Of a DNA stretch of 64,000 nucleotides, positions 1 to 64,000 are shown piece after piece. The stretch lies in the sequence record MH252123.1. One strand, given 5' to 3'. Source of the stretch: Klebsiella phage ZCKP1. The translations under genes were made by a program, and so were the position numbers. The notes under the pieces were generated by a model, which saw only the letters and a list, made by a program, of their open reading frames with translations, was not told the DNA's origin and ran no database searches. The first letter of the stretch is position 1. Each line of letters starts with the position of its first letter.

Positions 1-1185
1 GTTCTTCCTCGCTCTTTTTAATCTTGGTGCCAGATTTAAGAGTCAAATCTTTATCTTTATATTCAGATGGTACCCAACCTAATCCTACAAGCCAGTTTTT
101 AATATGGGTAGTATCGTTCAATGTTGCAGGGATATTAGGATCACACAAAGGCTCATCTGCTGCAACTGGCAGTTTCCACTCTTTCCCCAACATCACTAAC
201 CACCAATCTCCATCCCTCTCTTCCAAATGACCATCATGTTTCTTAGCAAAATTGATCATATGGTTAGTTGGCTCTAAGTTCTTTTTAATTTGCAACTTAG
301 GTGGAATAAAAGCCTTAAGATAACCTTTTGTTGCTGGTTTAGGTGGCAAAATAGGCTCAACGAGTAAACGAAGACGCTCCATTTCTGCATCCAAAAAAGC
401 AAGGTTCTCTTCTGCTTGCTTCATGTTAAAAGCAAACCCACGGTGTTCCTGGCGTGTAATAATGTCTGCTACACGTTGTTCAAGTTCAAATGGACCTTCC
501 CATTTATCATAATCACCCCATTCTTCCATAAGGTAATTATATACACTTGTGTTGGCTTTGTTATCATAGATACAGTAATAAAGCATATCCGCAGCAAAAG
601 TCTTAAATCGATCTTCTTCTGGAATCTCTTTACGGAAATCTATTTTTACATCACCGCCTGCTTTTCGAGAAAGTGCTGCCAAGCTATGTCCTGATTTGCC
701 CTCAATCTTTCGATCTGGGTTTAACACTTTACTCAAAATCAAAGAGTCAATAAGTTTTACCTTATTTTTGCCCCACGTGTTATATTTAACACTGTAATCT
801 AATCCATAAAACAGTTTTGTAGCCAACCAGTCATAGTTGATACCGTTGTGTGCCACAGCCATTTCAACCAAATATTCAGGCTTGTCTTTAAAATAACCTT
901 CATGATTAATAAAGTCTGGGAAATCTTTTAGTTGAAAATGTGTGTAATCTTGCGCCACATATTCTTTAAGAACATACGTGTATTTACCATCTGATTCTTC
1001 ATAAGGACGCCCGTCAAAAATATACTTAGGGCCATCGTGGAAAGCTACTATTTCTCCTGTTTCATGGTTCTCTAAGACAATACAGTGCATTTGAAATGTG
1101 TCTTTGAGACGATAAGGACTAGCTAAATAATCGATAGTGTCATTATTCAACAATCCGTTTGCTTCAATATCCCATGTAAACTTAC
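1..1185 (-). CDS. DNA polymerase family A (T7 gp5-like), N-terminal 3'-5' exonuclease region; the rest of the gene lies beyond the window start (partial)
   Basis: minus-strand ORF open to window edge; GTG start at 1185 with GGAGGAATA RBS; N-term VSKFTWDIEANGLL (Exo I DxE) and HNGINYDW...LIDSLILSKV...GHSLAAL are co-linear with the T7 gp5 N-terminus. Confidence 0.75.
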
Positions 1186-1188
1186 TCA

Positions 1189-1983
1189 CTATTCCTCCTT
1201 TCTAATGTTCTCCAGAACCCACTGAAGCTCTTTTAAACTTAAACTTCTTACTCCCGCAGTTTTACTAGCTTCGGCTTTAAGTAACGGGTAAGCCTCAATG
1301 ATACGCGTTTTAAGATCAGAAGTCAAGGCTTTTAAAAAATAGGTAGATGCTTCAGATAAAGAATCTTCTTCTGATAACACTTTACCTGCACTTGCTCCCG
1401 CTCTCCTAACGGCTATGTCGTAGTCTTTACTGTTGCCTAATACGAATAGTCGATTTTCTCCTAAAACAACGGGAGAACGCTTCTCGTTGCGTTTAATCCA
1501 TACCTGGAATACACAAGGAACATCCCAAGGTTCTCCATGAAGAATAAAAGATCCTTTTGGACATTCTTCTTCGTAAAGAAGATGCATGTGGGGATTTAGT
1601 TTGTGTGCAAAAAAGATTTTTTGAAATGTGCGAGGCAAGATAAAACAAATACCACCTTCGTTATCCAGCATTTCAGCACAATGGTTAAAGAACTTAATGG
1701 CAAGACTAGCATTTTTTCCAAATGGAGGATTACCGACAAAAGCAGTTACACTACCAACAGATTCAACAGATTGAGCTAAAAAATCTGCCTCAATACAATC
1801 TTCAAACTTAGGGTCAATATCAAAAGAAGTTATGTTTTTAAAACAAGAAGAGAAAGCTCCTTCTCCCGCAGATGGTTCTACGTAGTTAGCTTCCTCTCCA
1901 AAAATTTCTTTGATCTTATCACATAAGAACCCCGCATAAGCGGGGTTAGTGTAATATTGATCAAGTGTGTTCAACTTGCTCAA
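1189..1983 (-). CDS. N6-adenine DNA methyltransferase (gamma-class: motif X QYYT, motif I EPSAGEGAF, motif IV NPPF)
   Basis: 264 aa; motifs DQYYTNP, VEPSAGEGAF, GNPPFG. Confidence 0.8.
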   Translation of the reverse strand: MSKLNTLDQYYTNPAYAGFLCDKIKEIFGEEANYVEPSAGEGAFSSCFKNITSFDIDPKFEDCIEADFLAQSVESVGSVTAFVGNPPFGKNASLAIKFFNHCAEMLDNEGGICFILPRTFQKIFFAHKLNPHMHLLYEEECPKGSFILHGEPWDVPCVFQVWIKRNEKRSPVVLGENRLFVLGNSKDYDIAVRRAGASAGKVLSEEDSLSEASTYFLKALTSDLKTRIIEAYPLLKAEASKTAGVRSLSLKELQWVLENIRKEE

Positions 1984-1992
1984 TAGTCCTCC

Positions 1993-2424
1993 TTAGTTGT
2001 TAGCGAACTCAATAGTGAGGTCAACTTTACCATCATCAGAAATAACCATGTTTTTGGTATTTTTAAAGATGATATCTACTTTACCTTCACTTACACGACA
2101 GAATGCAACACCATCTGCAACTTTATCAATATAATATTTGTAAGAAAGAATACCTACTTTACTACGACCAGCACCTTTTGTGAAAGAAGGGCTTACATCG
2201 AAACGGAAACCTTTAGAAGAAACAACACGGTAAGAACGTCCAGTTGGAAGATGTTCAATAACAGAGACATTGTTCTCAACAACTTTTACAGCAAACTCTT
2301 CAGGATGATCCTCAACAATCATGTGTGGGATGGCAAATGCCAACGCTTGTTTGTGTTTAATAACACCAGCACCCAGAGCACCAGCAGCTTTAACTTTTGC
2401 ATTCAGATCGATTGTCATACGCAT
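1993..2424 (-). CDS. hypothetical protein, 143 aa
   Basis: ORF track; RBS AGGAGAAG upstream; a sigma70-like promoter lies just upstream. Confidence 0.5.
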   Translation of the reverse strand: MRMTIDLNAKVKAAGALGAGVIKHKQALAFAIPHMIVEDHPEEFAVKVVENNVSVIEHLPTGRSYRVVSSKGFRFDVSPSFTKGAGRSKVGILSYKYYIDKVADGVAFCRVSEGKVDIIFKNTKNMVISDDGKVDLTIEFANN

Positions 2425-2457
2425 TTTTACTTCTCCTCTTGTTTGGTTGATGAGACA

Positions 2458-2486
2458 AGTATAAGTCCCTTCCGCAAAGTTGTCAA
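2458..2486 (-). promoter_or_regulatory. sigma70-like promoter TTGACA-N17-TATACT for the minus-strand genes from 2424 downward
   Basis: seen on reverse complement. Confidence 0.5.
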
Positions 2487-2489
2487 CAG

Positions 2490-2518
2490 GTATTTTTAAT
2501 AAAAGGGCCGAAGCCCTT
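2490..2518 (-). terminator. intrinsic terminator after the primase-helicase gene (AAGGGCcgaaGCCCTT plus TTTTATTAAAAAT)
   Basis: GC hairpin followed by a T-rich tract on the minus strand. Confidence 0.6.
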
Positions 2519-4295
2519 AGTAGTTGCTATCCGTAGGCAAATTAGCAGGATTGTTGAAATACTGCTCTTTGTCATGCAGAGTTGCAGTTCTAATATCATA
2601 GTAAAACTGCCCTGCCGGACCCGTTTCCGAGAACTCACGGTTTTTTAGGATAAAGCAATGAGTCGTATTGCGTTCTACAGGGTCTTCAGCGGCTTTATCT
2701 CGTTCCAAAGCCAAGGTAATACCAGCACCTTTAGCCAAGAAACTACTACCCATTGCATCGTCCTCTGTTAAGTGTTCATTGCCACCATTAGCCGACTTCT
2801 TAACGTGTGAGATGACGATAATGGTTATAGCATACTCTTTCATGATGCGCTTCAACCATGTTGCTAACTCTTCCTGGGCTTGAACATCCATACCAGAAAG
2901 CAAATCAGAATAAGGGTCGATAACAAGAATTGTTACTCCAAAATAGATGATCATCTCCAAAACTTTTTCTTTGATAGACTCCACATCTGCTCCACGATCA
3001 TCACACACATAAAAACGTGGTGATCCATCTTCTCTTTCGTAAAAATCTAGGATTTTTTCTTTATTCTCTTCCAAGATTTGAAATTTCTCTTCCGGTGTTT
3101 TCCTGTGTAGAGGAATATGCAAGAAAGAGGACAACAGGTTACGAGAATATTTCTTATAAGTTGCTTCCAAGGACAGAATACCTAGGGTATGTTCTGGGTG
3201 TGCAACGATAATATGTTTGGTGATCTCGTTCACCATCAAAGTTTTACCGATACTGGTCTTTGCCAGGATGACTGTAATCTCTTCCTCTACTAAACCACCA
3301 CCCAGCATATTTGCAGCAACACGCATAAAAGGAGGCAAGGTAATCATCTTGGATTCCAAGCATTCTAGTGCAGCTTCATACAAGACATTAGAAGCATAAA
3401 CACCTGCGGGAGTGTATAGACGAGCACTCCAAAAAGCTTTTACGAAATCCTTTGCACGACCTTCTTCCAGATACTGATTGGCATCCTTGAGATCCATCTG
3501 CATACGGTAGACTTTGTTACGAGGCAGCACCTTAACAATATTTTCAAATGCCTCATTACCTGCTTTGTCGTTATCCATGCAAACAATAATCTTCTTAAAT
3601 TTTTCAAAGAAAGGATATTGTGCCTGGACTTGTTTATACATACTGGTTTCACCAGTTGTGCCACTTACTACAGCTGGAAGCTCATATTTACTGTCCAAGT
3701 TTTCAGATAGCATTTGATAAGCTGCCAGAGCATCGTGTTCACCACCTGTAATCACAACAGTATGAGAACGGTCTGCAAAACGAATTTGTCCAAAAAGATC
3801 TACATCTTTACCTACTTGACCAATAGGTTTACTGAAATCTTTAGGATGAATACGACGCTTAAAACCAACCAATTCTTTACCGATGGTAGTCGGATATAAA
3901 CAACTTTCTACTACCATCTGATCCCCTTCCTGACGGTATTCATAACGAACACCATAGAAAGATGAAACTTTTTCTTTAATGCCTCGATAACCACGTGGGT
4001 TGGTTGATGTTTCTTGAACAATTTTACGATGAATCTGTTTATTAAATTCCGAACCCACAATCTCCTCCTCTTCTTCTAAAACTTCACCATTTTCTCGTAA
4101 CCATTCTACGCTAGGAATAGTGTATTCACACGCAAAGCACTTAGCACCTTTATGCTCTCCATTAGAATCTAATCCATAAACCATCAGGTTATTACGAGAG
4201 CGATCCTTGCCATTTTTCATGCAGCGCGGACAACCTGTATGTCCTTCCTTGCTAAGATCAACATCAAATCCATATTTAGTTATAATGTGCGACAC
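2517..4295 (-). CDS. bifunctional DNA primase / DnaB-like replicative helicase (T7 gp4-like)
   Basis: 592 aa; N-terminal Cys4 zinc ribbon (CPRCM...CFACEY), central toprim-like region, C-terminal RecA/DnaB-like ATPase (AKTSIGKT). Confidence 0.8.
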   Translation of the reverse strand: MSHIITKYGFDVDLSKEGHTGCPRCMKNGKDRSRNNLMVYGLDSNGEHKGAKCFACEYTIPSVEWLRENGEVLEEEEEIVGSEFNKQIHRKIVQETSTNPRGYRGIKEKVSSFYGVRYEYRQEGDQMVVESCLYPTTIGKELVGFKRRIHPKDFSKPIGQVGKDVDLFGQIRFADRSHTVVITGGEHDALAAYQMLSENLDSKYELPAVVSGTTGETSMYKQVQAQYPFFEKFKKIIVCMDNDKAGNEAFENIVKVLPRNKVYRMQMDLKDANQYLEEGRAKDFVKAFWSARLYTPAGVYASNVLYEAALECLESKMITLPPFMRVAANMLGGGLVEEEITVILAKTSIGKTLMVNEITKHIIVAHPEHTLGILSLEATYKKYSRNLLSSFLHIPLHRKTPEEKFQILEENKEKILDFYEREDGSPRFYVCDDRGADVESIKEKVLEMIIYFGVTILVIDPYSDLLSGMDVQAQEELATWLKRIMKEYAITIIVISHVKKSANGGNEHLTEDDAMGSSFLAKGAGITLALERDKAAEDPVERNTTHCFILKNREFSETGPAGQFYYDIRTATLHDKEQYFNNPANLPTDSNY

Positions 4296-4307
4296 TTTGT
4301 TCTCCTG

Positions 4308-4586
4308 TTAAAATGGTTCGTTAGTCTCCATCATATATTCTGCTTCTAGTTCTTCCATGTGCTTTCTAAATTGGAAAGCAATTTCTGCTACAGTTACATT
4401 TAAATCTTTTTCAAAAACTTCTGTAGATCCTTCATAAAAACGAATACCGTCAATTAAAAGCCCTCCGTGGTAATCCCAATCGCTTTCACGAGAAAGTGGA
4501 TTAGGTTCTTCATAATAGTAATCCACCTCCACGACCAAGGCTTTCCCGTTACGAGTGGTGTATTCAAAATCAAAAGTGTTAATCAT
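4308..4586 (-). CDS. hypothetical protein, 92 aa
   Basis: ORF track; start/stop overlap with neighbouring genes. Confidence 0.45.
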   Translation of the reverse strand: MINTFDFEYTTRNGKALVVEVDYYYEEPNPLSRESDWDYHGGLLIDGIRFYEGSTEVFEKDLNVTVAEIAFQFRKHMEELEAEYMMETNEPF

Positions 4587-5530
4587 TATAGCTCCTCAAA
4601 TAAAAGTCTACGACGCTCATTCAACACATCAATGTGATAATGAGTCCTGACATACTTAGCTAATGCTAATCCTTTCTCCATGCAAACATCGGGAGCACTT
4701 AATAAGTATTCCGTAATATCTTTCCACTCGGAAGGTGTTTCAGCAAAGAATAACAAATCTTTAAACTCTTGTGTATGATAATTCTCACGAGGAGAGCAGA
4801 TTAAAGGTAAACCCTTAGCACCTGCCTCAAGAATTTTAAGATTGCTTTTTGCATTATTAAACACGTTATCGATCAATGGTGCAAGACTGATTTGATGACC
4901 ATCGTAAGATTCCATGTAGTTGGCATATGGTCTTACACCTTCATAAACACAAGTTGGTGCTACATTTTCTCTGATTACAGACCATTCACGACTACTTAAA
5001 ACTTCGGAATCCCTACGAAAACCACATATTGTAAGATCTTTACCAAAATCGGGCAAGATAGCCAAATCTTGTTTATGTGTTTCACTTCCAGCCCAGACTA
5101 ATGGAGTTTTGGAGTAGCGATCACGGGTCAACACAAATTGACCTTCATCGTAAGGAAGTCCATTAGGGATTATGTGCACATTATCATTGTATTGTGAAAG
5201 TTCAACTTGCAAGGCAGGTGTCGTAGTTGTAACAAGATCACTGTGCTCTAAAAACCATTTTAAATGTTCACGAATACCTGATTCAAAAATACCTTCTAAC
5301 ATGTGTCCTTTTGGAATAACTAAAGAGTCATCCAAATCCATAACCATTTTAAAGCCCAGGTTTTTAAGGGCTAAAAAGCCCTCTTTACCTTTTGTTGGCA
5401 CTCCGTTAAAAACGAAAACGTTGTGTTTAGGTTGTGAAGAGAACTGCCTTGAGTAAGGCAGCACTACCCTATGGAAATCGCAGACACTATAATTGATTCC
5501 GTTACGATTGTCAAGAATTATTTGTCCCAT
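4586..5530 (-). CDS. glycosyltransferase-like protein (GT-B type C-terminal motif), paralog 1
   Basis: 314 aa; SNLKILEAGAKGLPLICSP resembles the GT1/GT4 sugar-donor motif; paralog of 5538..6485. Confidence 0.45.
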   Translation of the reverse strand: MGQIILDNRNGINYSVCDFHRVVLPYSRQFSSQPKHNVFVFNGVPTKGKEGFLALKNLGFKMVMDLDDSLVIPKGHMLEGIFESGIREHLKWFLEHSDLVTTTTPALQVELSQYNDNVHIIPNGLPYDEGQFVLTRDRYSKTPLVWAGSETHKQDLAILPDFGKDLTICGFRRDSEVLSSREWSVIRENVAPTCVYEGVRPYANYMESYDGHQISLAPLIDNVFNNAKSNLKILEAGAKGLPLICSPRENYHTQEFKDLLFFAETPSEWKDITEYLLSAPDVCMEKGLALAKYVRTHYHIDVLNERRRLLFEEL

Positions 5531-5537
5531 ACTTCAC

Positions 5538-6485
5538 CTACAAACTTTCAATGACCTGGCGTCGCAATTCGTTTGCATCTGCCAGATTATAATGTGTTCG
5601 AACATGTTCCGCTAAGAACAAGCCGCGATCTTCCCGATAGTTCGGATTGCGAAGAAGCTTAACAATTTCGTAATGCCATTCTGCTTTATTCTCTGCATAA
5701 GCAACAGCGCGAGCATCTACAGGGTTAAAATAAGGTAATACCTTAGAACAAACAATCGGAATACCTTTTGCCCCAGCTTCAAGGATTTTGAGATTACTTT
5801 TACAATTATTAAAATCATTATCTACCAAAGGAGCTATAGCAATAGCATGACTTTCGTAAACACTCATGTAATTATCTAAATCTTTTACAGCAGCTTTATA
5901 TTTGGCATTTGGTAAATTTCTGCGAATCTTAATCCACTCTTGTCCTGTGATGCTTTGTGATGCTTCATATCCCGCAATAGTAAGAAGTTCATCATCGAAA
6001 GTATTAGAGACTAGTCGTAAGTCGGGTTCGTGACTAGCACCGCCAGCCCATACAACAGGGGTACCGGATGAACGATCATTTGACAAAGTGAATTGTCCAC
6101 TATCAAAAGGAAGTGCATTTCGGATCACAACAACATTCCTATTTAAGTGACGGATCTTATATGCCAAATATTCCGTAGTCACAATGACCACATCAGCAAG
6201 CTTAATCATAGCCACAATAGCGTGAGTGTTTGACTCATATAAACTTGCTAAATAATGTTCTGGATTAAGTTGGTAGAAATCATCTAAATCTACAACAATT
6301 TTAACACCTTGACGTTTCAGGGACAGAACATATTCTGCACCTTTAGAATGAATACGGTTAAACACGACAACATCTTTCTTAGGCTGAAAATTATTGTTGT
6401 TAAATGGTATAACAATACGATGATAATCACAACCGCTGTGAGGTTTTGCATCAATTTTCAGTTTAGTCCATTTTTTATTTGACAT
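5538..6485 (-). CDS. glycosyltransferase-like protein, paralog 2
   Basis: paralog of 4586..5530 (VVWAGGASHEPDL, SNLKILEAGAKGIPIV); start moved to the ATG at 6485, which has an AGGAGG RBS (track start 6524 has none). Confidence 0.45.
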   Translation of the reverse strand: MSNKKWTKLKIDAKPHSGCDYHRIVIPFNNNNFQPKKDVVVFNRIHSKGAEYVLSLKRQGVKIVVDLDDFYQLNPEHYLASLYESNTHAIVAMIKLADVVIVTTEYLAYKIRHLNRNVVVIRNALPFDSGQFTLSNDRSSGTPVVWAGGASHEPDLRLVSNTFDDELLTIAGYEASQSITGQEWIKIRRNLPNAKYKAAVKDLDNYMSVYESHAIAIAPLVDNDFNNCKSNLKILEAGAKGIPIVCSKVLPYFNPVDARAVAYAENKAEWHYEIVKLLRNPNYREDRGLFLAEHVRTHYNLADANELRRQVIESL

Positions 6486-7158
6486 GTGCCAGTGCCTCCT
6501 CATAAGAAATTCGGATTTTCCCATTTTTAATATCTTCTAAAGACGCTTTATATTCTTCCCAGTTAATGCCAATAGCAGCTTCTTTCTCTTCTTTTGTCAG
6601 GTTAGCAAAAGGCATAGGATTGTTTCCAAAAACATCGTCTGGGTGGATATAAGCCATGATACGAAGTGGACAAGGTATTGCCTGAATACCCTGATTCAAA
6701 CCAGCAGCTTTCAAACGGTGTACCCATTCAGCATCTTCAAAACCATAGCCGTGAGTGTAAGGGCGGAAATAACCCATCTTCTCAACAACGGCACGAGAAT
6801 ACATTGCAAATTGACACATTGCAAGCTCCCAGAGAATAACTTCTCCTTTACTCCCAACAACTTTATCTTTGAAATACTCCGGCATACCAAAGAAATCCCA
6901 TCCTCCAGAGACAGCTTGATCTACAAAATATGTTTCCCATCCCTCTATGATTGGGTAGCAATCGTCGTCAAAAATAAACCAATAATCATAACCTTCTTCA
7001 TAAAACTGGTGCATAAGTTCATTCCTGGCATAAGCTACACCTTTACGATCTGGATCGTTGAATACTCGAAAATCTGCACGTGGATCTGTTACAAGGTAGT
7101 CTTTAAGTGGACGGACACCGACAGTGATAACACCCACTCCGATTTTAATATTTTCCAT
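6475..7158 (-). CDS. glycosyltransferase, GT-A fold (family 2-like)
   Basis: 227 aa; KGVAYARNE and DxD motif FDDDCY; RBS AGGAGAGA. Confidence 0.55.
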   Translation of the reverse strand: MENIKIGVGVITVGVRPLKDYLVTDPRADFRVFNDPDRKGVAYARNELMHQFYEEGYDYWFIFDDDCYPIIEGWETYFVDQAVSGGWDFFGMPEYFKDKVVGSKGEVILWELAMCQFAMYSRAVVEKMGYFRPYTHGYGFEDAEWVHRLKAAGLNQGIQAIPCPLRIMAYIHPDDVFGNNPMPFANLTKEEKEAAIGINWEEYKASLEDIKNGKIRISYEEALAHVK

Positions 7159-7166
7159 TTTCTCTC

Positions 7167-7730
7167 CTAAATAGTTTTACTGTGATCGTGACAGTGTAAT
7201 AAATGATGTATAGACCGTTGAGGATTTGTTTGACCTAACCTGTAAATGTGAAACAGATACATTCCCCGCATCAATCCTAACCTCTTTCCTTTTTCATGTA
7301 AAGTGCGAGAGAAAATTAAGTCGAATTGGATAGATTTTTCTTCGAAAGGAATTTCATTCCACAATGATTTTCTAAAAAGCAAAAAGAAACCTGCCAGAGG
7401 TGTTCCGAAAGGAACTTCTTCAACACTCACTTTATGATATTCTCTTGCAATCTTAGCATATTCTATATGGTTTAGAATATCTGGATCATCGTTAATTTGG
7501 TTAGAGAAAAGCTGATAACCACTGCCTAACCTGTTACAAGTTGCACCTATTACATCAAAAGGCGGGTTTGACATAACAAGCTCTTCAAGCATAGATGGTT
7601 GATCAGGTAGGAGGAACATTGTATCGGTATCTCTTAAACACACCCAACTATCATCTGGAAGAACGGCAATGGCTTCATTGATAGCCTTGCCGATATTTCC
7701 TGTCAGATAGGGAGTAATATAATAAATCAT
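7167..7730 (-). CDS. putative GT-A fold glycosyltransferase
   Basis: 187 aa; N-terminal NIGKAINEAI...CLRDTDTM (DxD); RBS GGAGGGGAG. Confidence 0.4.
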   Translation of the reverse strand: MIYYITPYLTGNIGKAINEAIAVLPDDSWVCLRDTDTMFLLPDQPSMLEELVMSNPPFDVIGATCNRLGSGYQLFSNQINDDPDILNHIEYAKIAREYHKVSVEEVPFGTPLAGFFLLFRKSLWNEIPFEEKSIQFDLIFSRTLHEKGKRLGLMRGMYLFHIYRLGQTNPQRSIHHLLHCHDHSKTI

Positions 7731-7746
7731 TCTCCCCTCCGTTATA

Positions 7747-7938
7747 TTAACTGTCGGCTACAATCCCACGTTTAATCATTTCTTGTTGAATCTGGATGAC
7801 ACGATCTCGTGCTTCCATATATTCTTTAAAAGATTCTTGGAGATGGTCACGGGCTACGTCCCGTAGTTTAATAAGTTTGTCGTTTGTCACTTCTTGAAGA
7901 GAGATCTCGCCAGTTTCATTGGTCCCAAGCGTTTTCAT
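7747..7938 (-). CDS. hypothetical protein, 63 aa
   Basis: ORF track. Confidence 0.4.
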   Translation of the reverse strand: MKTLGTNETGEISLQEVTNDKLIKLRDVARDHLQESFKEYMEARDRVIQIQQEMIKRGIVADS

Positions 7939-8146
7939 TTACAACCTCCTTAATAGCTACTGCACAGTTCTTACAAATACATTGACCTTTGTTTTTAGAA
8001 ATTTCAATGTAAGGTTCATTTTCGTTTTCTCCGCGTCGTGAATCGTATATTACTGTATTGAAGCAGACAACGCAAATGTTTTTAATAACGACATATTTTT
8101 GCACTTTCTGTTTAGTGCGAAAATTGACTTCAATGACTTCTCCCAT
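7916..8146 (-). CDS. small Cys-rich putative zinc-binding protein, 76 aa
   Basis: start refined to the ATG at 8146 (RBS AGGGGAG); CxxC...CxCxxC. Confidence 0.4.
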   Translation of the reverse strand: MGEVIEVNFRTKQKVQKYVVIKNICVVCFNTVIYDSRRGENENEPYIEISKNKGQCICKNCAVAIKEVVNENAWDQ

Positions 8147-8430
8147 CAGTGAATCTCCCCTAAAATGTTGTTTTGAGACATTACTGCGGAGCATTCTACA
8201 GCATCATGAGTCCTTGCAAAACGCTCCCACAACACAGCATCTACTTTAAGAACCATACAAGGATAAATACTGTCGTTGATCATGTCAATGCTATATTTAT
8301 CTACATCCTTTTCATCTTCCATAAACAAAGTAGCGTATGCTTCCAAATGTTTACGGGTGTAGTATACGTCTTCTTCGGTAAGACCGACAACCAGGTAACT
8401 TGCTACAACAACAGTATTATCTTCTTGCAT
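8146..8430 (-). CDS. hypothetical protein, 94 aa
   Basis: start refined to the ATG at 8430 (RBS AAGGGGAG); stop overlaps the downstream ATG (TGATG). Confidence 0.4.
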   Translation of the reverse strand: MQEDNTVVVASYLVVGLTEEDVYYTRKHLEAYATLFMEDEKDVDKYSIDMINDSIYPCMVLKVDAVLWERFARTHDAVECSAVMSQNNILGEIH

Positions 8431-8431
8431 T

Positions 8432-8953
8432 TTAACTCCCCTTTGGTAGATAGAAACCATGCACTTTATCTCGATAAACAAGACGCATATCACGTTCCCA
8501 GTGTGTCCTTATATTCCGTTTCTTGAAGTATAGAGCACCTTTAGTAACATCTAAAACAGACCGCAATTCAGGAAAATGTTTCTCTAAATAAAGTAAACGC
8601 TCCGCTATTGCTTTTGCTTCCTGCCACTTATCTTTCTCTGTTACGTTAAAAGTTTTCGCATATGAGAATTGCCCTTTCTGGAACAAGACTTCTCTGACTG
8701 TGTTAGGGAAGTAGGTATCATTTCTTCTGTTGATTACCACATTCCCAACGGCATTCATTCCTTTTTTACCCAGACCGCGACCTTCTGCGTAAATTGCACA
8801 AGCTAATAGAATTTTATCATTATATTGCTTTGTACATTTGTGAACTACTTTAGCGGTTTTTACGTTTGCAGCTTCGGCTTTCGCCACAACAGGTGTAAAT
8901 GTAAAAGCAGTTAAGGATAGTAACGCAACTGTTACAAAGTTTTTTATCAGCAA
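8432..8953 (-). CDS. exported cell-wall hydrolase (SleB/CwlJ-like, Hydrolase_2 family) with N-terminal signal peptide; candidate endolysin
   Basis: TTG start with GGAGG RBS; signal peptide LLSLTAFTFTPVVAKA; motif LACAIYAEGRG...AVGNVVINR...FPNTV...FQKGQF. Confidence 0.75.
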   Translation of the reverse strand: MLIKNFVTVALLSLTAFTFTPVVAKAEAANVKTAKVVHKCTKQYNDKILLACAIYAEGRGLGKKGMNAVGNVVINRRNDTYFPNTVREVLFQKGQFSYAKTFNVTEKDKWQEAKAIAERLLYLEKHFPELRSVLDVTKGALYFKKRNIRTHWERDMRLVYRDKVHGFYLPKGS

Positions 8954-8975
8954 ATTTTGCCTCCTTTTTAAGTTA

Positions 8976-9004
8976 ACGAATTTCTAGTATAACACGATAG
9001 AGGC
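8976..9004 (-). promoter_or_regulatory. sigma70-like promoter TTGCAA-N17-TATACT upstream of the SleB-like hydrolase gene
   Basis: seen on reverse complement; immediately preceded by GC hairpin 9009..9036. Confidence 0.5.
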
Positions 9005-9008
9005 TTTA

Positions 9009-9036
9009 TTGCAAGAGGGGGATTTCTCCCCCTCAA
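9009..9036 (-). other. GC hairpin AGGGGGAGAAATCCCCCTCT between the TerD gene and the downstream promoter (possible attenuator or weak terminator)
   Basis: 7-bp G/C stem with 4-nt loop; no clear U-tract. Confidence 0.4.
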
Positions 9037-9052
9037 AATCATTTGTTAATTA

Positions 9053-9655
9053 TTATGGACATTCATACCATTCTTTTTTACCACCGAAGGCCATCACCAC
9101 ATCACAAATATCCAGACCCGCTTTGCCTACACCATATGCTTTCAGCTTCCATTCCCCATCTTCACGAACCAAGGAAGCCACGTGGCAGATTGTGTTGCCA
9201 GCTACTTCAGGAGCCAGGAAGTCAAAATCCAGAATTTCCACATTGCGCTCGGAGTCGAAGATTTTAAGCATACCTTCAGAAGCATGACCAAAACGTTTCA
9301 GACCTGTATCATCATCAATGGTCAGAACAAAGGCAATCTCTTGTGCATCAGGGGAGATTTTAGCCAGAGTAATATCAATCTGCTCCATGCTGCCAGTTCC
9401 ATCACGAACATCGTCACCAGCGAAGGTAGAACGTTCAGGATCAAACTTGTTAGCATAGCAAACCAGATGACGTGCAGACAGCATTTCAGGATTGCCAGCG
9501 GCATTGTGACGACAAACCAGTGCACTTACATCCAGATCCAGTTTAGAATCAGATTTCCAAGAGAATTCCAGGCGCAGTTCTTTCAGAGCCGGAGCAACTT
9601 TCTTCAGGGAAATTTTTTCGCTAGAGCCTTTTTTCAGGGAAATTTTATCAGTCAT
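9053..9655 (-). CDS. TerD-domain stress protein
   Basis: 200 aa, co-linear with E. coli TerD: ISLKK, LDLDVSALVC, GDDVRDGTG...IDITL, EIAFVLTI, EDGEWKLKAYGVG. Confidence 0.8.
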   Translation of the reverse strand: MTDKISLKKGSSEKISLKKVAPALKELRLEFSWKSDSKLDLDVSALVCRHNAAGNPEMLSARHLVCYANKFDPERSTFAGDDVRDGTGSMEQIDITLAKISPDAQEIAFVLTIDDDTGLKRFGHASEGMLKIFDSERNVEILDFDFLAPEVAGNTICHVASLVREDGEWKLKAYGVGKAGLDICDVVMAFGGKKEWYECP

Positions 9656-9670
9656 CTTTTGTCTCCTCTA

Positions 9671-9940
9671 TTATTTAAGTGTAATACCAGTTACAGTCAA
9701 TTCTACTTCCAAAAGCTTAGATGTGTTTTGGATTGATACTAATTGTGCATGATGGTTTAGTTCTACAGCAGAATAATCATTTTCCCCATCGTCTACTTTT
9801 AAATAAACAATGATTTCACTAAGGTCTAAACCATTTTCGTCAAATGCATTTTCATAGACGAAAGTATCTCCTACATCCAAATCTTTAATGGTAAGGCATC
9901 GTTTATTTACTTTTTGCTCATCAATTTCGAAGTTTAACAC
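9671..9940 (-). CDS. hypothetical small protein, 89 aa (paralog of 10962..11240)
   Basis: shared DLDVGxTFxYxxAxxExGLD motif. Confidence 0.5.
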   Translation of the reverse strand: MLNFEIDEQKVNKRCLTIKDLDVGDTFVYENAFDENGLDLSEIIVYLKVDDGENDYSAVELNHHAQLVSIQNTSKLLEVELTVTGITLK

Positions 9941-10169
9941 TTCTTCCTCCTAATGTTATCTCCGGTTTGTATATACGAAGAATTATAGCATTTTCATTTT
10001 CTTTGTCAACCCATTCTTCATAATCAGGCCATACATGAATCTCTACTCTACTTACAATATCTTCCATTCGCACAGTCCCAATGAAATACTCTTTGAGACT
10101 GCGCATAATGAAAGCTTCTCTCTCACGCCAATAATTTTCTATGACTTGAGAGGCAAGCTCGTCGATCAT
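9921..10169 (-). CDS. hypothetical protein, 82 aa
   Basis: ORF track. Confidence 0.4.
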   Translation of the reverse strand: MIDELASQVIENYWREREAFIMRSLKEYFIGTVRMEDIVSRVEIHVWPDYEEWVDKENENAIILRIYKPEITLGGRSVKLRN

Positions 10170-10960
10170 TTTTTAGCACCTACTTTAACAACCCACTCTC
10201 CGAACTCTTCAGATAAGAGTTTGTCATAAAGTTCTGAATCTGTCAAGTCTAAATCTTTAATGCCAATAAAACCAACATTATCATAAGCATTTGCCAGTTC
10301 TTTCAGGAAGCCAAACTTCTCATTACCAACGCCAACCATGAACCAATAAATAGGTTTATTCTTATTCTCTTCGATAAGATGACGAACAGCACTAGGATCA
10401 CCATTCTCACCATCAGTCTGGAAGAATACAACACCAGGGGTAACGTCAGCACCTGGTTCAGATACAGCTACAACTTTTTCACGCTCTACAGACACTGTTT
10501 CAGTTTTACCAAGCAGACGATTAAAGAAGCCTTTCTTTGGAGCCTCCTCTTGCACCACTTGTTTAGTGGTAATATATTTAGTAACAGTACCAAAATACTC
10601 ATCGTAGATATCCGCCATTACAGGGGCGTAATTTGTTCCACCTCCGATACGAACATTACGCATACATTTACCAACATAGTCATCGTAAACATCTGCTGTT
10701 GCTGGAGTAAGCTCTTGGGAACTCGTATTGAAGGCCCACATATCAATTTGTTGATTATCGTCGAACAGCATACCAAAAGGAAGCAGTTTACCTACAAAAT
10801 CACTCACTACCCCACTAGAATATAGACCATGCATACTACCAGAAATATCTAGAGCACATGCTACACGAAGAACAATCTTACCTTCATTCAGGTTCTTATT
10901 CTTTTTCAGAGAGAAAGCAAGGTTTTCTTGACGTTTTTTCAGGCTGATTTTCTCGGACAT
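10166..10960 (-). CDS. von Willebrand factor A (vWA) domain protein, TerY-like
   Basis: 264 aa; MIDAS motif DISGSM; N-terminus begins KISLKK as in TerD proteins. Confidence 0.7.
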   Translation of the reverse strand: MSEKISLKKRQENLAFSLKKNKNLNEGKIVLRVACALDISGSMHGLYSSGVVSDFVGKLLPFGMLFDDNQQIDMWAFNTSSQELTPATADVYDDYVGKCMRNVRIGGGTNYAPVMADIYDEYFGTVTKYITTKQVVQEEAPKKGFFNRLLGKTETVSVEREKVVAVSEPGADVTPGVVFFQTDGENGDPSAVRHLIEENKNKPIYWFMVGVGNEKFGFLKELANAYDNVGFIGIKDLDLTDSELYDKLLSEEFGEWVVKVGAKK

Positions 10961-10961
10961 A

Positions 10962-11240
10962 TTATTTCTCCTTCTTAAGTGTAATATTGGTAACTTCTAA
11001 ATCTACTTCCACCATATTTGTATCTGGTGGGATGCAATGAGTATAGCCTCGTTGTGCTAGTGATCCATTAATACAGATCGCACTGTTTGTGGAATTTTTA
11101 ATGAACACCAAGTTACGGTAGGTATCCAACCCTGCGTCTTCATAGGCATCATAATACATGAATGTGGCCCCTACGTCAAGATCTTCGAAAGCAATAGGTA
11201 AATCCTGACTTTTTTCTTCTTGAATATTGAATCTAAACAC
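10962..11240 (-). CDS. hypothetical small protein (paralog of 9671..9940)
   Basis: probable GTG start at 11240 (GGAGG 5 nt upstream); the track's longer ORF to 11306 overlaps the upstream gene by 74 nt. Confidence 0.45.
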   Translation of the reverse strand: MFRFNIQEEKSQDLPIAFEDLDVGATFMYYDAYEDAGLDTYRNLVFIKNSTNSAICINGSLAQRGYTHCIPPDTNMVEVDLEVTNITLKKEK

Positions 11241-11796
11241 GCATACCTCCTCTACCAATTTTGAAGCCCAAATCGTAAGCTTCCTTAGTGATCTTTTGTA
11301 ACTCACTTATAGGAAGTGTTACAAGAGGATCATCTTCTTCAATTTCCATCTTGTCATCTTCTGTTTCAATGAGAGTATTATGCACTTTGTGATAAGGGTT
11401 GTCAACACGTTTAAACTTATTCTTTTCTGTGCTGAAAAAACAATCTGGATCTTCTTCACCATCCCCCCAACCTTGGTTAGGATCTCCGTCAGATTGTTCT
11501 GTAGGGATTTCACCTGTAAAGTACTCTTCCAGCACCATAGCAATACCGTCTCTTGGATTTGAGGAATGCATTAAATCACAAACCTTACCCCAATCCGTAG
11601 CCCATTCGAACCGTTCACGAACGCCATTTTCACCCTCTTTTCCAGAGAAAACACAACCATAACTATCATAGTTGCCATACATCTCTTCAATAACAACACC
11701 GTCCTTCAAAAGAAAGAGGTAGCAAGGTGATCCGTCGAAAGAAGTAGAAAGGGCAGCTTTGCCCGATTCTTTGCACAAAAAGCTAAAACAACCCAT
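11233..11796 (-). CDS. hypothetical protein, 187 aa
   Basis: ORF track. Confidence 0.5.
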   Translation of the reverse strand: MGCFSFLCKESGKAALSTSFDGSPCYLFLLKDGVVIEEMYGNYDSYGCVFSGKEGENGVRERFEWATDWGKVCDLMHSSNPRDGIAMVLEEYFTGEIPTEQSDGDPNQGWGDGEEDPDCFFSTEKNKFKRVDNPYHKVHNTLIETEDDKMEIEEDDPLVTLPISELQKITKEAYDLGFKIGRGGMRV

Positions 11797-11999
11797 TACA
11801 AACCCTCCTTCAGATTATCAAGAGCTACAGTGGTTTCACAAGAGTCTCCATAAGTTTTATGATGTTCCAGAAAAGCTTCGGGTCCACCCCAGTCATTATC
11901 TTGTGTATTCCAGCCATCAATAAAAGCATCTTCAATGATTGTGATCAGTTCTTGTCGGGTTAACTGGATAATATTAGGATCGTTATCGTAGTTAAACAT
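11796..11999 (-). CDS. hypothetical protein, 67 aa
   Basis: ORF track; RBS GAGGAGGAAG. Confidence 0.45.
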   Translation of the reverse strand: MFNYDNDPNIIQLTRQELITIIEDAFIDGWNTQDNDWGGPEAFLEHHKTYGDSCETTVALDNLKEGL

Positions 12000-12165
12000 C
12001 TTCTTCCTCCTCTAAAATATGGAACCCGTAATTACAATAATCCTGAAAGGTTTCGTGCGCAAGATCTTCTATATCCTCTTGAGACATATCATCTTCAATT
12101 TCGATATCCACAACCTCATTGCATCCACACCAAGCAGTTTCAATATTCACTCGTAATATTTTCAT
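11992..12165 (-). CDS. unlisted small ORF, 57 aa (MKILRVNIETAWCGCNEV...)
   Basis: ATG overlaps the upstream stop (TAATG); RBS GAGGAGGAG; below the track's 60-aa cut-off. Confidence 0.35.
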   Translation of the reverse strand: MKILRVNIETAWCGCNEVVDIEIEDDMSQEDIEDLAHETFQDYCNYGFHILEEEEDV

Positions 12166-12359
12166 TACTCCTCCTCATTGAAGTCAATATCTGCAAGGAG
12201 TTCGAATTTACGGAAGTTACGACAACCTTCATAAATATAACAATCACGACAAACTGCTAGAACACTTGGGGGATATATACCTCCCATCGGTGCGAATCGT
12301 TTTTCGTCATCATAACGGACACCAATGTCTTCATCAATTATATAGATACGGATTCTCAT
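12165..12359 (-). CDS. hypothetical small Cys-containing protein, 64 aa
   Basis: ORF track. Confidence 0.4.
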   Translation of the reverse strand: MRIRIYIIDEDIGVRYDDEKRFAPMGGIYPPSVLAVCRDCYIYEGCRNFRKFELLADIDFNEEE

Positions 12360-13468
12360 TTACCAAGCCCTCGTTTCACAGCAGCTACCATCCCGTCTTC
12401 CAGAGATTGAACTTCATTAATATAATCAACACGAGCAGCACGGGCTTCCGTATTGATGCGGTTAGTTTCTTCCAACATCTTAACCAAGTTTTCCTGATCG
12501 TGACGCAGAGTTTCAATATCCAACACTTGACGGTTAGCCAGTGCTGCTGCTTCGATCTGATTCTGTGTGGCAAGATCGCTACCCAGTTTAATTGCCAGGT
12601 TAAATTCATCAAGAACGTTATTCTGCGTCTCTGCTGCTTTCATTTGACGTAAGCTCTCGATATACATTGAGAAGTTAGCAGAGTAAGCAGGAATAACATT
12701 ATTTACTATGTTACGCGCAGATCGCATTAAGCTTGCAGAAACTTTTTGCATACCTTGTACACGCGGTCCCATTTGGACACACAGTAGGCGCAATGCTTTT
12801 AAATCTGCAATACGAATCTCCAGAAGATCCAAAGTATCTCGGATCACTTGTCGCTGTTCTACTGCATCTTCTGGAAGAGCAGCCAAAGCTTGTTCTTCTT
12901 TTTCATAGGTTGCTGTTAGAAGCTGCATATCTCGGTTCAAACTTGCAGCATATTGTCCAATAGCTTGATGTAGCTTTTCAAGATATACCAAGGAATCTTC
13001 TTCTTTGCGAATATCCATTTGAAGGTTCTTTACCAACTCTTCAATACGGTTATTAACATTATCAAACTCCCCAAACAGGTCTTCTTTCATACCCATAACT
13101 TTTTTAATGAGTTTAGTAATACCCTTGCTTTGTTTAATAGAGTTTGGATCAAGTTGTTTTGCCTGTTTAATCAAAGCTGTGAGTCGTTCACTCATCTGAT
13201 CGCCTTGATTACTACGTTGATGTTTTAATACCTCGGCATTCAAGGAACGCAAGGTTGTTCCTGCCTCTGCCCCAATCTCTTCGATCTCTTGTCGGGTCAT
13301 AGAAGGCAAAACTGGAACTTCTTGCGGTGCTGCTGGTGCATAAACAGGACTGGCATCTAACACACTTGGAGCGAATACAGATTTACTTGCATCTGTTGTT
13401 GCAGCGAATACACTCATTTCAGACTTCTTCTGACCACCAGTAGCTGCTTTTAAAAATGGACTTGTCAT
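12356..13468 (-). CDS. TelA-like (toxic anion resistance / KlaA family) coiled-coil protein, tentative
   Basis: 370 aa, long helical Q/L/E-rich protein of TelA size within a cluster that also has TerD, TerY-like and TerC genes. Confidence 0.5.
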   Translation of the reverse strand: MTSPFLKAATGGQKKSEMSVFAATTDASKSVFAPSVLDASPVYAPAAPQEVPVLPSMTRQEIEEIGAEAGTTLRSLNAEVLKHQRSNQGDQMSERLTALIKQAKQLDPNSIKQSKGITKLIKKVMGMKEDLFGEFDNVNNRIEELVKNLQMDIRKEEDSLVYLEKLHQAIGQYAASLNRDMQLLTATYEKEEQALAALPEDAVEQRQVIRDTLDLLEIRIADLKALRLLCVQMGPRVQGMQKVSASLMRSARNIVNNVIPAYSANFSMYIESLRQMKAAETQNNVLDEFNLAIKLGSDLATQNQIEAAALANRQVLDIETLRHDQENLVKMLEETNRINTEARAARVDYINEVQSLEDGMVAAVKRGLGK

Positions 13469-14055
13469 TCTTCATTCTCCTCTTCTGCATCTCTTATATA
13501 TGGTGAAACACCGTACTCTTTAGCTACTTTAACCCAATCATCCCATTTATACAACCATAATTTTCCTTCAGTTCCTTCTTTATCTGATTTCAACCACATG
13601 TTAGGTTGCTTACCTGGGTACATGCGATTAGGTTTACGATTATAACCTCTAACACATCTTGTCGCAAACCTATCTACCAGAACAAGAACATATTTATATT
13701 CGTGGTTCAACGGCTCTTTGGAAGTGGCTTTAGGATTAGCCCCTAATTCTGCTGCCAGTTTTTGCCAATGAGCACCATGCCTACTAAACTTACCCATACA
13801 ACCATCAATAGCGTGAGCAATTTCGTGCTTCATTGTATCCACGATCATATCTCTTGTGGAGTTCTTATGCAAGTGCCAATTTACAACAACAATCTTATCT
13901 CGGTAGTTGCACCAACCAAAAGAGTTATTCACTTTGTTTCTAACGCAAGCTTTATATCCTGCTTCACGTAACATGTTGTAGTAAACAGGAAAATCTTCTT
14001 TTATTTCCTGCATCACTTCCCACCACAAAAGTTGCAAGTCTCTCTCGGTATGCAT
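13465..14055 (-). CDS. SprT-like zinc metallopeptidase domain protein
   Basis: 196 aa; HExxH motif (MKHEIAHAI) plus downstream Cys/His. Confidence 0.5.
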   Translation of the reverse strand: MHTERDLQLLWWEVMQEIKEDFPVYYNMLREAGYKACVRNKVNNSFGWCNYRDKIVVVNWHLHKNSTRDMIVDTMKHEIAHAIDGCMGKFSRHGAHWQKLAAELGANPKATSKEPLNHEYKYVLVLVDRFATRCVRGYNRKPNRMYPGKQPNMWLKSDKEGTEGKLWLYKWDDWVKVAKEYGVSPYIRDAEEENEE

Positions 14056-14058
14056 AAC

Positions 14059-14652
14059 TTACACCTTAAAAGTGAAATGCGTGGTCGTGGCTTCAAAATC
14101 AGGGCCAGATAAACGTGCACTGAAATCTGAAATATTTGTAATTAAAAAGCTTTTATGCATACCTAACACAGCCACGCTTTCAATATCTTCTACTAACATT
14201 TCAATCATGTTAGAAACATGGCTGAACGTAGGGTTTTGTTTTTTGATGGTGTAGAAAGAAAGATTCTCACCTGCTGTATAAGATACCTCTTCAAAATCTT
14301 TAATCGTATATTGTGTGCCATCAGTAAAGAAAATGGTAGCTTTATTAGTAGCACGTTTCTTGTTTTTTGGTCCTTTTTTACGTTTACTGCGAGTAGGCAA
14401 ACCGTTTGGGAACACCATAGCTACAAATTCTTCAGGAGAAACCTCCTTACCGAAATCATAACCATAAGAAACAGCATCTATAAACTCGTCGTCTTCATTT
14501 TTAAAATAATGAAAATAAGGCCAATTTGAGAGATTATCAAGCATCTTATGCTCATCCACAGCAGAGAACGTATCCCTCAAAGCGCGTGTAATTTGCAAAG
14601 CATTAGGCAAACTTTTAACACCTGTAATGGAAGTACGAATAGAAATTGTCAT
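14059..14652 (-). CDS. hypothetical protein, 197 aa, with a basic patch (RSKRKKGPKNKKR)
   Basis: ORF track. Confidence 0.5.
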   Translation of the reverse strand: MTISIRTSITGVKSLPNALQITRALRDTFSAVDEHKMLDNLSNWPYFHYFKNEDDEFIDAVSYGYDFGKEVSPEEFVAMVFPNGLPTRSKRKKGPKNKKRATNKATIFFTDGTQYTIKDFEEVSYTAGENLSFYTIKKQNPTFSHVSNMIEMLVEDIESVAVLGMHKSFLITNISDFSARLSGPDFEATTTHFTFKV

Positions 14653-14666
14653 TGTTTTTCTCCTTA

Positions 14667-15104
14667 TTAACGTCGCTTGCTACGAGATGAACTCTTTTTA
14701 CTTAAAGGGCTATTGTAAGATTTACGAGTTGTATAGCTACTATTTGTTTTAAAAGTTTGTCTCGGCTTTTCATAAGTTTTTATCTCTTGTTTAGGCTTAC
14801 CATAAAAATTAGTTTTCGGTTTAGGTGTATTATAATGCTTATTAATAATCGTTCTGTTATCGTTATAATCCCCACTGTTACGATTACTACCACCACTCAT
14901 CATATGCCCTAACAACATACCTGTAGCAAACTCACCAACACCGCTACTACTAGAACCGCCACCATTGTTGATAATAGTTGTATCTCCGTCAGATCCTTGT
15001 TGAGCGTATTGTTGAGGAGGTTGTTGGTATTGTGCAGGATTTGTTTCATCCTCGCAAGCTGTTAAAAAGATACAACCAATTAAAATCAGGGCTAGTTTTT
15101 TCAT
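14667..15104 (-). CDS. Gly/Ser-rich lipoprotein
   Basis: start refined to MKKLALILIGCIFLTAC (lipobox LTAC) with RBS GAGGAAAG. Confidence 0.55.
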   Translation of the reverse strand: MKKLALILIGCIFLTACEDETNPAQYQQPPQQYAQQGSDGDTTIINNGGGSSSSGVGEFATGMLLGHMMSGGSNRNSGDYNDNRTIINKHYNTPKPKTNFYGKPKQEIKTYEKPRQTFKTNSSYTTRKSYNSPLSKKSSSRSKRR

Positions 15105-15287
15105 ATTTGCTTTCCTCATTTTGACTATTAATACATCTGTGTTTGAAATCTCCAGAGAAGCAATAAAGTTGCTCTCCATCTCGGTATAAACTTACTTTAC
15201 TGCCGTTGATTACGCTTGTCAATACAAAAATTACAACAAACAACCCTATTGCAAAACAAATATTTTCAAACACAATCAACAAGTATT

Positions 15288-15638
15288 TCATTTTAAAAAT
15301 ACCTCATCATCAGTTTCATTATCCCAGAAGAACAAATCCCAACCATTCGGATCATTCCATTTGGCTGCTGGAGAAGTCCATATTTGTTCGATATCAATAT
15401 TCAAAACTTCACCGTTTCGTTTTGAAACAGCTTTAGTTAATTCCCAATGAGATACAGGCTCTACTTCCCCTGAACCACTCCCACAACAAGCTACCACGTT
15501 AGGAGGCAACTTAATTGGATCTTTGGTCACGATCATAACGCTTACCCCAGGGTAAACTTTTGAAAGATAATCTAAAACGTAATCCACATCACCAGATAAA
15601 TCCCAAACAAGTTCTTGAATTTCATCAAAATTATTCAT
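15288..15638 (-). CDS. hypothetical protein, 116 aa
   Basis: ORF track. Confidence 0.45.
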   Translation of the reverse strand: MNNFDEIQELVWDLSGDVDYVLDYLSKVYPGVSVMIVTKDPIKLPPNVVACCGSGSGEVEPVSHWELTKAVSKRNGEVLNIDIEQIWTSPAAKWNDPNGWDLFFWDNETDDEVFLK

Positions 15639-15680
15639 AAGTCTCTCCTATAAAATAGCCTCCCGAAGGAGGCTCATCTA

Positions 15681-16655
15681 TTAAACAGCAGCTTCTTCTT
15701 TTTCAGGGAAGATAAAGCTTGCAATAACACCAAGAGCTAATGTGCCTAGAACAATCATCAGACTTACGTTAGGGGAAATATCATGCGGGAGGAATGACCA
15801 CTTGGCATGAAGTGTTTCACCGAACGGGTGATACATAAGTTTAGCACCGACAAATACCAGAACCACAGCAACAGCCTTCTCTAAGTGAACCAGATATTTC
15901 ACAGCCACACTTAACACAAAGAAAAGTGCACGTAAACCAAGAACAGCCATCAGCATTGCAGAATAAACTAGCAGAGGTTCTTGTGTCACACCGATCACAG
16001 CCGGAACTGAATCAAAAGAGAAGACAATATCTGTAAGCTCAATAACAAACACACAAAGAAGAGCAGGAGTTGCATATTTAATACCATTCTTAATGGTGAT
16101 GAACTTTTCACCATCCAGTGCATTGTGCACAGGCAGAACTTTACCTACTAAACGAACAGCCCAATGTTTAGAGTAATCAATATCCTCTTCTTCGTCACCA
16201 CCTTTGATGATAGCCACGGCAGACCAAGCTACAATCAAACCGAACAACACTTGGACCGACCAATGAAGGTTAAACAAAGCGGTCCCTGCTGCAACAAAAA
16301 TACCTCGGAAGACAATGGCTCCTGCAATCCCCCAAAGTAAAATCTTATGTTGGAGATGTGTGCTCTTAATTCCAAAGCTTGCAAAAATTGCCATGAACAC
16401 CATCAGGTTATCTACAGAAAGACTTTTTTCCAACACATAGCCACTTAGGAAAAGCGCGGCAAACTCTTTACCATGTTCTACCCAAATGAATGCGTAATAT
16501 CCTAAAGCTAAAGCAATCCAAAAAACAGACCAAAGCAAAGCAGATTTAATTCCAATTTCTTTATTCTCTTTATGACCAAAGAAATCGATACCAATAGACA
16601 ATGCCAAAATACCAACTAAAACAACTACATCAATAATTGGGAAACCGAGTTGCAT
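15681..16655 (-). CDS. terC: TerC-family integral membrane protein
   Basis: 324 aa, multiple TM helices; signature motifs LEKSLSVDNLMVF and ELTDIVFSFDSVPAVIGV. Confidence 0.8.
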   Translation of the reverse strand: MQLGFPIIDVVVLVGILALSIGIDFFGHKENKEIGIKSALLWSVFWIALALGYYAFIWVEHGKEFAALFLSGYVLEKSLSVDNLMVFMAIFASFGIKSTHLQHKILLWGIAGAIVFRGIFVAAGTALFNLHWSVQVLFGLIVAWSAVAIIKGGDEEEDIDYSKHWAVRLVGKVLPVHNALDGEKFITIKNGIKYATPALLCVFVIELTDIVFSFDSVPAVIGVTQEPLLVYSAMLMAVLGLRALFFVLSVAVKYLVHLEKAVAVVLVFVGAKLMYHPFGETLHAKWSFLPHDISPNVSLMIVLGTLALGVIASFIFPEKEEAAV

Positions 16656-16671
16656 TCTTTTCTCCTCTCTT

Positions 16672-16734
16672 TGCGGGGGAACTATTCCCCCCGCTTCATG
16701 TGATATATCTTACTCTTTTTAAGAACTATGTCAA
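16672..16734 (-). promoter_or_regulatory. minus-strand promoter and 5' hairpin unit upstream of terC: TTGACA-N16-TAAGAT-atatcac-atgaa-GCGGGGGGAAtagTTCCCCCGC
   Basis: reverse complement of 16672..16734 reproduces the array-unit architecture; terC ATG lies 16 nt downstream. Confidence 0.6.
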
Positions 16735-16737
16735 CAC

Positions 16738-16959
16738 TTATTTTGTTGAATGAGAGGAAAAGATTCCTCGTAATACCGCCAAAATAAACGAAACACAAAC
16801 CACGGTCCAGAAGGTTACTGGGACAGTGATATCTGCATGACCCATAACTTCAGCAACATAGTTGTAAGCCAGCAACAGTAACCAAGCTGGAATCAAACTA
16901 AGCATAAAAGCAATAACAAAAAAGCTTACCACTGCAACAATACCTGCAAAAACACCCAT
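16738..16959 (-). CDS. small membrane protein, 73 aa
   Basis: two predicted TM helices. Confidence 0.45.
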   Translation of the reverse strand: MGVFAGIVAVVSFFVIAFMLSLIPAWLLLLAYNYVAEVMGHADITVPVTFWTVVCVSFILAVLRGIFSSHSTK

Positions 16960-16971
16960 ACTAATCTCCTC

Positions 16972-17445
16972 TTAAAGTTTATAAATAGTCACATCGTGAC
17001 CTGTTTTTACTAAAGTTTCTTCAATCATCACTTGGATGATAGCCCAATTACCTCCAGCATGTCCCGCTCCAATCATAGGTAAACCGATCTTACATTTTTG
17101 GTCACGGAGAAGCAAATCATTAGCCATAGCTATTAGTGCATCGTACAAGGCATCATAGTCCAACTGACGACCTTTAGCATTATATCCGTAACGGTATTGC
17201 CCGTAGAGATTATATACCAAAGGGTCTGATTGTTCGTCTGGCACCCCTAAACTAAAAGAACCTAACTTACTTTGATCACCAGCCATTGTGTCTAAATCTG
17301 CCGCATATGCATAAGGGAATGCTCGTTTAATTTGCGGAGCAATTCCTGCCCCCATATTACACATACAATTGCAACAATGAGCAATAACAGTTACTTCACC
17401 TGCTTTAGCGGCATCAATAAGATTACCTGTTTTCATTTTAAGCAT
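16972..17445 (-). CDS. macro-domain protein (ADP-ribose binding / ADP-ribosyl hydrolase-like)
   Basis: start refined to the ATG at 17445 (RBS AAGGAG); VIAHCCNCMCNMGAGIAPQI and GLPMIGAGHAGGNW match the macro-domain Gly-rich loops. Confidence 0.6.
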   Translation of the reverse strand: MLKMKTGNLIDAAKAGEVTVIAHCCNCMCNMGAGIAPQIKRAFPYAYAADLDTMAGDQSKLGSFSLGVPDEQSDPLVYNLYGQYRYGYNAKGRQLDYDALYDALIAMANDLLLRDQKCKIGLPMIGAGHAGGNWAIIQVMIEETLVKTGHDVTIYKL

Positions 17446-17458
17446 TTTTAGCTCCTTA

Positions 17459-18286
17459 TTACAGAATGTGTTGTTTTGTGTAACGATCCAAGAATTCAAA
17501 GTTTTCAGCATACTTTGAAATTCGGTTGTAACCTTCTCCCAAACATCCGAAGAAAAGTTGCTCTACATAGTAGTGTGGCAATTGGCTAAGAATGATTTTG
17601 AAGTCTTCGTGATTTTGGCCCATAAGATACTTAATAGGACGAACAAGACACTGTGCATCACGTTCTTCATTAATCATTTTAACAAACGCTTCTGGTGTAT
17701 TAATATAATTAAAATTCAGTTTAGCTTCGGTATCTGCTTGATTACCTTCATATTTTGCAAAATACAAGAAGTAAACATCATTTTTAACTTGATTTTCATC
17801 AAGGATCTCAATCAGTTTGTCTTCATGAGTTCCAGTGATATTTACATCATCAATAAACACAAGCTTCTTATCACCCCAGAATTCTTTGTTGCAGTAGAAT
17901 GTATCCCCATCAATAAGTTTCTTACGACTAGCTTTATCCAAGAAACCATAATCGTTGATATAGCTAACTTTACGATGAATAATATCTAGTTCTGCTGAAC
18001 GACCTTGATCATATTGTGATTGCAACATATTAAAGTAATTAATAAAATGATCTGTCATCATTGTTGCAGCATTATGCACATGGTTGTAAGGAGAAGGAAT
18101 GATAACAAATTGTTCCCCAATATGTTTCATTGCCACTTGAGCAAAAAACTGAAGTGCCAATTCTTTACCCATACGACGCGCAGCCTGGTTACTACCAAAT
18201 TTCAATTTTGAATAATCTTTAATATCAAAAGTAGCAGTTTCCAGGTCATCAAATTTATTTGCAAAAATTTGAGTTTGATTACGCAT
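17459..18286 (-). CDS. phosphoribosyltransferase (type I PRTase) domain protein
   Basis: 275 aa; PRPP-binding loop VFIDDVNITGTHEDK. Confidence 0.55.
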   Translation of the reverse strand: MRNQTQIFANKFDDLETATFDIKDYSKLKFGSNQAARRMGKELALQFFAQVAMKHIGEQFVIIPSPYNHVHNAATMMTDHFINYFNMLQSQYDQGRSAELDIIHRKVSYINDYGFLDKASRKKLIDGDTFYCNKEFWGDKKLVFIDDVNITGTHEDKLIEILDENQVKNDVYFLYFAKYEGNQADTEAKLNFNYINTPEAFVKMINEERDAQCLVRPIKYLMGQNHEDFKIILSQLPHYYVEQLFFGCLGEGYNRISKYAENFEFLDRYTKQHIL

Positions 18287-18935
18287 TTACAATTTCTCCT
18301 CTTTTAAGTTTCTCTAGTAAGTCGTTAGGGTTCTTAATATGACAGAAGTTAATACCTATGTCAACACATTTACCATCAAATTCTTCGCTGTCCCCAACAT
18401 GTAAAATCTCTTCAGCCTTCAAAGGAATGCTTGAATATGTGGCGGTCCTAACAAAGAATCTAGGATCTGGTTTACACAACAGATGTTCGTCTGAAAAATG
18501 CATAAATTCAAAACAATTCCAACTGTCGAACATGCAAGCACGACGCAAAATATCCCCAGATATAAAATTAGTATTGCTTTTAATACTAAGATCATATTTA
18601 CCAGACAAGTATAGCAAACAAACTGGCAAATCTAAAGCAATATGTGGAGGAAATTTAAGAAACCATTGCTCACACTCAAAACGCATTTGTGCAGATTCTA
18701 CAGGGGTTAAACCTATCTTTCTTCCCAACATATTCCATGCATATGCTACACCTTCTGCACACCCATTTAGTGCAGCATTATCCATAATTTCTTTGGCATC
18801 TTTATATGCTTCTTTTGCCGCACGTTCAGACATTCTACCATATGTAGCAATAGTGTGCGTACGTGCATCTGCATAGTTTTGATTGGCAGAAATAAGAGTA
18901 TTCCATACATCAAAAGAAATATGTTTTATTGTCAT
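18279..18935 (-). CDS. HAD-superfamily phosphatase
   Basis: motif I FDVWNTL near the N-terminus (start refined to MTIKH); motif IV VGDSEEFD. Confidence 0.55.
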   Translation of the reverse strand: MTIKHISFDVWNTLISANQNYADARTHTIATYGRMSERAAKEAYKDAKEIMDNAALNGCAEGVAYAWNMLGRKIGLTPVESAQMRFECEQWFLKFPPHIALDLPVCLLYLSGKYDLSIKSNTNFISGDILRRACMFDSWNCFEFMHFSDEHLLCKPDPRFFVRTATYSSIPLKAEEILHVGDSEEFDGKCVDIGINFCHIKNPNDLLEKLKRGEIVNA

Positions 18936-18936
18936 A

Positions 18937-19542
18937 CTAGGCCCACCACGCATCAAGATTTAAGTTACTGTCTACCACAACTTGTTCTATGTGGTAGCCT
19001 TTTATCTGTATCCCACTGTTCAAGAGCATATCATACGCTTCATTGAAACGCAACTTATCTTCTGCGGAATATAAGCGAGCATTATAAAATCGGTAATCAA
19101 TTTCTTCTGCATTAGAAGAAATACGGAAGAAGTTTGTTTCTACTTCGGGATCACTTGCTGAAGTCTTAATGTGAACTTCTCCATAATTTTCTTTACTTAG
19201 ATCCATGAAAAGAACACAGGCAACATGTTTAAACATTCGTTCCAGTTTGTAACGAACAACATTGAAACCTGCATTCTCAAGTTTTTCTACACACTGCAAC
19301 ATTAAAGTAGTGTCGAGATCGCTTTGATACTTTGTTAACATACGATCACGTTGAGACTTTGTATCCCGATGTAAATCAATTGTTGTGCATTTGGCACCAA
19401 TAATCTTAGCTGCTTTCATCAACTCTTCAGAACTAACGTTAGATAAAGTAAGATGAAAATGGGCTTTCCACACTTTTTTAGCAGGGACACCAAAAGATTT
19501 ATCCCCACTATTCGGCATGTTGACTACTACACTATGTTGCAT
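18937..19542 (-). CDS. hypothetical protein, 201 aa
   Basis: ORF track. Confidence 0.5.
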   Translation of the reverse strand: MQHSVVVNMPNSGDKSFGVPAKKVWKAHFHLTLSNVSSEELMKAAKIIGAKCTTIDLHRDTKSQRDRMLTKYQSDLDTTLMLQCVEKLENAGFNVVRYKLERMFKHVACVLFMDLSKENYGEVHIKTSASDPEVETNFFRISSNAEEIDYRFYNARLYSAEDKLRFNEAYDMLLNSGIQIKGYHIEQVVVDSNLNLDAWWA

Positions 19543-19557
19543 TACTTATCTCCTCAC

Positions 19558-19782
19558 TTAAAATGGAAGTCTTTGAAGTTCATCTCCTCCGATATCAAGT
19601 AATTTAGCAACATCTCGATCAGAAAGCAACTCTTTTCTTTGTAAAATATCCACAAGGGTTGCAAGAATGTCCTTAACGTCCCGATCACTGTTCTTCAAAA
19701 GTTCTCCTGCCGTCCCTACTCTATCTCCTACAGCAAAATATGTAACCATGAAACCTCCTAAGTTAATCTGATTGCCAACCAC
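19558..19782 (-). CDS. hypothetical protein, 74 aa
   Basis: ORF track; overlaps the nrdG stop. Confidence 0.35.
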   Translation of the reverse strand: MVGNQINLGGFMVTYFAVGDRVGTAGELLKNSDRDVKDILATLVDILQRKELLSDRDVAKLLDIGGDELQRLPF

Positions 19783-20233
19783 TTGCCGTTTTGGTCCATA
19801 ATCTTTGATTATCTGACCCTCTGAAAGGTTTTGTAGTTGGATTGTTTATTTCATACTTTCCGTCTACAATAATGTCAACAAGATTTTTAATATACAAAGG
19901 CACTTCCTCAAAAGTATATCCTGTATACACCATTATATCTTTGCTTGACCCATAAACGTCTCTAACCTTTTCTATAAGGCTTTTAACATTGTAAATATTC
20001 TGCGGATCTAATGGTTCTCCTCCTAAAATTGTTAAACCTTTTACAAACGGTCTTGACAAATCTTTTAAAACTTGCTCTACATTTTCGTGAGTAAACGGTT
20101 TCCCGTAAGAATAAGACCAGGCTTTCTGGTTAAAACAGCCACGACAACCGTGGCTACAACCACTAACCCAGAGGGAGCACCTAACTCCCTCACCATTAAT
20201 AAGATCTACAGGTTCATATCCTGCAAAATTCAA
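19763..20233 (-). CDS. nrdG: anaerobic ribonucleotide reductase activating protein (radical SAM)
   Basis: 156 aa; CSHGCRGC = CxxxCxxC; immediately downstream of nrdD. Confidence 0.85.
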   Translation of the reverse strand: MNFAGYEPVDLINGEGVRCSLWVSGCSHGCRGCFNQKAWSYSYGKPFTHENVEQVLKDLSRPFVKGLTILGGEPLDPQNIYNVKSLIEKVRDVYGSSKDIMVYTGYTFEEVPLYIKNLVDIIVDGKYEINNPTTKPFRGSDNQRLWTKTASGWQSD

Positions 20234-22044
20234 AGATGTTTCTCCCTTTGCAAAACTTCCTGCATTTTACCTTTGTTATAAGGCCGTGAATTAGGGGCAG
20301 AAAGATACCCTGATACACGTCTAACTACAGAAATAGTTTCTTCTTCATGGTTGCCACAATCAGGGCACTCAAACCCTTTAGCCGTTGCCTTAAATTCTCC
20401 ATGAAAACCACACTTAAAGCATTGATCCACGGGCTGATTAATACCAAAATAGTGAATATGTTCATAAGCGTAGTCTACTAAAGTCTCCAAAGCTTCTAAG
20501 TTATTCTTTAAGTTTGGTGTTTCGACATAACTTATGTTACCACCATTGCTAATCTGCGCAAAACCTGCTTCATAATCCCATTTTTCAAAAGGATTTGTTA
20601 CCAACCATACAGGTTGATGAAAAGAGTTGGTAAGATAGTCTCTTTCTACCAAACCTGGGTATTTTTCATTTAAAGCTGTTGCAAACTTATAGCACAAGGA
20701 TTCTGCTGGAGTTCCATAGAGACTAAACGCCAGTTTAGATCGTTCTTTAAACACAGCACACACATCTTTCATATGTTGCAGAATGTTTTTACCAAGTTCC
20801 TTTTTATCTTTTTCTTCTGGATAAAGGATTTCCAAAGCTTCAGCAAGACCTACATAACCAATACTAATAGAAGCATAACCATCTTCAAACAAAACACCAA
20901 TTTCATCGTTGGCATTTAAACGCGCTAAAGCCCCTTCCATGAAAAGAATAGGGTTTTCAGATGCTTTGGTATGTCTAATACGGTTTACACGTAGCATGTG
21001 AGCATCATAGGCTATCTCCATATGCTTATTAAGAAGATCGGTGAAAGATTCTCCTTTGCTTCTCGCTTCCGCAGCAATCAGAGGCAAGTTGATAGAAACT
21101 ACTCCAAGGTTGAATCGTCCATCATATTTTTCTCCTTGTTCTGTGGCATAGTACGACAAAAAGGAACGACAGCCCATACTCGTAACGGTACCATCTGCTG
21201 ATCCCGTAACTTCTTTGTTCAAAGGAACAGAAATAAAATCTGGATAAATACGATCAGCACAACATGCCAAAGCTTGTTGCTTAAGGTCATAGTTAGGATC
21301 ACTAGGTTTCATGTTAACACCTTCTTGTAAAAAGAAAATAACTTTAGGGAATACAGGCGTTACATGATCTTTGCCTAGACCATTACTATGCACTTTAAGA
21401 TAGTTAGCTGTGATCATTCTGCCAAAAACAGAGGTATCCAGACCCATACTGATCGTAATAAAAGGAGATTGTCCATTTACACTCATTAAAGTATTAACCT
21501 GATACAAGAGAGTTTGCATAGCATCATATACATCTTGTTCAGTCATTTCTAGGGCTTCTTTCCTTGCATAACAACCGTAGCGACGTTTGGTTATCTCCAT
21601 GTTTTTAAGGAAACTAGCTTCAACATAAGGACTAAGACCTTTATCAATGTGCGCACACGTCTGACCGCCATACTGACTGGAGGCAACAGCTTGGATGATT
21701 TGAGTTAGCACTGTAGTAGCTACTCCAATAGATTTTGGTTTTTCTATCTGTGCAGCACCGATCTTAAAACCATTCTCTAACATATCTTGATAATTAACAA
21801 GACAACAGTTTGTAAGAGGAGAGAGTAGATAATCCAAGTCGTGAATATGTCCAAAACCTTCTGTATGCCATTCTGACAAGTTTTTTGGCAGTATCTGTGT
21901 CATTGCCATATGTTTGCTTAAAATCCCCGCCAAGAGATCCCTGTGCGTGTTAACGAGGTGGGAAGGTTTGTTTGCATTCTCTCTAGTGTATGTTTCTGAA
22001 GTGCGATCTAAAAAAGAAAAAACATCTTGGTACAAATCTTTCAT
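20230..22044 (-). CDS. nrdD: anaerobic ribonucleoside-triphosphate reductase (class III, glycyl radical)
   Basis: 604 aa (T4 NrdD size); C-terminal Cys4 zinc site CFKCGF...CPDCG and glycyl-radical motif RVSGYL. Confidence 0.9.
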   Translation of the reverse strand: MKDLYQDVFSFLDRTSETYTRENANKPSHLVNTHRDLLAGILSKHMAMTQILPKNLSEWHTEGFGHIHDLDYLLSPLTNCCLVNYQDMLENGFKIGAAQIEKPKSIGVATTVLTQIIQAVASSQYGGQTCAHIDKGLSPYVEASFLKNMEITKRRYGCYARKEALEMTEQDVYDAMQTLLYQVNTLMSVNGQSPFITISMGLDTSVFGRMITANYLKVHSNGLGKDHVTPVFPKVIFFLQEGVNMKPSDPNYDLKQQALACCADRIYPDFISVPLNKEVTGSADGTVTSMGCRSFLSYYATEQGEKYDGRFNLGVVSINLPLIAAEARSKGESFTDLLNKHMEIAYDAHMLRVNRIRHTKASENPILFMEGALARLNANDEIGVLFEDGYASISIGYVGLAEALEILYPEEKDKKELGKNILQHMKDVCAVFKERSKLAFSLYGTPAESLCYKFATALNEKYPGLVERDYLTNSFHQPVWLVTNPFEKWDYEAGFAQISNGGNISYVETPNLKNNLEALETLVDYAYEHIHYFGINQPVDQCFKCGFHGEFKATAKGFECPDCGNHEEETISVVRRVSGYLSAPNSRPYNKGKMQEVLQREKHL

Positions 22045-22109
22045 TATTAATCCTTATTTTGTGAGTAGAACTATTATTCTACCTCTTTCAACCGAAAAAA
22101 GCTTTGAGG

Positions 22110-22138
22110 GAAATCAAAAAAGGCGCAAAGTGCGCCTT
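22110..22138 (-). terminator. intrinsic terminator between the 449-aa gene and nrdD (AAGGCGCActttGCGCCTT plus TTTTTTGATTT)
   Basis: seen on reverse complement. Confidence 0.65.
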
Positions 22139-22144
22139 TAAGTT

Positions 22145-23494
22145 TTATCGTTTGGAGAGGAATTGTCTTCCCATGATCTTACCATTCTTTACAGCGGTCC
22201 CATCATGTCCATTATAATCCCAAGTTCCGTCGATATTACGCAAGAAACTATCACGAACAGTGTAGGCTTTACCGTTCTCTACTTTACTTTCTTCCACAAT
22301 GATCGCCATAACAAGCTTATTTTCAATTTCGGTAGTAACCGATTCTTTGATACCCTCTGTAACTTCACGATCATATTGGATATAAACTCGCTCCTCGGTC
22401 ACTTGCACGTCTACCACATTTTTAAATGTGTAGGTCTGTTGTGTAGTGTAGAGGACACGAACGACACTCTTCTTACCTACTGGCGGCTTCTGACGACGTT
22501 TGCGGTAACGTGGAGACGGGTTAAGTTTAATATAGCCTACAATGTCTGATCCATCTCCAGAGTGGCTCCAATAAAGTGTCTCTGCCAACAAACCTTTTCC
22601 TTGGTCCCCATTTCGAAAAAGAACATCAACAGGACCATCACAAGGGCGTTTACCTCCGATGTGGGCTTGGTATTTTGCTGTTCTTGGGAGAACAAAATAT
22701 TCTTCAATCTGCCATTCACTATCGTATTTCTCCCACTCAAAGTGGTTGGCTTTGCATACTTCTAAAACACCATTTTTGTAACGGACTTGAACAAAATCCT
22801 CACAAGGTTGAATACCTGTATTAGGAATATAGGTAGGCTCTGTGTCTTCTGGTTCAAAAGTCTCTTTTTGTTGTTCCACATCTTCCACTTTTCTTACATG
22901 CTTAGTATAAAACATATCTTTAAACTCCTGTGCTTCAACCTCAACTGCAAATTCATGTTCTCTGACAGCCGGAGGCACAAGGCTTCCACACTCAAGATGT
23001 AGAGCATCCAGACCTGCCATTTTATCGTAAAAGATAACTTTTCGATACTTCTTACCGTCTTCTGGAATAGCAGGGTCTACTCGTTTAAGACGGGAAGCAT
23101 CGCTTTTAGTCCAAAAACTCTTCCCTGTTGTATTATTGAAAGTAGTAATCATTTCTCCAATTTCTTCTTCAGAAAGGTTACTAGTGTCTGTGTAAACATC
23201 TTCAATTTTTAGCATTTTAGTTTTCTTAAAAATTAAATCTAGCATTGCATCTCCTGTAAAACGTAGTTCATTATCTCCTACTGTCGGCTCTCCAGTAAAT
23301 TCATCGGTCCCGACTGTGTGACAGATGTATGGAAAATTTGTGCAACCGTGTAAAAGAGCATATTGTCCTGTAAGTTTAGGATCTGTCTCTTTAGTCCAAC
23401 CATATGCAATCTCAATAGCTTTGCAAAGCCTATCGAACAAGCCCCGATTGTTTGCCGCTGTTACCAAATCTTGCTTATGTGCATATACATTCAT
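22145..23494 (-). CDS. hypothetical protein, 449 aa
   Basis: ORF track; followed by an intrinsic terminator. Confidence 0.55.
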   Translation of the reverse strand: MNVYAHKQDLVTAANNRGLFDRLCKAIEIAYGWTKETDPKLTGQYALLHGCTNFPYICHTVGTDEFTGEPTVGDNELRFTGDAMLDLIFKKTKMLKIEDVYTDTSNLSEEEIGEMITTFNNTTGKSFWTKSDASRLKRVDPAIPEDGKKYRKVIFYDKMAGLDALHLECGSLVPPAVREHEFAVEVEAQEFKDMFYTKHVRKVEDVEQQKETFEPEDTEPTYIPNTGIQPCEDFVQVRYKNGVLEVCKANHFEWEKYDSEWQIEEYFVLPRTAKYQAHIGGKRPCDGPVDVLFRNGDQGKGLLAETLYWSHSGDGSDIVGYIKLNPSPRYRKRRQKPPVGKKSVVRVLYTTQQTYTFKNVVDVQVTEERVYIQYDREVTEGIKESVTTEIENKLVMAIIVEESKVENGKAYTVRDSFLRNIDGTWDYNGHDGTAVKNGKIMGRQFLSKR

Positions 23495-24045
23495 AATAAC
23501 CCTCCTCGTTTTATTGCAATAGATGCCCTAGGCTCTGCGATACCAGTGGCGTATAAATATGGATGACCTTGTGGAGAAGTTCTCATCCCAAACGAACCTA
23601 ATTCTAACCCATACATATCTTCCACGTCAAGACCAATATCTGTCTCTATGATTTGAGTTTGAACTTTGTAATACGTCCAAAAGAAATAGCGCATAGTTTC
23701 GGCATATTCTTTGACGGACGCTCCTGGATAAAACTCAATAATTTCCAACTTTAAGAAAATGTTAAAATGAGCATCATCCAACTCTTCTTCTGTTCGGTAG
23801 CAAGGTGTTAGAGCCATATAAGGATGATCTGTTGAAAATTCAAACCCATCTTTCTCCATCTGGAGGAAAGACTGCTCTGCACTGGCTACGTAGAACTTAC
23901 CATTAGGATGCCCCAAGGGGCGATCCTCTTTACCTTCTGGTAATGTATATGCAAGGATATCCGCATCTACAAGATAAGGGGCTTCCAACATCTCCGCAAA
24001 TCGCCCGTAGTAATCAATAGCTTGAGCAATAACAGCTACGTTCAT
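23491..24045 (-). CDS. hypothetical protein, 184 aa
   Basis: ORF track. Confidence 0.5.
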   Translation of the reverse strand: MNVAVIAQAIDYYGRFAEMLEAPYLVDADILAYTLPEGKEDRPLGHPNGKFYVASAEQSFLQMEKDGFEFSTDHPYMALTPCYRTEEELDDAHFNIFLKLEIIEFYPGASVKEYAETMRYFFWTYYKVQTQIIETDIGLDVEDMYGLELGSFGMRTSPQGHPYLYATGIAEPRASIAIKRGGLL

Positions 24046-24293
24046 GATCTTCCTCCTGTGCGGAAAGCGCGTTTAGTAATGTTGGACATAATGATTAAGT
24101 CTTGTAAAGTCATATCTGGGAACTGTTGTTCTAAAACTCCCTCGACAGCACCTATAATATCTGATAATTCAACAAGTTGCATTATTTTGCAATCCTGCTC
24201 AACAGCATCAAAAAGTTCTTCTACTTCCTCTTTAATCTTTTCTATGCTGCCATAAGGTTGTTTCTTAATGTCTCTTATGTGATACCCTGCCAT
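24042..24293 (-). CDS. small helical protein, possibly MazG-like NTP pyrophosphohydrolase (weak)
   Basis: 83 aa; EEVEELFDAVEQD...ELSDIIGAVEGVLEQ resembles the MazG EExxE/ExxD pattern. Confidence 0.35.
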   Translation of the reverse strand: MAGYHIRDIKKQPYGSIEKIKEEVEELFDAVEQDCKIMQLVELSDIIGAVEGVLEQQFPDMTLQDLIIMSNITKRAFRTGGRS

Positions 24294-25886
24294 TTAACGA
24301 TCCTCTCTGATTTGATTAATCTTACGAGCAAGGGCAGCTATAAGCTTATCTTCTTCAGATACAGGAGCCGTGCTCTTACCTAAACGATGCATGTCTAGAA
24401 TCTCTTGAACAGTCCGGTTCCATTGTAGACATTTAATACAACGTGTATGTGCAACATACAGAAGATTTCGTTCTGATTCTTCAAGACCTACCCACTCACC
24501 CTTCTTATCATAATTAGAAGGAAAGTCATTTGCAACAATAACCTGATCCCATTCCAAACCTTTTGATTTGTGGGCTGTAGTTAAAGTAACTTTAGCCGTT
24601 GGAGAGTTACGGTGCATACGTAAAGTGTATGCAATATTATTAGCTTTACCAGAAACAACAATGTTTAAAAGTCGTTTTGCATCAGGATCTGATTCTGCAC
24701 ACTCTACAAATTCTTCCCAAGAAGTGTAAGGGAGAACTGTCTCATGCTTAACTTTGTCCAAATCACCTCTACGTAAAGCATTAACACTATCAACCATAGA
24801 AATGAAATCTTTGGTATCTACGTTAATAATAATCTCTTCTCCGTTAGCGATTCGGTCCATAGCTTCGAGCAACAGAGTCAAATTCTTACGGAAAATAATG
24901 GTGTAAGGTTTACTATAATCTACCACATCAGAATGAAAACTTCCAGTGACAGTATCATAACCTTTGCCTACCAGCGGATGCTTCAGAGGTGAACGATCAG
25001 AAAGGATCGCATTAGCAATGTCCGCAACTTTAGGACCAAAGCGAAAACAAGCTGTCAGAGGCAACTCAACCCCATATGTAGCCGTTTGCTTCATCATGTT
25101 CTGGCTTCCACGGAACTGATAAATACTCTGAAATTCATCACCCACAACAACAATACGTTTAGCCGATTTAGCATTGCGAAGGATAGACAGGAATGCAGGG
25201 TTAACATCCTGGAATTCATCTCCAAAAATAATATCGTATCCTAGATCTTCTTTGCTCAATTCAAAGAGTTTCACATAGGTGTCATGAGTCATAATGGTTT
25301 CTGATTTAGGATCAATACGCTCACGCCAAAGTTGCTTCGCATATTTAACAACTTCGTTAATAAGTTTTTGTTCGTTGATGTTCTTACGTTTAAGATCTGA
25401 CATATGCACTTTAGGAAAATGTTTATGTCCAATATGTTCATCGTCAGAAAACTCATATTTAGCTAAAGTTTGTTTTACCATTAACCCGATCATTGCACGA
25501 GTCAGTAGCACTTTACCATTCTTATCGATCAAGTTTTGAATCTTGAATTTTTTGGCAATCTCGCTACCAGTTCCAGCTACGTTAACATATTGACCTTCTG
25601 GACGAGACAATTTGTGTCGAAGGTTTTGTGGAAGACGCTGGTAACAGATTGAATGTAGCGTTCGGCACATAACATTAGGCGGCATTTTACGTCGAGCTTC
25701 CTCTGCCATACTTTTGTTAAATGCCAAATATAGAATACTATCATTTGTGCCATTAGCCAACATATACAGTGTTGACGTTTTACCTGATCCAGATTTAGCT
25801 TGAATTGTAACGAAACGATTTTCTTTATACCCGCTTTCAATAGCATATTGTTCATCAGTAGGTGTAAAACTCAATTGTGTAGACAC
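24294..25886 (-). CDS. UvrD/PcrA-like superfamily 1 DNA helicase
   Basis: 530 aa; Walker A AKSGSGKTST, motifs FGDEFQD and VVVGDEFQSIYQFRG. Confidence 0.85.
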   Translation of the reverse strand: MSTQLSFTPTDEQYAIESGYKENRFVTIQAKSGSGKTSTLYMLANGTNDSILYLAFNKSMAEEARRKMPPNVMCRTLHSICYQRLPQNLRHKLSRPEGQYVNVAGTGSEIAKKFKIQNLIDKNGKVLLTRAMIGLMVKQTLAKYEFSDDEHIGHKHFPKVHMSDLKRKNINEQKLINEVVKYAKQLWRERIDPKSETIMTHDTYVKLFELSKEDLGYDIIFGDEFQDVNPAFLSILRNAKSAKRIVVVGDEFQSIYQFRGSQNMMKQTATYGVELPLTACFRFGPKVADIANAILSDRSPLKHPLVGKGYDTVTGSFHSDVVDYSKPYTIIFRKNLTLLLEAMDRIANGEEIIINVDTKDFISMVDSVNALRRGDLDKVKHETVLPYTSWEEFVECAESDPDAKRLLNIVVSGKANNIAYTLRMHRNSPTAKVTLTTAHKSKGLEWDQVIVANDFPSNYDKKGEWVGLEESERNLLYVAHTRCIKCLQWNRTVQEILDMHRLGKSTAPVSEEDKLIAALARKINQIREDR

Positions 25887-25900
25887 GTATTTCTCCTCTC

Positions 25901-26410
25901 TTAATAAAAACTCTTGACAATCCTCATCATTTCCTTAGCTCTGCTGGCATAAGGTTCTTTTAGATTAGGTGGCAAATGTGCATTAATGTACCCCATTTGT
26001 TTTTCCCATGTCCACTTATCTTTAAATCTTGGCATGGTATCTCCTGCTAAACTGTTTTCTTTTCGTGTTTGAATGATCCAATTACATGGAAAATGCACAC
26101 CACCTTTACGGAAGGGAATATAATGCCCCAATGTGAATGCCTTATTGTTCTTTAAACGTCCAGCTAAATTAAGATTAACAATAAGACTACGAAACACGTA
26201 GTATTGATAAAGATTGTCAACAGTATATACAGAGTAGTATGCTCTAAGTGCATTATCTCTACTAAGATTACCAACATCCAAACTGCACCAGTTTAAATTA
26301 CTTGGATCGTAGTTGTGATTATCAATCCATTCTTCTCTTTCCTCAAATTCTGCATTAACAGCAGATTGCCCTGCTGTAGATACAAAAAGAGAATTTGCAT
26401 CAAAGAACAT
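25901..26410 (-). CDS. hypothetical protein, 169 aa
   Basis: ORF track. Confidence 0.5.
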   Translation of the reverse strand: MFFDANSLFVSTAGQSAVNAEFEEREEWIDNHNYDPSNLNWCSLDVGNLSRDNALRAYYSVYTVDNLYQYYVFRSLIVNLNLAGRLKNNKAFTLGHYIPFRKGGVHFPCNWIIQTRKENSLAGDTMPRFKDKWTWEKQMGYINAHLPPNLKEPYASRAKEMMRIVKSFY

Positions 26411-26420
26411 ACTCCCTCCT

Positions 26421-26831
26421 TTAGTTTACATCGTTTAGAGCATTACCAATCTTTAAGATAATAACATCGTTAAGAGCTTCTTCTCCATTAAGACCAGAGA
26501 AAGCAGGAGTAACGAAAGTTACCATATAATAATGGTCTTCTTGTAGGATTGCGATAACGCCGTCTAGTTTAACATCTCCTGTGAAACGAAAAACTTTCAA
26601 CTTTTGTTCTAAAGGAAGATCTCCTTCAACATTTAAAACCATATCTCCGACACCAAACTTTTCTGCCCCGATGTAGATGTAAGCTTGGTCCTCTTTTTTA
26701 TGGTAATACAATGTTGCTTGTTTGTCTTGTAGTGTTGTGATACCAAACACATCTACATCAATAATATTTTTCAAAAATTCTCCTCCCAAATCCAATAATT
26801 GTCTACATAAGTAGGATGCTTTTTGTCCCAC
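26421..26831 (-). CDS. hypothetical protein, 136 aa (N-terminal extent uncertain)
   Basis: ORF track; overlaps the upstream gene by 60 nt, so the true start is probably internal. Confidence 0.4.
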   Translation of the reverse strand: MGQKASYLCRQLLDLGGEFLKNIIDVDVFGITTLQDKQATLYYHKKEDQAYIYIGAEKFGVGDMVLNVEGDLPLEQKLKVFRFTGDVKLDGVIAILQEDHYYMVTFVTPAFSGLNGEEALNDVIILKIGNALNDVN

Positions 26832-27139
26832 TCTTTTCTAGCCCAGGCCACGGCTGCTACCAATACATCTCCATGACAAGGTTGAGGGGAGCAGAAGCAA
26901 ACTAAATCTTTCCCTTCTAACTCTAATAAATCTTCAAGAGTGATCTTACCACAACGAATTTGCTCCCACAACCACTCTTTATACCTTTGTATAGTTGATC
27001 CTCGTGGTTCATCATCTTTTAACTTAAAAGGGTTTGCAAACTTAGAGGCTTTTAGTCCCATATGTGGCATTGCTCTACCAATATAAACAGCACCATCTGG
27101 GATTGTTTTGCCTAAATGGTAAAAGTTTAATACCTTCAT
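26771..27139 (-). CDS. DUF4326-like protein
   Basis: 122 aa; YIGR...SKFANPF...Y..WL...GKDLVCFCSPQPCHGDVL pattern. Confidence 0.45.
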   Translation of the reverse strand: MKVLNFYHLGKTIPDGAVYIGRAMPHMGLKASKFANPFKLKDDEPRGSTIQRYKEWLWEQIRCGKITLEDLLELEGKDLVCFCSPQPCHGDVLVAAVAWARKEWDKKHPTYVDNYWIWEENF

Positions 27140-27140
27140 A

Positions 27141-27503
27141 TTAACCTAAACACATACGTGCGATCAGACCTTGGATGAGTTTATCTGCTTCTTCACGATC
27201 ATAGTCGGTATCTTCTATACCACCATCTTCGTCACGATAAACTTTACCTTCTAGGTAGCCAGCATCGATCAAACCAATAATCAAATCGAACTGCCAGCAA
27301 GAGTTACCGAAAGGGCGTTTTCCACTGAAACTATCTTCTTCTTCCCAAAGCGTAGAGAGCAGTCGTCTGAAATATTCACGCACAGTAACAGTGCCAAGAT
27401 CATCGTCTTCAAAAACAACATCTAAAGCATCTGGTTCAGCTTTCTCTACAACAGGCACATAACGTTGACCATTAATAACAACATCTACGATTGTTTCTCT
27501 CAT
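27141..27503 (-). CDS. hypothetical protein, 120 aa
   Basis: ORF track. Confidence 0.45.
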   Translation of the reverse strand: MRETIVDVVINGQRYVPVVEKAEPDALDVVFEDDDLGTVTVREYFRRLLSTLWEEEDSFSGKRPFGNSCWQFDLIIGLIDAGYLEGKVYRDEDGGIEDTDYDREEADKLIQGLIARMCLG

Positions 27504-27862
27504 TTTTCCTCCTTTTTGTATTCAATGAACATATCTGCATAGTAAGCTTTACGTTCTTCAAATTTAGCAGGGTTTACCACAATGAACAACACCTTTCGGT
27601 TGTCTTGTGGTTCTTTGACTGTAATATATAAATCTTTTGTGCAATAGAAACCTGTGGCTTTGTAAGCGTCACCCCAATTATCCACTCCACGATCTATACG
27701 ATCAAACTTGCAGTTATACTTTTTATCATCCACCTGGTAGACAGCTTCACCACCATACCAAGTGAAGAATTGGCTACCTTCCACCCCAATCTTGAAACCA
27801 TCACGGGCGGCTGTAGCATTGGTGGCAATCATCAACATCAGGACACAAAGTAGCCTTTTCAT
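27500..27862 (-). CDS. exported protein with signal peptide, 120 aa
   Basis: MKRLLCVLMLMIATNATAA. Confidence 0.5.
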   Translation of the reverse strand: MKRLLCVLMLMIATNATAARDGFKIGVEGSQFFTWYGGEAVYQVDDKKYNCKFDRIDRGVDNWGDAYKATGFYCTKDLYITVKEPQDNRKVLFIVVNPAKFEERKAYYADMFIEYKKEEK

Positions 27863-28168
27863 TTAGAATTCCTCTTCAGTCTTCTGTCGGTTTTTGAAGA
27901 ATACTACGTCATATACCTCTCCGTAACCATCATTCACACAAAACATAATAAAACGATCATCTTCTGCTGTTGGTGCACGATGTTCAAGTTCAAAACTTTC
28001 AATAAAACCGCGTGAATTTACGTAGTAGATTTCATCCTCACCAGAGAACATCCAATCCCTGTCTATCAGATAGAAAGCTAAACTCACAGGCGACAACTCA
28101 TCCTTCACAGAATCATTGTACAGCATGTGGGCTGCAACTGCCAAGCTTAAAGTCGGATTATACAACAT
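27863..28168 (-). CDS. hypothetical protein, tandem paralog 1
   Basis: shares YxxSxxFxESxELEHRxPxxEDDxFIMFxVNxGxGExxxVVF with 28168..28476. Confidence 0.5.
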   Translation of the reverse strand: MLYNPTLSLAVAAHMLYNDSVKDELSPVSLAFYLIDRDWMFSGEDEIYYVNSRGFIESFELEHRAPTAEDDRFIMFCVNDGYGEVYDVVFFKNRQKTEEEF

Positions 28169-28476
28169 TACACCTCCTCGTCAGACTCATCTGCTTTAGA
28201 GAATACAACATTAAACGTTTCACCGCAACCATTATTTACGAAATACATGATAAAGTTTTCATCTTCGTCTACAGGGCCACGGTATTCCAGTTCGTAGCTA
28301 TACAGAGAACTATCGCTTGTGGCTCCCTGCGGATACCAGAAATAGATCTCATCGAAAGATTTAACCCACTTCAAACCTGTACGATCCTCAAACACTAATG
28401 AGGAAGGATTGTCAGCATCTTTGACAGCTTCTTCATAATCCTGGTGGAACTTGACTGCTGTTGATAATGTGCTCAT
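28168..28476 (-). CDS. hypothetical protein, tandem paralog 2
   Basis: start refined to the ATG at 28476 (RBS GAGGAGG); the track's longer ORF has no RBS. Confidence 0.5.
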   Translation of the reverse strand: MSTLSTAVKFHQDYEEAVKDADNPSSLVFEDRTGLKWVKSFDEIYFWYPQGATSDSSLYSYELEYRGPVDEDENFIMYFVNNGCGETFNVVFSKADESDEEV

Positions 28477-28649
28477 TATGCCTCCTCGTAATGTTTGCAA
28501 ACAACGTGTCTCCACGTCTTCTTATAATGTTCTCGCTTCGTCATAGCTTCTTGATAAGAGGGAATACGCTGTAACAGAAGTCTCCATTCGCAGTCTACGC
28601 CCATACGTCCGTACAAAGCATAACGAACATTGTTTTTCTTGTCTTGCAT
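28476..28649 (-). CDS. unlisted small ORF, 57 aa (MQDKKNNVRYALYG...)
   Basis: ATG at 28649 with GGAGGGAG RBS; stop overlaps the downstream ATG; fills an otherwise empty 170-nt gap. Confidence 0.35.
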   Translation of the reverse strand: MQDKKNNVRYALYGRMGVDCEWRLLLQRIPSYQEAMTKREHYKKTWRHVVCKHYEEA

Positions 28650-28668
28650 ACTCCCTCCGATCAGTTAA

Positions 28669-28866
28669 TTAAACTTTTTCCCAAGTACCAAAAGCACAGG
28701 AAGGGTAGATTCCAACTTGAGGGTTTCCGTTATCATCTTTGAAAGTAAAACTGTTGTTGTCTTTATCAAGAACTGTAGAATAAATCTTACCAACAGTAAC
28801 GCAGTTGGAAGCTTGACCCAGTTCAGTGAGAGTAAGACATTTCATTTTCTGTTTCTTTGTAGCCAT
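28669..28866 (-). CDS. hypothetical protein, 65 aa
   Basis: ORF track; a sigma70-like promoter lies upstream at 28898..28927. Confidence 0.4.
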   Translation of the reverse strand: MATKKQKMKCLTLTELGQASNCVTVGKIYSTVLDKDNNSFTFKDDNGNPQVGIYPSCAFGTWEKV

Positions 28867-28897
28867 TTATAAAAATCTCCTTAGTAAGTGAATCTTT

Positions 28898-28927
28898 ATT
28901 CTACACAAAGAGCTTTACACATGTCAA
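28898..28927 (-). promoter_or_regulatory. sigma70-like promoter TTGACA-N18-TAGAAT; the -35 is embedded in inverted repeat CAAAGAG...CTCTTTG
   Basis: seen on reverse complement. Confidence 0.5.
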
Positions 28928-28949
28928 GTAACTCTTTGTCAGATTAGTC

Positions 28950-29219
28950 TTAATGATTGGTGATGTTGATGACAATCTTAGTTTCAACCTTAGCCCAACA
29001 GGAGTCTGCTTCATTAAAACGACTATTCACAATGTATTCTCCTGCACGAGAACCTGTTAAACACACTGCACCTGTATCTGTAGCCAAATAGTATTCTCGT
29101 TCTTGTTCATCTACTTCTGCAATGTAATAGTAGAAAACAGACATAGGTTCAATTTCAGATAAACGGTATAACTTTGGAACAGGGGATTTCTCGATAAACT
29201 CAACAGAAGTTTTACTCAT
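28950..29219 (-). CDS. hypothetical protein, 89 aa
   Basis: ORF track. Confidence 0.4.
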   Translation of the reverse strand: MSKTSVEFIEKSPVPKLYRLSEIEPMSVFYYYIAEVDEQEREYYLATDTGAVCLTGSRAGEYIVNSRFNEADSCWAKVETKIVINITNH

Positions 29220-29452
29220 TTGTTTTCTCCTAGATCTAAACTAATTAAAAAGTCACGAAGGATGATCATTTGTTCTGTAGATAATGATAATACACCTTCT
29301 CCATAAATATCACCAGACCATTCAGCAGTTAGATCTAGTGTACCAGTACCAGGAAACCAATCAATAGTGATCTGATTACCATTAGAGTCAGGTAGTATTT
29401 CACTAACTAACATAACACACTCTCCTATTATTGTTCTTGATCTTACGATCAT
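29216..29452 (-). CDS. hypothetical protein, 78 aa (start may be the internal ATG at 29413)
   Basis: ORF track; AGGAGAGTG RBS precedes the internal Met. Confidence 0.4.
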   Translation of the reverse strand: MIVRSRTIIGECVMLVSEILPDSNGNQITIDWFPGTGTLDLTAEWSGDIYGEGVLSLSTEQMIILRDFLISLDLGENK

Positions 29453-29527
29453 CTACCGATAAGAACAAGTACTTAAATCTCTGTTCTTCGAACATCTAAC
29501 GATAGAGATTAATCTATTACATAATCT

Positions 29528-29586
29528 ATACTCGCTATCGCTCGACCCTTCGGGGTTAGGGTAGCATATTTTTTGAAAAAAGTCAA
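29528..29586. repeat. conserved ~60-bp element copy 1 (ACTCGCTATCGCTCG...hairpin...TTAGGGTAGCATATTTTTTGAAAAAAGTCAA)
   Basis: near-identical flanks to copy 2; on the reverse complement reads TTGACT-N17-TACCCT, then hairpin, then CGAGCGATAGCGAGTA. Confidence 0.5.
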
Positions 29587-29589
29587 CAC

Positions 29590-29940
29590 TTATTTTTTGG
29601 TAAGTAGATAAATCAATTGTTCACCTGCTTCTGGTGCATATAGTGCTTTAGTATCGAAGTCAAAGAAGTGAGTGACTCCTGTTACTTTGGATGCATGAAT
29701 AGATAATCGTGCAAGCTTAAGCAGATTATCCATTTCCGCAATCTTTGCACGAAATACTGCACGTGTAGCGTCAAAAGCTGCATGTGGCATGTATTTACGA
29801 TTTAGACTACTACGTTTAAATTTACGATAATCTGCAATGATCCTGTTACGTTCTTTGTTCAAGTGCTTTACCAGTGCAGTATATACATGTGGTTCTTTGT
29901 TAGCCATTGTTAATCTCCTCTTCATATGTTGGTAGTGCAT
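29590..29940 (-). CDS. hypothetical basic protein, 116 aa
   Basis: ORF track. Confidence 0.45.
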   Translation of the reverse strand: MHYQHMKRRLTMANKEPHVYTALVKHLNKERNRIIADYRKFKRSSLNRKYMPHAAFDATRAVFRAKIAEMDNLLKLARLSIHASKVTGVTHFFDFDTKALYAPEAGEQLIYLLTKK

Positions 29941-30112
29941 GGTATGCGATCACAGGTGCCAAGTCAAAATAAAAATGACCATTGATAACAGCTATCGTGC
30001 CATTGCGTGTTTTGTTAACTTCACAGAATCCTTTCTTGCCGTCTGCCATGATTACAAGCCACTCTCCGATAGGAACATCCTTGGTGCCAGATACTTTAAT
30101 CCACCCACTCAT
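29900..30112 (-). CDS. hypothetical protein, 70 aa
   Basis: ORF track. Confidence 0.4.
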   Translation of the reverse strand: MSGWIKVSGTKDVPIGEWLVIMADGKKGFCEVNKTRNGTIAVINGHFYFDLAPVIAYHALPTYEEEINNG

Positions 30113-30366
30113 TTTACTTCCCCTTTGTAATCGGACACTATACCAGGTCTTACTTTTGCCTTAAGATGTTTCAACTCTGCCATAGGAGTTGCCACTTGTA
30201 TAGGGTTAACTTCAACCTCGTAGATAGTATACTCATAACCCGCATACTTCCCGATGGAATGCAGATATTTGATAGCATGTTCAGGTGAATCTGCTTCAAC
30301 ATACCCCAAATCTTTTGTAGTGCGGCCTTCACAGTCGCCTTCTGTAGTTACGTGATAAAGTGTCAT
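30109..30366 (-). CDS. hypothetical protein, 85 aa
   Basis: ORF track. Confidence 0.45.
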   Translation of the reverse strand: MTLYHVTTEGDCEGRTTKDLGYVEADSPEHAIKYLHSIGKYAGYEYTIYEVEVNPIQVATPMAELKHLKAKVRPGIVSDYKGEVK

Positions 30367-30512
30367 AAAACCTCCTCATAGTAAGGCAGAGCCTTGATTA
30401 ATTGTTCTGAAGTGCCATTCTGCACCCACGTAATGCCGTTGTCAAGAGAAACATAGCCTTTCTTATCAACAAACTTACGAAGACAACCAGTGAACATGTT
30501 TTTGTAGATCAT
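30363..30512 (-). CDS. unlisted small ORF, 49 aa, translationally coupled on both sides
   Basis: ATGA overlaps at both ends; RBS AAGGAAAG. Confidence 0.3.
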   Translation of the reverse strand: MIYKNMFTGCLRKFVDKKGYVSLDNGITWVQNGTSEQLIKALPYYEEVL

Positions 30513-30952
30513 TTCTTCTTTCCTTTCTTTAATTTGTTGTGACCTTTACCCTTATAAAGCTTGTGATTACGAGCAGACGGGTTATTTTGGTTCTCCAGTC
30601 GGCTAACAGGTGTATTCCAAAGGTTTCCTGCTACAAAAGATGCTGCCACAAGTTCTTCCAGGTATACAAAATCCAAAGCAGGTATCTTTGTTTCCCTCAT
30701 CTCGCGTTCTACATTAGACAACACTCCTTCTTCCTTACTGTCTTCTTTTTCAAGTACAGACCAACCCTCTTCCTGCCAAGCTTCCCCTCTGAACCAAGTT
30801 TCCATGTTATAACCTTGTTCGTCGAGAATAACACCATCTCGCATCTCAAACCATTCGCCACCACAAAAATGGCGGTGCTCAACACGTCTACCTTCCTTCA
30901 TTGCTTCTTTAGCTTCGGGCCAAGTCAGTTTGATGTTTTGGATGTTTTGCAT
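30509..30952 (-). CDS. hypothetical protein, 147 aa; first gene of the minus-strand arm
   Basis: ORF track; RBS AGGAGAAAAC. Confidence 0.5.
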   Translation of the reverse strand: MQNIQNIKLTWPEAKEAMKEGRRVEHRHFCGGEWFEMRDGVILDEQGYNMETWFRGEAWQEEGWSVLEKEDSKEEGVLSNVEREMRETKIPALDFVYLEELVAASFVAGNLWNTPVSRLENQNNPSARNHKLYKGKGHNKLKKGKKK

Positions 30953-31007
30953 TTGTTTTCTCCTTTTGTTTGGTAGGAGTTGATCTTAACAAGATTAAAA
31001 AGTATGT

Positions 31008-31045
31008 CAATACTTGATCTGAAATTATTTTCAGGTATCATGTAT
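31008..31045 (+). promoter_or_regulatory. candidate promoter for the plus-strand arm (TTGATC-N16-TATCAT) within the divergent intergenic region
   Basis: seen in sequence. Confidence 0.35.
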
Positions 31046-31066
31046 GAACATTAACAAGAGAGGTAG

Positions 31067-31360
31067 ATGATGAACATTACTTTAGCAACTAAGAATATTT
31101 CTGAGACAATTAACGGTTTTGGTGTCATTGTAGCCTTACACGGTAACAACGAGAAATGGTTGGCTTCTTTTGAAGAGGATCGTCAGCACAACATTATTTT
31201 AGATGCTCCTATAAAAGTTATGCATATCGTTGGTGAAAGCAAAGTGCTCACTTCCTCCCGTTCAAAAGAACAAATTACAAATGAATTAGTAAAACTGCTT
31301 GACAATGTTCTTAACATGTTTGATAATGCACCCATCGATACAAAACGTGTCTTAATGTGA
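31067..31360 (+). CDS. hypothetical protein, 97 aa; first gene of the plus-strand arm
   Basis: RBS AGAGGTAG. Confidence 0.5.
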   Translation: MMNITLATKNISETINGFGVIVALHGNNEKWLASFEEDRQHNIILDAPIKVMHIVGESKVLTSSRSKEQITNELVKLLDNVLNMFDNAPIDTKRVLM

Positions 31361-31372
31361 GAGGAGAACAAA

Positions 31373-31660
31373 ATGTACTATTCACAAGACGAAGTAGCAA
31401 ACATTAAACTGGCAGTGGGAGATCTTATTGTGTCACCTAACTACTATTGGGATAACACAGATTTGGTTGAAGTAGTAACCCATGTTGGAGTTGAAGGTAT
31501 TGTGCTCTACACACTAGGTGGAGGTGTTGTTGGGGAAATGGAACGTTATACGACAACGAAGAAACTGGTAAGCTCTTATCACATGTTTTTACACCAAGGT
31601 TCGGAAGAGTATACAGCTTTCTTGTTGAAATTAGATGCAGATCGGGAGAAGGCACGATGA
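31373..31660 (+). CDS. hypothetical protein, 95 aa
   Basis: RBS GAGGAGAA. Confidence 0.5.
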   Translation: MYYSQDEVANIKLAVGDLIVSPNYYWDNTDLVEVVTHVGVEGIVLYTLGGGVVGEMERYTTTKKLVSSYHMFLHQGSEEYTAFLLKLDADREKAR

Positions 31661-32013
31661 AAATTGTACACGATGAAATTCAAATAGAAGAAAGTGACCT
31701 GATGGATTTGGATGCAGCTTTGGGGAAGGTAATCTATGCAGGAATTAAAGCCTTCCGTGAGAAGGCAAACAATAGCACGTTTGTCATGATCCCCACTAAA
31801 CTGATGCGTGTTTTGTATCCAAATAGAAGTGCGCCGTATACAAATGAAGAAGAGGAGACAGGTAGAAGAGAGTGGTTAAATATTTTAGAAAAGATGGAGA
31901 ATGCTTTTATTGATAGTGGTAATCCAGAAATCGTGTATGCTGAAGATCAAAGGAAGGCACGGTTAGAGGGCCGTCTTTTATTCGCTAGTTATTTTGATAA
32001 TCTTTGGAGCTAA
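31657..32013 (+). CDS. hypothetical protein, 118 aa
   Basis: ATGA overlap with upstream gene. Confidence 0.5.
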   Translation: MKIVHDEIQIEESDLMDLDAALGKVIYAGIKAFREKANNSTFVMIPTKLMRVLYPNRSAPYTNEEEETGRREWLNILEKMENAFIDSGNPEIVYAEDQRKARLEGRLLFASYFDNLWS

Positions 32014-32192
32014 ATATGTCTGAATTCTTCACAATGGCTTTCTTAGGGATCTATCTGATTATTAGTGCTGTTGGCTTAATCATGTCTCTAATAGAGGAAA
32101 TGGGAATTAAGTGGAATTGTGCATTCGGTATAGCTCTTATGCTCACTCCAGTTTGGATCTACATTTGCAAATCGGTTGAACTAATTGGTTAA
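32004..32192 (+). CDS. small membrane protein, 62 aa
   Basis: two TM segments. Confidence 0.45.
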   Translation: MELNMSEFFTMAFLGIYLIISAVGLIMSLIEEMGIKWNCAFGIALMLTPVWIYICKSVELIG

Positions 32193-32202
32193 TGGAGGTA
32201 AT

Positions 32203-32541
32203 ATGTTTAGTAAAGAAATGAGAGAGGTGATCGCTACTCTGGTAGTTGATCATGGTGTTGAAGTTGAGCGTCACGTTTGGAAAGACGAGCCTCCTTTCTT
32301 TGATTTGGCATCACGGGCTAAAAGTCACATGTATCTCCTTGAAGATGATAAGGATTTTATTCTGCGTATGCGTTATGATCGAGAGTTTAGAATTCCTCTT
32401 GACACAGATCCTGATGATGTAGTATTGTGGTTGGCAGAGCATTTCGCATTTAACGCTCTACATGGAAGAAGTTTTGGTAATGAACGTTGGGATACCATTT
32501 GTCGTAAACATAATATTGAACCAGAATACGGGAGTATGTAA
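32203..32541 (+). CDS. hypothetical protein, 112 aa
   Basis: start refined to the ATG after a GGAGG RBS. Confidence 0.5.
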   Translation: MFSKEMREVIATLVVDHGVEVERHVWKDEPPFFDLASRAKSHMYLLEDDKDFILRMRYDREFRIPLDTDPDDVVLWLAEHFAFNALHGRSFGNERWDTICRKHNIEPEYGSM

Positions 32542-32792
32542 TGTTAAGCGTTAAGCCTAAGATGATCAGTGAAGACCAGAAAGATTTCATTTACAAGTGT
32601 GGACGAATCTGGAGAGAGTATACCAAGGGTAACGAGGTCGTGGTGGTTACTGAACACCAGATTGAAATCTCTGATCTTTTCGGTGATTATTTGCAAGTGA
32701 TCAAATTAGGCATTGACAGAGGTTTGGTGCAGGTGTTAACATTATCCCAAGTTGAAGCAGAACACTTAGACAAAATCATTGTCGAGTTCTAA
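32541..32792 (+). CDS. hypothetical protein, 83 aa
   Basis: ORF track; TAATG coupling. Confidence 0.45.
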   Translation: MLSVKPKMISEDQKDFIYKCGRIWREYTKGNEVVVVTEHQIEISDLFGDYLQVIKLGIDRGLVQVLTLSQVEAEHLDKIIVEF

Positions 32793-32805
32793 GAGGAGAA
32801 AGAAT

Positions 32806-32970
32806 ATGATCTCTTTAGAATCAATAGCTTTTAAGAAAGGGTATACCGCAGGGTTCAAGTTTGGTATGTTTAATAAAGTAAATCCATACTGTCCAATGAC
32901 ACACAAAAAGGAATTCGAAGAATGGGAAGATGGATTTTCTAAAGGCTACCAGGCAAAGGGTTGGTTGTAA
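32806..32970 (+). CDS. hypothetical protein, 54 aa
   Basis: start refined to the ATG after AAGAGGAGAAAG. Confidence 0.4.
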   Translation: MISLESIAFKKGYTAGFKFGMFNKVNPYCPMTHKKEFEEWEDGFSKGYQAKGWL

Positions 32971-32979
32971 GGAGAGAAT

Positions 32980-33144
32980 ATGATTTTAAACTTCATCATC
33001 AACTTGTGTTTGACATTGGGACTACTCTGTGCAATAGTATCCCCTCTGGTTGGTGAATATTGTTCTGAATTGGCGATGTTTATAGTTCTTGGTGCGGCTA
33101 TTGCTAATATGTTTGTCGCTGCGATTTGTATGTTGTGGGAATAG
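32980..33144 (+). CDS. unlisted small membrane protein, 54 aa (MILNFIINLCLTLGLLCAIV...)
   Basis: RBS GGAGAGAATATG; two hydrophobic helices. Confidence 0.4.
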   Translation: MILNFIINLCLTLGLLCAIVSPLVGEYCSELAMFIVLGAAIANMFVAAICMLWE

Positions 33145-33155
33145 GAGGGAAGTTT

Positions 33156-33512
33156 ATGAAAAAATTAATCTTAGCCACATTGCTGGCTACCGTAAGCTTC
33201 ACCACTTACGCTCAAAAATTTGTAGCAGTTAAAACGGATATTGGTAAAGATGTTGTGATCACAGGCAACAAGTTTTACTATACACCTGGGAATGGTGTTC
33301 TAGAAGAGTGCAAAGATGTTGAGGCATATACAGGAAAAGAAGATAACACGGAACGTCCTTTTTATTCGATTATAGCTACTTGCAAAAATGAAATAGTAGC
33401 TATTAAACAATACAAAGATGCACCTGGAGGAGAGTACTTATTAGTCAAGAATATTAAGAGTGAAAAAACTGCAAAGTTTACAGTAATTATTTTAAAAGGA
33501 GAAACGTTCTAA
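33156..33512 (+). CDS. exported protein with signal peptide, 118 aa
   Basis: start refined to MKKLILATLLATVSFTTYA with RBS AGGAGGGAAG. Confidence 0.5.
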   Translation: MKKLILATLLATVSFTTYAQKFVAVKTDIGKDVVITGNKFYYTPGNGVLEECKDVEAYTGKEDNTERPFYSIIATCKNEIVAIKQYKDAPGGEYLLVKNIKSEKTAKFTVIILKGETF

Positions 33513-34651
33513 TGAAATACACTATTTTTGGAGATGTAGCTGTTGTAAATAAGGAATATGGCGTTGAAGCTAATAAACTTCCTGCTGGAGTTTGGGTTGT
33601 CAACTGCGATCCGCACGGTAACTACTCTTTAGTGCGTGGCGAAAGTTTCTCTCTTCCGAACACTCTTTATGGGGAAACTAAAGATCGCGCCGCACATGTT
33701 ATTAAAACATTTGCTCGTCGTAGTAAAGAAGGTAAAAATACTGGGGTGTTACTGACAGGGACAAAAGGCAGTGGTAAGACGATGTTAGCTAAACTGATTA
33801 GCATGTCTCTAATGTCCACAGAAGGTTTAGGTATTCCAACCATTTTGGTTACACAGCCTTACACAGATGCTGGCTTCTTAGAATTTATGAGTAAAATTAC
33901 AGATCGTGCTGTTGTTTTATTTGACGAATTTGATAAAGTGTACGCTAAGAAAGAAGATCAGGAAGCACTGTTGACCTTGTTGGATGGAACAGGAAGTGGG
34001 AATAAACTTTACATCCTCACTAAAAATAGTGGTTATATCTCGGAATATTTTGTAAACCGTCCTAGTCGTATCTACTACAGTTTCAATTACGATAAACTGT
34101 CTAGTGAAACTATGTTAGATTACTTGGATAAGAACTTGGTAAATAAAAAGCACGTAGATAACTTCCAACGTTTATGGGATGTTAGCACAGAGTTGTCTTT
34201 CGATGTTATTCAAGGCATTGTAGAAGAATTGAATTTCTATCCAAAAATGACTTTTAAAGAATGTCTTGAAATGATGGGTATTTCTTTAGGGAACGATGCT
34301 AAATGGAATGTGGCTTCTATCGTAGCTAATGGCAAAACCTTGAAGGTGAATTGGATCAATAACTGGCACGACTTCACCCCTACTAAGTTTTTGTCGGGTG
34401 CTTGTTCCCTGAACATCTATCTACAAAGTTTGAAAGATGATGAAGTGGAAGCAATGGAAACCAACAGTTATGTTATCCTGGATGAAGATGGTGATCCACA
34501 TATTGATCTATGTGCAACGGCTGATGGTCTAACTTGTGATCTGATTGAAGGTGGTAAGATTCTGGTTATGAGCACTACACCAGGAAACACTTTGCGAGTG
34601 GTGCTGGAGCCTGTAACACAACGTTCCACTACACTTGGTAGCGTGTTCTAA
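33512..34651 (+). CDS. AAA-type ATPase
   Basis: 379 aa; Walker A GTKGSGKT, Walker B VVLFDEFD. Confidence 0.65.
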   Translation: MKYTIFGDVAVVNKEYGVEANKLPAGVWVVNCDPHGNYSLVRGESFSLPNTLYGETKDRAAHVIKTFARRSKEGKNTGVLLTGTKGSGKTMLAKLISMSLMSTEGLGIPTILVTQPYTDAGFLEFMSKITDRAVVLFDEFDKVYAKKEDQEALLTLLDGTGSGNKLYILTKNSGYISEYFVNRPSRIYYSFNYDKLSSETMLDYLDKNLVNKKHVDNFQRLWDVSTELSFDVIQGIVEELNFYPKMTFKECLEMMGISLGNDAKWNVASIVANGKTLKVNWINNWHDFTPTKFLSGACSLNIYLQSLKDDEVEAMETNSYVILDEDGDPHIDLCATADGLTCDLIEGGKILVMSTTPGNTLRVVLEPVTQRSTTLGSVF

Positions 34652-34657
34652 TAAAGA

Positions 34658-34681
34658 TGCCCCGCAAGGGGCATTTGTTAT
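34658..34681 (+). terminator. intrinsic terminator after the AAA ATPase gene (ATGCCCCgcaaGGGGCAT plus TTGTT)
   Basis: seen in sequence. Confidence 0.55.
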
Positions 34682-34739
34682 GGAGGGATTTTAGTTATTC
34701 TTTTGTTGTAGGCTCGCACTAATAGCTAAAGGGGGAGGT

Positions 34740-36200
34740 GTGCCAAAAATAGTCACTTGGGAACAATATAAAACAGATATAAAACAAGCTTATCAAGGTA
34801 AGTCTTGGACTGTTGTAGATTATATTGAGCCGTGGAACGGCAATAAAACTAAACTTAGATGCATCTGTGCTCTGCATGGAGAATGGAAAACAACAAGCAT
34901 AAATACCGCTAAACTAGGGAGGGGTTGTCCAGAATGCGGTAGGGAGATTATAAGTAAAGCAGTATCTATAAACAAATCAAAAACCTGGGAGCAATATAAA
35001 GAAGAAGTGCAAACCACTTACAATCAGGCAGGTAAGTTTTGGACTGTTACAGGATGGCACGGAGAATGGAAAGGATGGAATACTAAACTGGTTTGTTGTT
35101 GTGCTTTACATGGGGAGTGGAGGTCTACTTCTATATCTTCTGCGAAAAACGGGAGTGGATGCAGGAAGTGTATGGGAGAAGCAAACAGAGAAAGAACATC
35201 GATTGCATGGGAGAAACATAAAGAAGAAGTAGAAGAAGCTTATAAAGAAAAACCCTGGATTGTTAGAGGCTATGTGGAACCGTGGAACGGTTCCCGCACT
35301 AAGTTGATTTGTGAGTGTAAGGTTCATGGTCAATGGTGCACTACCACTGTAAACAGTGCTAAACAAGGGACTGGATGCTACAGTTGTCAAAGAGAAATGA
35401 CGAAACAAAGGAATACAATGGAGGATAAACAACATGTTGAAGATTTTATAAAAGCTTGTCCTGATAATGTAGAGCGTAAATATTATCGTAGCGATAGAGT
35501 AGATAGATTAGGTCGTCAGGTTTACTGGATTGTAGAATGTCCTATATGTGCAGAGGATGATTATTGTAAAGAAGGCTTATGCGATAATAAATTTGAGATG
35601 AAGATGAGTCATTTGAAAAGGGGTGGCCTTCCTTGCCGTTGTTCTAAATATTATCATTACACTCCTGAACAATGGGCCTACCGTATGACCAAAGCTTGCC
35701 AGGAACGAGGGGATCAATTTATAGGATTCATTGATAAGGTAAGCAATAACAGCAAGTTTAAATATCTATGTAGGGAGCATGGAGAGCAAACGATCACACC
35801 TACCGATTATCTCAATGGGAAAGGTTGTCCAGGCTGTAAGAACAGAAATATGCAAGAATTTTACATCAATATTATTCTTGATGAGTACGGAGAAGACACG
35901 GGAGCTTACAAGTTGGGGATTGCAAAGGACAGTGATATCAGGATCAAAGGGCAGAATGCAAACAACAATTACTCTATGCGCCGTATAGCATTGTTCGATC
36001 TGCCGTCCTACCAAGCTTGCAGGGCGTTAGAGAGTAAGCTAAAGTCTAAGACTGATCAGATTCTACCGTCTATTGGCTGTGTAGAACGCTTGCACATGAA
36101 AGATGGTCATAGTGAAACCTTCCTGCGCGAGGATTTGGCTATCGTCTTAAGTGCTATCAACCAAGCAGGTGGAATAATGAGAGAGGAGGAAACATGTTAG
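34740..36200 (+). CDS. tandem zinc-ribbon repeat protein
   Basis: GTG start with GGGGGAGG RBS; three or more ~70-aa repeats W(E)QYK...W.V...W.G..TKL.C.C..HGEW.T.S...AK.G.GC..C. Confidence 0.55.
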   Translation: MPKIVTWEQYKTDIKQAYQGKSWTVVDYIEPWNGNKTKLRCICALHGEWKTTSINTAKLGRGCPECGREIISKAVSINKSKTWEQYKEEVQTTYNQAGKFWTVTGWHGEWKGWNTKLVCCCALHGEWRSTSISSAKNGSGCRKCMGEANRERTSIAWEKHKEEVEEAYKEKPWIVRGYVEPWNGSRTKLICECKVHGQWCTTTVNSAKQGTGCYSCQREMTKQRNTMEDKQHVEDFIKACPDNVERKYYRSDRVDRLGRQVYWIVECPICAEDDYCKEGLCDNKFEMKMSHLKRGGLPCRCSKYYHYTPEQWAYRMTKACQERGDQFIGFIDKVSNNSKFKYLCREHGEQTITPTDYLNGKGCPGCKNRNMQEFYINIILDEYGEDTGAYKLGIAKDSDIRIKGQNANNNYSMRRIALFDLPSYQACRALESKLKSKTDQILPSIGCVERLHMKDGHSETFLREDLAIVLSAINQAGGIMREEETC

Positions 36201-36559
36201 TTGACGTTCAAATTATGCGCAACGAAAGAATGGACTTCTTTGAAGCAGTAGAGAAACATCTGATCAGATGGGACTATGAATTTGTTCCTGCTGGATGTGG
36301 ACCAGTAGAGCATTTAGCGGAAGACGACGATGTATACATGATCATTCGTCAAGTGTACCAGACAGACCAGTGTGAAGAAACTCCCGAACTGATTTTGTTT
36401 GAGTGTAAAGATCTTGCAAAATATTTTGACTATGGCGGAAAAGAGGGTCATAATCTCTCCAGATACAATAAACGTCTACTTATCTTAGACTACATGCGGA
36501 ACAACAAACACAAACTCATCGACGCAGACGCAGTTTATGGCTACTGGTGGATGGATTAA
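36194..36559 (+). CDS. hypothetical protein, 121 aa
   Basis: RBS GAGAGGAGGAAAC. Confidence 0.5.
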   Translation: MLVDVQIMRNERMDFFEAVEKHLIRWDYEFVPAGCGPVEHLAEDDDVYMIIRQVYQTDQCEETPELILFECKDLAKYFDYGGKEGHNLSRYNKRLLILDYMRNNKHKLIDADAVYGYWWMD

Positions 36560-36572
36560 CAAAGGAGAAACT

Positions 36573-36761
36573 ATGGCACGTTTAGCAGACCATGAAATCT
36601 TTAAACCTATTCTGAACCACTATGATGAACTTAAAGCAGTGTTGGATTGTTATAGAGAGGATGAAGAACGTTTGGAAATCAATCTTAAGATAGTTCTGAT
36701 GAAAGCTTTTCAAGACGGGCAAGCTAAAGTCTTAGAAGGCATGAAAAATGAGAATAACTGA
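36573..36761 (+). CDS. hypothetical protein, 62 aa
   Basis: start refined to the ATG after AAAGGAGAAACT. Confidence 0.45.
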   Translation: MARLADHEIFKPILNHYDELKAVLDCYREDEERLEINLKIVLMKAFQDGQAKVLEGMKNENN

Positions 36762-37290
36762 CGAATATGTATTCTTCTTTTCACATAAAGATGTGTTTAG
36801 TAATTGGTATATTGCACCCTTTACAGAAACCGAACCAGGTTACAATCAGACATTTAATTGTGTCGAACAATACATGATGTGGCGTAAAGCTTTGCTTTTT
36901 AATGATCACAACACTGCACAGGCTATTCTGACTCATAGTTTGATACGGAAAGATGAGAAGATCCAAGCTTATTACAAACGTATGGGTAGGGCAGTGTCGG
37001 ATTTTGATAACAACGTATGGGAAGAGAACCGTGAGCGTATTGTTATGCGAGGTTTATGCTTGAAATATGTACAGAATCCAGATTTGTATGCAGACTTACA
37101 CCTTTACCAATACAAAACGTTTGTTGAAGCAAGTCCTTACGATAAGGTTTACGGTATTGGAATGGGAATGTATGAACCAGGGGTGCTAAATCCGGTCAAC
37201 TGGAAAGGGCAGAATCTTTTAGGCAAATATCATAACAAACTGATCGAAATACTTTTCCCAGACAAAATACCGCAAAGACGATATTTGTGA
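36748..37290 (+). CDS. NADAR (YbiA-like, DUF1768) domain protein
   Basis: 180 aa; co-linear with E. coli YbiA: FFFS...FSNW, NCVEQYMMWRKALLF, VWEENRERIVMRGLCLKYVQNPDL, VEASPYDKVYGIGMG. Confidence 0.75.
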   Translation: MRITDEYVFFFSHKDVFSNWYIAPFTETEPGYNQTFNCVEQYMMWRKALLFNDHNTAQAILTHSLIRKDEKIQAYYKRMGRAVSDFDNNVWEENRERIVMRGLCLKYVQNPDLYADLHLYQYKTFVEASPYDKVYGIGMGMYEPGVLNPVNWKGQNLLGKYHNKLIEILFPDKIPQRRYL

Positions 37291-37533
37291 TATTTTAACT
37301 TTTTTCATTTTTAGAACAAAGGCGTCACTTTGTAGCACAGAAATAAGGCTCCTACAGCACCGTAGAGAGCCTATTATTTTGTCCTATACAAACCCTTGTC
37401 TTTTTCAGTTTGCATCACTAGGATTCGATCTGAGTGGGTTCCTGAAGGTCTGCCAATAAGATTAAAGGTTATCTCAAATTCCCATTACCTATTATCTCAA
37501 AAATCCCTCAAATTATTTAAACTTTTTAAGAAT

Positions 37534-37580
37534 TTACAAAAGTGAAAGTTGAAAACCAAAATTTAAAGTTTAGGAAAATT
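37534..37580 (+). repeat. ~47-bp direct repeat, copy 1 (TTACAAAAGTGAAAGTTGAAAACCAAAATTTAAAGTTTAGGAAAATT)
   Basis: imperfect copy at 37672..37719. Confidence 0.6.
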
Positions 37581-37671
37581 ATCTTAAAATGTCAGATACA
37601 AAACAAAACTCAAAAGTCAAGGAAAATTTTAAAAATTTTGCGCGCCCACAGTATTTAAAGTTTTTTTGCTT

Positions 37672-37719
37672 TTACAAAAATGAAAGTACAAAAGCAAAAT
37701 TTAAAGTTTACAAAAATTT
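37672..37719 (+). repeat. ~47-bp direct repeat, copy 2 (TTACAAAAATGAAAGTACAAAAGCAAAATTTAAAGTTTACAAAAATTT)
   Basis: matches 37534..37580 with a few substitutions. Confidence 0.6.
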
Positions 37720-37731
37720 ATGCAGATGGGA

Positions 37732-37748
37732 ATGAGAAGAGTTCTCAT
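37732..37748 (+). promoter_or_regulatory. perfect inverted repeat ATGAGAAgagTTCTCAT (operator-like)
   Basis: seen in sequence. Confidence 0.45.
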
Positions 37749-37768
37749 ATGGAAATGCAAATGATAAT
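37748..37768 (+). promoter_or_regulatory. Fur-box-like operator motif copy a (AAATGATAATGATTCGCATTT)
   Basis: matches the Fur consensus core AATGATAATCATT at 12 of 13 positions. Confidence 0.45.
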
Positions 37769-37816
37769 GATTCGCATTTAGGTTTATAAATGAGATTGAT
37801 TCTTATTTGATAAGGT

Positions 37817-37837
37817 AAATGATAATCATTCTCATTT
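37817..37837 (+). promoter_or_regulatory. Fur-box-like operator motif copy b (AAATGATAATCATTCTCATTT)
   Basis: contains the perfect 13-bp palindrome AATGATAATCATT. Confidence 0.5.
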
Positions 37838-38095
37838 AGAAAATGACGCGCAGGGGCGGTGTTTGTCTCGCGCTCCCGTGTCCCCTCGCCATGTAATAAG
37901 AATAACAGATCCAGCCAGGAAAGCAAGCGATTATTTTATCTTTACATTTCTTTACAAATATATAGCGCCCAGCCTACCGGCGATCAACCTTCCAACCAGT
38001 GCCCCTGGTATGTTAGCCCCGCCTTTACGCCGTGGGGTGGCGCTTCCTCTTCTGTATGTAAAACAGTATAAGCCCGATCCCTGGGCTTGTCAAGA

Positions 38096-38362
38096 TTATT
38101 TTTTGTTTTCTTGCCAGGATAGGACACCTAACCAAAAATACATATCGCCCCGCGCCCCTGGTGGGATCTTGCTTTCCCCGCCGCCACTGCAAGCCCATAG
38201 ATAACCATTTGCGAACGTATCAAAATGATCTATCTCTTCCACCTTATGATCGCCCAGGTTGAGAACGGTTTCAACCTTTAAGCCCGTTGCGCTTGCTACC
38301 TGGTGCACCGTGCCGCCTTGCCAGCCCAATGAGTGCATAAGGTGTAATGTAGTATTTGTCAT
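38096..38362 (-). CDS. hypothetical protein, 88 aa; the only minus-strand ORF in the GC-richer segment, doubtful
   Basis: ORF track; weak RBS AAGGGCG. Confidence 0.3.
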   Translation of the reverse strand: MTNTTLHLMHSLGWQGGTVHQVASATGLKVETVLNLGDHKVEEIDHFDTFANGYLWACSGGGESKIPPGARGDMYFWLGVLSWQENKK

Positions 38363-38471
38363 GGTATCGCCCTTTCTTTGATGTGCGCCCTGGTTGGCGC
38401 GGTAGAAAGATGATAGCCCTTTCTTTTATATATAGCAAGCAAAAAGAAAATAAAAAAGATTGAAAAAGTGG

Positions 38472-38500
38472 TTGACGTTCCTCACCTGGTAGCGTAGTAT
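38472..38500 (+). promoter_or_regulatory. sigma70-like promoter P0 (TTGACG-N17-TAGTAT) opening the array; long leader, no hairpin
   Basis: seen in sequence. Confidence 0.5.
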
Positions 38501-38635
38501 TCATCTTGTCGAGGGGGGCGCGGCACAACGACAATAAACAACAGGAGGGCGCAATGTAGGACGGGCAAAGGTGAGGATCTCCATAATCCACCGTCCACCA
38601 ACAAAAAACATCATTCATCACCTGGAGTTAAAATC

Positions 38636-38833
38636 ATGGCAACATTGCACATAGTAGCGAAAGCAGGACAAATCAGCGTCGTGGTAAACGGTTTTACTGA
38701 GTTCAGTCATCCCCAGGATGATCATGAAACGGTTTTATCTTTTATTGATTCCTTGTTAGAAATGGGAGTCATTACAGAAGACCAGCACGCTACAAAATGC
38801 AAGCGCGTTAATCAAATTGCAGGGATAGAATAA
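38636..38833 (+). CDS. array ORF 1, 65 aa
   Basis: promoter P0 plus a 135-nt leader; RBS GGAG. Confidence 0.5.
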   Translation: MATLHIVAKAGQISVVVNGFTEFSHPQDDHETVLSFIDSLLEMGVITEDQHATKCKRVNQIAGIE

Positions 38834-38839
38834 AAAGTA

Positions 38840-38899
38840 TTGACAACAAACAACAACCTGATAAGATGTATCACATAGGGCGGGAAGTGGTTTCCCGCT
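38840..38899 (+). promoter_or_regulatory. promoter and 5' hairpin unit P1: TTGACA-N16-TAAGAT, then GGGCGGGAA-gtggt-TTCCCGC
   Basis: near-consensus -35 and -10; GC hairpin starts 2-3 nt after the predicted +1. Confidence 0.6.
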
Positions 38900-38923
38900 C
38901 GTAACAGAAGAGAGATTATCATC

Positions 38924-39196
38924 ATGGCATCATATAGCGCAACAATGATCGTAGCTGGCACAACTGGTAAACCTATGAGCGGTGGCGGATCTTTCGCTAA
39001 TATCAATATTGACGGGCGTTTATCCCTGGACGCAGCGATCGCCATTGCACGGGAAACATTTAAGAAAGAATGTAATTTCAACAAGCAAGATTATCTCGGT
39101 TTCGCTATTGAAAAAACCGCGCGCTTTGTTGATTATAAAAGCCCGAAAATGGTTGACACTACATTAAAAGCGCAAGATGTAGCGTTTTTGCTTTAA
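38924..39196 (+). CDS. array ORF 2, 90 aa
   Basis: promoter and hairpin unit P1; RBS AGAGAG. Confidence 0.55.
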   Translation: MASYSATMIVAGTTGKPMSGGGSFANINIDGRLSLDAAIAIARETFKKECNFNKQDYLGFAIEKTARFVDYKSPKMVDTTLKAQDVAFLL

Positions 39197-39199
39197 GGC

Positions 39200-39255
39200 T
39201 TGACATTAACGAATAATTTGTTAATATGTTACATAAAGCGGGAATAGTTCCCGCT
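39200..39255 (+). promoter_or_regulatory. unit P2: TTGACA-N16-TAATAT, then AGCGGGAA-tag-TTCCCGCT
   Basis: seen in sequence. Confidence 0.6.
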
Positions 39256-39272
39256 GTTTGTAAGGTGGTAGA

Positions 39273-39530
39273 ATGTTTTACATCAAATTAAAAGGTCACG
39301 TGATCGCGTTCAAAGATAACGCTTTTTACAGATTAGCAAAATATGCGTTAATACATCCCCACTATGTTTATATAAGGGGGCGTGATGAAATAAATATCTT
39401 TGATCAAACAACATGCGAAAACATCGAGATCCGCAAGGTTGGCGTACGTGATTATCGTACATCTTTCTACCCTTGCAAGGATTCAGCAAGTCTTTTTAAA
39501 GTATGCCAATTGTTGAAAAAAGGTGGTTAA
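39273..39530 (+). CDS. array ORF 3, 85 aa
   Basis: unit P2; RBS AAGGTGG. Confidence 0.55.
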   Translation: MFYIKLKGHVIAFKDNAFYRLAKYALIHPHYVYIRGRDEINIFDQTTCENIEIRKVGVRDYRTSFYPCKDSASLFKVCQLLKKGG

Positions 39531-39531
39531 T

Positions 39532-40089
39532 ATGGGCCGCGAATATGTGATCCAGTCTTGGGTAAAACACGAAGCAGATGATCCGCGCATCATTCCCGAT
39601 CATCTTATCGATGAATCCACGGGATATAGCGGTGAGCAAATAGGTAACAGATCAGCACGTAGTAACGGCAACGTAAAAGCGCGCTATGTGCGCCCTGGTT
39701 GGCTGGCAAATGGTAACGCTGATTTATCCAGCGCGGGAGATCCTAGCGACGGCGCGAAAGATAATCCCTTGTACAAAGTTGATCCGGCTTTTCGTGTCCT
39801 GGATGAATACCCCAGCAAGATAGCGGCGCTTGATGAAGCTCTGGAAAGTAAGCGCATCACCTGGACCGCTTACAACATGGCAAAAAACGTACTTGATGGT
39901 AAGCTGATCCAGGCTGAAAGAAAATTAGCCAAAATTGCAGCCATAGCCCAGGAGGAAGACGAGGAGACAACGGAAGAGGAAGAGTACGAAGAGATCCCGC
40001 CGTTGTTGTGTGTTGATGCTTTTCCTGATTATCAGCCGACAGAGGAAGAAAAAAGGATCGCGCTAGAAAACTTTGAAAATAGTCTTTGA
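39532..40089 (+). CDS. array ORF 4, 186 aa, with a strongly acidic C-terminal tail (EEDEETTEEEEYEEIPP)
   Basis: start refined to the ATG after AAAGGTGG; no promoter of its own, so co-transcribed with ORF 3. Confidence 0.5.
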   Translation: MGREYVIQSWVKHEADDPRIIPDHLIDESTGYSGEQIGNRSARSNGNVKARYVRPGWLANGNADLSSAGDPSDGAKDNPLYKVDPAFRVLDEYPSKIAALDEALESKRITWTAYNMAKNVLDGKLIQAERKLAKIAAIAQEEDEETTEEEEYEEIPPLLCVDAFPDYQPTEEEKRIALENFENSL

Positions 40090-40143
40090 CATATCGCCGC
40101 CACTGGCATAATATTTACCACGTAGGGCGGCAATGGTGCCGCT
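40086..40143 (+). promoter_or_regulatory. unit P3: TTGACA-N17-TAATAT, then AGGGCGGCAATGGTGCCGCT
   Basis: seen in sequence. Confidence 0.6.
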
Positions 40144-40171
40144 CATAGTGAAATTATGCAAGAGGTTTACA

Positions 40172-40267
40172 ATGATTAATAAAGAAAATAGCTTGACGGT
40201 TGGAACGATTAACGCTATCATTTTCGCCGTTCCATTTTGGGTTGTAGTAGCGGCTATTATTTTCTAA
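40172..40267 (+). CDS. array micro-ORF, 31 aa hydrophobic peptide (MINKENSLTVGTINAIIFAVPFWVVVAAIIF)
   Basis: sole ORF downstream of unit P3; RBS AAGAGG. Confidence 0.4.
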   Translation: MINKENSLTVGTINAIIFAVPFWVVVAAIIF

Positions 40268-40276
40268 AAAATATTC

Positions 40277-40337
40277 TTGACAACGTTTTTTAATCTGATA
40301 AGATGTATCACATAGGGCGGCGGAATACTTCCCCGCC
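40277..40337 (+). promoter_or_regulatory. unit P4: TTGACA-N16-TAAGAT, then GGGCGGCGGAAtactTCCCCGCC
   Basis: seen in sequence. Confidence 0.6.
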
Positions 40338-40358
40338 AAAACAAAAAAGGGTAACACA

Positions 40359-40721
40359 ATGAGCAAGCAAATCAATACTATCATGTTTAATCTGGTATCT
40401 TTCCGCGATGATATGAAAAATTTACCACGTGAAACGGTTGATATTCATGTTTCAGCTTATCGCGCCCTTATTGATATGTTACCGCTAAAACGTGATCAAC
40501 ATGCCGCTAATATGATGCTTAATGCTATGCTTAAAAAGATGATTCAAACGGATCTTACCCTGGCATATGAGTATCAAGGGCGCTTATATGCAACTTACAA
40601 CAGAGCGGTACCTGGTCTGGGAAGTACTGAAGAGTTGCACGGCTTAAACCTGGATCAAAACACTTGGGATAGTATGCGCCGCGTTATGGTATGGGCCGAA
40701 AGCGGTAAAATTTACGAATAA
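40359..40721 (+). CDS. array ORF, 120 aa
   Basis: unit P4; RBS AAAAGGG. Confidence 0.55.
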   Translation: MSKQINTIMFNLVSFRDDMKNLPRETVDIHVSAYRALIDMLPLKRDQHAANMMLNAMLKKMIQTDLTLAYEYQGRLYATYNRAVPGLGSTEELHGLNLDQNTWDSMRRVMVWAESGKIYE

Positions 40722-40727
40722 AAACGG

Positions 40728-40787
40728 TTGACACTGTTTAAAATTCTAGTATAGTTTACCACATAGGGCGGGAAATGGTTTCCCGCC
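40728..40787 (+). promoter_or_regulatory. unit P5: TTGACA-N16-TATAGT, then GGGCGGGAAatggtTTCCCGCC
   Basis: seen in sequence. Confidence 0.6.
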
Positions 40788-40809
40788 AACAATGAAAAAG
40801 GTTATCATC

Positions 40810-41175
40810 ATGGCTATTAATATTAATGTTTCCTCTTATGCTACCCTGGCTAACACGGCTAAAATTGAATTATCCAGCATTGAGGCGGTGCATATTAGCG
40901 CCCGTCGCTGGTTCCAACAGTCCTACGGTAATACATATTTTTCTTTAATGGTTGACGTTGAGATCGGCGGTAAACTGATCGAGGTGGTTAACGTTCCGTT
41001 TCAATATGGCTATGGTGATCATTTTGATACCGTCGCCCTGGAAGAGTTTAGCAAGGTTATCAACCTGGAGGGCAAAGAGTTTTCACGCGGCGCGTATCTT
41101 TCCCGTTTTTGCCGTGATAATGGGATCGCTGTATACAGTCATGCAAGCGATGTTAAACGTAAAAAAGATTTATAA
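40810..41175 (+). CDS. array ORF, 121 aa (MAININV...)
   Basis: unit P5; start refined to the ATG after AAAAAGG. Confidence 0.55.
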   Translation: MAININVSSYATLANTAKIELSSIEAVHISARRWFQQSYGNTYFSLMVDVEIGGKLIEVVNVPFQYGYGDHFDTVALEEFSKVINLEGKEFSRGAYLSRFCRDNGIAVYSHASDVKRKKDL

Positions 41176-41182
41176 AAAGCAT

Positions 41183-41241
41183 TGACAGCACGAATAAAAA
41201 GAGTAAACTGTATTACATAGAGAGCGGGAACACTTCCCGCC
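41183..41241 (+). promoter_or_regulatory. unit P6: TTGACA-N15-TAAACT, then GCGGGAAcacTTCCCGC
   Basis: seen in sequence. Confidence 0.55.
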
Positions 41242-41264
41242 TCACTGAAAAAGAGAGAAAAATC

Positions 41265-41504
41265 ATGGCTAAATCTAAAATGTACAACGGTCACAAAAAC
41301 AGAAATCATTGGAATGTAAGCCTTTGGATTAATAACGATGAATCGTTATACCGGTTGGCCCAAGATTTTATTAACGCTAATGCTAATCGTAATGATGCGG
41401 CGCGGGATATGATGCTTTTTCTGGAACAAACTGGACAAGATAAAACGCCAGACGGTTTCAAATATAGCACTACTGCGATCCGCGCCGCGATGGTTGGAAT
41501 GTAA
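41265..41504 (+). CDS. array ORF, 79 aa
   Basis: unit P6; RBS AAAGAGAGAAAA. Confidence 0.55.
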   Translation: MAKSKMYNGHKNRNHWNVSLWINNDESLYRLAQDFINANANRNDAARDMMLFLEQTGQDKTPDGFKYSTTAIRAAMVGM

Positions 41505-41512
41505 TAAAAACA

Positions 41513-41572
41513 GTTGACAACGTTTAAAATTAGTGTAAGATGTATCGCATAGGGCGGGAAGTGGTTTCCCGC
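41513..41572 (+). promoter_or_regulatory. unit P7: TTGACA-N16-TAAGAT, then GGGCGGGAAgtggtTTCCCGCC
   Basis: seen in sequence. Confidence 0.6.
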
Positions 41573-41595
41573 CAACAACAGAGAGATTAAAGATT

Positions 41596-41823
41596 ATGGC
41601 TATCAATATTGTTCGCGTATCCGGCACCGTTGGCACTTCCCAGGTTATTGCAGTTGTAACAAACAAAAAGATTAATGATGTATGTGAGATCTTGAATAAG
41701 TGGGCTATTGCTAATTTTGGGAAATATGCAAGCGTCGAGTACATCGAATCCTACCAGGTGCCAACCATCAGCCTAACCGATCTCAACGTTGATCGCCTGT
41801 TATGCCTGGATGAATTGATCTGA
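41596..41823 (+). CDS. array ORF, 75 aa (MAINIV...)
   Basis: unit P7; RBS AGAGAG. Confidence 0.55.
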   Translation: MAINIVRVSGTVGTSQVIAVVTNKKINDVCEILNKWAIANFGKYASVEYIESYQVPTISLTDLNVDRLLCLDELI

Positions 41824-41832
41824 AAAAGATTG

Positions 41833-41889
41833 TTGACACCGGAAAGAAAAAGAGTAAACTGTATTACGTAGGGCGGCAATGGTGCCGCT
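41833..41889 (+). promoter_or_regulatory. unit P8: TTGACA-N16-TAAACT, then AGGGCGGCAATGGTGCCGCT
   Basis: seen in sequence. Confidence 0.6.
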
Positions 41890-41913
41890 CACAACAGAAG
41901 AGAGATTATTACG

Positions 41914-42129
41914 ATGGCTAATATCCGCACACTGTTAAAAAATGCAAGTCAAGTTTTATTTTCAGATGACGAGTATTTCAATAAAGACATTACAGGCGTA
42001 AAAAATCTTAAAGATGTAAAGGATGTGATAGGTATTCGCGGATCTTTACGTAAAGGTGACTACTACGGCAATAAAGTACAATATAAATTAAATCAGTCTT
42101 ATGATTTTACTTTGACAATTATTTCATAA
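41914..42129 (+). CDS. array ORF, 71 aa
   Basis: unit P8. Confidence 0.55.
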   Translation: MANIRTLLKNASQVLFSDDEYFNKDITGVKNLKDVKDVIGIRGSLRKGDYYGNKVQYKLNQSYDFTLTIIS

Positions 42130-42135
42130 AACCGC

Positions 42136-42198
42136 TTGCAATCTTAATAAAATAAAGTAAACTGTATTACATCAAGGCGGCGGAATGGTCCACCGCCT
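42136..42198 (+). promoter_or_regulatory. unit P9: TTGCAA-N16-TAAACT, then GGCGGCGGAAtggtCCACCGCC
   Basis: seen in sequence. Confidence 0.55.
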
Positions 42199-42221
42199 AA
42201 CAAAGAGAAGAGGAAAACACC

Positions 42222-42389
42222 ATGATCACTTTCGCTACCCGTGAAGCCGCTCGCAACGTTGCCCGTAAAGTTAACGCCGCCAACCTGGGCGCTACGCTTA
42301 AAGCCCCGGTGAAAGATGAATCAGGCGCGTGGATCTTTCCTGGTCTGCGTCACGCTGATAAGCTAGGCACTTTAAGCCTTAAAAAATAA
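42222..42389 (+). CDS. array ORF, 55 aa (unlisted; MITFATREAARNVARKVNAANLG...)
   Basis: unit P9; RBS AGAGAAGAGGAAAA; start MITFA shared with the next ORF. Confidence 0.45.
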   Translation: MITFATREAARNVARKVNAANLGATLKAPVKDESGAWIFPGLRHADKLGTLSLKK

Positions 42390-42392
42390 TCG

Positions 42393-42430
42393 TTGACTTT
42401 TCGTTATAGCGCCCATTATAAGGCGCTATA
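42393..42430 (+). promoter_or_regulatory. promoter P10: TTGACT-N17-TTATAA with inverted repeat TATAGCGCC/GGCGCTATA overlapping the -10 (operator-like)
   Basis: seen in sequence. Confidence 0.5.
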
Positions 42431-42462
42431 GAGAAGAGAAACACTACTAACAAGGAAACATC

Positions 42463-42684
42463 ATGATCACTTTCGCTATTGTCGCCGTTGTTGCTGGTCA
42501 GGTTTACATAAACGATACATTCACCACAGAAGACAAGGCCGCAGGAGACATAACCGCCGTTTACAATGAGTGCAAGGCAGTAGAAAGGATGTTAGCGCCT
42601 TGTATGCTAATGAGTGAACGCCAGGACGGGATAACAGTGTTTACTAACATTGAGACAGGGTACCAAATGGTAGTAACAAAATAA
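42463..42684 (+). CDS. array ORF, 73 aa (MITFAIVAVVAG...)
   Basis: unit P10; RBS AAGGAAAC. Confidence 0.5.
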   Translation: MITFAIVAVVAGQVYINDTFTTEDKAAGDITAVYNECKAVERMLAPCMLMSERQDGITVFTNIETGYQMVVTK

Positions 42685-42687
42685 AGC

Positions 42688-42744
42688 TTGACACGGATTT
42701 AATTTTCAGTAAACTGTTACACGTAGGGCGGGAATAGTTCCCGC
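42688..42744 (+). promoter_or_regulatory. unit P11: TTGACA-N16-TAAACT, then AGGGCGGGAAtagTTCCCGCT
   Basis: seen in sequence. Confidence 0.6.
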
Positions 42745-42762
42745 TAAAAAGAGAGAAAAACC

Positions 42763-43116
42763 ATGAAAGCACAAAATGCAATTAAAGAGTACATCCTTGC
42801 CGCTATCGATTTTAATGATTACGGTATTACAACCGAAAAAGAGAAGATCGCGGAATTGATGCGCCGTTTTAATTCCGAGTACTGGTACCCTGATAACCAA
42901 TCACGTTTTAATTATAGTATTGTTAAAGCACTTGCATCATGGTTACAAGGTTTGCCATCAGATATTAATATCGCTTTCGAATATTGGGAAATTGATCGCT
43001 TGTTAACATCCTGGGGATACATTAAAGAGAATAGCAGCGATGATAAAATCCAACGAGAAAGGGAAAATTATTGGCTTTATATTGCAGGCGTGATCCTTGC
43101 TTGCTCTTATGAATGA
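42763..43116 (+). CDS. array ORF, 117 aa
   Basis: unit P11; RBS AAAGAGAGAAAA. Confidence 0.55.
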   Translation: MKAQNAIKEYILAAIDFNDYGITTEKEKIAELMRRFNSEYWYPDNQSRFNYSIVKALASWLQGLPSDINIAFEYWEIDRLLTSWGYIKENSSDDKIQRERENYWLYIAGVILACSYE

Positions 43117-43122
43117 TAAACC

Positions 43123-43176
43123 TTGACAATTTTACAAAACAGTTAAAATTAATAATATAGCGGCAATGGTGCCGCT
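43123..43176 (+). promoter_or_regulatory. unit P12: TTGACA (or TTTACA-N16-TAATAT), then AGCGGCAATGGTGCCGCT; the -10 assignment is ambiguous
   Basis: seen in sequence. Confidence 0.45.
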
Positions 43177-43195
43177 CATATAAAGAGGAAACAAA

Positions 43196-43342
43196 ATGAA
43201 TACATCTAATCGCGCAGAAAAAATCCAATCTTCCAAGATCCGCAAGGCCTGGAACGAGGAAGTGATCCGCAAAGGCGACAAGCGCAATAAAACAAAGCGC
43301 GGGAAGAGTGACAAATATAATTGGATGGATTTAGAGGATTAA
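43196..43342 (+). CDS. array ORF, 48 aa, Lys/Arg-rich basic peptide (unlisted)
   Basis: unit P12; RBS AAAGAGGAAAC; followed by intrinsic terminator. Confidence 0.45.
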   Translation: MNTSNRAEKIQSSKIRKAWNEEVIRKGDKRNKTKRGKSDKYNWMDLED

Positions 43343-43348
43343 CATAAC

Positions 43349-43377
43349 AAGGGCGCACCAAGCGCCCTTTCTTTTTA
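43349..43377 (+). terminator. intrinsic terminator T4 within the array (AAGGGCGCaccaaGCGCCCTT plus TCTTTTT)
   Basis: seen in sequence; identical hairpin to T5. Confidence 0.7.
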
Positions 43378-43397
43378 CATGTAGAGGATAAATAAAA

Positions 43398-43583
43398 ATG
43401 ACTTTAAACGAGCTTAAAACAGCCTACAACGCAACGTTAAAAATAGCCGTGCGTTACCGTGACGAATACGGTTTTATTGCGCAGGGCGTGATCCTGGGCT
43501 TTTCTGACGATGGTTTGATCTATGTTGATGCACATCACAACAAGGTTAAACCTGAAAACGTCATTAACATAAAATATCTTTAA
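43398..43583 (+). CDS. array ORF, 61 aa
   Basis: RBS GAGGATAAATAAAA; no promoter of its own (follows terminator T4). Confidence 0.45.
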   Translation: MTLNELKTAYNATLKIAVRYRDEYGFIAQGVILGFSDDGLIYVDAHHNKVKPENVINIKYL

Positions 43584-43589
43584 AAACGG

Positions 43590-43650
43590 TTGACACCATA
43601 ACCGGACCTGTTAAACTGTATTACATCAGGCGGGGGAATAGTTCCCCACC
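43590..43650 (+). promoter_or_regulatory. unit P13: TTGACA-N16-TAAACT, then GGCGGGGGAAtagTTCCCCACC
   Basis: seen in sequence. Confidence 0.6.
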
Positions 43651-43669
43651 ATACAAAAAGGTAAATATT

Positions 43670-43876
43670 ATGATCACCGCAAAACAAGAAAAAATTATTA
43701 TCGACGTTGCAGCCGTTGCCGCTATTGCTATTATTGGATCTTATTATGATACCCGTTTCCCGTCGGCTATGCATGAGATCGCCGCCGTTGCATCGGTTGG
43801 CGTGCTGTTTTACGTTGGTAAACGCTATTTATCACCAATGATTAACAAGCTGACACCGTGGAAAAATAAAGGTTGA
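43670..43876 (+). CDS. array ORF, 68 aa membrane protein
   Basis: unit P13; two TM helices. Confidence 0.5.
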   Translation: MITAKQEKIIIDVAAVAAIAIIGSYYDTRFPSAMHEIAAVASVGVLFYVGKRYLSPMINKLTPWKNKG

Positions 43877-43927
43877 TCCTGTTTTATATTGTGTTATAGT
43901 TATCGTGTAGGGCGGCAATGGTGCCGC
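43873..43927 (+). promoter_or_regulatory. unit P14: TTGATC-N16-TATAGT, then AGGGCGGCAATGGTGCCGC
   Basis: seen in sequence. Confidence 0.55.
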
Positions 43928-43948
43928 GCCCCCTTTGAGGATGAAATC

Positions 43949-44233
43949 ATGAGTAAAGCTAACACCGTGCTAATGTTTTCCCTGGTTAATGATGCCGCTC
44001 GCTTGTCCAACATGACGCAGGAGGGTAACACATTAACGGCAACATTCACCAATAAGCTTAATCGAGTGATCATCATCTCACTGAAAACAGTTAGTAAAGG
44101 CTTTTACTCGTTAGCTTATCATTGGATCACTGATACCAACGAGACAAGCCAAGATTATAGCGCCCCTTTCCCTGAATCAATGGCACGGGAGATCATCGCC
44201 GCCGTTGTAAATGATGGTTTGTTTACTGAATAA
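43949..44233 (+). CDS. array ORF, 94 aa
   Basis: unit P14; start refined to the ATG after GAGGATGAAATC. Confidence 0.5.
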   Translation: MSKANTVLMFSLVNDAARLSNMTQEGNTLTATFTNKLNRVIIISLKTVSKGFYSLAYHWITDTNETSQDYSAPFPESMAREIIAAVVNDGLFTE

Positions 44234-44251
44234 AATAATTTAGAAAAAGGC

Positions 44252-44279
44252 TTGCAATCATTGTCACTATCTTATCAAT
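44252..44279 (+). promoter_or_regulatory. atypical promoter P15: TTGCAA-N16-TATCAA, no hairpin
   Basis: seen in sequence; weak. Confidence 0.3.
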
Positions 44280-44299
44280 CATCTTATAAGGTGCATACC

Positions 44300-44461
44300 A
44301 TGAAAACCGCAGACATTATCAAAGAGATCGCCCTTGCCGCTGACGTTGAGATCGAGGAAGTGATCGCGCTCAATCTTACAGAAAACGATCTGCGCAACTA
44401 TGAAGCGGAAAGCGTGAAAGCAAGCGGCGCGGTCCTGGTGTATGATCCGGCTAACAAGTAA
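44300..44461 (+). CDS. array ORF, 53 aa
   Basis: atypical promoter P15 (no hairpin); RBS AAGGTG. Confidence 0.4.
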   Translation: MKTADIIKEIALAADVEIEEVIALNLTENDLRNYEAESVKASGAVLVYDPANK

Positions 44462-44470
44462 GGGGGTAAC

Positions 44471-44581
44471 ATGAATCCGAAAGATATGCAAGCATGGAAA
44501 GGGTACGACGATCTGAGCGCCTTGCGTAATAAGTCCAGCCGTAACCTTAGACGGTTGGAAGCAAAGAAAAAGAAAAAATAG
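44471..44581 (+). CDS. array micro-ORF, 36 aa basic peptide (unlisted)
   Basis: RBS AAGGGGGTAAC directly after the upstream stop. Confidence 0.35.
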   Translation: MNPKDMQAWKGYDDLSALRNKSSRNLRRLEAKKKKK

Positions 44582-44582
44582 T

Positions 44583-44639
44583 TTGACAAGTCCGCGTAGT
44601 CTGGTAATATGTATCTTGTAGGGCGGCAATGGTGCCGCT
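44583..44639 (+). promoter_or_regulatory. unit P16: TTGACA-N16-TAATAT, then AGGGCGGCAATGGTGCCGCT
   Basis: seen in sequence. Confidence 0.6.
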
Positions 44640-44659
44640 CACAAGAAGAGAGAAAAATC

Positions 44660-44944
44660 ATGAAAATCACAAAAAGCCTAACTAATTATGCAGCACGTCG
44701 CGGATTATGTTTAACCGTTGAAAACTTAGGGAAAGAAGACTTTTTGTGTTTTTGGGAGCTTGAAAATGATTGCGAGTGGATGTTTTCCTATTCTATCTGC
44801 GAAGATCAAAACGGTTGTTTGTTAACCTGGCGCGGTAATATCTATTTACCGGAAGAAATTAAAGAAGAGTTACCAGGTACGATCATGACAGAGAGACAGC
44901 TTAAGGAAGTGATCAATTTTGTAGGGCAAAACATTAAAAAATAA
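44660..44944 (+). CDS. array ORF, 94 aa
   Basis: unit P16; RBS AGAGAGAAAAATC. Confidence 0.55.
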   Translation: MKITKSLTNYAARRGLCLTVENLGKEDFLCFWELENDCEWMFSYSICEDQNGCLLTWRGNIYLPEEIKEELPGTIMTERQLKEVINFVGQNIKK

Positions 44945-44945
44945 T

Positions 44946-45009
44946 TTGACAGTAGGCAAACAACGTAGTAAAGTTTATTACATAGAGCGGCGGAATGGTC
45001 CACCGCTCA
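44946..45009 (+). promoter_or_regulatory. unit P17: TTGACA-N17-TAAAGT, then GAGCGGCGGAAtggtCCACCGCTC
   Basis: seen in sequence. Confidence 0.55.
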
Positions 45010-45029
45010 CAACAGAAGAGAAACAAATC

Positions 45030-45200
45030 ATGATCCCGACTATGTTTTATGTATCGCGCAAAGGTCACAATATTTTTTGGTCTGAAGATTTAAATGAAGC
45101 CATGACGTTTGCCCGTAATCGTGTTGCTATCGGTGGCGTTAACATCACCGTAACCGATGAAAACGGCATTGAATACTATAACGGCGACGATGAAGAGTAA
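45030..45200 (+). CDS. array ORF, 56 aa
   Basis: unit P17; RBS AGAAGAGAAAC. Confidence 0.45.
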   Translation: MIPTMFYVSRKGHNIFWSEDLNEAMTFARNRVAIGGVNITVTDENGIEYYNGDDEE

Positions 45201-45206
45201 TTAATA

Positions 45207-45229
45207 AGGCGGGGAATACTTCCCGCCAC
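45207..45229 (+). other. orphan leader-type hairpin AAGGCGGGGAAtactTCCCGCCAC with no promoter in front
   Basis: same hairpin family as the array leaders; sits directly after the ORF stop at 45200. Confidence 0.45.
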
Positions 45230-45266
45230 GCAGTGAATTTTCCGTTTGGGAAGTAAAAAATAAATC

Positions 45267-45328
45267 TTGACGATAATTTGTTATCTGATAGAATGTATTT
45301 CGTAGGGCGGGGCAATAAGGCAACGCCC
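45267..45328 (+). promoter_or_regulatory. unit P18: TTGACG-N16-TAGAAT, then GGGCG(gggcaataaggcaa)CGCCC (divergent hairpin)
   Basis: seen in sequence. Confidence 0.5.
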
Positions 45329-45346
45329 ATTAATGAGGGTAGAATC

Positions 45347-45451
45347 ATGTTAGAGAAAATTTTCACGGTTGTAATAGTGGGCCTGGCGTTATCGGTTGGA
45401 GTGGTTGCAACTATGGCTAACATGATCCTATCTTCCCACGGTATCGGCTAA
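45347..45451 (+). CDS. array micro-ORF, 34 aa hydrophobic peptide (MLEKIFTVVIVGLALSVGVVATMANMILSSHGIG)
   Basis: unit P18; RBS GAGGGTAGAATC. Confidence 0.4.
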   Translation: MLEKIFTVVIVGLALSVGVVATMANMILSSHGIG

Positions 45452-45461
45452 GGTGAAACAA

Positions 45462-45677
45462 ATGATCACGAATAAGACAGGTAAAACGGAATTTTTACGC
45501 GGCTTGCAAGTTGGTAAACCTGAGATCTGGCATTGTACTAAATCCGCGCATAATGAAATGAAAGATTTTACCGCTACTTTACAACGTGTTAAAATATCTA
45601 TCACACAGAAAAAAGCCTTGTTAGTAGTAGAAAACGAGATCCCGAAAACTATTATTATTGTCGAGCGTACAGCATGA
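45462..45677 (+). CDS. array ORF, 71 aa
   Basis: RBS AAGGTGAAA; co-transcribed with the micro-ORF. Confidence 0.5.
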   Translation: MITNKTGKTEFLRGLQVGKPEIWHCTKSAHNEMKDFTATLQRVKISITQKKALLVVENEIPKTIIIVERTA

Positions 45678-46060
45678 AAACAGAAATCATTATTGAAATC
45701 ATCAACGGTTATAAAGAAGCCTTTATTTTTGCTGAATCAGCAAGGGATCATGAAGGTAATTTTATTGATAACTTAGACGATTATGATTTTTCTCCTAGCG
45801 CGGACGAACGGATCGCCCAGGATGTAACAGCTTTTATTAATGCTAATCTTGCCGCTATCTCTGAGGCAATGAGCGACGGCGCAACAGCCAACCAGATCGG
45901 GAATGATTTACATTTTACCCGTAACGATCACGGCGTAGGCTTTTGGGATCGCCCTGAAATATACACCACTAACACGGCGAACCGCCTAACCAATGCAGCT
46001 AAGTTTATGCCGAACGTGTCGGCTTACATTGGTGAAGATAATTTTATTTATATTGAATAA
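45674..46060 (+). CDS. array ORF, 128 aa
   Basis: ATGA overlap with upstream gene. Confidence 0.5.
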   Translation: MKTEIIIEIINGYKEAFIFAESARDHEGNFIDNLDDYDFSPSADERIAQDVTAFINANLAAISEAMSDGATANQIGNDLHFTRNDHGVGFWDRPEIYTTNTANRLTNAAKFMPNVSAYIGEDNFIYIE

Positions 46061-46066
46061 AAAGTA

Positions 46067-46123
46067 TTGACACAGATCGCCAGTGTGATAATATTTACCA
46101 CGTAGGGCGGCAATGGTGCCGCT
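46067..46123 (+). promoter_or_regulatory. unit P19: TTGACA-N16-TAATAT, then AGGGCGGCAATGGTGCCGCT
   Basis: seen in sequence. Confidence 0.6.
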
Positions 46124-46144
46124 CCCCGAAAAAGGTAAAACATC

Positions 46145-46336
46145 ATGAAAACTATCTCCTACCTGGAATCAAACAACATGTTTTTTGCCCCCGTTGATGA
46201 AATTATCGAGGCTTTAAACAATGAAGAGGGGATCAATGGATTATCTTACGACCAACTTTTACAACTGGTTGCAACAAATGAAAAACTTGCTTACTATGTT
46301 GAAAATTTTGATGAAGCTGTAATCTTTACAAAATAA
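46145..46336 (+). CDS. array ORF, 63 aa
   Basis: unit P19; RBS AAAGGTAAAAC. Confidence 0.55.
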   Translation: MKTISYLESNNMFFAPVDEIIEALNNEEGINGLSYDQLLQLVATNEKLAYYVENFDEAVIFTK

Positions 46337-46339
46337 TCC

Positions 46340-46396
46340 TTGATCTAATCTCTCAGATAACTTATATTTAATGCGTAGGGCGGCAATGGTGCCGCC
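46340..46396 (+). promoter_or_regulatory. unit P20: TTGATC-N17-TATATT, then AGGGCGGCAATGGTGCCGCC
   Basis: seen in sequence. Confidence 0.55.
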
Positions 46397-46414
46397 GATA
46401 ATGAGGAAAACAAA

Positions 46415-46714
46415 ATGGAAACTATCGCTATTGTTACCGTAGAAAAACTGGTTGTTGGTGATGTATTCGCGTTAATGGTGCCTAACAGCAGCAAGCTGGG
46501 CGCTTATGAAGTAATGGATCATAAAAATGAATCATTTGGCGACGGTTGCACAATGGCGGTAAAATCTTTAAGGGATGGAATCATCCGTCAAGCTAACTGG
46601 CACAAAGGGAATCAAGTCGGTTTAATATCAGCTAATTTCTTGCCAGAAGAGCAAACGTTAGACCAACTATCAGGCGGTAAGACGTTAGCCGAACTACTGG
46701 AAACAGCGATCTAA
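46415..46714 (+). CDS. array ORF, 99 aa
   Basis: unit P20; RBS GAGGAAAAC. Confidence 0.55.
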   Translation: METIAIVTVEKLVVGDVFALMVPNSSKLGAYEVMDHKNESFGDGCTMAVKSLRDGIIRQANWHKGNQVGLISANFLPEEQTLDQLSGGKTLAELLETAI

Positions 46715-46721
46715 TCGACAA

Positions 46722-46737
46722 GGGGCGGCAACGCCCC
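46722..46737 (+). other. orphan GC hairpin GGGGCG-gcaa-CGCCCC between array ORFs
   Basis: seen in sequence; no U-tract and no upstream -35/-10. Confidence 0.4.
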
Positions 46738-46767
46738 CATTAAACGCAATAGGAAGAGGATAGACAC

Positions 46768-47058
46768 ATGAAAAAGATGATCGCAGTAGTTGCCCTGGTT
46801 GTTGGTATTAACGCGCCTGTACTGGCTAATGAGTTGCCAGAATCCATCACGCTAACCGATATCAACGCAATAAACCGGATCGGCGTTAATTATCGCCTAT
46901 GCCTTGCCGCTAAAACTTTCCAGGACGGCACGACAGAATACCACGGATTCGAGGGTATCCGCTGCGGTGAGCTTGCACGCGACCTTAAGGAAGATCCAGA
47001 CCTTGAGGCCATACCGATGACCGTAAACGGTAAAGCTTACGTAAACCGCCAACAATGA
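46768..47058 (+). CDS. array ORF, 96 aa exported protein (signal peptide MKKMIAVVALVVGINAPVLA)
   Basis: RBS GGAAGAGGATAG; preceded by an orphan hairpin. Confidence 0.5.
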   Translation: MKKMIAVVALVVGINAPVLANELPESITLTDINAINRIGVNYRLCLAAKTFQDGTTEYHGFEGIRCGELARDLKEDPDLEAIPMTVNGKAYVNRQQ

Positions 47059-47069
47059 GAAAGGTAATC

Positions 47070-47189
47070 ATGACAATGGGGATCATAGTAGCAACGCTGG
47101 CGCTGATCCCCTTCCTGGTTGAATATGTGCTTATTAGTGTTGTCCTGGTAGTCAGTGACTTATTGGAAACGGTTGGCACCTGGTTTTAA
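47070..47189 (+). CDS. array micro-ORF, 39 aa hydrophobic peptide (unlisted)
   Basis: RBS GAGAAAGGTAATC. Confidence 0.35.
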   Translation: MTMGIIVATLALIPFLVEYVLISVVLVVSDLLETVGTWF

Positions 47190-47200
47190 GGAATAATAAA

Positions 47201-47392
47201 ATGAATACAGAACAAGTTAGAAAGGTATTAGCAGCGTTGCGGTATCACAACCATAGCAAGGTAAAGAATGATCCTGATTATGTGGATTCAAGCCTGGAAG
47301 AAGACACATTGCAAGCTATAAGCCATATGCGAGAATTGTTTAAGCGTATGACAGAGAAAAACAGATCTGATTATATAGGTGACGAGATCTAA
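47201..47392 (+). CDS. array ORF, 63 aa
   Basis: RBS AAGGAATAATAAA. Confidence 0.45.
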   Translation: MNTEQVRKVLAALRYHNHSKVKNDPDYVDSSLEEDTLQAISHMRELFKRMTEKNRSDYIGDEI

Positions 47393-47399
47393 AATAGCT

Positions 47400-47456
47400 T
47401 GCACAATGTATCTGATAGTGTAAGATGTATCACGTAGGGCGGCAATGATGCCGCTC
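47400..47456 (+). promoter_or_regulatory. unit P21: TTGCAC-N16-TAAGAT, then AGGGCGGCAATGATGCCGCT (loop variant)
   Basis: seen in sequence. Confidence 0.55.
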
Positions 47457-47476
47457 ACAACTGGAAGGAAAACACC

Positions 47477-47680
47477 ATGACTACAGCTAACCGCCTGATC
47501 GCCGTCCTGAACAAAGCAAAGGCTAACCGCCTGGATGTTCAAATCAAAGAGCAAGCAAATGGCGAGATCCTTGCTACGGTGTCCGATGGCGGTTATGTAT
47601 CGGAATCATTTTTATCAGGGAGCTTAGATCATCTTGTTTGGAAATTAGAAATTATCGTGGAGGATATGCAAATCATCTAA
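47477..47680 (+). CDS. array ORF, 67 aa
   Basis: unit P21; followed by terminator T6. Confidence 0.55.
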   Translation: MTTANRLIAVLNKAKANRLDVQIKEQANGEILATVSDGGYVSESFLSGSLDHLVWKLEIIVEDMQII

Positions 47681-47688
47681 TCTTTACA

Positions 47689-47720
47689 AAAACAGGGCTT
47701 GCTTTTGTCCTGTTTTTTGT
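47689..47720 (+). terminator. intrinsic terminator T6 (ACAGGGCttgcttttGTCCTGT plus TTTTTGTT)
   Basis: seen in sequence. Confidence 0.55.
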
Positions 47721-47855
47721 TATGCTTATTGAACGGGCGGCACTGGCAACGGGGGAGGTAATCACCGGACGACCCCGCTATATATTGATAGCTAACACCT
47801 ATCAAACAACAAAACATCAAAGAGATAAACTATCGAATCTTTACAATTCTACCTA

Positions 47856-47884
47856 TTGACACCGGATCACGCTTACATTATCAT
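47856..47884 (+). promoter_or_regulatory. promoter P22: TTGACA-N17-TATCAT with a decayed hairpin remnant (TAGGGCaaatc)
   Basis: seen in sequence. Confidence 0.5.
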
Positions 47885-47930
47885 TTATCACGTAGGGCAA
47901 ATCATTTTAAACGGTAAACGAGGAATCACC

Positions 47931-48314
47931 ATGAGCAATATCATCAACCTGGCAGCGACTGTAAACGGTAAAGACTTTAACGGCGCTGTAGACCGTGATC
48001 CTATGTGGTGCTTGTCAGTGTTTAAAGGCGACCTGGTTGAAGTTAGAACAACCGAAGGTTATAGCGACGATTATAAATGCGAGATTCATTTACATAATTG
48101 GTACACGGGTAAAACTTATGCGCTGAATCACGCGTTTATCGGAAAAATCGAATATCGTGAGATGATCGACGAAGAAACGGGGCAAGATTTTAGCGAAAAC
48201 GTTTATATTCGTTCAGAAACATTAGCCGAACGTTTGATCGAGAAAATGAAAGCAAAAAATAAAATTAATTTATCTCATTGGATTGATATAACAAACGATC
48301 CAGCTTATCAATAA
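47931..48314 (+). CDS. array ORF, 127 aa; last gene of the array
   Basis: promoter P22; start refined to the ATG after AACGAGGAATCACC; followed by terminator T5. Confidence 0.5.
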   Translation: MSNIINLAATVNGKDFNGAVDRDPMWCLSVFKGDLVEVRTTEGYSDDYKCEIHLHNWYTGKTYALNHAFIGKIEYREMIDEETGQDFSENVYIRSETLAERLIEKMKAKNKINLSHWIDITNDPAYQ

Positions 48315-48328
48315 ATAACATTTCATAC

Positions 48329-48357
48329 CAGGGCGCACCAAGCGCCCTTTCTTTTTG
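48329..48357 (+). terminator. intrinsic terminator T5 closing the array (CAGGGCGCaccaaGCGCCCTT plus TCTTTTTG); duplicate of T4
   Basis: seen in sequence. Confidence 0.7.
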
Positions 48358-49316
48358 CCCGAACAATGTTGATAGATTCCGCCTATGGAAAACAGACACA
48401 GAACAAAACTGAATAAATAGCGGTATCAAGCTAATCAACCATTAAACGAATAACCATACCTCCCAGGGTAACAGGCTGTTAGAGAGCCATTTATAGCGGT
48501 TAAAATCGATCAACAACCAACAACAAACTATCAAAAACACCCTTTTACCTCCTTTCCAGTGCAATGATAACCATTATCATCTATCCATGTTTATCTATGC
48601 AATATAAGTGCATAACTATAATGTTGATAACAGTTCGCAACAACTAACTAACCAACAACCTAAAACAATAAGCAAACTAATCATAATCAAAGGAATAATA
48701 GCAAGATGATTGATAACGACAAACAATCAAACCATGATGAATACTAAGCAAGATAACGATAACACGACAAAACAACCAACTAACGAACAATAACAAACGA
48801 AACCATTAAAATAATAACTATTAGCAAAATAGTGCCTGAATGAAATCATTACAAAACGAATCATTCACAGAGTCATCATTAGCACGCTATGCCGGACACA
48901 TAGCGAGCTAATAATAAGCCAACTACACCCCAACAATCATAACCATCGGTGACGGTTATTTCTTGTTATTGCGTAGCTTGCAATAATTGCAAGCGTAATT
49001 ACGCTTACACTTATTGCGCTGGCTTATTATTAGCATTATATGTAATTACCAAGATCATAACATTAGCGCAATAACAATAATCATTGTGGTAATTACATAA
49101 GGAAACAATTAGCATAGCAATAATTATGGGGGCAATGGGAGGATGATTATCATCATTCCGATACATTGCACACTATGCACATAATAGAATAAAAGTCAAT
49201 AATTTTGGGGGCGAAATGTTACCGCCACAGGCGGGAATGTTGAGCAAGTTCTCTTAAACGTAAATAAAATCAGAAAATTCTTGATTTATTTTAGTTTTTA
49301 TGTTAATAAACGTTTA

Positions 49317-49337
49317 AATAATAATCATTCTCATATA
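49317..49337 (+). promoter_or_regulatory. Fur-box-like operator motif copy c (AAATAATAATCATTCTCATAT)
   Basis: 12 of 13 match to the palindrome; shares the ATCATTCTCAT extension with copy b. Confidence 0.45.
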
Positions 49338-49495
49338 AATAATAGTCTGCTTGTCATGAGCGGGATTAGTTGACAATGTTCCGTCATATGATGAAGTTGC
49401 CAAACCATTGATAAATAAGCGTTTGTGTGATTTATAATCAAGTGGCCCACCTTGTCGCTATGTTGGCATAAGCCTTGCATAAGTCATTGAATACG

Positions 49496-49520
49496 AATGA
49501 TAATTATTCTCATTCGCATG
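49496..49520 (+). promoter_or_regulatory. Fur-box-like operator motif copy d (GAATGATAATTATTCTCATTCGCAT)
   Basis: 12 of 13 match; followed by TGAGAA, giving the inverted pair TTCTCA...TGAGAA. Confidence 0.45.
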
Positions 49521-49855
49521 ATATTTGAGAATTGTCGCTGCGTGGACCTGACGGCCCGAAAATTCGCGTTAAGCACTTCTTACGTATACGCCATGATTTT
49601 TGCCATATGATATTGATTCTATTAGATATTCTTGCCATGATTGCCATGAAACAGGGTGTGTCGAAATAATCTCTCCCCGTGGATATTTTGGGTTACTTTT
49701 TATACAAGAGTGGGGTGTCAAAAATAATCGGTATATATGGGATAATTGATAGGGAAAAGCAATGATAAATGAATTGTAATTGCCGAAGGTTGTTGGTAGG
49801 ATGTTCCTCGTTGAGAGTTACGATGTTTGTCATGAAACCAAGAGAGGAGATTATC

Positions 49856-50260
49856 ATGCAAGAGAGTAAAAATGTTCCGTTGAGTAGTCCAGTGTTGTTA
49901 GCTTTCTATGAAAGTTGGCTTGCTGATCATCATACCAAAGAGCGCACAAGGCATGGGTTATGTGTATGCTTGGATAGTTTTATCTGGGATGAGATGTGGG
50001 ACAGTAACTTCAGTGAGGAACAGGCAAATCAGCTTTGTGCCCTAAGTGATGCGACATTAAAAGAAATGAAGAAACAATTTCGTTGTGCAGGATTGTCTGT
50101 CAGTGTTCCCTTTAATGTGAACTACGAAGACTATGTGCAAGAGCATAACCACAACAGAGCGCATGAAAACAAGCTTCGTGTAGAGTGGGTTAAGGACAGA
50201 ATTCAAGATTGTTTGAATAATTATGAAGAGGTGTTATGCGAACAAAACAAATCTCATTAA
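49856..50260 (+). CDS. family-A paralog 1 (FY..WL...GLC..L...R..WVKDR family), 134 aa
   Basis: start refined to the ATG after AGAGAGGAGATTATC. Confidence 0.55.
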   Translation: MQESKNVPLSSPVLLAFYESWLADHHTKERTRHGLCVCLDSFIWDEMWDSNFSEEQANQLCALSDATLKEMKKQFRCAGLSVSVPFNVNYEDYVQEHNHNRAHENKLRVEWVKDRIQDCLNNYEEVLCEQNKSH

Positions 50261-50601
50261 GTAGTACGATGTTGTTGATGTTTTATAAAAGGTGGTTCGA
50301 AGGGGATACCTCCCTTAATCGCACAGAGCACGGGTTATGTTTATGTATTAATCATTTTGTGCGAAGTCATTATGCAGAGGATGTGCCTAGTCCCAGATGG
50401 TATGATGACATGGTGAACAGTTTGTTATATGAAATGCGCAAGCAATTTGAAGAAGCTGGTCTTAGTGTTGTTAATCCGTTTAACAAAGCATATGCAGATT
50501 ACTTCTTTGAAGTTGAGAACAAAATATGTCATCTGAACCCGCTTCGCATTCAATGGGTGAAAGACAGAATCGAAGATGCAAATAATGCTTGCATTGAATA
50601 A
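50236..50601 (+). CDS. family-A paralog 2, 121 aa
   Basis: MFYKRWF...GLCLCINHF...NPLRIQWVKDRIED. Confidence 0.55.
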   Translation: MRTKQISLSSTMLLMFYKRWFEGDTSLNRTEHGLCLCINHFVRSHYAEDVPSPRWYDDMVNSLLYEMRKQFEEAGLSVVNPFNKAYADYFFEVENKICHLNPLRIQWVKDRIEDANNACIE

Positions 50602-50670
50602 AAATGTCTGTATGCTGTTTGTATAAGATATGCAATGCCGCGCATAACAGATAGCCAATGAGGAGATGAA

Positions 50671-50901
50671 ATGAAAATTCGTATAGAAGATCCGTGTGGG
50701 TATGAGGGATTACAAGGCGCAACATTCCCACTTATCCTTGATGCTAAACTGGGTGACAAGGGGCTTGCCTATGTGCGATTCTCAACCATGATGCAAGTGA
50801 AAGGCTGGTGGTGGGATGAGGAAGATACGAAAGAAGGTCATGATTATAGTTTCTTCTCTCATGAGTATACGATTGTAGAGGAGACGAGCGATGATCTGTA
50901 A
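50671..50901 (+). CDS. family-B paralog 1, 76 aa
   Basis: MKIRIEDPCGYEGL...VKGWWWDEEDT; RBS GAGGAG. Confidence 0.5.
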   Translation: MKIRIEDPCGYEGLQGATFPLILDAKLGDKGLAYVRFSTMMQVKGWWWDEEDTKEGHDYSFFSHEYTIVEETSDDL

Positions 50902-51109
50902 AATTCGTATTGAGCATAATTGTGGTTACTTAGGATTGCTTCATGTAGATTTTCCTGTTACACTGGATGCAAATATTGGTTATGGCAGAAATGCTTACGT
51001 GCAGTTCACAACGATGAGCCATGTGCAAGGTTGGAAATGGGAAGAAGGGGATACTGTTGAAGGAGGTGAGTATGTTTTCCTTCGTGATGAATATGAAATT
51101 GTCTATTAA
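50891..51109 (+). CDS. family-B paralog 2, 72 aa
   Basis: KIRIEHNCGYLGL...VQGWKWEEGDT. Confidence 0.5.
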   Translation: MICKIRIEHNCGYLGLLHVDFPVTLDANIGYGRNAYVQFTTMSHVQGWKWEEGDTVEGGEYVFLRDEYEIVY

Positions 51110-51112
51110 AGG

Positions 51113-51361
51113 TTGTGTGCAATGATCACACCACAACAGAATGAAGCAGCAATGGATCTTCTTGATAGTTTGTATTTCGATAATTGGTACTCTGAATGTG
51201 AATGGATGAATATGCAAACTCTGAAAGAGAAGACAAAAGCGTTGATTACAGTAGATCAATTTCTTGCAGAGACGGAAAGAATGAATTATGATATGGCATC
51301 TCGCGCACGACGCGTTTCCATTTTCAATAAGATGTTAGCATTATGGGGAGGTAGAAAATGA
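51113..51361 (+). CDS. hypothetical protein, 82 aa
   Basis: ORF track. Confidence 0.45.
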   Translation: MCAMITPQQNEAAMDLLDSLYFDNWYSECEWMNMQTLKEKTKALITVDQFLAETERMNYDMASRARRVSIFNKMLALWGGRK

Positions 51362-51819
51362 GACAATTCACTATACTGGCAGCTTATGTGCAATGTGTTC
51401 ACGATTATGTTAGTGCTCATACAGGTTTGCTGGAAGTTAATAGTAAAATTGAAGGCAATATGGGTACTGTCTATGTGCAACATACTTTATCCAACGTGCC
51501 GTATAAAGTGTTCACTGTTGTAGCTGCCGATTACAATCGTGTAGATGTGCGTTTCTTGGATCATAATTTTCGTAACGCACTAGATAATATCGAAGATTAT
51601 CTTCCCGTGAAACCTTTGTCATTTCCACCGAGTCGTGCAAATAATGTAGTGACAAACCTTAATGAAAGGAATGTGGCTATGCACAAAAAAGTCCGTCAAT
51701 TGAAAACGCTGATAGAAATGCAAGAAGAGATTGAAAAAGAACTGAAAGAAGATTTTGGTATGCTTCCAAAAGACGCTTTGAAATGGTATGATGAATTAGG
51801 AGGAGAAAGTTATGAATAA
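51358..51819 (+). CDS. hypothetical protein, 153 aa
   Basis: ATGA overlap; RBS GGAGGTAGAAA. Confidence 0.5.
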   Translation: MRQFTILAAYVQCVHDYVSAHTGLLEVNSKIEGNMGTVYVQHTLSNVPYKVFTVVAADYNRVDVRFLDHNFRNALDNIEDYLPVKPLSFPPSRANNVVTNLNERNVAMHKKVRQLKTLIEMQEEIEKELKEDFGMLPKDALKWYDELGGESYE

Positions 51820-52006
51820 AGGAACTACTGTATATTTAGTAACAAAGAATACCCCAGGCTGGAGCCAATGCAGCACTGTCCCTTACAAGATCTGTGCAAC
51901 ATTAGAACTAGCACAACGTGCAGAAGCAGAAGTGGATGCTATGCGATACAGCTACGGTGAAATCATTCCTTTTACTCTTGAACAAGAAGGAGCACATCAT
52001 GTTTAA
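51812..52006 (+). CDS. hypothetical protein, 64 aa
   Basis: RBS GGAGGAGAAAGTT. Confidence 0.45.
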   Translation: MNKGTTVYLVTKNTPGWSQCSTVPYKICATLELAQRAEAEVDAMRYSYGEIIPFTLEQEGAHHV

Positions 52007-52457
52007 AGAAGGTCATGTCTACCGTTTCCAGGATGAGGATTATATGCGACTGTATTCTACCTTTGATAAAGGTATTGCAACTATCATCGGAGAGAATTTT
52101 TTCGAGGTGTTGAGTACTGATACAAATGGTAATATCTTGTCAATGGTTGTAATAGGTATGAGAGACGGTATTATCACTGCTGGCGATGGGGATCGTTACA
52201 TAATCAATTCTGCTCATATAGATTATTTTGTTGACGGTGGTATTCGTGGTGGTCGTGGAAAACCCCAAGAAGAACCTGTTGATACAACAAAAGAAGAGTG
52301 GTATGTTGTAATGACTGATGACACCTGTATTTCTGGATTTGAAAGTTATGAAGAAGCTTTGAAAGAAGCAGCAGAGCATAAAATGGCTAATCCTACAGAA
52401 GAGGTTGAAGTTTATAAACGTTTGGTTGTTGCTACCATCGGTGTATCTTTTGTTTAA
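51999..52457 (+). CDS. hypothetical protein, 152 aa
   Basis: start refined to the ATG after GAAGGAGCACATC. Confidence 0.5.
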   Translation: MFKEGHVYRFQDEDYMRLYSTFDKGIATIIGENFFEVLSTDTNGNILSMVVIGMRDGIITAGDGDRYIINSAHIDYFVDGGIRGGRGKPQEEPVDTTKEEWYVVMTDDTCISGFESYEEALKEAAEHKMANPTEEVEVYKRLVVATIGVSFV

Positions 52458-52469
52458 AAGGGGAATGTT

Positions 52470-52907
52470 ATGTTCAAAGCTAATGCTGTTTACTGTTTCA
52501 AAAGCAAAGCTGCATGTGAAGCTTACTCTATGATCTCTGATGAAAATTTCAAAATGGCAGCTTTGATTGAAGGGTCTTGTTTCCGCGTCGAAGATGTTAG
52601 TGAATCAGGGTCTGTTTGCTCATTGACTTTATTGGACAGTGGAGATATTATTGAAGCTGGACAGTATCCGTTCAGGAGTTGGGAGATATTGTTAGCTCGC
52701 GGAGAGCGTAACTTTTTTATGTGCGTGTCTGCGGGGGAAGTTGTGAAAGAAACTAAGGATGTTTCTGTTTACAATTCTGAATTTATAAGTTATAGTGAGT
52801 ATCAACATCTGGAAGGCATTGTTGGTCACTTGTTATCTCTGATTGACATTGAATGTGACCTGCCTGAATCATTGAAAGAAGAGTTGAAAGCATTAGATCT
52901 GCTATAA
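52470..52907 (+). CDS. family-C paralog 1 (C-terminal LLSLIDIECDLPESLKEELKALDLL), 145 aa
   Basis: RBS AAAGGGGAATGTT. Confidence 0.5.
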   Translation: MFKANAVYCFKSKAACEAYSMISDENFKMAALIEGSCFRVEDVSESGSVCSLTLLDSGDIIEAGQYPFRSWEILLARGERNFFMCVSAGEVVKETKDVSVYNSEFISYSEYQHLEGIVGHLLSLIDIECDLPESLKEELKALDLL

Positions 52908-52934
52908 TGTTTCGCACAACGAAAGGAGAATAAG

Positions 52935-53234
52935 ATGAATCTGACTGAACAGTTACGCCGTATTGCAAAAGAAGCTTCCTTCAACTTCCCTGTTGAAGAA
53001 GTGATCGAGACTTGTTTTGCTGAAGCACGAGCGGGAAACTCTTCAAGGAATTTCACGCCATCCGATTTTGGTCTGGATAATTCCCCTAACCACCCAGGGG
53101 AAATCTACAATCAGGTGAAATGGATGGACGAAGCAGTAGCAATTCTTCGTGAGCGTGGGCTTGTTGTTTATAAAGAAATGGACCTAAACGGAGCATATGA
53201 GTGGATCACTGTTGATTGGTCAGAGGTGAAATAA
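52935..53234 (+). CDS. hypothetical protein, 99 aa
   Basis: RBS AAAGGAGAATAAG. Confidence 0.5.
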   Translation: MNLTEQLRRIAKEASFNFPVEEVIETCFAEARAGNSSRNFTPSDFGLDNSPNHPGEIYNQVKWMDEAVAILRERGLVVYKEMDLNGAYEWITVDWSEVK

Positions 53235-53446
53235 TGGCTGTTGAACGTTATGACATTGAAGAAACGAGCAAAAACCATTTTGCATCTTATCGTTGCATCG
53301 TAGAGGTTGACGAAGGGGATTATGTGTTGTATGATGATTACCAGAAGTTAGCCGAAGCCACCTCTTGGTTGGTTTCGATGCTGGATGTGGAGTGTGATCT
53401 TCCGCCTTCACTGAAAGAAGCACTTGAAGAGCTTGAAATTTTATAA
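53234..53446 (+). CDS. family-C paralog 2 (C-terminal LVSMLDVECDLPPSLKEALEELEIL), 70 aa
   Basis: start refined to the ATG overlapping the upstream stop. Confidence 0.45.
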   Translation: MAVERYDIEETSKNHFASYRCIVEVDEGDYVLYDDYQKLAEATSWLVSMLDVECDLPPSLKEALEELEIL

Positions 53447-53457
53447 GAGGAGATCGT

Positions 53458-53691
53458 ATGAAAGGTAACAAGATGAAAGTTAAGCAAGTGCCGAGCGCAT
53501 ACACTTTGTGGCTTGCGCGAGCGTTAAACCAGACGATCAAAGATCCTAAGAAGCCAATGAAGAGTGGGAAGAAGTTTATGTCTAAGGGCAAAACAACCTT
53601 TGGCTTCACTCGTATGTCTGTTAAGATGAAAAGACTGGGGTACAAGCCAAACTACGCTCGTTACCCTTCTGAATACAACTGGTTTGACTAA
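53458..53691 (+). CDS. hypothetical basic protein, 77 aa
   Basis: RBS AGAGGAGATCGT. Confidence 0.45.
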   Translation: MKGNKMKVKQVPSAYTLWLARALNQTIKDPKKPMKSGKKFMSKGKTTFGFTRMSVKMKRLGYKPNYARYPSEYNWFD

Positions 53692-53703
53692 AAGGAGAAA
53701 GCA

Positions 53704-54177
53704 ATGGCAGGTTTGAAACTGGAGATGTTGACAAAGCAAGAATTTGTTCCCGAACACGGTGAAACTTACATTGCTTTCTTGATTAGTGATTTTTATGGGG
53801 ATTTAGAGTATGTTGAACTGGAATGTGAGTTTCACTACCAAATGATCGACGCAGAAACTGGTTATTGTCTGGGTACGTCTGCGGTGTATAATGGTGATAA
53901 TGGCATTCCTTTTCATACCCCAATGAGGTACGAAGCGAAAAGCCGATTCAAACTTCTCACAGAAGAAGAAAAAGAGACATATAAATATCACGAAGAGGAG
54001 GATCAACGCTTCTGGTGGGAGAAAACTTGGTTCCTGTCTGATCGCCGTAATCTTCAGATTCATCCAGAAGAACTGGATGAAATGTCTATTGGCATTATGA
54101 AGAAGAAAGACTTCATGTACCAGGTGAGAGAAGCTAATAAGTTCCGTGTTGCAACTAAAGAGGAGAACAAAACATGA
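53704..54177 (+). CDS. hypothetical protein, 157 aa
   Basis: RBS AAAGGAGAAAGCA. Confidence 0.5.
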   Translation: MAGLKLEMLTKQEFVPEHGETYIAFLISDFYGDLEYVELECEFHYQMIDAETGYCLGTSAVYNGDNGIPFHTPMRYEAKSRFKLLTEEEKETYKYHEEEDQRFWWEKTWFLSDRRNLQIHPEELDEMSIGIMKKKDFMYQVREANKFRVATKEENKT

Positions 54178-54458
54178 AAACATCTATTCGCGTAAAACAT
54201 GATCCAAACAGCAGTTACCCATACGCGGATGTTGAACGTCATGAAGGAGACTATTACACCATAAAACGTAAAGTCCCAACTGATACAGGGTTTAACTTTG
54301 ATGTTATTGCACTGGATGATCAAGGTGTTGATAATCTGGTGAATGCATTACTCGCATTGAAGGAAGTACGATATGAAAATCAGACTAAAGGTAAAGTGGC
54401 TTTCGATTCTTGTGATCGTTTAGCCGAAGAGATTGCCGAATGGCGTGATACTCACTAA
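54174..54458 (+). CDS. hypothetical protein, 94 aa
   Basis: ATGA overlap. Confidence 0.5.
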   Translation: MKTSIRVKHDPNSSYPYADVERHEGDYYTIKRKVPTDTGFNFDVIALDDQGVDNLVNALLALKEVRYENQTKGKVAFDSCDRLAEEIAEWRDTH

Positions 54459-54473
54459 AACAGGAGAAAGATT

Positions 54474-54650
54474 ATGGCTACTTTTCAACAATTGAAAGAT
54501 GTTTCACGTTTAGTAAGAAAAATCCGAGAAGCAGACGCTGCTGTGCGGAATGCATTAACGCCAGCAGAGCGTGAAGATCTTGAAGAGGAGGTGAAAACAG
54601 CCGAGAATGCTTTTGCTGCGTATCTTTCAACATTGTATACAGGAGGTTAA
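54474..54650 (+). CDS. unlisted small ORF, 58 aa (MATFQQLKDVSRLVRKIREADAAV...)
   Basis: RBS CAGGAGAAAGATT; fills the gap between neighbouring genes. Confidence 0.4.
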   Translation: MATFQQLKDVSRLVRKIREADAAVRNALTPAEREDLEEEVKTAENAFAAYLSTLYTGG

Positions 54651-54965
54651 ATGTCAGAGGAACTTAAAGAATTTTATCAGGCATATCATAACTGGCTATT
54701 AGCTGGTGCTCCAGATAATAATCCTTTCTGGCATGATAAAGGATTATGTAGTTGCCTCTACCTTTGGACTGGTGGTTACGATGATCTAAATTATGAAATG
54801 CAAATGCAATTCCGTGAGGCAGGATTGTCTGAAGAATACCCGTTTGATGACGGAGACTGGTTTAAATATGATTTTGCACAAAGAAACGGGCTATTGCATT
54901 TGAATGCTGCCCGTATAAAATGGGTAAAAGATCATGCTACACAGGAGGATGTGCAATGCCAATAG
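54651..54965 (+). CDS. family-A paralog 3, 104 aa
   Basis: FYQAYHNWLLAG...KGLCSCLYLW...NAARIKWVKDHA; RBS AGGAGG. Confidence 0.55.
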   Translation: MSEELKEFYQAYHNWLLAGAPDNNPFWHDKGLCSCLYLWTGGYDDLNYEMQMQFREAGLSEEYPFDDGDWFKYDFAQRNGLLHLNAARIKWVKDHATQEDVQCQ

Positions 54966-55156
54966 TGTTTAGTTTCTTGGTAATTGTTATGGTTGTTCTT
55001 TTCGCGGCATGGCTTTGGGATTTTGACCCAGGAGCAGCGCAGCAAAGAGCTACAGACTGGAAAGAACAGTGTATTGTGCTCAAACATGAACGAAATGCGG
55101 AGAAATTTCTTGACCTGGAGTGTGATCGCCTTGTAAGATACAAGCAAGATAAATAA
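54956..55156 (+). CDS. small membrane protein, 66 aa
   Basis: start refined to the ATG after AGGAGGATGTGCA. Confidence 0.45.
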   Translation: MPIVFSFLVIVMVVLFAAWLWDFDPGAAQQRATDWKEQCIVLKHERNAEKFLDLECDRLVRYKQDK

Positions 55157-55158
55157 CC

Positions 55159-55359
55159 TTGAGGTGCAAAATGGTAATTGAGATTAAACTTGAATATGCT
55201 GGGGCTGTTGCCCTGATCGCACAAAGGCTTGGAGCAAAGATTGAAGAAGTGTATATCAATGCCTGGAGCGTAGAGATTGATGTTCCTATGGACAACATTG
55301 CTAATCGCTTGCTGGTGGCAGAGTGTGAACGCACCAACATAATCTACAAAGGAGCATAA
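55159..55359 (+). CDS. hypothetical protein, 66 aa
   Basis: RBS GAGGTGCAAA. Confidence 0.45.
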   Translation: MRCKMVIEIKLEYAGAVALIAQRLGAKIEEVYINAWSVEIDVPMDNIANRLLVAECERTNIIYKGA

Positions 55360-55360
55360 T

Positions 55361-55582
55361 ATGAAAATTAGAGTTTGTGATGTATTGGGTTATGTTGGTT
55401 TTGAGAATGTTCAGATTCCTTTTGTTGTTGAAGCACATCTTGTTAGTGATGATATGACAACATTCTTTGTTACGATAGAAGAAATGTCCAAAGTTGAGGG
55501 ATGGGAGTGGTTTGAAGAAGATGTTTGGGAAGGTTGTGATTACGTATTTTTCTCTGATGAAGTGAATGTTCTTTCGGAGTAG
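55361..55582 (+). CDS. family-B paralog 3, 73 aa
   Basis: MKIRVCDVLGYVGF...VEGWEWFEEDV. Confidence 0.5.
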   Translation: MKIRVCDVLGYVGFENVQIPFVVEAHLVSDDMTTFFVTIEEMSKVEGWEWFEEDVWEGCDYVFFSDEVNVLSE

Positions 55583-55584
55583 GT

Positions 55585-55791
55585 ATGTCTTGTTTTACAA
55601 AAGCAGTATCCATATGTAAGAAACAGTATGAAAGTGATTACGGAATATTTAATATTCCAGCGGATCATACGGAGTATTGTTCATGTGGTGGCAGAATGAA
55701 GAAAACAGTGATTTATGCGGATAATGAAGATGAACTTGTTCCGGTTATGGTTTGCAAAGCTTGTCATTCTGTTAAAACATTAAAAGCGTAA
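55585..55791 (+). CDS. small zinc-ribbon protein, 68 aa
   Basis: CSCGG...CKACH. Confidence 0.45.
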   Translation: MSCFTKAVSICKKQYESDYGIFNIPADHTEYCSCGGRMKKTVIYADNEDELVPVMVCKACHSVKTLKA

Positions 55792-55886
55792 GGAGTCGGG
55801 ACACCCGACGATTGGAGCTAAAAATTTTGCGTACAACCCTTTCCGCCCAACAGGGGCGCGTCGGGTAAATAAAGAGGAGAGTTTAT

Positions 55887-56285
55887 ATGAAAAAGATCAT
55901 CGTAGGTTTCTTGTTACTCATTGCATCACTTGGAACAGCAAATGCGTCTCAAGTTTATGAGTGTGTGTCAGATGTGGTTGTTAAAAATCTGAAAGGTGAA
56001 GTGATTTCTGGTCCTAAGAAAATGGCTTCTGTTGTCATTAATAAAGATAACTCCTTTATCCTTAAAAATTCAGGTGGTGCTTTGATGAGTGGCATTCTGC
56101 AATACACAGGAGAAAAAAGTAAAGATGGTAGTGCTATGTACGGTTCACAACAGTTTATTGGCACTACTGAAGTGGTAATGATGCGCACAGAATATCGAGA
56201 CACTTTGGCTTGGTTTGCATTTCTAAAAAATGATAAAACAATAACCAATGTTCTTACTCTAGAAGCTGATTGTACGCAACGATAA
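55887..56285 (+). CDS. exported protein with signal peptide, 132 aa
   Basis: MKKIIVGFLLLIASLGTANA; RBS AAAGAGGAGAG. Confidence 0.5.
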   Translation: MKKIIVGFLLLIASLGTANASQVYECVSDVVVKNLKGEVISGPKKMASVVINKDNSFILKNSGGALMSGILQYTGEKSKDGSAMYGSQQFIGTTEVVMMRTEYRDTLAWFAFLKNDKTITNVLTLEADCTQR

Positions 56286-56294
56286 GGGGGATTT

Positions 56295-56741
56295 ATGACT
56301 AAAGTGAGACATTATGCTGTAAACTGCAACGATGTTTGGCGTTTGTGTCCTGATGATCCGACAGAAGGCACATTTGTAAGATATGAGGATTATAAAGAGT
56401 TATCGGATGCTGTGATCGCATTGTTAACTGATATCCGATCACGTTATCCAGGACAAGATTTCACTTGCCCTCACATCAAACTTCTTGCTTGTCTGGTAGA
56501 AGGTGAGAAAGAAGTGGAAGATGGCTTCAAGCGTGTAGAGTATCAAGGTGAAACTTTAGAGGTTCCTGAATTTGTTAATTATATTGCAACAGATTCGAGT
56601 GGCGAGCGTTATGGCTACAGCCATAAGCCAGAGATTCCTGATTGGATTCCTGCTGGGGGATATTCCGTTAGTACCGGAGACTATATCTTCCTTGGTGTAG
56701 GTAGTAGTAAGGATTGGCGTTTCTCTTTGACAGAGGTTTAA
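56295..56741 (+). CDS. hypothetical protein, 148 aa
   Basis: RBS AAGGGGGATTT. Confidence 0.5.
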   Translation: MTKVRHYAVNCNDVWRLCPDDPTEGTFVRYEDYKELSDAVIALLTDIRSRYPGQDFTCPHIKLLACLVEGEKEVEDGFKRVEYQGETLEVPEFVNYIATDSSGERYGYSHKPEIPDWIPAGGYSVSTGDYIFLGVGSSKDWRFSLTEV

Positions 56742-56745
56742 TAAT

Positions 56746-57009
56746 ATGGAAGAAACATTGCCAGCAGCATATCGTTTGAATGATGAGCGTATTTGGGAGT
56801 GGACCGACGTTTCTTGTTTTTACCCTGAAATAGTTCAATATTGGCGAGCGAAAGGGTGTGTTGTAGTTATCAACCCTTGTGGACCAGTAGATGAAGATTG
56901 CTTGTATCTCAATGGGAAGTGGCACAGTTATTGTCGCTGGCCTTTTGAGTGGATGTGTAAAGAAGATCTCCCAGAGGGTTGGGAGTATCCAAAAGCAAAT
57001 AGGAGATAA
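56746..57009 (+). CDS. hypothetical protein, 87 aa
   Basis: ORF track. Confidence 0.45.
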   Translation: MEETLPAAYRLNDERIWEWTDVSCFYPEIVQYWRAKGCVVVINPCGPVDEDCLYLNGKWHSYCRWPFEWMCKEDLPEGWEYPKANRR

Positions 57010-57010
57010 T

Positions 57011-57373
57011 ATGTCTAAAGATTTTGTTGAAGTGTTTGTCAAAGACGAAGAAACTGGTTTAGGCACGGGTTTCATTTGTGAAGAAACTTTTAAGCGTGAA
57101 CAAGAAAAAGCTATTCTTATGTACCACTATGATCACGCATTAGAACAATGGAAAAATGCAGAACAAAGATGCAAAAACCTTTATGCAGAAAATAGAAAAC
57201 TACAAGATCAAATGGAGTTGTTAGCTATCAGTTTACGATCTCTCATTTTGGCTGTAGAAGATGGTTTTAAAAATCCAGATGGTTTTCCTGTGAGCGATAT
57301 TGAACATGATTTGTATCTTGCTCGTGGTGCTTACTTTTATGTTAAACAGAAGTCTGTAGAAGGAGAGAAATGA
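57011..57373 (+). CDS. hypothetical coiled-coil protein, 120 aa
   Basis: start refined to the ATG after ATAGGAGATAAT. Confidence 0.5.
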   Translation: MSKDFVEVFVKDEETGLGTGFICEETFKREQEKAILMYHYDHALEQWKNAEQRCKNLYAENRKLQDQMELLAISLRSLILAVEDGFKNPDGFPVSDIEHDLYLARGAYFYVKQKSVEGEK

Positions 57374-57546
57374 TGGAAGAAAAACTGGAACGTATTATCG
57401 AGTTAGCCATGTCTATCGGCTACGACGATTGTTTTCTCCAAACTATTGGAGAATCAGAGAAAGATTACGACTCTTGGGTGAAAGAGTTGGAAGAACTCAA
57501 AACTTCCTTGATTGCTGACTTTGCTGAAGCAGAGGAGGATGAATAA
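57370..57546 (+). CDS. unlisted small acidic ORF, 58 aa (MMEEKLERIIELAMSIGYDD...)
   Basis: ATGA overlap upstream, TAATG coupling downstream; RBS GGAGAGAA. Confidence 0.4.
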   Translation: MMEEKLERIIELAMSIGYDDCFLQTIGESEKDYDSWVKELEELKTSLIADFAEAEEDE

Positions 57547-57773
57547 TGTCGGATTATAACTGGTATGAACTTGAGGCTGTTTGTCAGTTTTATGACTCAA
57601 TAGTTCTGCGTGATCCAATCTGTCAAGAATTGAGTCGCCGTGCAAGTGCATTGGCAATCCGTGTTAAAATAAACAGTTGGGATGCAGATCTGGAAAAAGA
57701 ATTGGAATTCCTTTTGGAAACAACCCGTGTCTTCCGTAAAGTATTCCCTCAATGGTTTGAGATGGAGGAATAA
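57546..57773 (+). CDS. hypothetical protein, 75 aa
   Basis: RBS GAGGAGGATGAA. Confidence 0.5.
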   Translation: MSDYNWYELEAVCQFYDSIVLRDPICQELSRRASALAIRVKINSWDADLEKELEFLLETTRVFRKVFPQWFEMEE

Positions 57774-57775
57774 CC

Positions 57776-57991
57776 ATGTGGATTGTCCGTCTTAAATATG
57801 ATGGCCCAGGTTCTTGGGTGCATAACGTTTGTGGTTGTGATTCCGAAGAAGCAGCACACAAAGCAGGAAGAGCAGTAAGTGCGTTCTATAATGACAAACC
57901 TCTTTGTTTAGAGATGGCAGGTGTGGTGAGTATGAGCATGTTTGAATATTACTCCTACGATATTAAAAAACATGAAGGAGAGTGGAAATGA
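57776..57991 (+). CDS. hypothetical protein, 71 aa
   Basis: RBS GGAGGAATAACC. Confidence 0.45.
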   Translation: MWIVRLKYDGPGSWVHNVCGCDSEEAAHKAGRAVSAFYNDKPLCLEMAGVVSMSMFEYYSYDIKKHEGEWK

Positions 57992-58308
57992 GTGAAGAAC
58001 TTTTAACATTTTACCGCACGTATTTGGCATGGCTGGAAGCTGGTGCTCCTGAAGGGGAACCGTTCACCCGTTGCACAGGCTTGTGCTCGAACCTCTATGA
58101 TTTTTATGATATGGGGGAAAGCGAACGATACGAACCTGTACTGGATGAAATGCATGAGCAGTTCTACCACAAAGATTTGGTTATGGTGTTGCCTTTCAAT
58201 AGTAATTTTGGAAAGTACACCTTAGAAGCGGAAAAAAGCCGTTGTCATTTGAATGTGGATCGTGTGAACTGGGTAAAAGAACGTGTAGCAGAAGAAATAA
58301 TTGGTTGA
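57988..58308 (+). CDS. family-A paralog 4, 106 aa
   Basis: start refined to the ATG after GAAGGAGAGTGGAA; LTFYRTYLAWL...GLCSNLYDF...NVDRVNWVKERV. Confidence 0.55.
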   Translation: MSEELLTFYRTYLAWLEAGAPEGEPFTRCTGLCSNLYDFYDMGESERYEPVLDEMHEQFYHKDLVMVLPFNSNFGKYTLEAEKSRCHLNVDRVNWVKERVAEEIIG

Positions 58309-58362
58309 CAGAGGGATCTGTCTTTGTCATAATCATCTTATCGAAACAGAGAGGAGAAAATC

Positions 58363-58776
58363 ATGAAACAGTTTATCTGCACCCGTTCTACTAACAGTGA
58401 TATCCTTGTAGGCAAGGTTATCAAAGGAGAACTCTTCCACGCAAACGGTAAGAAATATATCTTGTTGAAAGATTCTTTCAACGGGGAGTATCCGCGCTGC
58501 ACTTTCTTCAATTACAACACTCCGTTTGCTTTAGAAGGAGATGCTTGGGAATGGGCTGAACTCAATCCTTGTTGTGAGGAAGAAGAATCTATGTTCTTAG
58601 GTTTAAACGTTTACCGTGTAGATTACACCATGTGCGGAGCGGAACATTCTATTCGCGTAGAAGCTGAATCCAAACTACAAGCACCTTTCAAGGCGGGGTT
58701 GACTTTGGGTCATTGTTTGGCAAACATTGAAGATGTTGTGATCCAAAGAGTTGTTTTAGAGAAAGAGGCTATTTGA
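58363..58776 (+). CDS. hypothetical protein, 137 aa
   Basis: RBS GAGAGGAGAAAATC. Confidence 0.5.
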   Translation: MKQFICTRSTNSDILVGKVIKGELFHANGKKYILLKDSFNGEYPRCTFFNYNTPFALEGDAWEWAELNPCCEEEESMFLGLNVYRVDYTMCGAEHSIRVEAESKLQAPFKAGLTLGHCLANIEDVVIQRVVLEKEAI

Positions 58777-58829
58777 TAGAAGACGGTGCAATATTTAAAA
58801 TATAAAGATTAACCACAAAGGAGATAGAT

Positions 58830-59129
58830 ATGCAAGTTGAAGACCTGATCAACATTCTGAATAAAGCCAAAGAGAAAGGGGCTATTAAGGACTGGAAACG
58901 TGAAACAAGTGAAGACCTATCTCACTGTTGCCGAGAATTTTACATCGAAGGTATTGCTGACGATCATTATATTATCGAATGGTATATCAACTTAATGACT
59001 CTTAAGCACGGTTCGTTTGAGGTTTGGTTTGATGACATTGATGTAAATGGTTTTCATCCTGGCTATAAAATTGCTATGCAGTTATCTTATCGTAGAGAAG
59101 TTGTAGCACATTTGGGTTTACATAACTAA
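58830..59129 (+). CDS. hypothetical protein, 99 aa
   Basis: RBS AAAGGAGATAGAT. Confidence 0.5.
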   Translation: MQVEDLINILNKAKEKGAIKDWKRETSEDLSHCCREFYIEGIADDHYIIEWYINLMTLKHGSFEVWFDDIDVNGFHPGYKIAMQLSYRREVVAHLGLHN

Positions 59130-59139
59130 GGAGAAAAGA

Positions 59140-59463
59140 ATGCAAGCAGTTGTTAACGAAGCTATTATGAACTTATCCTTCTTGTTAGCTGGTTTAGGAG
59201 GTGTTCTCATAGGTTTGGCTCTTATCTGGTGTATTCGTCGATTAATCGGGTACCGACAAAAAGGTGTTTCATGTTTTGTATCTTACAATTTTACAACTGC
59301 TTACAGCAATGAGGTTGGATCTGGTAATGCTCAAGCATTTTTACCAACATATCCTCCTACAGTAGAAGATATTCGAAACTTGGAAGTAGAACTTATGGGA
59401 CTAAGTGATAACTATACATCTCTAGTTATTCAAAATATTTTTCGACTAAAACAGGAGGCGTGA
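59140..59463 (+). CDS. membrane protein (one TM helix), 107 aa
   Basis: RBS AAGGAGAAAAGA. Confidence 0.5.
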   Translation: MQAVVNEAIMNLSFLLAGLGGVLIGLALIWCIRRLIGYRQKGVSCFVSYNFTTAYSNEVGSGNAQAFLPTYPPTVEDIRNLEVELMGLSDNYTSLVIQNIFRLKQEA

Positions 59464-59676
59464 ATGAAGGTACATTACCCTCATCCCTTTGATCCTAAAA
59501 ACAAAGCCGTAATTCTTCGTCAGTGGCAACGGGTTTGTCGTACTAAATGTCCAATCAATAGCCCACACAATGTAGACAAGGATTATCTTGGAACATTTGT
59601 TGAATACACTTACATAGATAAAAACAAGCGTAAACAACATGTCGAGGAATACTGCTTAAGAGTAGAATGGCTGTAA
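59464..59676 (+). CDS. hypothetical protein, 70 aa
   Basis: RBS CAGGAGGCGTGA; overlaps the upstream stop. Confidence 0.45.
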   Translation: MKVHYPHPFDPKNKAVILRQWQRVCRTKCPINSPHNVDKDYLGTFVEYTYIDKNKRKQHVEEYCLRVEWL

Positions 59677-59690
59677 ATAATAAATACCTT

Positions 59691-59725
59691 GACAAGTGTT
59701 TATTCGTTTTGTAAAGTGAGAATAC
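59691..59725 (+). promoter_or_regulatory. candidate sigma70-like promoter (TTGACA-N17-TAAAGT) upstream of the serine recombinase gene
   Basis: seen in sequence. Confidence 0.4.
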
Positions 59726-59746
59726 AGCAATGGTTTAGGAGTGGTT

Positions 59747-60418
59747 ATGAAAAAGTTTGTTGTTTACAGTCGTCTTTCTAAACAGAAAAAAGGTGAGGCA
59801 CAATATGGTATGGAGAGCCAAGAGAACGATATCCGTTACTTCTTAGACTCTGTGCCTGATGCTGAAGTTATTGGTCAATTTTCTGAATACTATTCGGGTA
59901 AGGGCGATTGGAAGCAACGTAAGGAACTGGTTAAAGCGGTTGAAATGTGTAAAGCTACCGGAGCAACTTTATTGGTAGCTAAAGTTGACCGCTTGGGTCG
60001 TAACAACGCCTCCGTAGCAACTCTTCTAGAAATGATCGATGTTAAGATAGCCATTATGCCAGACGCAGATAAAATGGTTATACAGCTTCTGTCTGTTCTG
60101 GCTGAACAAGAAGTTAGAGGTATTGCTGATCGTATTAAAAAGGGTCTTGCTGTAGCAAAAAGCAAAGGTGTTTTATTAGGCAGTGCTAATCCTAAAACTG
60201 CCGCTGCACGTAGAAAAGGAAAAATGGAATACAACTCTGTTAAAGCAGACGCTTTTGCAGAGACATTCCGTGAACGCTTGGAGATCCTTAGAGATTTAAA
60301 TACACCTTACAAAACTATTGCTGAAAAATTCAATAGTAAGAAAATAGCAACAGCACGTGGTGGTAAATGGGATGCTAAAACTGTTTCTCGTTTGTGTGCC
60401 AGACTGAACATTAAATAG
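59747..60418 (+). CDS. small serine recombinase (resolvase/invertase family) with C-terminal HTH
   Basis: start refined to the ATG after AGGAGTGGTT; catalytic Ser context VVYSRLSKQKKG, LLVAKVDRLGRN, C-terminal HTH TIAEKFNSKKIATARGGKW; its own sigma70-like promoter upstream. Confidence 0.7.
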   Translation: MKKFVVYSRLSKQKKGEAQYGMESQENDIRYFLDSVPDAEVIGQFSEYYSGKGDWKQRKELVKAVEMCKATGATLLVAKVDRLGRNNASVATLLEMIDVKIAIMPDADKMVIQLLSVLAEQEVRGIADRIKKGLAVAKSKGVLLGSANPKTAAARRKGKMEYNSVKADAFAETFRERLEILRDLNTPYKTIAEKFNSKKIATARGGKWDAKTVSRLCARLNIK

Positions 60419-60426
60419 GAGAGGAT

Positions 60427-60849
60427 ATGAAACAAGAAAATGAATCTGTAGATCACTTAATCATGCTGTCAGCCCTTTTTGCCGGATGGGACGTATTTTT
60501 TGAAAATTTGTTCAATTCTGCTACAGATGGTTCCGATTTTATGCGCCAGTTTAAACGACGAACTGTTGAGGACTATGCTTTCTATTCAGGTCGGATTGAA
60601 AAAGGTTACGAAGATACAAATACAACACTCACCATTAAAGTTTTAGATGTGATGTTTAGTGTTATAGATGCTATCGACGAAAGTCTTCCGATCCTAGACA
60701 ATTGTAATACGAAAGCCTATGTTTACAAAATAGCTCGTGCTTATGTGTCTGCAAACAGTTGTCTTCTTTCCACCCAGATTGCCGTGAACAATCTTGCCAA
60801 CTTGTTCGATGAAGGAGAAACTTTTTATGACAATCGATTTGAAGTGTAA
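60427..60849 (+). CDS. hypothetical protein, 140 aa
   Basis: RBS AGGAGAGGAT. Confidence 0.5.
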   Translation: MKQENESVDHLIMLSALFAGWDVFFENLFNSATDGSDFMRQFKRRTVEDYAFYSGRIEKGYEDTNTTLTIKVLDVMFSVIDAIDESLPILDNCNTKAYVYKIARAYVSANSCLLSTQIAVNNLANLFDEGETFYDNRFEV

Positions 60850-61192
60850 GAGGATTCTTTTAGATTTCTATAATAATTGGTTAGAACACCTCCGTCTCTT
60901 TCCAAGAGAAAGTGGTTACGCTGATGTTGGCTTATGCCGAGGTCTACGTATGTATATAAGTGATGAATTTCGGGCCGAGCATTCTTTAGCATATTCTGTT
61001 TATGGTATGCAATTAGCCAGTTTTGAAAACGCTGGCTTAGATACAACTTTCCCATTTAACACAGCAAAATCTTTTGAGCAAGAGTGTAAGGAAAAACGTT
61101 GCATGTTTAATGAAAAACGTGTACAGTGGGTTAAGGATCGAGTTAAACAACTGGAACAAGAGTTGGATTTCTTCTATGATGAGGCAGAATAA
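60827..61192 (+). CDS. family-A paralog 5, 121 aa
   Basis: start refined to the ATG after GAAGGAGAAACTTTTT; LDFYNNWLEHL...GLCRGLRMY...NEKRVQWVKDRVKQ. Confidence 0.5.
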   Translation: MTIDLKCKRILLDFYNNWLEHLRLFPRESGYADVGLCRGLRMYISDEFRAEHSLAYSVYGMQLASFENAGLDTTFPFNTAKSFEQECKEKRCMFNEKRVQWVKDRVKQLEQELDFFYDEAE

Positions 61193-61464
61193 TGGATAGA
61201 CAAACCTTAAAAACAATAGCAGATGCCACTAATTCCCCGTACTTTGAAAAAGTAAGTAAATTGGTAGCTCAAGCCGCAGAGGAAGGATATTATAACATAA
61301 ACATCCATAACCCAAGTCTTATACTAGAAATGCCAAGTGATAAGAAGATACAAGAGAGTATCTGTGAAGGTATTGTTAGTTACTGGCGCGAGCGTGGGTG
61401 TGGTGCAAACATGGCTTTAGACAGTGCAAACATTGTAAGATATATAAATATTTCTTGGGGGTGA
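61192..61464 (+). CDS. hypothetical protein, 90 aa
   Basis: TAATG coupling. Confidence 0.45.
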   Translation: MDRQTLKTIADATNSPYFEKVSKLVAQAAEEGYYNINIHNPSLILEMPSDKKIQESICEGIVSYWRERGCGANMALDSANIVRYINISWG

Positions 61465-61468
61465 TTTT

Positions 61469-62080
61469 ATGATTCAATGTACTCGTATCCAAATTACTTG
61501 GAGAGATGAACTTTACCATTTGGGACAATTTACTGTAGGGGAAACATACCCTGTCATTAAACATAATCCTAACATCGCAAACTTTGATAAGATGGTTCTT
61601 GTTGAGGACGATCTGGGTCAAACTTATTCTTTAGATCTAAAATATCCGTTTTCTTACGGCTACGATTGGATCGTTACTTTTGAAGACGTGGAGGAAAATA
61701 AAACAATGAACGAAAAAAATTCTTGGTATTATCGTTGTGAACTGCCGCCAGTAGGTGAAAAGGTTATCTTTGTTCCTGATTTGGAAAGATATTCTTGGGA
61801 CAGTTCTTATTCTGTTCCTAAAGAAGGCACCGAAGTTGAAGTTATTGCACATCGCACAACTTCGCATGGTAACGATGTAGCAGTTGTTTTCTGGGATGAT
61901 GAAGGCGCTGCTTGTGCAGGTGGCTTTGTTGCAGGTAATTTTGAACCCCTGCCAGATCCTTTGAAGGAGGCAATTTTAGGCGTAGCTTCTTTTGGACTCT
62001 CTTACACATCGGCACAAGAGATCGTAGAAGGTATTTTAAACGGTACCGTTCCAAACGAAATTTTTAAACAGATTAAATAA
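61469..62080 (+). CDS. hypothetical protein, 203 aa
   Basis: RBS GGGGGTGATTTT. Confidence 0.5.
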   Translation: MIQCTRIQITWRDELYHLGQFTVGETYPVIKHNPNIANFDKMVLVEDDLGQTYSLDLKYPFSYGYDWIVTFEDVEENKTMNEKNSWYYRCELPPVGEKVIFVPDLERYSWDSSYSVPKEGTEVEVIAHRTTSHGNDVAVVFWDDEGAACAGGFVAGNFEPLPDPLKEAILGVASFGLSYTSAQEIVEGILNGTVPNEIFKQIK

Positions 62081-62131
62081 TAGTTGCACCCCGTTCTGCG
62101 GGGTGTTATTGTATATGTAAAGGAGGCGCTA

Positions 62132-62470
62132 ATGTATTACACTGAAGACTACATATTGTATAACTTTTTTAAAGGTTGGTTGAAATGGGCGGAACAAGCT
62201 CCTGTCGGAGATTGTGTTTTTCCTTGGGATTCTCGTCAAGGCTTGTGTCGTTGTTTGGAAGATTGGCTTATAACCACAAACTACAATTCAGAAACTAAGA
62301 AATCTACATCAAACAGATTAAAAATATTGTTTGAAGAAGAGGGTTTAGATCCAATTTATCCTTTCGGTGAGGAAAGTTTCCACAATGGTCTTTTCCTTGG
62401 CACTCAACATTATGATAAAGATCGTGTAGATTGGGTAAAAGAAAAGGTAGCACAGTATGAATGGGGCTAA
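62132..62470 (+). CDS. family-A paralog 6, 112 aa
   Basis: start refined to the ATG after AGGAGGCGCTA; NFFKGWLKW...GLCRCLEDW...DKDRVDWVKEKV. Confidence 0.55.
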   Translation: MYYTEDYILYNFFKGWLKWAEQAPVGDCVFPWDSRQGLCRCLEDWLITTNYNSETKKSTSNRLKILFEEEGLDPIYPFGEESFHNGLFLGTQHYDKDRVDWVKEKVAQYEWG

Positions 62471-62660
62471 GACTTATCATCGTTGGTTAGAAAGTTATAT
62501 TAAGAAATGTGAACTTGGTGTTCCAGGTTATACTTACGACACGGACGAGATTCTTGATGAAATGGAAGTTTGGTTTAAAGAGCCTCGTGAACTATTGGAA
62601 AACATTCTAATGGCTTGGGATGGTACGGCACAAAGCATTGAAGGAGGTAGAAATGAGTAA
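62457..62660 (+). CDS. hypothetical protein, 67 aa
   Basis: ORF track. Confidence 0.45.
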   Translation: MNGAKTYHRWLESYIKKCELGVPGYTYDTDEILDEMEVWFKEPRELLENILMAWDGTAQSIEGGRNE

Positions 62661-62787
62661 GAAATTGTTTAATATTCGTGAGAATCGTGATGGATCGTTC
62701 TCTGTAGTCAATGAGTTTAATGTTTCTGTTGGAACTTTTATTACTAAACGTCAAGCAGAACAAGTAAGAGATACTTTAAACAAGTAA
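62653..62787 (+). CDS. unlisted small ORF, 44 aa (MSKKLFNIRENRDGSFSVV...)
   Basis: RBS AAGGAGGTAGAA. Confidence 0.35.
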   Translation: MSKKLFNIRENRDGSFSVVNEFNVSVGTFITKRQAEQVRDTLNK

Positions 62788-62804
62788 GTTTTTAAGGGGG
62801 ACTT

Positions 62805-63224
62805 ATGTTAGGTAAGATCAAAGCTTTTTTCAAACGTATTATTGAAGGAAGTCCAACAGAAGGTGCATTAGGAAGATCTCTAACAGGAGAACCACTTTCC
62901 ATAATTTCTATCAATCGGTATGGTGGATATTCAATTCGACAAACACCTTTAGGTATAGAAGGTAGTATGCTTTCTTGGACAATATCTCAAGTTGGTGATA
63001 ACAGACTTGCAGCTATAGCGTTACTTCGTGGGGAGTATGACCACTGTTTATCAGCATCTTGTAAGAAGCACCTCATAGAGCACATTAGAGACAGAGTAGA
63101 AAGAGAAGGCGGATACTTCTTCGAAACTAAGAGAAACGAACAAGGAACTCTTGACTTCACTAAGGTTTACTGGGACAATCATACTCGTCAAACTGTTGAA
63201 CAACTTTTGGAGGAAAGATGTTAA
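62805..63224 (+). CDS. hypothetical protein, 139 aa
   Basis: RBS AAGGGGGACTT. Confidence 0.5.
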   Translation: MLGKIKAFFKRIIEGSPTEGALGRSLTGEPLSIISINRYGGYSIRQTPLGIEGSMLSWTISQVGDNRLAAIALLRGEYDHCLSASCKKHLIEHIRDRVEREGGYFFETKRNEQGTLDFTKVYWDNHTRQTVEQLLEERC

Positions 63225-63427
63225 AAGCTTTTGCTGTATACTCTACTGTAGGATTCTTTTATTGGATTATAGTTATTGTCGGATGTTGGTTAGGTTCTTG
63301 TGTTGTGATGGGAGAATGGTTAACATACAACGTATTCGAATGGGATGTAGTTTGTAGATCATTACTTGTTATATGGACTGCTATTGTTTGTTGGATAACT
63401 GTTAGTCTAACATTAGATCTATATTGA
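63218..63427 (+). CDS. small membrane protein, 69 aa
   Basis: RBS GGAGGAAAG; two TM helices. Confidence 0.5.
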   Translation: MLKAFAVYSTVGFFYWIIVIVGCWLGSCVVMGEWLTYNVFEWDVVCRSLLVIWTAIVCWITVSLTLDLY

Positions 63428-63527
63428 TTAATAGATGGTAGATAGATGATCATAGTTTATCTACCTTCACTTACGTTTCATACCTCACTATCGTGAGTAA
63501 CATGAAACATTATTATATAGAAATCTA

Positions 63528-63586
63528 CTACTCGCTATCGCTCGTAAACATATGTTTAGGGTACCATACTTTTTTGAAAAAGTCAA
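63528..63586. repeat. conserved ~60-bp element copy 2
   Basis: shares ACTCGCTATCGCTCG and TTTAGGGTA(g/c)CATA(t/c)TTTTTTGAAAAAGTCAA with copy 1; the central hairpin differs (AAACATATGTTT versus ACCCttcgGGGT). Confidence 0.5.
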
Positions 63587-63787
63587 TGGTGACTCACCTA
63601 TCAATTATCTGTTTAAGATAAGTCTTACCTATCAATCTAACTCTTAACTAGTATTGCACCTATAGTAAGACTATTCCTATAGTTATTAACCCTCTTCTTC
63701 TGTAGAATGTAATTAGATCCTTGACAAACTCACAAAACTTGTGTTACATTGTGTCTCACAGGTGAATAATACCGAACAGGAGGAAGA

Positions 63788-64000
63788 ATGAGTTCCAATT
63801 TTCTATACAAAGCAAAAGATTCACGAGATGGAGAGAACCATTGGTGGTTGATCACAGAAGATGGTGTTATCATCCTACCGTGGGACGGAGAGACGAAAGT
63901 TCAAATATTAGAGAAAGTAAAAGGTGTTAGTTTTAATGTTAGTCATGACATAACAACTTTCAAAGCTTTTGCTATGAATCCTAGGCTTGTTGCTGAATGG
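63788..64000 (+). CDS. hypothetical protein, 5' part only (runs off the window end)
   Basis: ATG after CAGGAGGAAGA; a sigma70-like promoter TTGACA-N17-TTACAT lies at ~63723. Confidence 0.45.
   Translation, partial: MSSNFLYKAKDSRDGENHWWLITEDGVIILPWDGETKVQILEKVKGVSFNVSHDITTFKAFAMNPRLVAEW

Follow-up and report, generated by a model that had tools for sequence, protein, structure and literature searches.

Does a virulent Klebsiella phage carry a Ter stress system, and what would such a system do for it? The window analysed here, a 64,000-nt stretch of Klebsiella phage ZCKP1, comes from a Phapecoctavirus, a phAPEC8-like myovirus, and is 98.5% identical to public genomes. A first-pass annotation made from the sequence alone had described a Ter-like cluster in this DNA, and the coordinates of all ORFs that it named were confirmed, every one on the minus strand (Table 1). 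Domain calls are from Pfam unless NCBIfam, PADLOC, PHROG or PDB is named, and neighbourhoods were compared across a sample of 48 fetched loci (numbered L001-L048). The HMM searches suggested at the outset back the TerD, TerC and TelA assignments (E = 3.2e-28, 3e-40 and 3.2e-33, respectively), and these family matches bear out the claim of genuine Ter-system homologues. We confirm that the window carries a reduced Ter stress system and two linked enzymes in a virulent phage, with six core genes backed: TerD, a vWA protein of the TerF C-terminal type, TelA, an Alx-type TerC, PRTase_3 and a HAD-fold protein.

Table 1. Features of the Ter region, with positions in the window.
Feature	Position	Strand	Basis or remark
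TerD-domain protein, 200 aa	9053..9655	-	Pfam PF02342; sole TerD paralogue in window
Small protein, 89 aa	9671..9940	-	Directly upstream of terD; paralogue of 10962-11306
Sigma-70 consensus promoter match	9982..10009	-	TTGACA-16-TG-TATAAT, 12/12; inside orf82
Stand-alone vWA protein, TerF C-terminal type, 264 aa	10166..10960	-	Pfam PF10138
Small protein, up to 114 aa	10962..11306	-	Directly upstream of vWA gene; paralogue of 9671-9940
TelA family protein, 370 aa	12356..13468	-	Pfam PF05816, E 3.2e-33
SprT-like zinc metallopeptidase	13465..14055	-	Pfam PF10263, 36.7 bits (cut-off 25.6); HEIAH motif
Conserved protein, 197 aa	14059..14652	-	phrog_27550, 1.6e-136
Predicted lipoprotein, 145 aa from MKKLAL start	14667..15104	-	Lipobox FLTAC (LTAC), Gly-rich segment
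Terminator-like hairpin	15657..15674	-	AGCCTCCTTCGGGAGGCT then T-rich tail
TerC/Alx-family inner-membrane cation transporter, 324 aa	15681..16655	-	Pfam PF03741, E 3e-40
Promoter-hairpin unit upstream of terC	16673..16734	-	TTGACA-16-TAAGAT + 5'-UTR stem-loop
Small hydrophobic protein, probably membrane, 73 aa	16738..16959	-	Between macro gene and terC
Macrodomain protein, TARG1/DarG/SCO6735 clade, 157 aa	16972..17445	-	Pfam Macro, E 9.6e-5
PRTase_3, ComF-like phosphoribosyltransferase, 275 aa	17459..18286	-	Pfam PF15610, E 1.7e-41
HAD-fold hydrolase, 218 aa	18279..18935	-	Upstream partner of PRTase_3; overlaps its start by 8 nt
ORF201, 201 aa	18937..19542	-	First gene of HAD-PRTase_3-macro string

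The TerD-domain protein scores 98.9 bits against its Pfam family (cut-off 25.3), and the proposed co-linearity with TerD extends over the whole length, with residues 5-183 aligned to 3-180 of K. pneumoniae TerD (PDB 2KXT, E = 1.5e-15). The DLD motif is intact (LDLDVSA); of the acidic GDGDDE loop only part survives (GTGSME). Identity to the phi92-type orthologue is 81% (dN/dS 0.12), and phmmer searches with plasmid TerZ, TerD, TerE and TerF returned this ORF as their single match in the window. The vWA protein had been called TerY-like; its vWA domain stands, and the TerY identity was rejected on the strength of matches to PF10138 (vWA-TerF-like, E = 3e-37) and to the C-terminal half of plasmid TerF (residues 182-408, 28% identity, E = 9e-21). 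Its sequence retains an intact MIDAS DxSxS motif (LDISGSM), with dN/dS of 0.16-0.17. TelA had been entered as a weaker call, but the family match is strong. The two small proteins described as paralogous indeed align (BLASTP, 33% identity, E = 3e-13); the one encoded next to terD matched no Pfam family, and its homologues among the 48 loci were confined to those of Stephanstirmvirinae type.

The predicted phosphoribosyltransferase proved to be a clear PRTase_3. Its PRPP loop, DDVxITGTHE, is invariant across 17 diverse homologues, dN/dS is 0.07-0.11, and no close relative was found among solved structures. Its upstream partner, initially called a HAD phosphatase, belongs to phrog_14393 ('hydrolase') and gave sub-threshold matches to Pfam (E = 1.4e-3) and to NCBIfam HAD-IA models (1.5e-8 to 7e-3). 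The HAD fold is upheld by motifs I-IV, conserved in 42 homologues in which S127-N128, K162, D189 and D194 are invariant. The phosphatase assignment is less assured: motif I reads SFDxWxTL, and the Asp+2 general acid/base of phosphatases is replaced by Trp in 39 of the 42 sequences. Because of this near-invariant Trp, a 'nucleotide to nucleoside' step is not assured, a caveat that is previously unreported. The HAD gene adjoins PRTase_3 in identical order in 47 of the 48 loci and is its obligate upstream partner.

Each of TerD, TerC, the vWA protein and PRTase_3 has homologues in about 105-107 Escherichia-phage records, as would be expected if the whole group carried them. TerD, vWA, TelA, TerC and PRTase_3 are under purifying selection, with dN/dS values (0.04-0.17) similar to the 0.09-0.10 of NrdD and NrdG, and the interleaved small ORFs are weakly conserved or absent in relatives. 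On unrelated viral contigs all six families fall within 7-12 kb, arranged in five or more different orders, such as TelA-vWA-...-TerC-HAD-PRT3-TerD (L004/L015 and L009/L019), TelA-HAD-PRT3-vWA-TerC-TerD (L020) and TerC-vWA-TerD-TerD-TelA-HAD-PRT3 (L022), with partial sets in L023 and L027. The six are also clustered at a bacterial Pedococcus locus (L048). Co-clustering in shuffled order, the near-constant HAD-PRTase_3 adjacency and low dN/dS together argue for a selected functional module, and recurrence on viral contigs and at bacterial loci sustains the functional tie between PRTase/HAD and ter genes that had been proposed.

TerC (dN/dS 0.05-0.14) reaches 319 bits on the TerC/Alx model TIGR03718 (cut-off 246), shares no more than about 50% identity with plasmid TerC/Alx, and displays both of the acidic signature motifs claimed for it, EKSLSVDN and ELTDIVFSFDS. 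A promoter at 16734-16707 is followed by the hairpin GCGGGGGGAAtagTTCCCCCGC (stem-loop 16694-16673), and comparable GC-rich stem-loops follow no fewer than 14 further TTGACA promoters of the window (38.8-46.1 kb, plus strand), in agreement with the proposal that terC lies under a promoter-hairpin unit of a type recurrent in this phage. Promoter and hairpin are kept before terC in a Klebsiella-type relative (L012) with a different stem sequence, and the terminator-like hairpin starts 7 nt past the terC stop codon. Judged from these elements, terC is a self-contained, putative promoter-hairpin-terminator cassette. The consensus match upstream of orf89 and terD is likewise a candidate promoter; a 12/12 match occupies the equivalent place in a 79%-type relative (L013). 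An 11/12 match at 11405-11377 of the window, upstream of the other small paralogue, is conserved in L013 as well. Overall, the promoter scan returned 55 sites versus 40.7 ± 6.2 expected from shuffling.

Such a cassette could serve metal homeostasis. TerC under its phage promoter would export Mn2+, or bring Mn2+, Ca2+ or Zn2+ through the inner membrane. TerD, with its Ca-binding fold, and the vWA protein, with its MIDAS, would be cation-sensing partners, and the aim would be to adjust the metal supply of phage or envelope enzymes rather than to exclude competitors. The TerC/Alx model is itself labelled 'metal homeostasis', and the terC leader has no Rfam match and hence no yybP-ykoY riboswitch, unlike the Mn-riboswitch-controlled cellular alx. 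Furthermore, terC occurs in ~73-92 kb phages of Proteus, Aeromonas, Pectobacterium and Vibrio, genera that the organism listings of the TerD and TelA searches do not include. Passages of PMC12096827 and PMC10197570 describe metalation of Mn-dependent exoenzymes by TerC proteins and Mn2+ export by Alx, and according to PMC12054061, K. pneumoniae becomes less resistant to Zn, Mn and phage when terC is deleted. However, no metal-dependent client enzyme was identified, and this role does not account for the way several phage lineages keep TelA, vWA and HAD-PRTase_3 together with TerC and TerD while their order varies. We regard this role as unlikely, if a serious contender; it overlaps with our favoured explanation, a cell made refractory to envelope-directed insults, and does not exclude it.

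The co-clustering also bears on whether HAD-PRTase_3, possibly with the macrodomain gene, is an independent moron: a nucleotide-metabolism, RNA-repair or base-modification module that neighbours the ter genes in the early/replication arm and is functionally unlinked to them. The pair does occur away from TerD, TelA and TerC. In Rhizobium phage RHph_TM30 none of the three lies within 10 kb and the neighbours are NMNAT/NUDIX, DHFR and PurA; in T4-like contigs it adjoins an RNA ligase, a DUF2828/DUF7788 protein and a 2H-SAK match; Rhizobiaceae genomes carry it without ter genes; and 20-36 kb separate it from them in phages of Caulobacter and Brevundimonas (>20 kb in the former). In the window, NrdD and NrdG adjoin it. 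Nevertheless, a vWA-TerF-like gene is still present in the Rhizobium phages, at least five viral architectures and the bacterial loci L041, L045, L046 and L048 embed or flank the pair with TerD, TerC, TelA or vWA, and the PRTase_3 family was presumably defined from Ter neighbourhoods. Coincidental neighbours thus seem rather improbable.

Further genes of the region vary more among lineages. The macrodomain sits just at the Pfam threshold and is supported by PDB macrodomains at E = 1e-12 to 4e-6 (5E3B, 1.1e-12; T. aquaticus DarG macro 5M31, 9e-7; TARG1, about 4e-6); matches to DarG models (NCBIfam 6.5e-9, PADLOC 2.6e-10) are both far below the equivalog cut-off. ORF201, an accessory confined to Phapecoctavirus-like genomes, matches PADLOC 'AbiEi' antitoxin models (E = 5e-13); fold searches matched it neither to solved AbiEi nor to another characterised protein. 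The SprT-like gene, also correctly called at first, overlaps the telA start with its stop by 4 nt, is present only in L001, L012 and L013, and is missing from phi92-type relatives. We place the macrodomain, SprT-like protease, ORF201 and small ORFs outside the core, as accessories specific to particular lineages. In every Stephanstirmvirinae-type locus the 14059-14652 gene, whose product has no match in Pfam, NCBIfam or PADLOC, sits between terC and telA, and the small hydrophobic protein is conserved in such loci. The lipoprotein, its start chosen after the phage SF1-1 annotation, has the lipobox expected of the original call; homologues near HAD-PRTase_3 in L006, L007 and L022 may reflect low-complexity bias.

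These accessories invite a counter-defence reading, in which the module or its parts antagonise host immunity by titrating or mimicking host Ter, by breaking down or imitating a nucleotide-derived immune signal, or by using the macrodomain to reverse ADP-ribosylation. The TARG1/DarG clade strips ADP-ribose from protein and DNA, the AbiEi-model matches of ORF201 point the same way, and the host-type promoter matches are consistent with possible early expression. However, the macrodomain and ORF201 lie outside the recurrent six-gene set, the latter lacks the AbiEi fold match, and sponge-like features are not in evidence. Moreover, common laboratory hosts such as K-12, which to our knowledge has no ter operon, support these phages. 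We find counter-defence improbable.

An IncHI-like neighbourhood had been proposed, of which the Ter homologues and the PRTase/HAD link stand and the plasmid-type operon does not. The phage cluster lacks TerB, extra TerD paralogues, PRTase_2, ATP-grasp_Ter, StiP and C-C lyase and is not an IncHI-type ter operon. The one plasmid ter locus examined, from an Enterobacter IncFIB/IncFII plasmid, encodes PRTase_2+TRSP and an S6PP-like HAD, whereas the phage has PRTase_3 and a HAD of a different family. Its cluster matches the TerD/TelA/TerC/vWA/HAD/PRTase_3 hub of Pedococcus and, in part, Bacteroidales MAG loci. In contrast to the single phage TerD, the E. coli tellurite-resistance units TerZCD or TerACD hold more than one TerD-family protein, according to passages of PMC12054061. 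A literal tellurite-resistance determinant, as GenBank and PHROG labels have it, is scarcely credible: the phage cluster has neither TerB nor the further TerD paralogues of terZABCDE, a virulent phage has no obvious gain, and the authors of the phiPsa374 paper also conclude against it for their phage.

The novelty first ascribed to the cluster was overstated. Iyer et al. 2021 (PMC7824862) had already described phage Ter systems that include PRTase and HAD, both in jumbo phages and in 'certain other related smaller tailed phages', and GenBank records of near-identical phages carry TelA, TerC, TerD, VWA and PRTase names. The phage Ter module is real, ordinary and already known; our literature search turned up no experimental work on phage ter genes. 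The phenotypes of cellular ter systems are those of Whelan et al. 1995, as quoted in passages of PMC12054061 and bioRxiv 2021.03.02.433402; together with the lowered phage resistance of the K. pneumoniae terC deletion, they count in favour of the reading given next.

Our favoured reading, to which we give a probability of roughly 0.45, is that Phapecoctavirus has a copy of a reduced and phage-adapted Ter system, and that this system makes the infected cell refractory to envelope-directed insults. Against it speak the absence of TerB, the single TerD paralogue with its partly degenerate acidic Ca-binding loop, the occurrence of HAD-PRTase_3 away from ter genes, and the Trp in place of Asp+2. 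The same functional model and superinfection-exclusion idea were put forward for phage Ter, together with xenobiotic resistance, by Iyer et al. 2021 (PMC7824862). Host RNA polymerase would transcribe the Ter genes early, as the sigma-70 promoter matches suggest, and PRTase_3 and its HAD partner would make a ribosylated small molecule from PRPP. TerD, vWA and TelA would assemble with TerC at the inner membrane and alter divalent-cation flux and envelope state. During phage replication, the infected cell would thereby turn refractory to DNA injection by superinfecting phages and to pore-forming colicins and, in our own extension of the model, may also be protected from membrane-depolarising abortive-infection effectors.

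On sequence comparison the window is a member of Phapecoctavirus, the phAPEC8-like virulent myoviruses of ~150 kb, because its 10-kb ter stretch is 98.5% identical over the full length to those of Escherichia phages nieznany, ESCO13 and phAPEC8_ev052 and of Phapecoctavirus DIJ07P1. A total of 62 phage records reach a coverage of at least 80% over this 10-kb stretch. Below the ter region on the minus arm lie primase/helicase genes, four glycosyltransferase genes and an endolysin-like gene, with NrdG, NrdD and helicase genes above it and a sign change of GC skew near 31-32 kb of the window. Records labelled as Campylobacter phages (B15, A150 and others), as Acinetobacter phage vB_AbaM_ABPW7 and as Pseudomonas phage PsgM04F group by sequence with the E. 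coli-type Stephanstirmvirinae, pointing to incorrect host labels or to contamination. A 13-kb contig from a 'Proteobacteria bacterium' MAG (JAEZZU010000022.1, fetched locus L028) encodes a PRTase_3 that is 100% identical, and is therefore taken to be a phage contig binned into that MAG.

All open reading frames that the first-pass annotation had placed in a Ter cluster are present as described, and Pfam HMMs support the TerD, TerC, TelA, vWA and PRTase families with E-values of 3.2e-28 to 1.7e-41. TerD (PF02342, E 3.2e-28) had been called co-linear with its bacterial counterpart, and it aligns over its full length with the K. pneumoniae TerD structure (PDB 2KXT, E 1.5e-15). The proposed TerC membrane protein matches PF03741 (E 3e-40) and passes the curated TerC/Alx model TIGR03718 with 319 bits against a cut-off of 246. 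The TelA-like call is upheld by PF05816 (E 3.2e-33), and a search for a solved-structure relative of TelA returned none at a useful E-value. The vWA protein matches PF10138 (vWA-TerF-like, E 3e-37), keeps the MIDAS DxSxS motif and can be aligned (28% identity, E 9e-21) to the C-terminal half of a plasmid TerF; its vWA domain thus stands, and its description as TerY-like is ruled out by the TerF-type match and alignment. PRTase_3 (PF15610, E 1.7e-41) likewise has no close relative with a solved structure at a useful E-value. Coordinates of these genes and their associated features are collected in the table.

Positions of the ter-region genes and associated features in the window
Feature	Coordinates	Strand	Remark
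Four consecutive glycosyltransferase genes	about 4000-7730	-	directly downstream of the ter block; phage SF1-1 annotation
Endolysin-like gene	8432-8953	-	directly downstream of the ter block; phage SF1-1 annotation
terD	9053-9655	-	
orf89	9671-9940	-	
vWA gene	10166-10960	-	
orf114	10962-11306	-	
telA	12356-13468	-	
SprT-like metallopeptidase	13465-14055	-	overlaps telA start by 4 nt
terC	15681-16655	-	
terC promoter-hairpin unit	16673-16734	-	sole similar unit found in the minus-arm ter region
Macrodomain protein	16972-17445	-	157 aa, stand-alone
PRTase_3	17459-18286	-	
HAD	18279-18935	-	
ORF201	18937-19542	-	HxHxT and ExHxK motifs invariant
At least 14 TTGACA-type promoters with stem-loop	38840-46094	+	precede small genes

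As the reference for a canonical ter operon we used one Enterobacter IncF plasmid locus, NZ_CP096189.1 (L049), which carries terZ, A, B, C, D, E and F together with a divergent biosynthetic operon (ATPgrasp_Ter, PRTase_2+TRSP, an S6PP-like HAD, StiP+PELOTA, C-C bond lyase, DUF4236 and TerW). The two loci share a TerC (48% identical), a TerD-family protein (phage TerD matches TerE, E 4.5e-19), a vWA domain that in the phage matches the TerF C-terminus, and the presence of a PRTase and a HAD-fold enzyme in the neighbourhood. A phmmer search with all proteins of the plasmid locus against all ORFs in the six frames of the 64-kb window recovered single TerD, TerC and vWA genes only. TerB gave no phmmer match at E ≤ 0.1 among these ORFs and no Pfam match in the 20 ORFs scanned, and ATPgrasp_Ter, StiP/PELOTA, C-C bond lyase and PRTase_2+TRSP were likewise undetectable by phmmer in the 64-kb window. 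Whereas the plasmid has TerB and four stand-alone TerD-family genes (TerZ, TerA, TerD and TerE), the phage has one TerD and lacks TerB; plasmid TerF is a TerD+vWA fusion, but the phage vWA protein stands alone; TelA is found in the phage and not in the plasmid ter locus; and the PRTase and HAD belong to different families, so that they are analogous rather than orthologous. These differences speak against the plasmid side of the earlier comparison with the ter neighbourhood of bacteria and IncHI plasmids. Because the plasmid proteins retrieve only TerD, TerC and vWA, we conclude on homology grounds that the phage set is not a copy of the plasmid ter operon and corresponds instead to a bacterial TerD/TelA/TerC/vWA/HAD/PRTase_3 hub.

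As relayed in PMC7824862 from Anantharaman et al. 2012, the Ter functional hub comprises TerD, TerC, TelA and TerF-vWA with a PRTase and a HAD. The window holds TerD, TerC, TelA, a TerF-type vWA protein and a linked PRTase and HAD, which co-cluster across genomes. The hub of Pedococcus sp. KACC 23699 (L048) has the same six families within ~11 kb, with a HAD adjacent to and upstream of PRTase_3. Bacterial hub loci, including L048 and Bacteroidales MAG loci L041, L045 and L046, differ from the phage in having several TerD paralogues rather than one, Pedococcus has two PRTase_3 copies, and bacterial hub PRTase_3 proteins are only 21-35% identical to that of the phage.

Ter systems in jumbo phages and some smaller related tailed phages were described by Iyer, Anantharaman, Krishnan, Burroughs and Aravind in 2021 (Viruses 13:63, PMC7824862). 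Their examples include Acinetobacter jumbo phage vB_AbaM_ME3, whose PRTase and HAD are termed 'signal biosynthesis' enzymes, and Caulobacter jumbo phages that have TerD, TerC, TerF plus TelA; in their model PRTase and HAD yield a nucleoside/nucleotide signal sensed by TerD and TerB, TerC alters membrane transport, and TelA and the TerF-type vWA protein build sub-membrane structures, with proposed use against superinfecting phages and in xenobiotic resistance. The component classes (TerD, TerC, TerF-type vWA, TelA, PRTase and HAD) and the large virulent tailed-phage setting are common to those phages and the window, but that work focuses on jumbo phages, treats smaller tailed phages in passing and leaves phAPEC8-/phi92-type phages unnamed. 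Our searches recovered Caulobacter and Brevundimonas phages as carriers of homologues. Because ME3 was not among the listed tblastn matches to the window's PRTase_3, its PRTase may be of another family; the sole Acinetobacter record counted is most likely ABPW7, 96.8% identical to the window. Four non-enzymatic families also cluster in virulent Klebsiella phage phiKp34 (terC, terF-vWA, two terD genes and telA) and Pseudomonas phiPsa374-like Otagovirus (terC, terD, terF and telA), whose authors state that their role in infection is unknown. Tblastn finds the TelA and vWA homologues of these phages at 21-29% identity. Beyond what these phages have, the Phapecoctavirus set includes the HAD-PRTase_3 pair, a macrodomain protein, a SprT-like protease and the paralogous small proteins. 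GenBank labels in near-identical phages already read TelA-like, TerC, TerD family, VWA, phosphoribosyltransferase, HAD and macro domain, Phapecoctavirus genome papers list 'tellurite resistance' genes (PMC13096147), and our literature search for experiments on phage ter genes found none. The interpretation offered in the first-pass annotation is in essence the Iyer et al. 2021 hypothesis: its outline is reasonable, but its details are imprecise and, given that paper and the GenBank labels, it is not new.

Conservation and genomic context bear on whether the region is a functional module or an accidental neighbourhood. Conservation in the region is highest for TerD, vWA, TelA, TerC and PRTase_3 (63-87% identity to phi92-/Klebsiella-type relatives), whose dN/dS values of ~0.04-0.17 resemble the 0.09-0.10 of NrdD/NrdG; these ratios are rough since dS is saturated. 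In the same relatives the small ORFs lying between them, SprT and ORF201 show weak conservation or are absent, and a core of six genes is distinguishable from lineage-specific accessories. We gathered PRTase_3 homologues from the protein database, IMG/VR and GTDB genomes and fetched 48 loci; in 47 of the 48, PRTase_3 has a HAD homologue directly upstream in the conserved order, frequently with an overlap, as in the window, where the HAD gene overlaps the PRTase_3 start. Unrelated viral contigs carry all six families inside 7-12 kb, in at least five different gene orders, and the six recur together in the Pedococcus locus, while TerD, HAD and PRTase_3 co-occur in Bacteroidales MAG loci, joined by TerC in L045. 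Conserved co-occurrence despite shuffled order is a classic sign of functional linkage. The Ter cluster is real and well above chance, and purifying selection, the obligate enzyme pair and shuffled co-clustering together point to a functional module.

Near-perfect sigma-70 promoters precede orf89-terD (12/12, at 10009) and orf114-vWA (11/12, at 11405), both conserved in a 79%-type relative, and we infer early expression from them. Our preferred reading, held at a probability of about 0.45, starts from the observed parts list, conservation, recurrent co-clustering and host-type promoter matches. In it, early-expressed ter genes would supply the proteins, PRTase_3 and its HAD partner would make a PRPP-derived ligand, and TerD, vWA, TelA and TerC would assemble at the membrane and change cation flux and envelope state. 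By parallel with plasmid ter operon phenotypes, the infected cell would then resist envelope-directed attack such as superinfection, colicins and possibly, in an extension of our own, membrane-targeting abortive-infection effectors.

The terC gene is a self-contained unit: ahead of the coding sequence come, in this order, a TTGACA-16-TAAGAT promoter, a GC-rich hairpin in the 5'-UTR and a Shine-Dalgarno sequence, and a terminator-like hairpin begins 7 nt past the stop codon. That terC is driven by one of the phage's own promoter-hairpin units, as had been proposed, is borne out by at least 14 comparable plus-strand units at 38.8-46.1 kb, each with a GC-rich stem-loop ~10 nt after the promoter (approximate consensus GGGCGGGAA...TTCCCGCC), itself followed by a Shine-Dalgarno sequence. 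The Klebsiella-type relative L012 keeps a promoter and hairpin ahead of terC, and its stem differs in sequence. TerC of Mt1B1_P17 is only 73% identical to that of the window, whereas the PRTase_3 and TerD of that phage reach 99.6% and 100%; the corresponding values are 72.8% for TerC and 99.3% for PRTase_3 in SKA64, and 73.1% for TerC and 99.7% for TelA in BI-EHEC. Cellular alx-type genes are controlled by a Mn2+ riboswitch. No Rfam match was found at E ≤ 1 in 8500-20500, and the yybP-ykoY Mn2+ riboswitch is therefore absent before this terC, whose leader of ~50 nt holds a simple hairpin. Compared with other Phapecoctavirus records, terC behaves as an exchangeable promoter-hairpin cassette without a riboswitch. 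Both the TerC/Alx assignment and the leader are in keeping with a rival explanation, metal homeostasis only, centred on an Alx-type TerC, which we consider unlikely.

The HAD protein matches curated HAD models only below their cut-offs, best the REG-2-like HAD-IA model TIGR02252 (E 1.5e-8). Across 42 homologues all four HAD motifs are present, and D16, S127, K162, D189 and D194 are invariant or nearly so; an invariant Arg32 and an S127-N128 pair are present too. Motif I reads SFDxWxTL, with the nucleophile Asp kept and Trp at Asp+2 in 39 of 42 sequences. An Asp at nucleophile+2 (DxDxT) is the general acid/base required for HAD phosphatase chemistry. The annotation as a HAD phosphatase stands as far as the fold goes; with Asp+2 replaced by Trp, phosphatase activity, and hence the suggested 'nucleoside-like metabolite' scheme, is not assured. 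By its sequence, the Trp-type motif I with Arg32 in the PRTase_3-linked HAD is atypical of a phosphatase, and as far as we found the Trp-for-Asp+2 replacement has apparently drawn no earlier remark in the literature. The partner PRTase_3 keeps a PRPP loop that is invariant among the homologues compared.

Linkage of HAD-PRTase_3 to ter genes is not absolute. The pair occurs without nearby TerD, TelA or TerC in Rhizobium phages, whose genomes hold a TerF-like vWA gene at another place, in T4-like contigs and in Rhizobiaceae genomes. Conversely, TelA is found in Otagovirus, Asteriusvirus and RaK2-like phages and the vWA gene also in Otagovirus, and neither these three groups nor other Pseudomonas phages appear in the organism list of the PRTase_3 tblastn search. 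In the T4-like contigs L006 (10967-12562) and L008 (7152-8555), where TerD, TelA and TerC are absent around the pair, HAD-PRTase_3 adjoins a DUF2828/DUF7788 gene with an RNA ligase near; L006 also has a 2H-SAK match, a CCA-adding enzyme and PTH2 nearby. These contigs hint at a second context for the pair. The DUF2828/DUF7788 family is, we believe, vWA-related. In Rhizobiaceae (Rhizobium, Sinorhizobium and Ensifer genomes and plasmids, L029-L040) the pair is 37-41% identical and lacks ter genes; a ClpP-like protease gene follows it in Ensifer aridi (L031, 10868-11587), and the Ensifer neighbours (ClpP-like, LysE transporter, aminotransferases) offer no clue to function. An enzyme pair acting independently of the ter genes would accommodate such loci; the 7-12-kb co-clusters of all six families speak against it, and we regard this reading as distinctly doubtful.

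Among the accessories, the macrodomain protein matches Pfam Macro at threshold (E 1e-4) and, in the PDB, SCO6735 (1.1e-12), the DarG macrodomain 5M31 (9e-7) and TARG1 (~4e-6), and is placed by these matches in the TARG1/DarG/SCO6735 clade of ADP-ribosyl hydrolases. It covers positions 2-147 of the 338 of the DarG model, at 35.5 bits against a cut-off of 250, and no DarT was matched among neighbouring ORFs scanned with Pfam or PADLOC; with no DarT-binding C-terminal domain and no adjacent DarT, a full-length DarG of DarTG was rejected. The protein is a candidate for removing ADP-ribose marks from DNA or protein, such as those set by DarT-type defences. Counter-defence as the function of the module is a reading we nevertheless judge improbable.

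The SprT-like protein (Pfam, E 4e-9) occurs in Phapecoctavirus- and Klebsiella-type relatives only and not in the phi92 type, and the overlap of its gene with telA suggests translational coupling. ORF201 has a confident tandem alpha+beta predicted structure (pLDDT 82) and matches PADLOC 'AbiEi' models (E 5e-13), with no Pfam or fold-search match to AbiEi. Foldseek returned no solved structural relative of ORF201; its neighbours come from Rheinheimera, Acinetobacter ME3, Aeromonas and Sinorhizobium phages and from the giant eukaryotic viruses Klosneuvirus, Bodo saltans virus and Fadolivirus, and are uncharacterised. The small 'beta-rich' proteins proved to be true paralogues (33% identity, E 3e-13), encoded directly upstream of terD (orf89) and of the vWA gene (orf114). 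Among the 48 fetched loci their homologues are confined to Stephanstirmvirinae-type loci, and the two proteins are possible adaptors or partners. Literal tellurite resistance, the function that the gene names evoke, is highly improbable.

A bolder form of the envelope-protection reading, which we put forward as speculative and on balance unlikely, is that the six-gene set constitutes a portable, self-sufficient minimal Ter machine, used by virulent phages as an early membrane shield. In this form HAD-PRTase_3 would handle a different PRPP-derived ligand rather than proceed from 'base to nucleotide to nucleoside', because the partner HAD lacks the phosphatase general acid. If true, E. coli phages could finally reveal what Ter proteins do, since the module sits in a genetically tractable group that includes phi92-type phages isolated on E. 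coli K-12.

As a genomic observation the cluster adds little, the genes being annotated and the superinfection-exclusion idea published. The increments are the distinction of core from accessories, enzymes unlike those of the plasmid, a terC cassette without a riboswitch and a HAD without Asp+2. Ter systems are widespread in bacteria, virulence plasmids and phages and are tied to phage, colicin, metal and tellurite resistance, and their biochemistry has stayed unresolved for ~30 years. The phage version is stripped down to one each of TerD, TerC, vWA and TelA with an enzyme pair, and because this set resides in an easily manipulated E. coli phage group it offers a convenient experimental entry. 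It is chiefly of value for experiments, as a minimal Ter system that is tractable.

What the first reader, a model, noticed from the sequence alone, without database searches (positions are those of the whole stretch)
16972..17445. Macro domain and NADAR domain proteins: candidate ADP-ribosylation reversal (anti-DarT-type) functions
A macro-domain protein sits beside the PRTase (16972-17445). A separate YbiA-like NADAR protein (36748-37290) is the last gene of the first plus-strand early block.

Macro domains (as in the DarG antitoxin) and NADAR domains have both been shown to remove ADP-ribose from DNA bases. DarT toxins ADP-ribosylate DNA as an abortive-infection defence. A phage carrying both hydrolase types is therefore plausibly armed against DNA or protein ADP-ribosylating defences.

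Alternatively they may process ADP-ribose or NAD metabolites generated by the PRTase/HAD module.
Basis: partly seen in the sequence, partly recalled or inferred. Interest (0 to 1): 0.7.

Follow-up and report, generated by a model that had tools for sequence, protein, structure and literature searches.

The report
Phage macro and NADAR ADP-ribose erasers
This E. coli phage (phAPEC8-like) carries two intact enzymes that strip ADP-ribose, and close relatives of both in other phages are already published as counter-weapons against bacterial DarT toxins that ADP-ribosylate phage DNA, so the finding is correct but not new.

Summary
Both genes are real, at the stated coordinates, and look catalytically intact. 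The window is a Phapecoctavirus, 99% identical to phage DE16.

The NADAR (36748-37290, +) scores 123 bits against Pfam NADAR and keeps the mapped active-site residues. It is 59% identical to, and in the same gene order as, the phi92-like AdfN^Bas60. That protein has been shown to neutralise DarT1 (guanine ADP-ribosylation).

The macro protein (16972-17445, -) belongs to the TARG1/DarG/SCO6735 structural class. It has Gln where DarG and TARG1 have the catalytic Lys, as does SCO6735, a proven thymidine-ADPr DNA hydrolase. It shares PHROG 335 with T4 Tk.4 (AdfM), which T4 needs to resist DarTG2.

The same family also contains Adpp. Adpp is an ADPR-1''-phosphate phosphatase that feeds the NARP1 NAD+ rebuilding pathway. 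This phage has no NARP1, and a tree cannot tell which role its macro protein has.

The neighbouring HAD-PRTase_3 pair belongs to a phage-borne Ter system. Other phages carry that pair without a macro gene, so the proposed metabolic link is not supported.

Verdict: new members of known anti-DarT families, assigned by homology only. Interest is low to moderate.

The parts
16972..17445 (-). Macro-domain protein, 157 aa. TARG1/DarG/SCO6735 (ALC1-like) class, Gln-type active site: H23, N26, Q83, G126/G128/G132, W134. Same PHROG as T4 Tk.4 (AdfM) and the Vibrio phage Adpp.
17452..17458 (-). Shine-Dalgarno sequence TAAGGAG, 6 nt upstream of the macro ATG at 17445. It supports the 157-aa start over the longer ORF that begins at 17511.
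   Evidence: RBS and 474-nt CDS annotated in ESCO13 and DE16
36748..37290 (+). NADAR protein, 180 aa. YbiA-family type (Glu at the diagnostic position). Active-site residues E40, K47, K77, R81, W91, R95, E127, D132. Positional orthologue of AdfN^Bas60.
17459..18286 (-). Context only: PRTase_3 (PF15610, ComF-like type I phosphoribosyltransferase of Ter systems). It lies directly upstream of the macro gene. No conserved coupling to the macro gene was found outside Stephanstirmvirinae.
18279..18956 (-). Context only: HAD-fold hydrolase, the conserved partner of PRTase_3.
18937..19542 (-). Context only: 201-aa protein of unknown fold and function (phrog_22504), with invariant HxHxT and ExHxK motifs.
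15681..16655 (-). Context only: TerC membrane protein. With TerD (9053-9655), vWA-TerF-like (10166-10960) and TelA (12356-13468) it forms a phage-borne Ter system around the macro gene.

Best explanation
The phage carries two unlinked, stand-alone ADP-ribose-removing enzymes that act as orphan antitoxins against DarT-type DNA ADP-ribosyltransferases of E. coli.

NADAR (36748-37290). It hydrolyses the N-glycosidic bond between ADP-ribose and guanine N2 on single-stranded phage DNA. This undoes DarT1 (DarTG1) modification so that replication can proceed.

Macro protein (16972-17445). It binds the ADP-ribose moiety in a TARG1-like cleft and removes ADP-ribose from thymidine (DarT2-type modification). 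It does so by the lysine-independent, Gln-positioned, water-mediated route described for SCO6735.

What is shown here: identity of the folds, conservation of the catalytic residues, and orthology or family membership with experimentally tested phage proteins. What is inferred: the substrates and the in vivo role of these two particular proteins.
For: NADAR:
- Pfam NADAR 123 bits.
- The ADPr-contacting and catalytic residues of P. nicotianae NADAR (E43, K50, K75, R79, W89, R93, E125, D130) are all conserved as E40, K47, K77, R81, W91, R95, E127, D132 (residue roles from PMC11543638).
- It is 59% identical over 172 aa to the Justusliebigvirus NADAR. That gene is 96.7-98.6% identical in nucleotides in the BASEL phages JohannJBalmer, PaulScherrer and EmilieFrey.
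- The gene order is the same: AAA ATPase, CapR endonuclease, NADAR. Both fall in phrog_1017.
- AdfN^Bas60 neutralises DarT1 toxicity and restores plating of three DarTG1-sensitive phages, but has no effect against DarTG2.

Macro:
- Confident model (pLDDT 93). Best structural matches are TARG1, BT1257, DarG, Poa1p and SCO6735. Best PDB sequence hit is SCO6735 at 1e-12.
- SCO6735 residues H24, N27, Q85, G126 and G128 correspond to H23, N26, Q83, G126 and G128. These are invariant or nearly so across 43-69 family members.
- SCO6735 cleaves thymidine-ADPr DNA and rescues cells from DarT; Q85A abolishes this.
- T4 Tk.4 has the same Gln, is in the same phrog_335, and is 37% identical. A tk.4 knockout sensitises T4 to DarTG2.
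- The phage has no NARP1 genes that an Adpp-type role would feed.
- Both genes are conserved in about 69 related phage records.
Against: - Neither window protein has been tested directly.
- Evidence for T4 Tk.4 is genetic only. No DNA de-ADP-ribosylation has been shown biochemically for any Gln-type phage macro protein.
- The only biochemically characterised member of the phage family is Adpp, an ADPR-1''P phosphatase. Its near-identical AG74 copy is slightly closer to the window protein (40-42% identity over the full length) than Tk.4 is.
- An unbootstrapped NJ tree places the window protein with neither.
- The SCO6735 DNA-binding lysines K34 and K89 are not conserved (Ala33, Gly87). The protein is acidic (pI 5.9), whereas the proven DNA-acting SCO6735, DarG and TARG1 have pI 8.6-9.9. 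T4 Tk.4 is equally acidic, however.
- In vitro guanine-ADPr hydrolysis by a NADAR does not always give protection in vivo: E. coli YbiA and T4 gp30.3 failed to rescue DarT1 toxicity in one study.
Confidence: 0.55

Rival explanations
1. The macro protein is an Adpp-type phosphatase or another hydrolase of soluble ADP-ribose derivatives. It would convert ADPR-1''-phosphate, the product of RES-domain (aRES) NAD+ phosphorolysis, into ADPR, or degrade ADPR-based immune signals, rather than repair DNA.
For: - Adpp of Vibrio phage Gary is a macro protein in an Adps-Adpp-Namat operon. It converts ADPR-1P to ADPR in vitro.
- Its 95.5%-identical AG74 copy is 40-42% identical to the window protein and falls in the same phrog_335.
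- Of the 80 closest IMG/VR loci, 35 have a NampT-like gene within 5 kb, 17 a Prs-like gene, and 22 a NADAR right next to the macro gene.
- The protein is acidic, like the NARP1-linked members (median pI 5.1).
- Iyer et al. 2022 argued that phage Macro and NADAR proteins mostly target soluble ADPr derivatives.
Against: - No NampT-like or Prs-like gene exists in the window or in the whole genome of the 99%-identical phage DE16. ADPR made by the enzyme could therefore not be rebuilt into NAD+ by the phage.
- In the published system, deleting Adps or Namat abolished the anti-aRES effect.
- T4, which also lacks NARP1 next to tk.4, uses its copy against DarTG2.
Confidence: 0.22
2. The macro protein works together with the adjacent HAD, PRTase_3 and 201-aa proteins (and the Ter system). 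In this reading it makes or trims a ribosylated or nucleoside-like metabolite.
For: - The genes are tightly packed on one strand in the order 201 aa, HAD, PRTase_3, macro, 73-aa membrane protein, TerC.
- The HAD-PRTase_3-macro-...-TerC order is kept in both Phapecoctavirus and Justusliebigvirus.
- Elsewhere the macro family repeatedly sits beside phosphoribosyl-transfer enzymes.
Against: - The HAD-PRTase_3 pair occurs in other phage contigs inside TelA-vWA-TerC-HAD-PRTase_3-TerD clusters, or elsewhere, with no macro gene.
- A 153-kb relative keeps the macro gene (54% identity), the 201-aa protein and TerC, but has no HAD or PRTase_3 within 5 kb.
- Only 5 of 80 related macro loci have PRTase_3.
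- PRTase_3 shows no specific similarity to Adps. Only the generic PRPP loop matches (hhalign probability 0.2%).
Confidence: 0.08
3. The NADAR is a housekeeping YbiA-like N-glycosidase. It would clear riboflavin-pathway intermediates or other ribosylated small molecules rather than act as an anti-DarT factor.
For: - It has the YbiA-family diagnostic Glu (E127) and lacks the N-terminal extension of DarT1-linked NADARs.
- Many database records label homologues as 'GTP cyclohydrolase II' or N-glycosidase.
Against: - The 59%-identical, syntenic AdfN^Bas60 directly neutralises DarT1 and rescues phages.
- There are no riboflavin genes nearby.
- YbiA-family members also hydrolyse guanine-ADPr DNA.
Confidence: 0.06
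4. One or both enzymes reverse protein or RNA ADP-ribosylation. The modification could come from host ART toxins or from a phage-encoded ART, as with T4 Alt/Mod.
For: - TARG1 and SCO6735 also de-modify Glu/Asp-ADP-ribosylated proteins.
- In T4-like phages NADAR genes are co-expressed with ARTs.
Against: - No ART domain was found among the 36 window ORFs of 150 aa or more that were scanned with Pfam.
- No ART is annotated in DE16. Small ORFs were not scanned.
- All NADARs tested so far act on guanine (or cytidine) bases, not proteins.
Confidence: 0.07

Closest known systems
AdfN^Bas60 (NADAR of phi92-like BASEL phages Bas60-62; Johannesman, Carlson and LeRoux, Nat Commun 2025)
   Same: 59% identity, same PHROG (1017), and the same position after the AAA ATPase and CapR endonuclease genes. 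Same Glu-type active site. Stand-alone protein of about 180 aa.
   Different: Different genus (Phapecoctavirus rather than Justusliebigvirus). 41% of residues differ, and two small ORFs lie between the endonuclease and the NADAR. The window protein itself is untested.
AdfN^T4 (gp30.3)
   Same: NADAR fold. The catalytic Glu and Lys (E36, K43) align with E40 and K47.
   Different: Only 18% identity and a different PHROG (652). It has His rather than Glu at the family-diagnostic position, and it needs T4-specific context for full activity.
T4 Tk.4 = AdfM (HIDEN-SEQ preprint, 2025)
   Same: Same PHROG 335 and a similar size (about 155 aa). Same H..N..Q..G-x-G active-site pattern with Gln in place of the catalytic Lys. 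Acidic pI. Stand-alone early/middle gene.
   Different: 37% identity over 124 aa. The genomic context differs (tk-vs region in T4, Ter/PRTase block here). The T4 evidence is genetic only.
PhiKZ gp104 = AdfM (chimallivirus DarG2-like macrodomain; Cell Rep 2026)
   Same: A phage macrodomain that counters DarTG2 by removing thymidine-ADPr from DNA.
   Different: PhiKZ AdfM is DarG-like, with catalytic N23 and K78 (Lys type), and is imported into the phage nucleus. The window protein is the Gln type. The two were not compared directly here.
Adpp (macro-domain ADPR-1''P phosphatase of NARP1-AP, Vibrio phage Gary; Osterman et al. preprint 2026)
   Same: Same PHROG 335. About 40-42% identity through the 95.5%-identical AG74 copy. 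Same Gln-type motifs.
   Different: Adpp is encoded between Adps and Namat and depends on them. The window phage has neither gene.
SCO6735 (Streptomyces coelicolor) and BT1257
   Same: Best PDB sequence hits. Shared Gln85-type catalytic centre (H24, N27, Q85, G126, G128).
   Different: About 30% identity. They are bacterial and basic. The DNA-binding K34 and K89 are not conserved in the phage protein.
DarG macrodomain and human TARG1
   Same: Same ALC1-like macro fold (Foldseek 5e-12 to 2e-9).
   Different: The catalytic Lys (K80 / K84) is replaced by Gln and TARG1 D125 by Ala. The window protein has no DarT-binding C-terminal domain.
E. coli YbiA
   Same: NADAR core with the YbiA-family Glu.
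   Different: YbiA is chromosomal, sits in a LexA-controlled operon, acts on riboflavin intermediates, and did not rescue DarT1 toxicity in vivo. It was not aligned directly here.

Membership tests
Macro domain superfamily (Pfam PF01661) | Profile score at or above the gathering cut-off, and a macro fold | tested here: met
   23.0 bits against a cut-off of 22 (borderline). AF2 pLDDT 93. 209 PDB matches with Foldseek E <= 0.001, and the 50 listed are nearly all macrodomains.
ALC1-like / TARG1-like macro class | Closest structures are TARG1, DarG, SCO6735 and Poa1p rather than MacroD or PARG types | tested here: met
   The top 19 Foldseek hits are TARG1, BT1257, DarG, Poa1p and SCO6735. The phmmer hit order in PDB is the same.
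DarG / TARG1 (Lys-type hydrolases) | Catalytic lysine (DarG K80, TARG1 K84); for TARG1 also Asp125 | tested here: not met
   The aligned column is Gln83, and the TARG1 D125 column is Ala130.
DarG antitoxin | C-terminal DarT-binding domain and an adjacent darT gene | tested here: not met
   Single-domain protein of 157 aa. Its neighbours are PRTase_3 and a 73-aa membrane protein.
SCO6735-type (Gln-type) thymidine-ADPr hydrolases | His24, Asn27, Gln85, Gly126/Gly128 | tested here: met
   H23, N26, Q83, G126 and G128 are invariant or nearly invariant in the phage family. Residue roles are from PMC9411070.
SCO6735-type (Gln-type) thymidine-ADPr hydrolases | DNA-positioning lysines K34 and K89 and a basic surface | tested here: not met
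   Ala33 and Gly87; pI 5.85 against 9.9 for SCO6735. T4 Tk.4 lacks them as well.
Phage Tk.4/AdfM - Adpp family (PHROG 335) | Significant full-length match to the family profile shared with T4 Tk.4 and Vibrio Adpp | tested here: met
   Window 1e-55, Tk.4 7e-66, AG74 5e-51, PaoP5 8e-61, PHB05 7e-65.
AdfM function (anti-DarTG2) | Loss of the gene sensitises the phage to DarTG2; removal of thymidine-ADPr from DNA | not testable with these tools
   Needs phage genetics and biochemistry.
NARP1-AP (Adps-Adpp-Namat) | Macro gene encoded with Adps (Prs-like) and Namat (NampT-like) | tested here: not met
   tblastn at E <= 0.01 finds neither gene in the window or in the DE16 genome (1-100,000 and 102,685-151,363; the 2.7-kb gap lies inside the DNA polymerase gene).
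NADAR superfamily (Pfam PF08719) | Profile score above the cut-off | tested here: met
   123 bits against a cut-off of 35.1, covering 152 of 163 profile positions.
NADAR guanine-ADPr hydrolases | Catalytic Glu and Lys (Pn E43/K50; EcC7 E88/K95; T4 E36/K43) plus the ADPr-contact residues | tested here: met
   E40, K47, K77, R81, W91, R95, E127 and D132 are conserved; Pn W133 is Tyr135.
YbiA family of NADARs (de Souza and Aravind criterion) | Glu at the diagnostic last-strand position (Asp in BC4488/DarG1, His in T4 gp30.3 type) | tested here: met
   E127 in 'FVEASPYD' aligns with Pn E125 (criterion).
DarG1 (BC4488, DarT1-associated NADAR) | Asp at the diagnostic position, a basic N-terminal extension, and an adjacent darT1 gene | tested here: not met
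   Glu, not Asp. The NADAR core starts at residue 11 of 180. No ART gene is adjacent.
AdfN^Bas60 orthologous group | High identity and conserved gene order with the tested protein's gene | tested here: met
   59% identity, E 9e-69. ATPase-endonuclease-NADAR order. BASEL phages carry the PD06-type gene at 96.7-98.6% nucleotide identity.
Ter stress-response system (context) | TerD, TerC, TelA, vWA-TerF plus PRTase_3 and HAD | tested here: met
   All six Pfam families are found on one strand between 9053 and 18956. Macro is not a conserved member of such clusters.

The most novel reading that the evidence does not exclude
In Stephanstirmvirinae the Gln-type macro protein has been recruited into the HAD/PRTase_3/201-aa/TerC block. 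There it would act on a ribosyl-phosphate or ADPR-derived small molecule, in a NARP-independent pathway not yet described that links the phage Ter system to NAD+/ADPR counter-defence. More modestly, this phage macro family may be bifunctional, acting both as an ADPR-1''P phosphatase and as a thymidine-ADPr DNA hydrolase. That would explain why it travels with NARP1 in some phages and alone in others.
Probability: 0.1. Interest if true: 0.6.

Novelty: new member of a known kind. Interest (0 to 1): 0.3.

Why it matters
If the assignments hold, phAPEC8-like therapeutic E. coli phages are pre-armed against both DarTG subtypes. That bears on host-range prediction and phage-cocktail design.

The scientifically open point is narrower. 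The phage macro family (PHROG 335, more than 2,900 phage records) has two published and very different activities: protection from DarT2, and ADPR-1''P phosphatase activity for NAD+ rebuilding. This phage lacks NARP1, so it is a clean background in which to ask which activity a stand-alone member has, or whether one enzyme does both.

Tried and rejected

2. PRTase_3 as a divergent Adps/Prs, which would imply a hidden NARP1. Rejected: only the PRPP-loop motif matches HGPRT/OPRT (E 0.25), and hhalign against AG74 Adps gives 0.2% probability.

3. Phylogeny to decide between AdfM and Adpp. The NJ tree is star-like. The window clade joins neither reference, and NARP1-linked members are polyphyletic. 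No bootstrap was run, and the result is inconclusive.

4. Net charge as a proxy for DNA binding. Uninformative, because T4 Tk.4 is as acidic as the window protein.

5. NARP3 (PnuC/NadR) as an explanation for the PRTase: unrelated.

6. ICP1 AdfB is not a macro protein and is not a relevant comparator.

7. tRNA and Rfam scans of the window found nothing.

8. The afdb50 fold library was unavailable, and Anantharaman et al. 2012 (the Ter paper) is not held. The role of PRTase_3/HAD therefore rests on its summary in Iyer et al. 2021.
Full report
**What the window is.** Bases 15000-20300 are 99.0% identical to Escherichia phage vB_EcoM_DE16 and 98-99% identical to ESCO13, phAPEC8 and relatives. These are Stephanstirmvirinae of the genus Phapecoctavirus, E. 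coli myoviruses of about 150 kb. The window is collinear with DE16.

The macro CDS is 16972..17445 on the minus strand (157 aa). A longer ORF reaches 17511. The ATG at 17445 follows a TAAGGAG Shine-Dalgarno sequence by 6 nt and the PRTase stop codon by 13 nt. Relatives annotate the same 474-nt CDS.
- Pfam Macro is only just passed: 23 bits against a cut-off of 22.
- PHROG 335 gives 1e-55, and PDB phmmer gives 1e-12 to SCO6735.
- An AlphaFold2 model with pLDDT 93 matches TARG1 (5e-12), then BT1257, DarG, Poa1p and SCO6735. The fold is not in doubt.

The NADAR CDS is 36748..37290 on the plus strand (180 aa). It scores 123 bits against Pfam NADAR and 4e-15 against PDB 8bau. It is the last gene of the plus-strand block that begins near 31.06 kb.

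Both genes are conserved at 80% protein identity or more in about 69 phage records.

**The NADAR.** Schuller et al. (PMC11543638) defined the ADPr-binding and catalytic residues of P. nicotianae NADAR as E43, K50, K75, R79, W89, R93, E125, D130 and W133. After correcting the 2-residue offset of the PDB chain, these align with window residues E40, K47, K77, R81, W91, R95, E127, D132 and Y135. Everything is conserved except Trp to Tyr.

The diagnostic last-strand residue is Glu, which defines the YbiA family. DarT1-linked NADARs have Asp there, and T4 gp30.3 has His.

Johannesman et al. showed three things:
- T4 gp30.3 (AdfN) removes ADP-ribose from DarT1-modified DNA.
- A distinct NADAR from BASEL phages Bas60-62 (AdfN^Bas60) neutralises DarT1.
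- AdfN^Bas60 restores plating of RB69, T5 and Bas25 on DarTG1 hosts, but not of T5 on DarTG2.

Bas60-62 are phi92-like phages, now the genus Justusliebigvirus, the sister genus of Phapecoctavirus.
- The window protein is 59% identical (E 9e-69) to the Justusliebigvirus PD06 protein.
- The PD06 gene is 96.7-98.6% identical in nucleotides in the BASEL phages JohannJBalmer, PaulScherrer and EmilieFrey.
- In both genera the gene follows an AAA ATPase and a CapR-domain endonuclease.
- Both proteins fall in phrog_1017, whereas T4 AdfN is in phrog_652.

This is a positional orthologue of an experimentally validated anti-DarTG1 factor.

**The macro protein: active site.** An alignment was made with T4-type Tk.4, the AG74 and PaoP5 homologues, SCO6735, BT1257, T. 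aquaticus DarG and TARG1.
- The column that holds the catalytic Lys of DarG (K80) and TARG1 (K84) is Gln83 in the window protein. It is also Gln in all the phage homologues, SCO6735 (Q85) and BT1257.
- TARG1 D125 is Ala.
- H23, N26, Q83, G126, G128, G132 and W134 are invariant or nearly so across the family.

Hloušek-Kasun et al. (PMC9411070) showed that SCO6735 cleaves thymidine-linked ADP-ribose from DNA faster than DarG or TARG1 and rescues cells from DarT. Q85A or Q85E abolishes that activity. N27 and G128 matter, and K34/K89 position the DNA.

The window protein keeps the catalytic set but not K34 or K89 (Ala33, Gly87). It is acidic, with pI 5.85 against 8.6-9.9 for SCO6735, DarG and TARG1.

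**The macro protein: two characterised relatives with different jobs.**

1. T4 tk.4. A transposon screen and a clean knockout showed that T4 needs it to resist DarTG2. The authors named it AdfM and inferred DNA de-ADP-ribosylation. RB14 Tk.4 is 37% identical to the window protein over 124 residues, lies in the same phrog_335, has the same Gln, and is equally acidic. A different protein, PhiKZ gp104, is also called AdfM. It is a Lys-type, DarG-like macrodomain with demonstrated thymidine-ADPr activity.

2. Adpp. Osterman et al. found a macro protein between Adps and Namat in 15% of NARP1 operons. The Vibrio phage Gary protein dephosphorylates ADPR-1''P, the product of aRES NAD+ phosphorolysis, so that NARP1 can rebuild NAD+. 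All three genes are required. The AG74 copy is 95.5% identical to Gary's, sits in the same Prs-like/macro/NampT operon, and is 40-42% identical to the window protein.

**Neighbourhood survey of the macro family.** Among the 80 closest IMG/VR loci:
- 35 have a NampT-like gene within 5 kb.
- 17 have a Prs-like gene.
- 22 have a NADAR (33-38% identical to the window's) immediately upstream of the macro gene.
- Only 5, all Stephanstirmvirinae-like, have HAD plus PRTase_3.

An NJ tree shows the phage family as one group, separate from SCO6735/BT1257, DarG and TARG1. Its interior is star-like. The window clade joins neither Tk.4 nor the Adpp-like sequence, and the NARP1-linked members are scattered (no bootstrap). 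Sequence alone therefore does not decide between the two activities.

What tips the balance toward the AdfM-type role is that the phage has no NARP1. tblastn with AG74 and PaoP5 NampT and with the Prs-like protein finds nothing in the window or in the DE16 genome. An Adpp without Adps and Namat gave no protection in the published system.

**The PRTase/HAD neighbours.** The minus-strand block carries the following genes:

| Gene | Coordinates |
|---|---|
| TerD | 9053-9655 |
| vWA-TerF-like | 10166-10960 |
| TelA | 12356-13468 |
| SprT-like | 13465-14055 |
| TerC | 15681-16655 |
| 73-aa membrane protein | 16738-16959 |
| macro | 16972-17445 |
| PRTase_3 (PF15610) | 17459-18286 |
| HAD | 18279-18956 |
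| 201-aa unknown | 18937-19542 |
| NrdG / NrdD | 19763-22044 |

This is the Ter system with its PRTase/HAD 'nucleoside-like metabolite' module, as summarised by Iyer et al. 2021, who noted it in some phages.

Several results argue against a functional link to the macro gene:
- In other phage contigs the overlapping HAD-PRTase_3 pair sits in TelA-vWA-TerC-HAD-PRTase_3-TerD clusters, or near an RNA ligase, with no macro gene.
- A 153-kb relative (L010) keeps the macro gene (54% identity), the 201-aa protein and TerC, with no HAD or PRTase_3 within 5 kb.
- PRTase_3 resembles solved structures only at the PRPP loop (E 0.25) and is not Adps-like.

The adjacency is conserved in the two sister genera but not beyond them. 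I read it as juxtaposition, not a pathway.

**Other checks.** No ART domain was found among the 36 window ORFs of 150 aa or more that were scanned with Pfam. None is annotated in DE16. Smaller ORFs were not scanned.

**Verdict.** The NADAR assignment (anti-DarT1, guanine-ADPr) is strong. The macro assignment (anti-DarT2, thymidine-ADPr by a Gln-type mechanism) is the most likely reading, but an ADPR-1''P phosphatase role is a serious rival. The PRTase/HAD link is not supported. These are new members of known kinds. All functional statements about these two proteins are inferences from homology.

Noticed in passing
window 9053-18956 (minus strand): A near-complete Ter (tellurite-resistance-type) system is carried by the phage: TerD, vWA-TerF-like, TelA, SprT-like metallopeptidase, TerC, PRTase_3 and HAD. 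The same set appears in unrelated large phage contigs in the order TelA-vWA-TerC-HAD-PRTase_3-TerD (L089, L093). Its role in a lytic phage is unknown; superinfection exclusion has been proposed in the literature.
   Followed up: partly
[not shown]
   Followed up: partly
IMG/VR loci such as L035, L037, L038, L049, L061 (about 3035-5384 in each): Contiguous NampT-like, NADAR, macro operons occur in many metagenomic phage contigs: 22 of the 80 closest macro loci have a NADAR directly upstream of the macro gene. In the window the two genes are 19 kb apart on opposite strands.
   Followed up: partly
L006 4734-5450 (Justusliebigvirus PHB05): The sister-genus macro protein is annotated at 238 aa, with an N-terminal extension of about 80 aa that also matches the PHROG 335 profile (positions 2-203 of 422). 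Some family members therefore have an extra N-terminal module that the window protein lacks.
   Followed up: no
window 4586-7158 (minus strand): Three consecutive ORFs with weak glycosyltransferase matches (GT1/GT4-like). One has a sub-threshold hit to TET-associated glycosyltransferase (19 bits against a cut-off of 27.5). They lie just downstream of the primase and polymerase genes.
   Followed up: no
window 34740-36200 (plus strand): A 486-aa protein with five CapR-homology repeats (annotated as an endonuclease in relatives) lies upstream of the NADAR. The DE16 copy is 400 aa, so the repeat number varies between close relatives.
   Followed up: no
window 37300-38600: A stretch of about 1.3 kb after the NADAR is gene-poor. 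GC content swings from 25% to 51%. There is no tRNA and no Rfam family hit. One 88-aa minus-strand ORF (38096-38362) is annotated in relatives. Promoter-like sites are somewhat enriched across the scanned interval 36000-39000, which contains this stretch (15 found against 7.9 expected).
   Followed up: partly
window 47856-48314 and 59741-60418 (plus strand): A homologue of T4 gp30.8 (PF06019, 99 bits) and a serine resolvase/recombinase (PF00239) lie among the small early genes.
   Followed up: no
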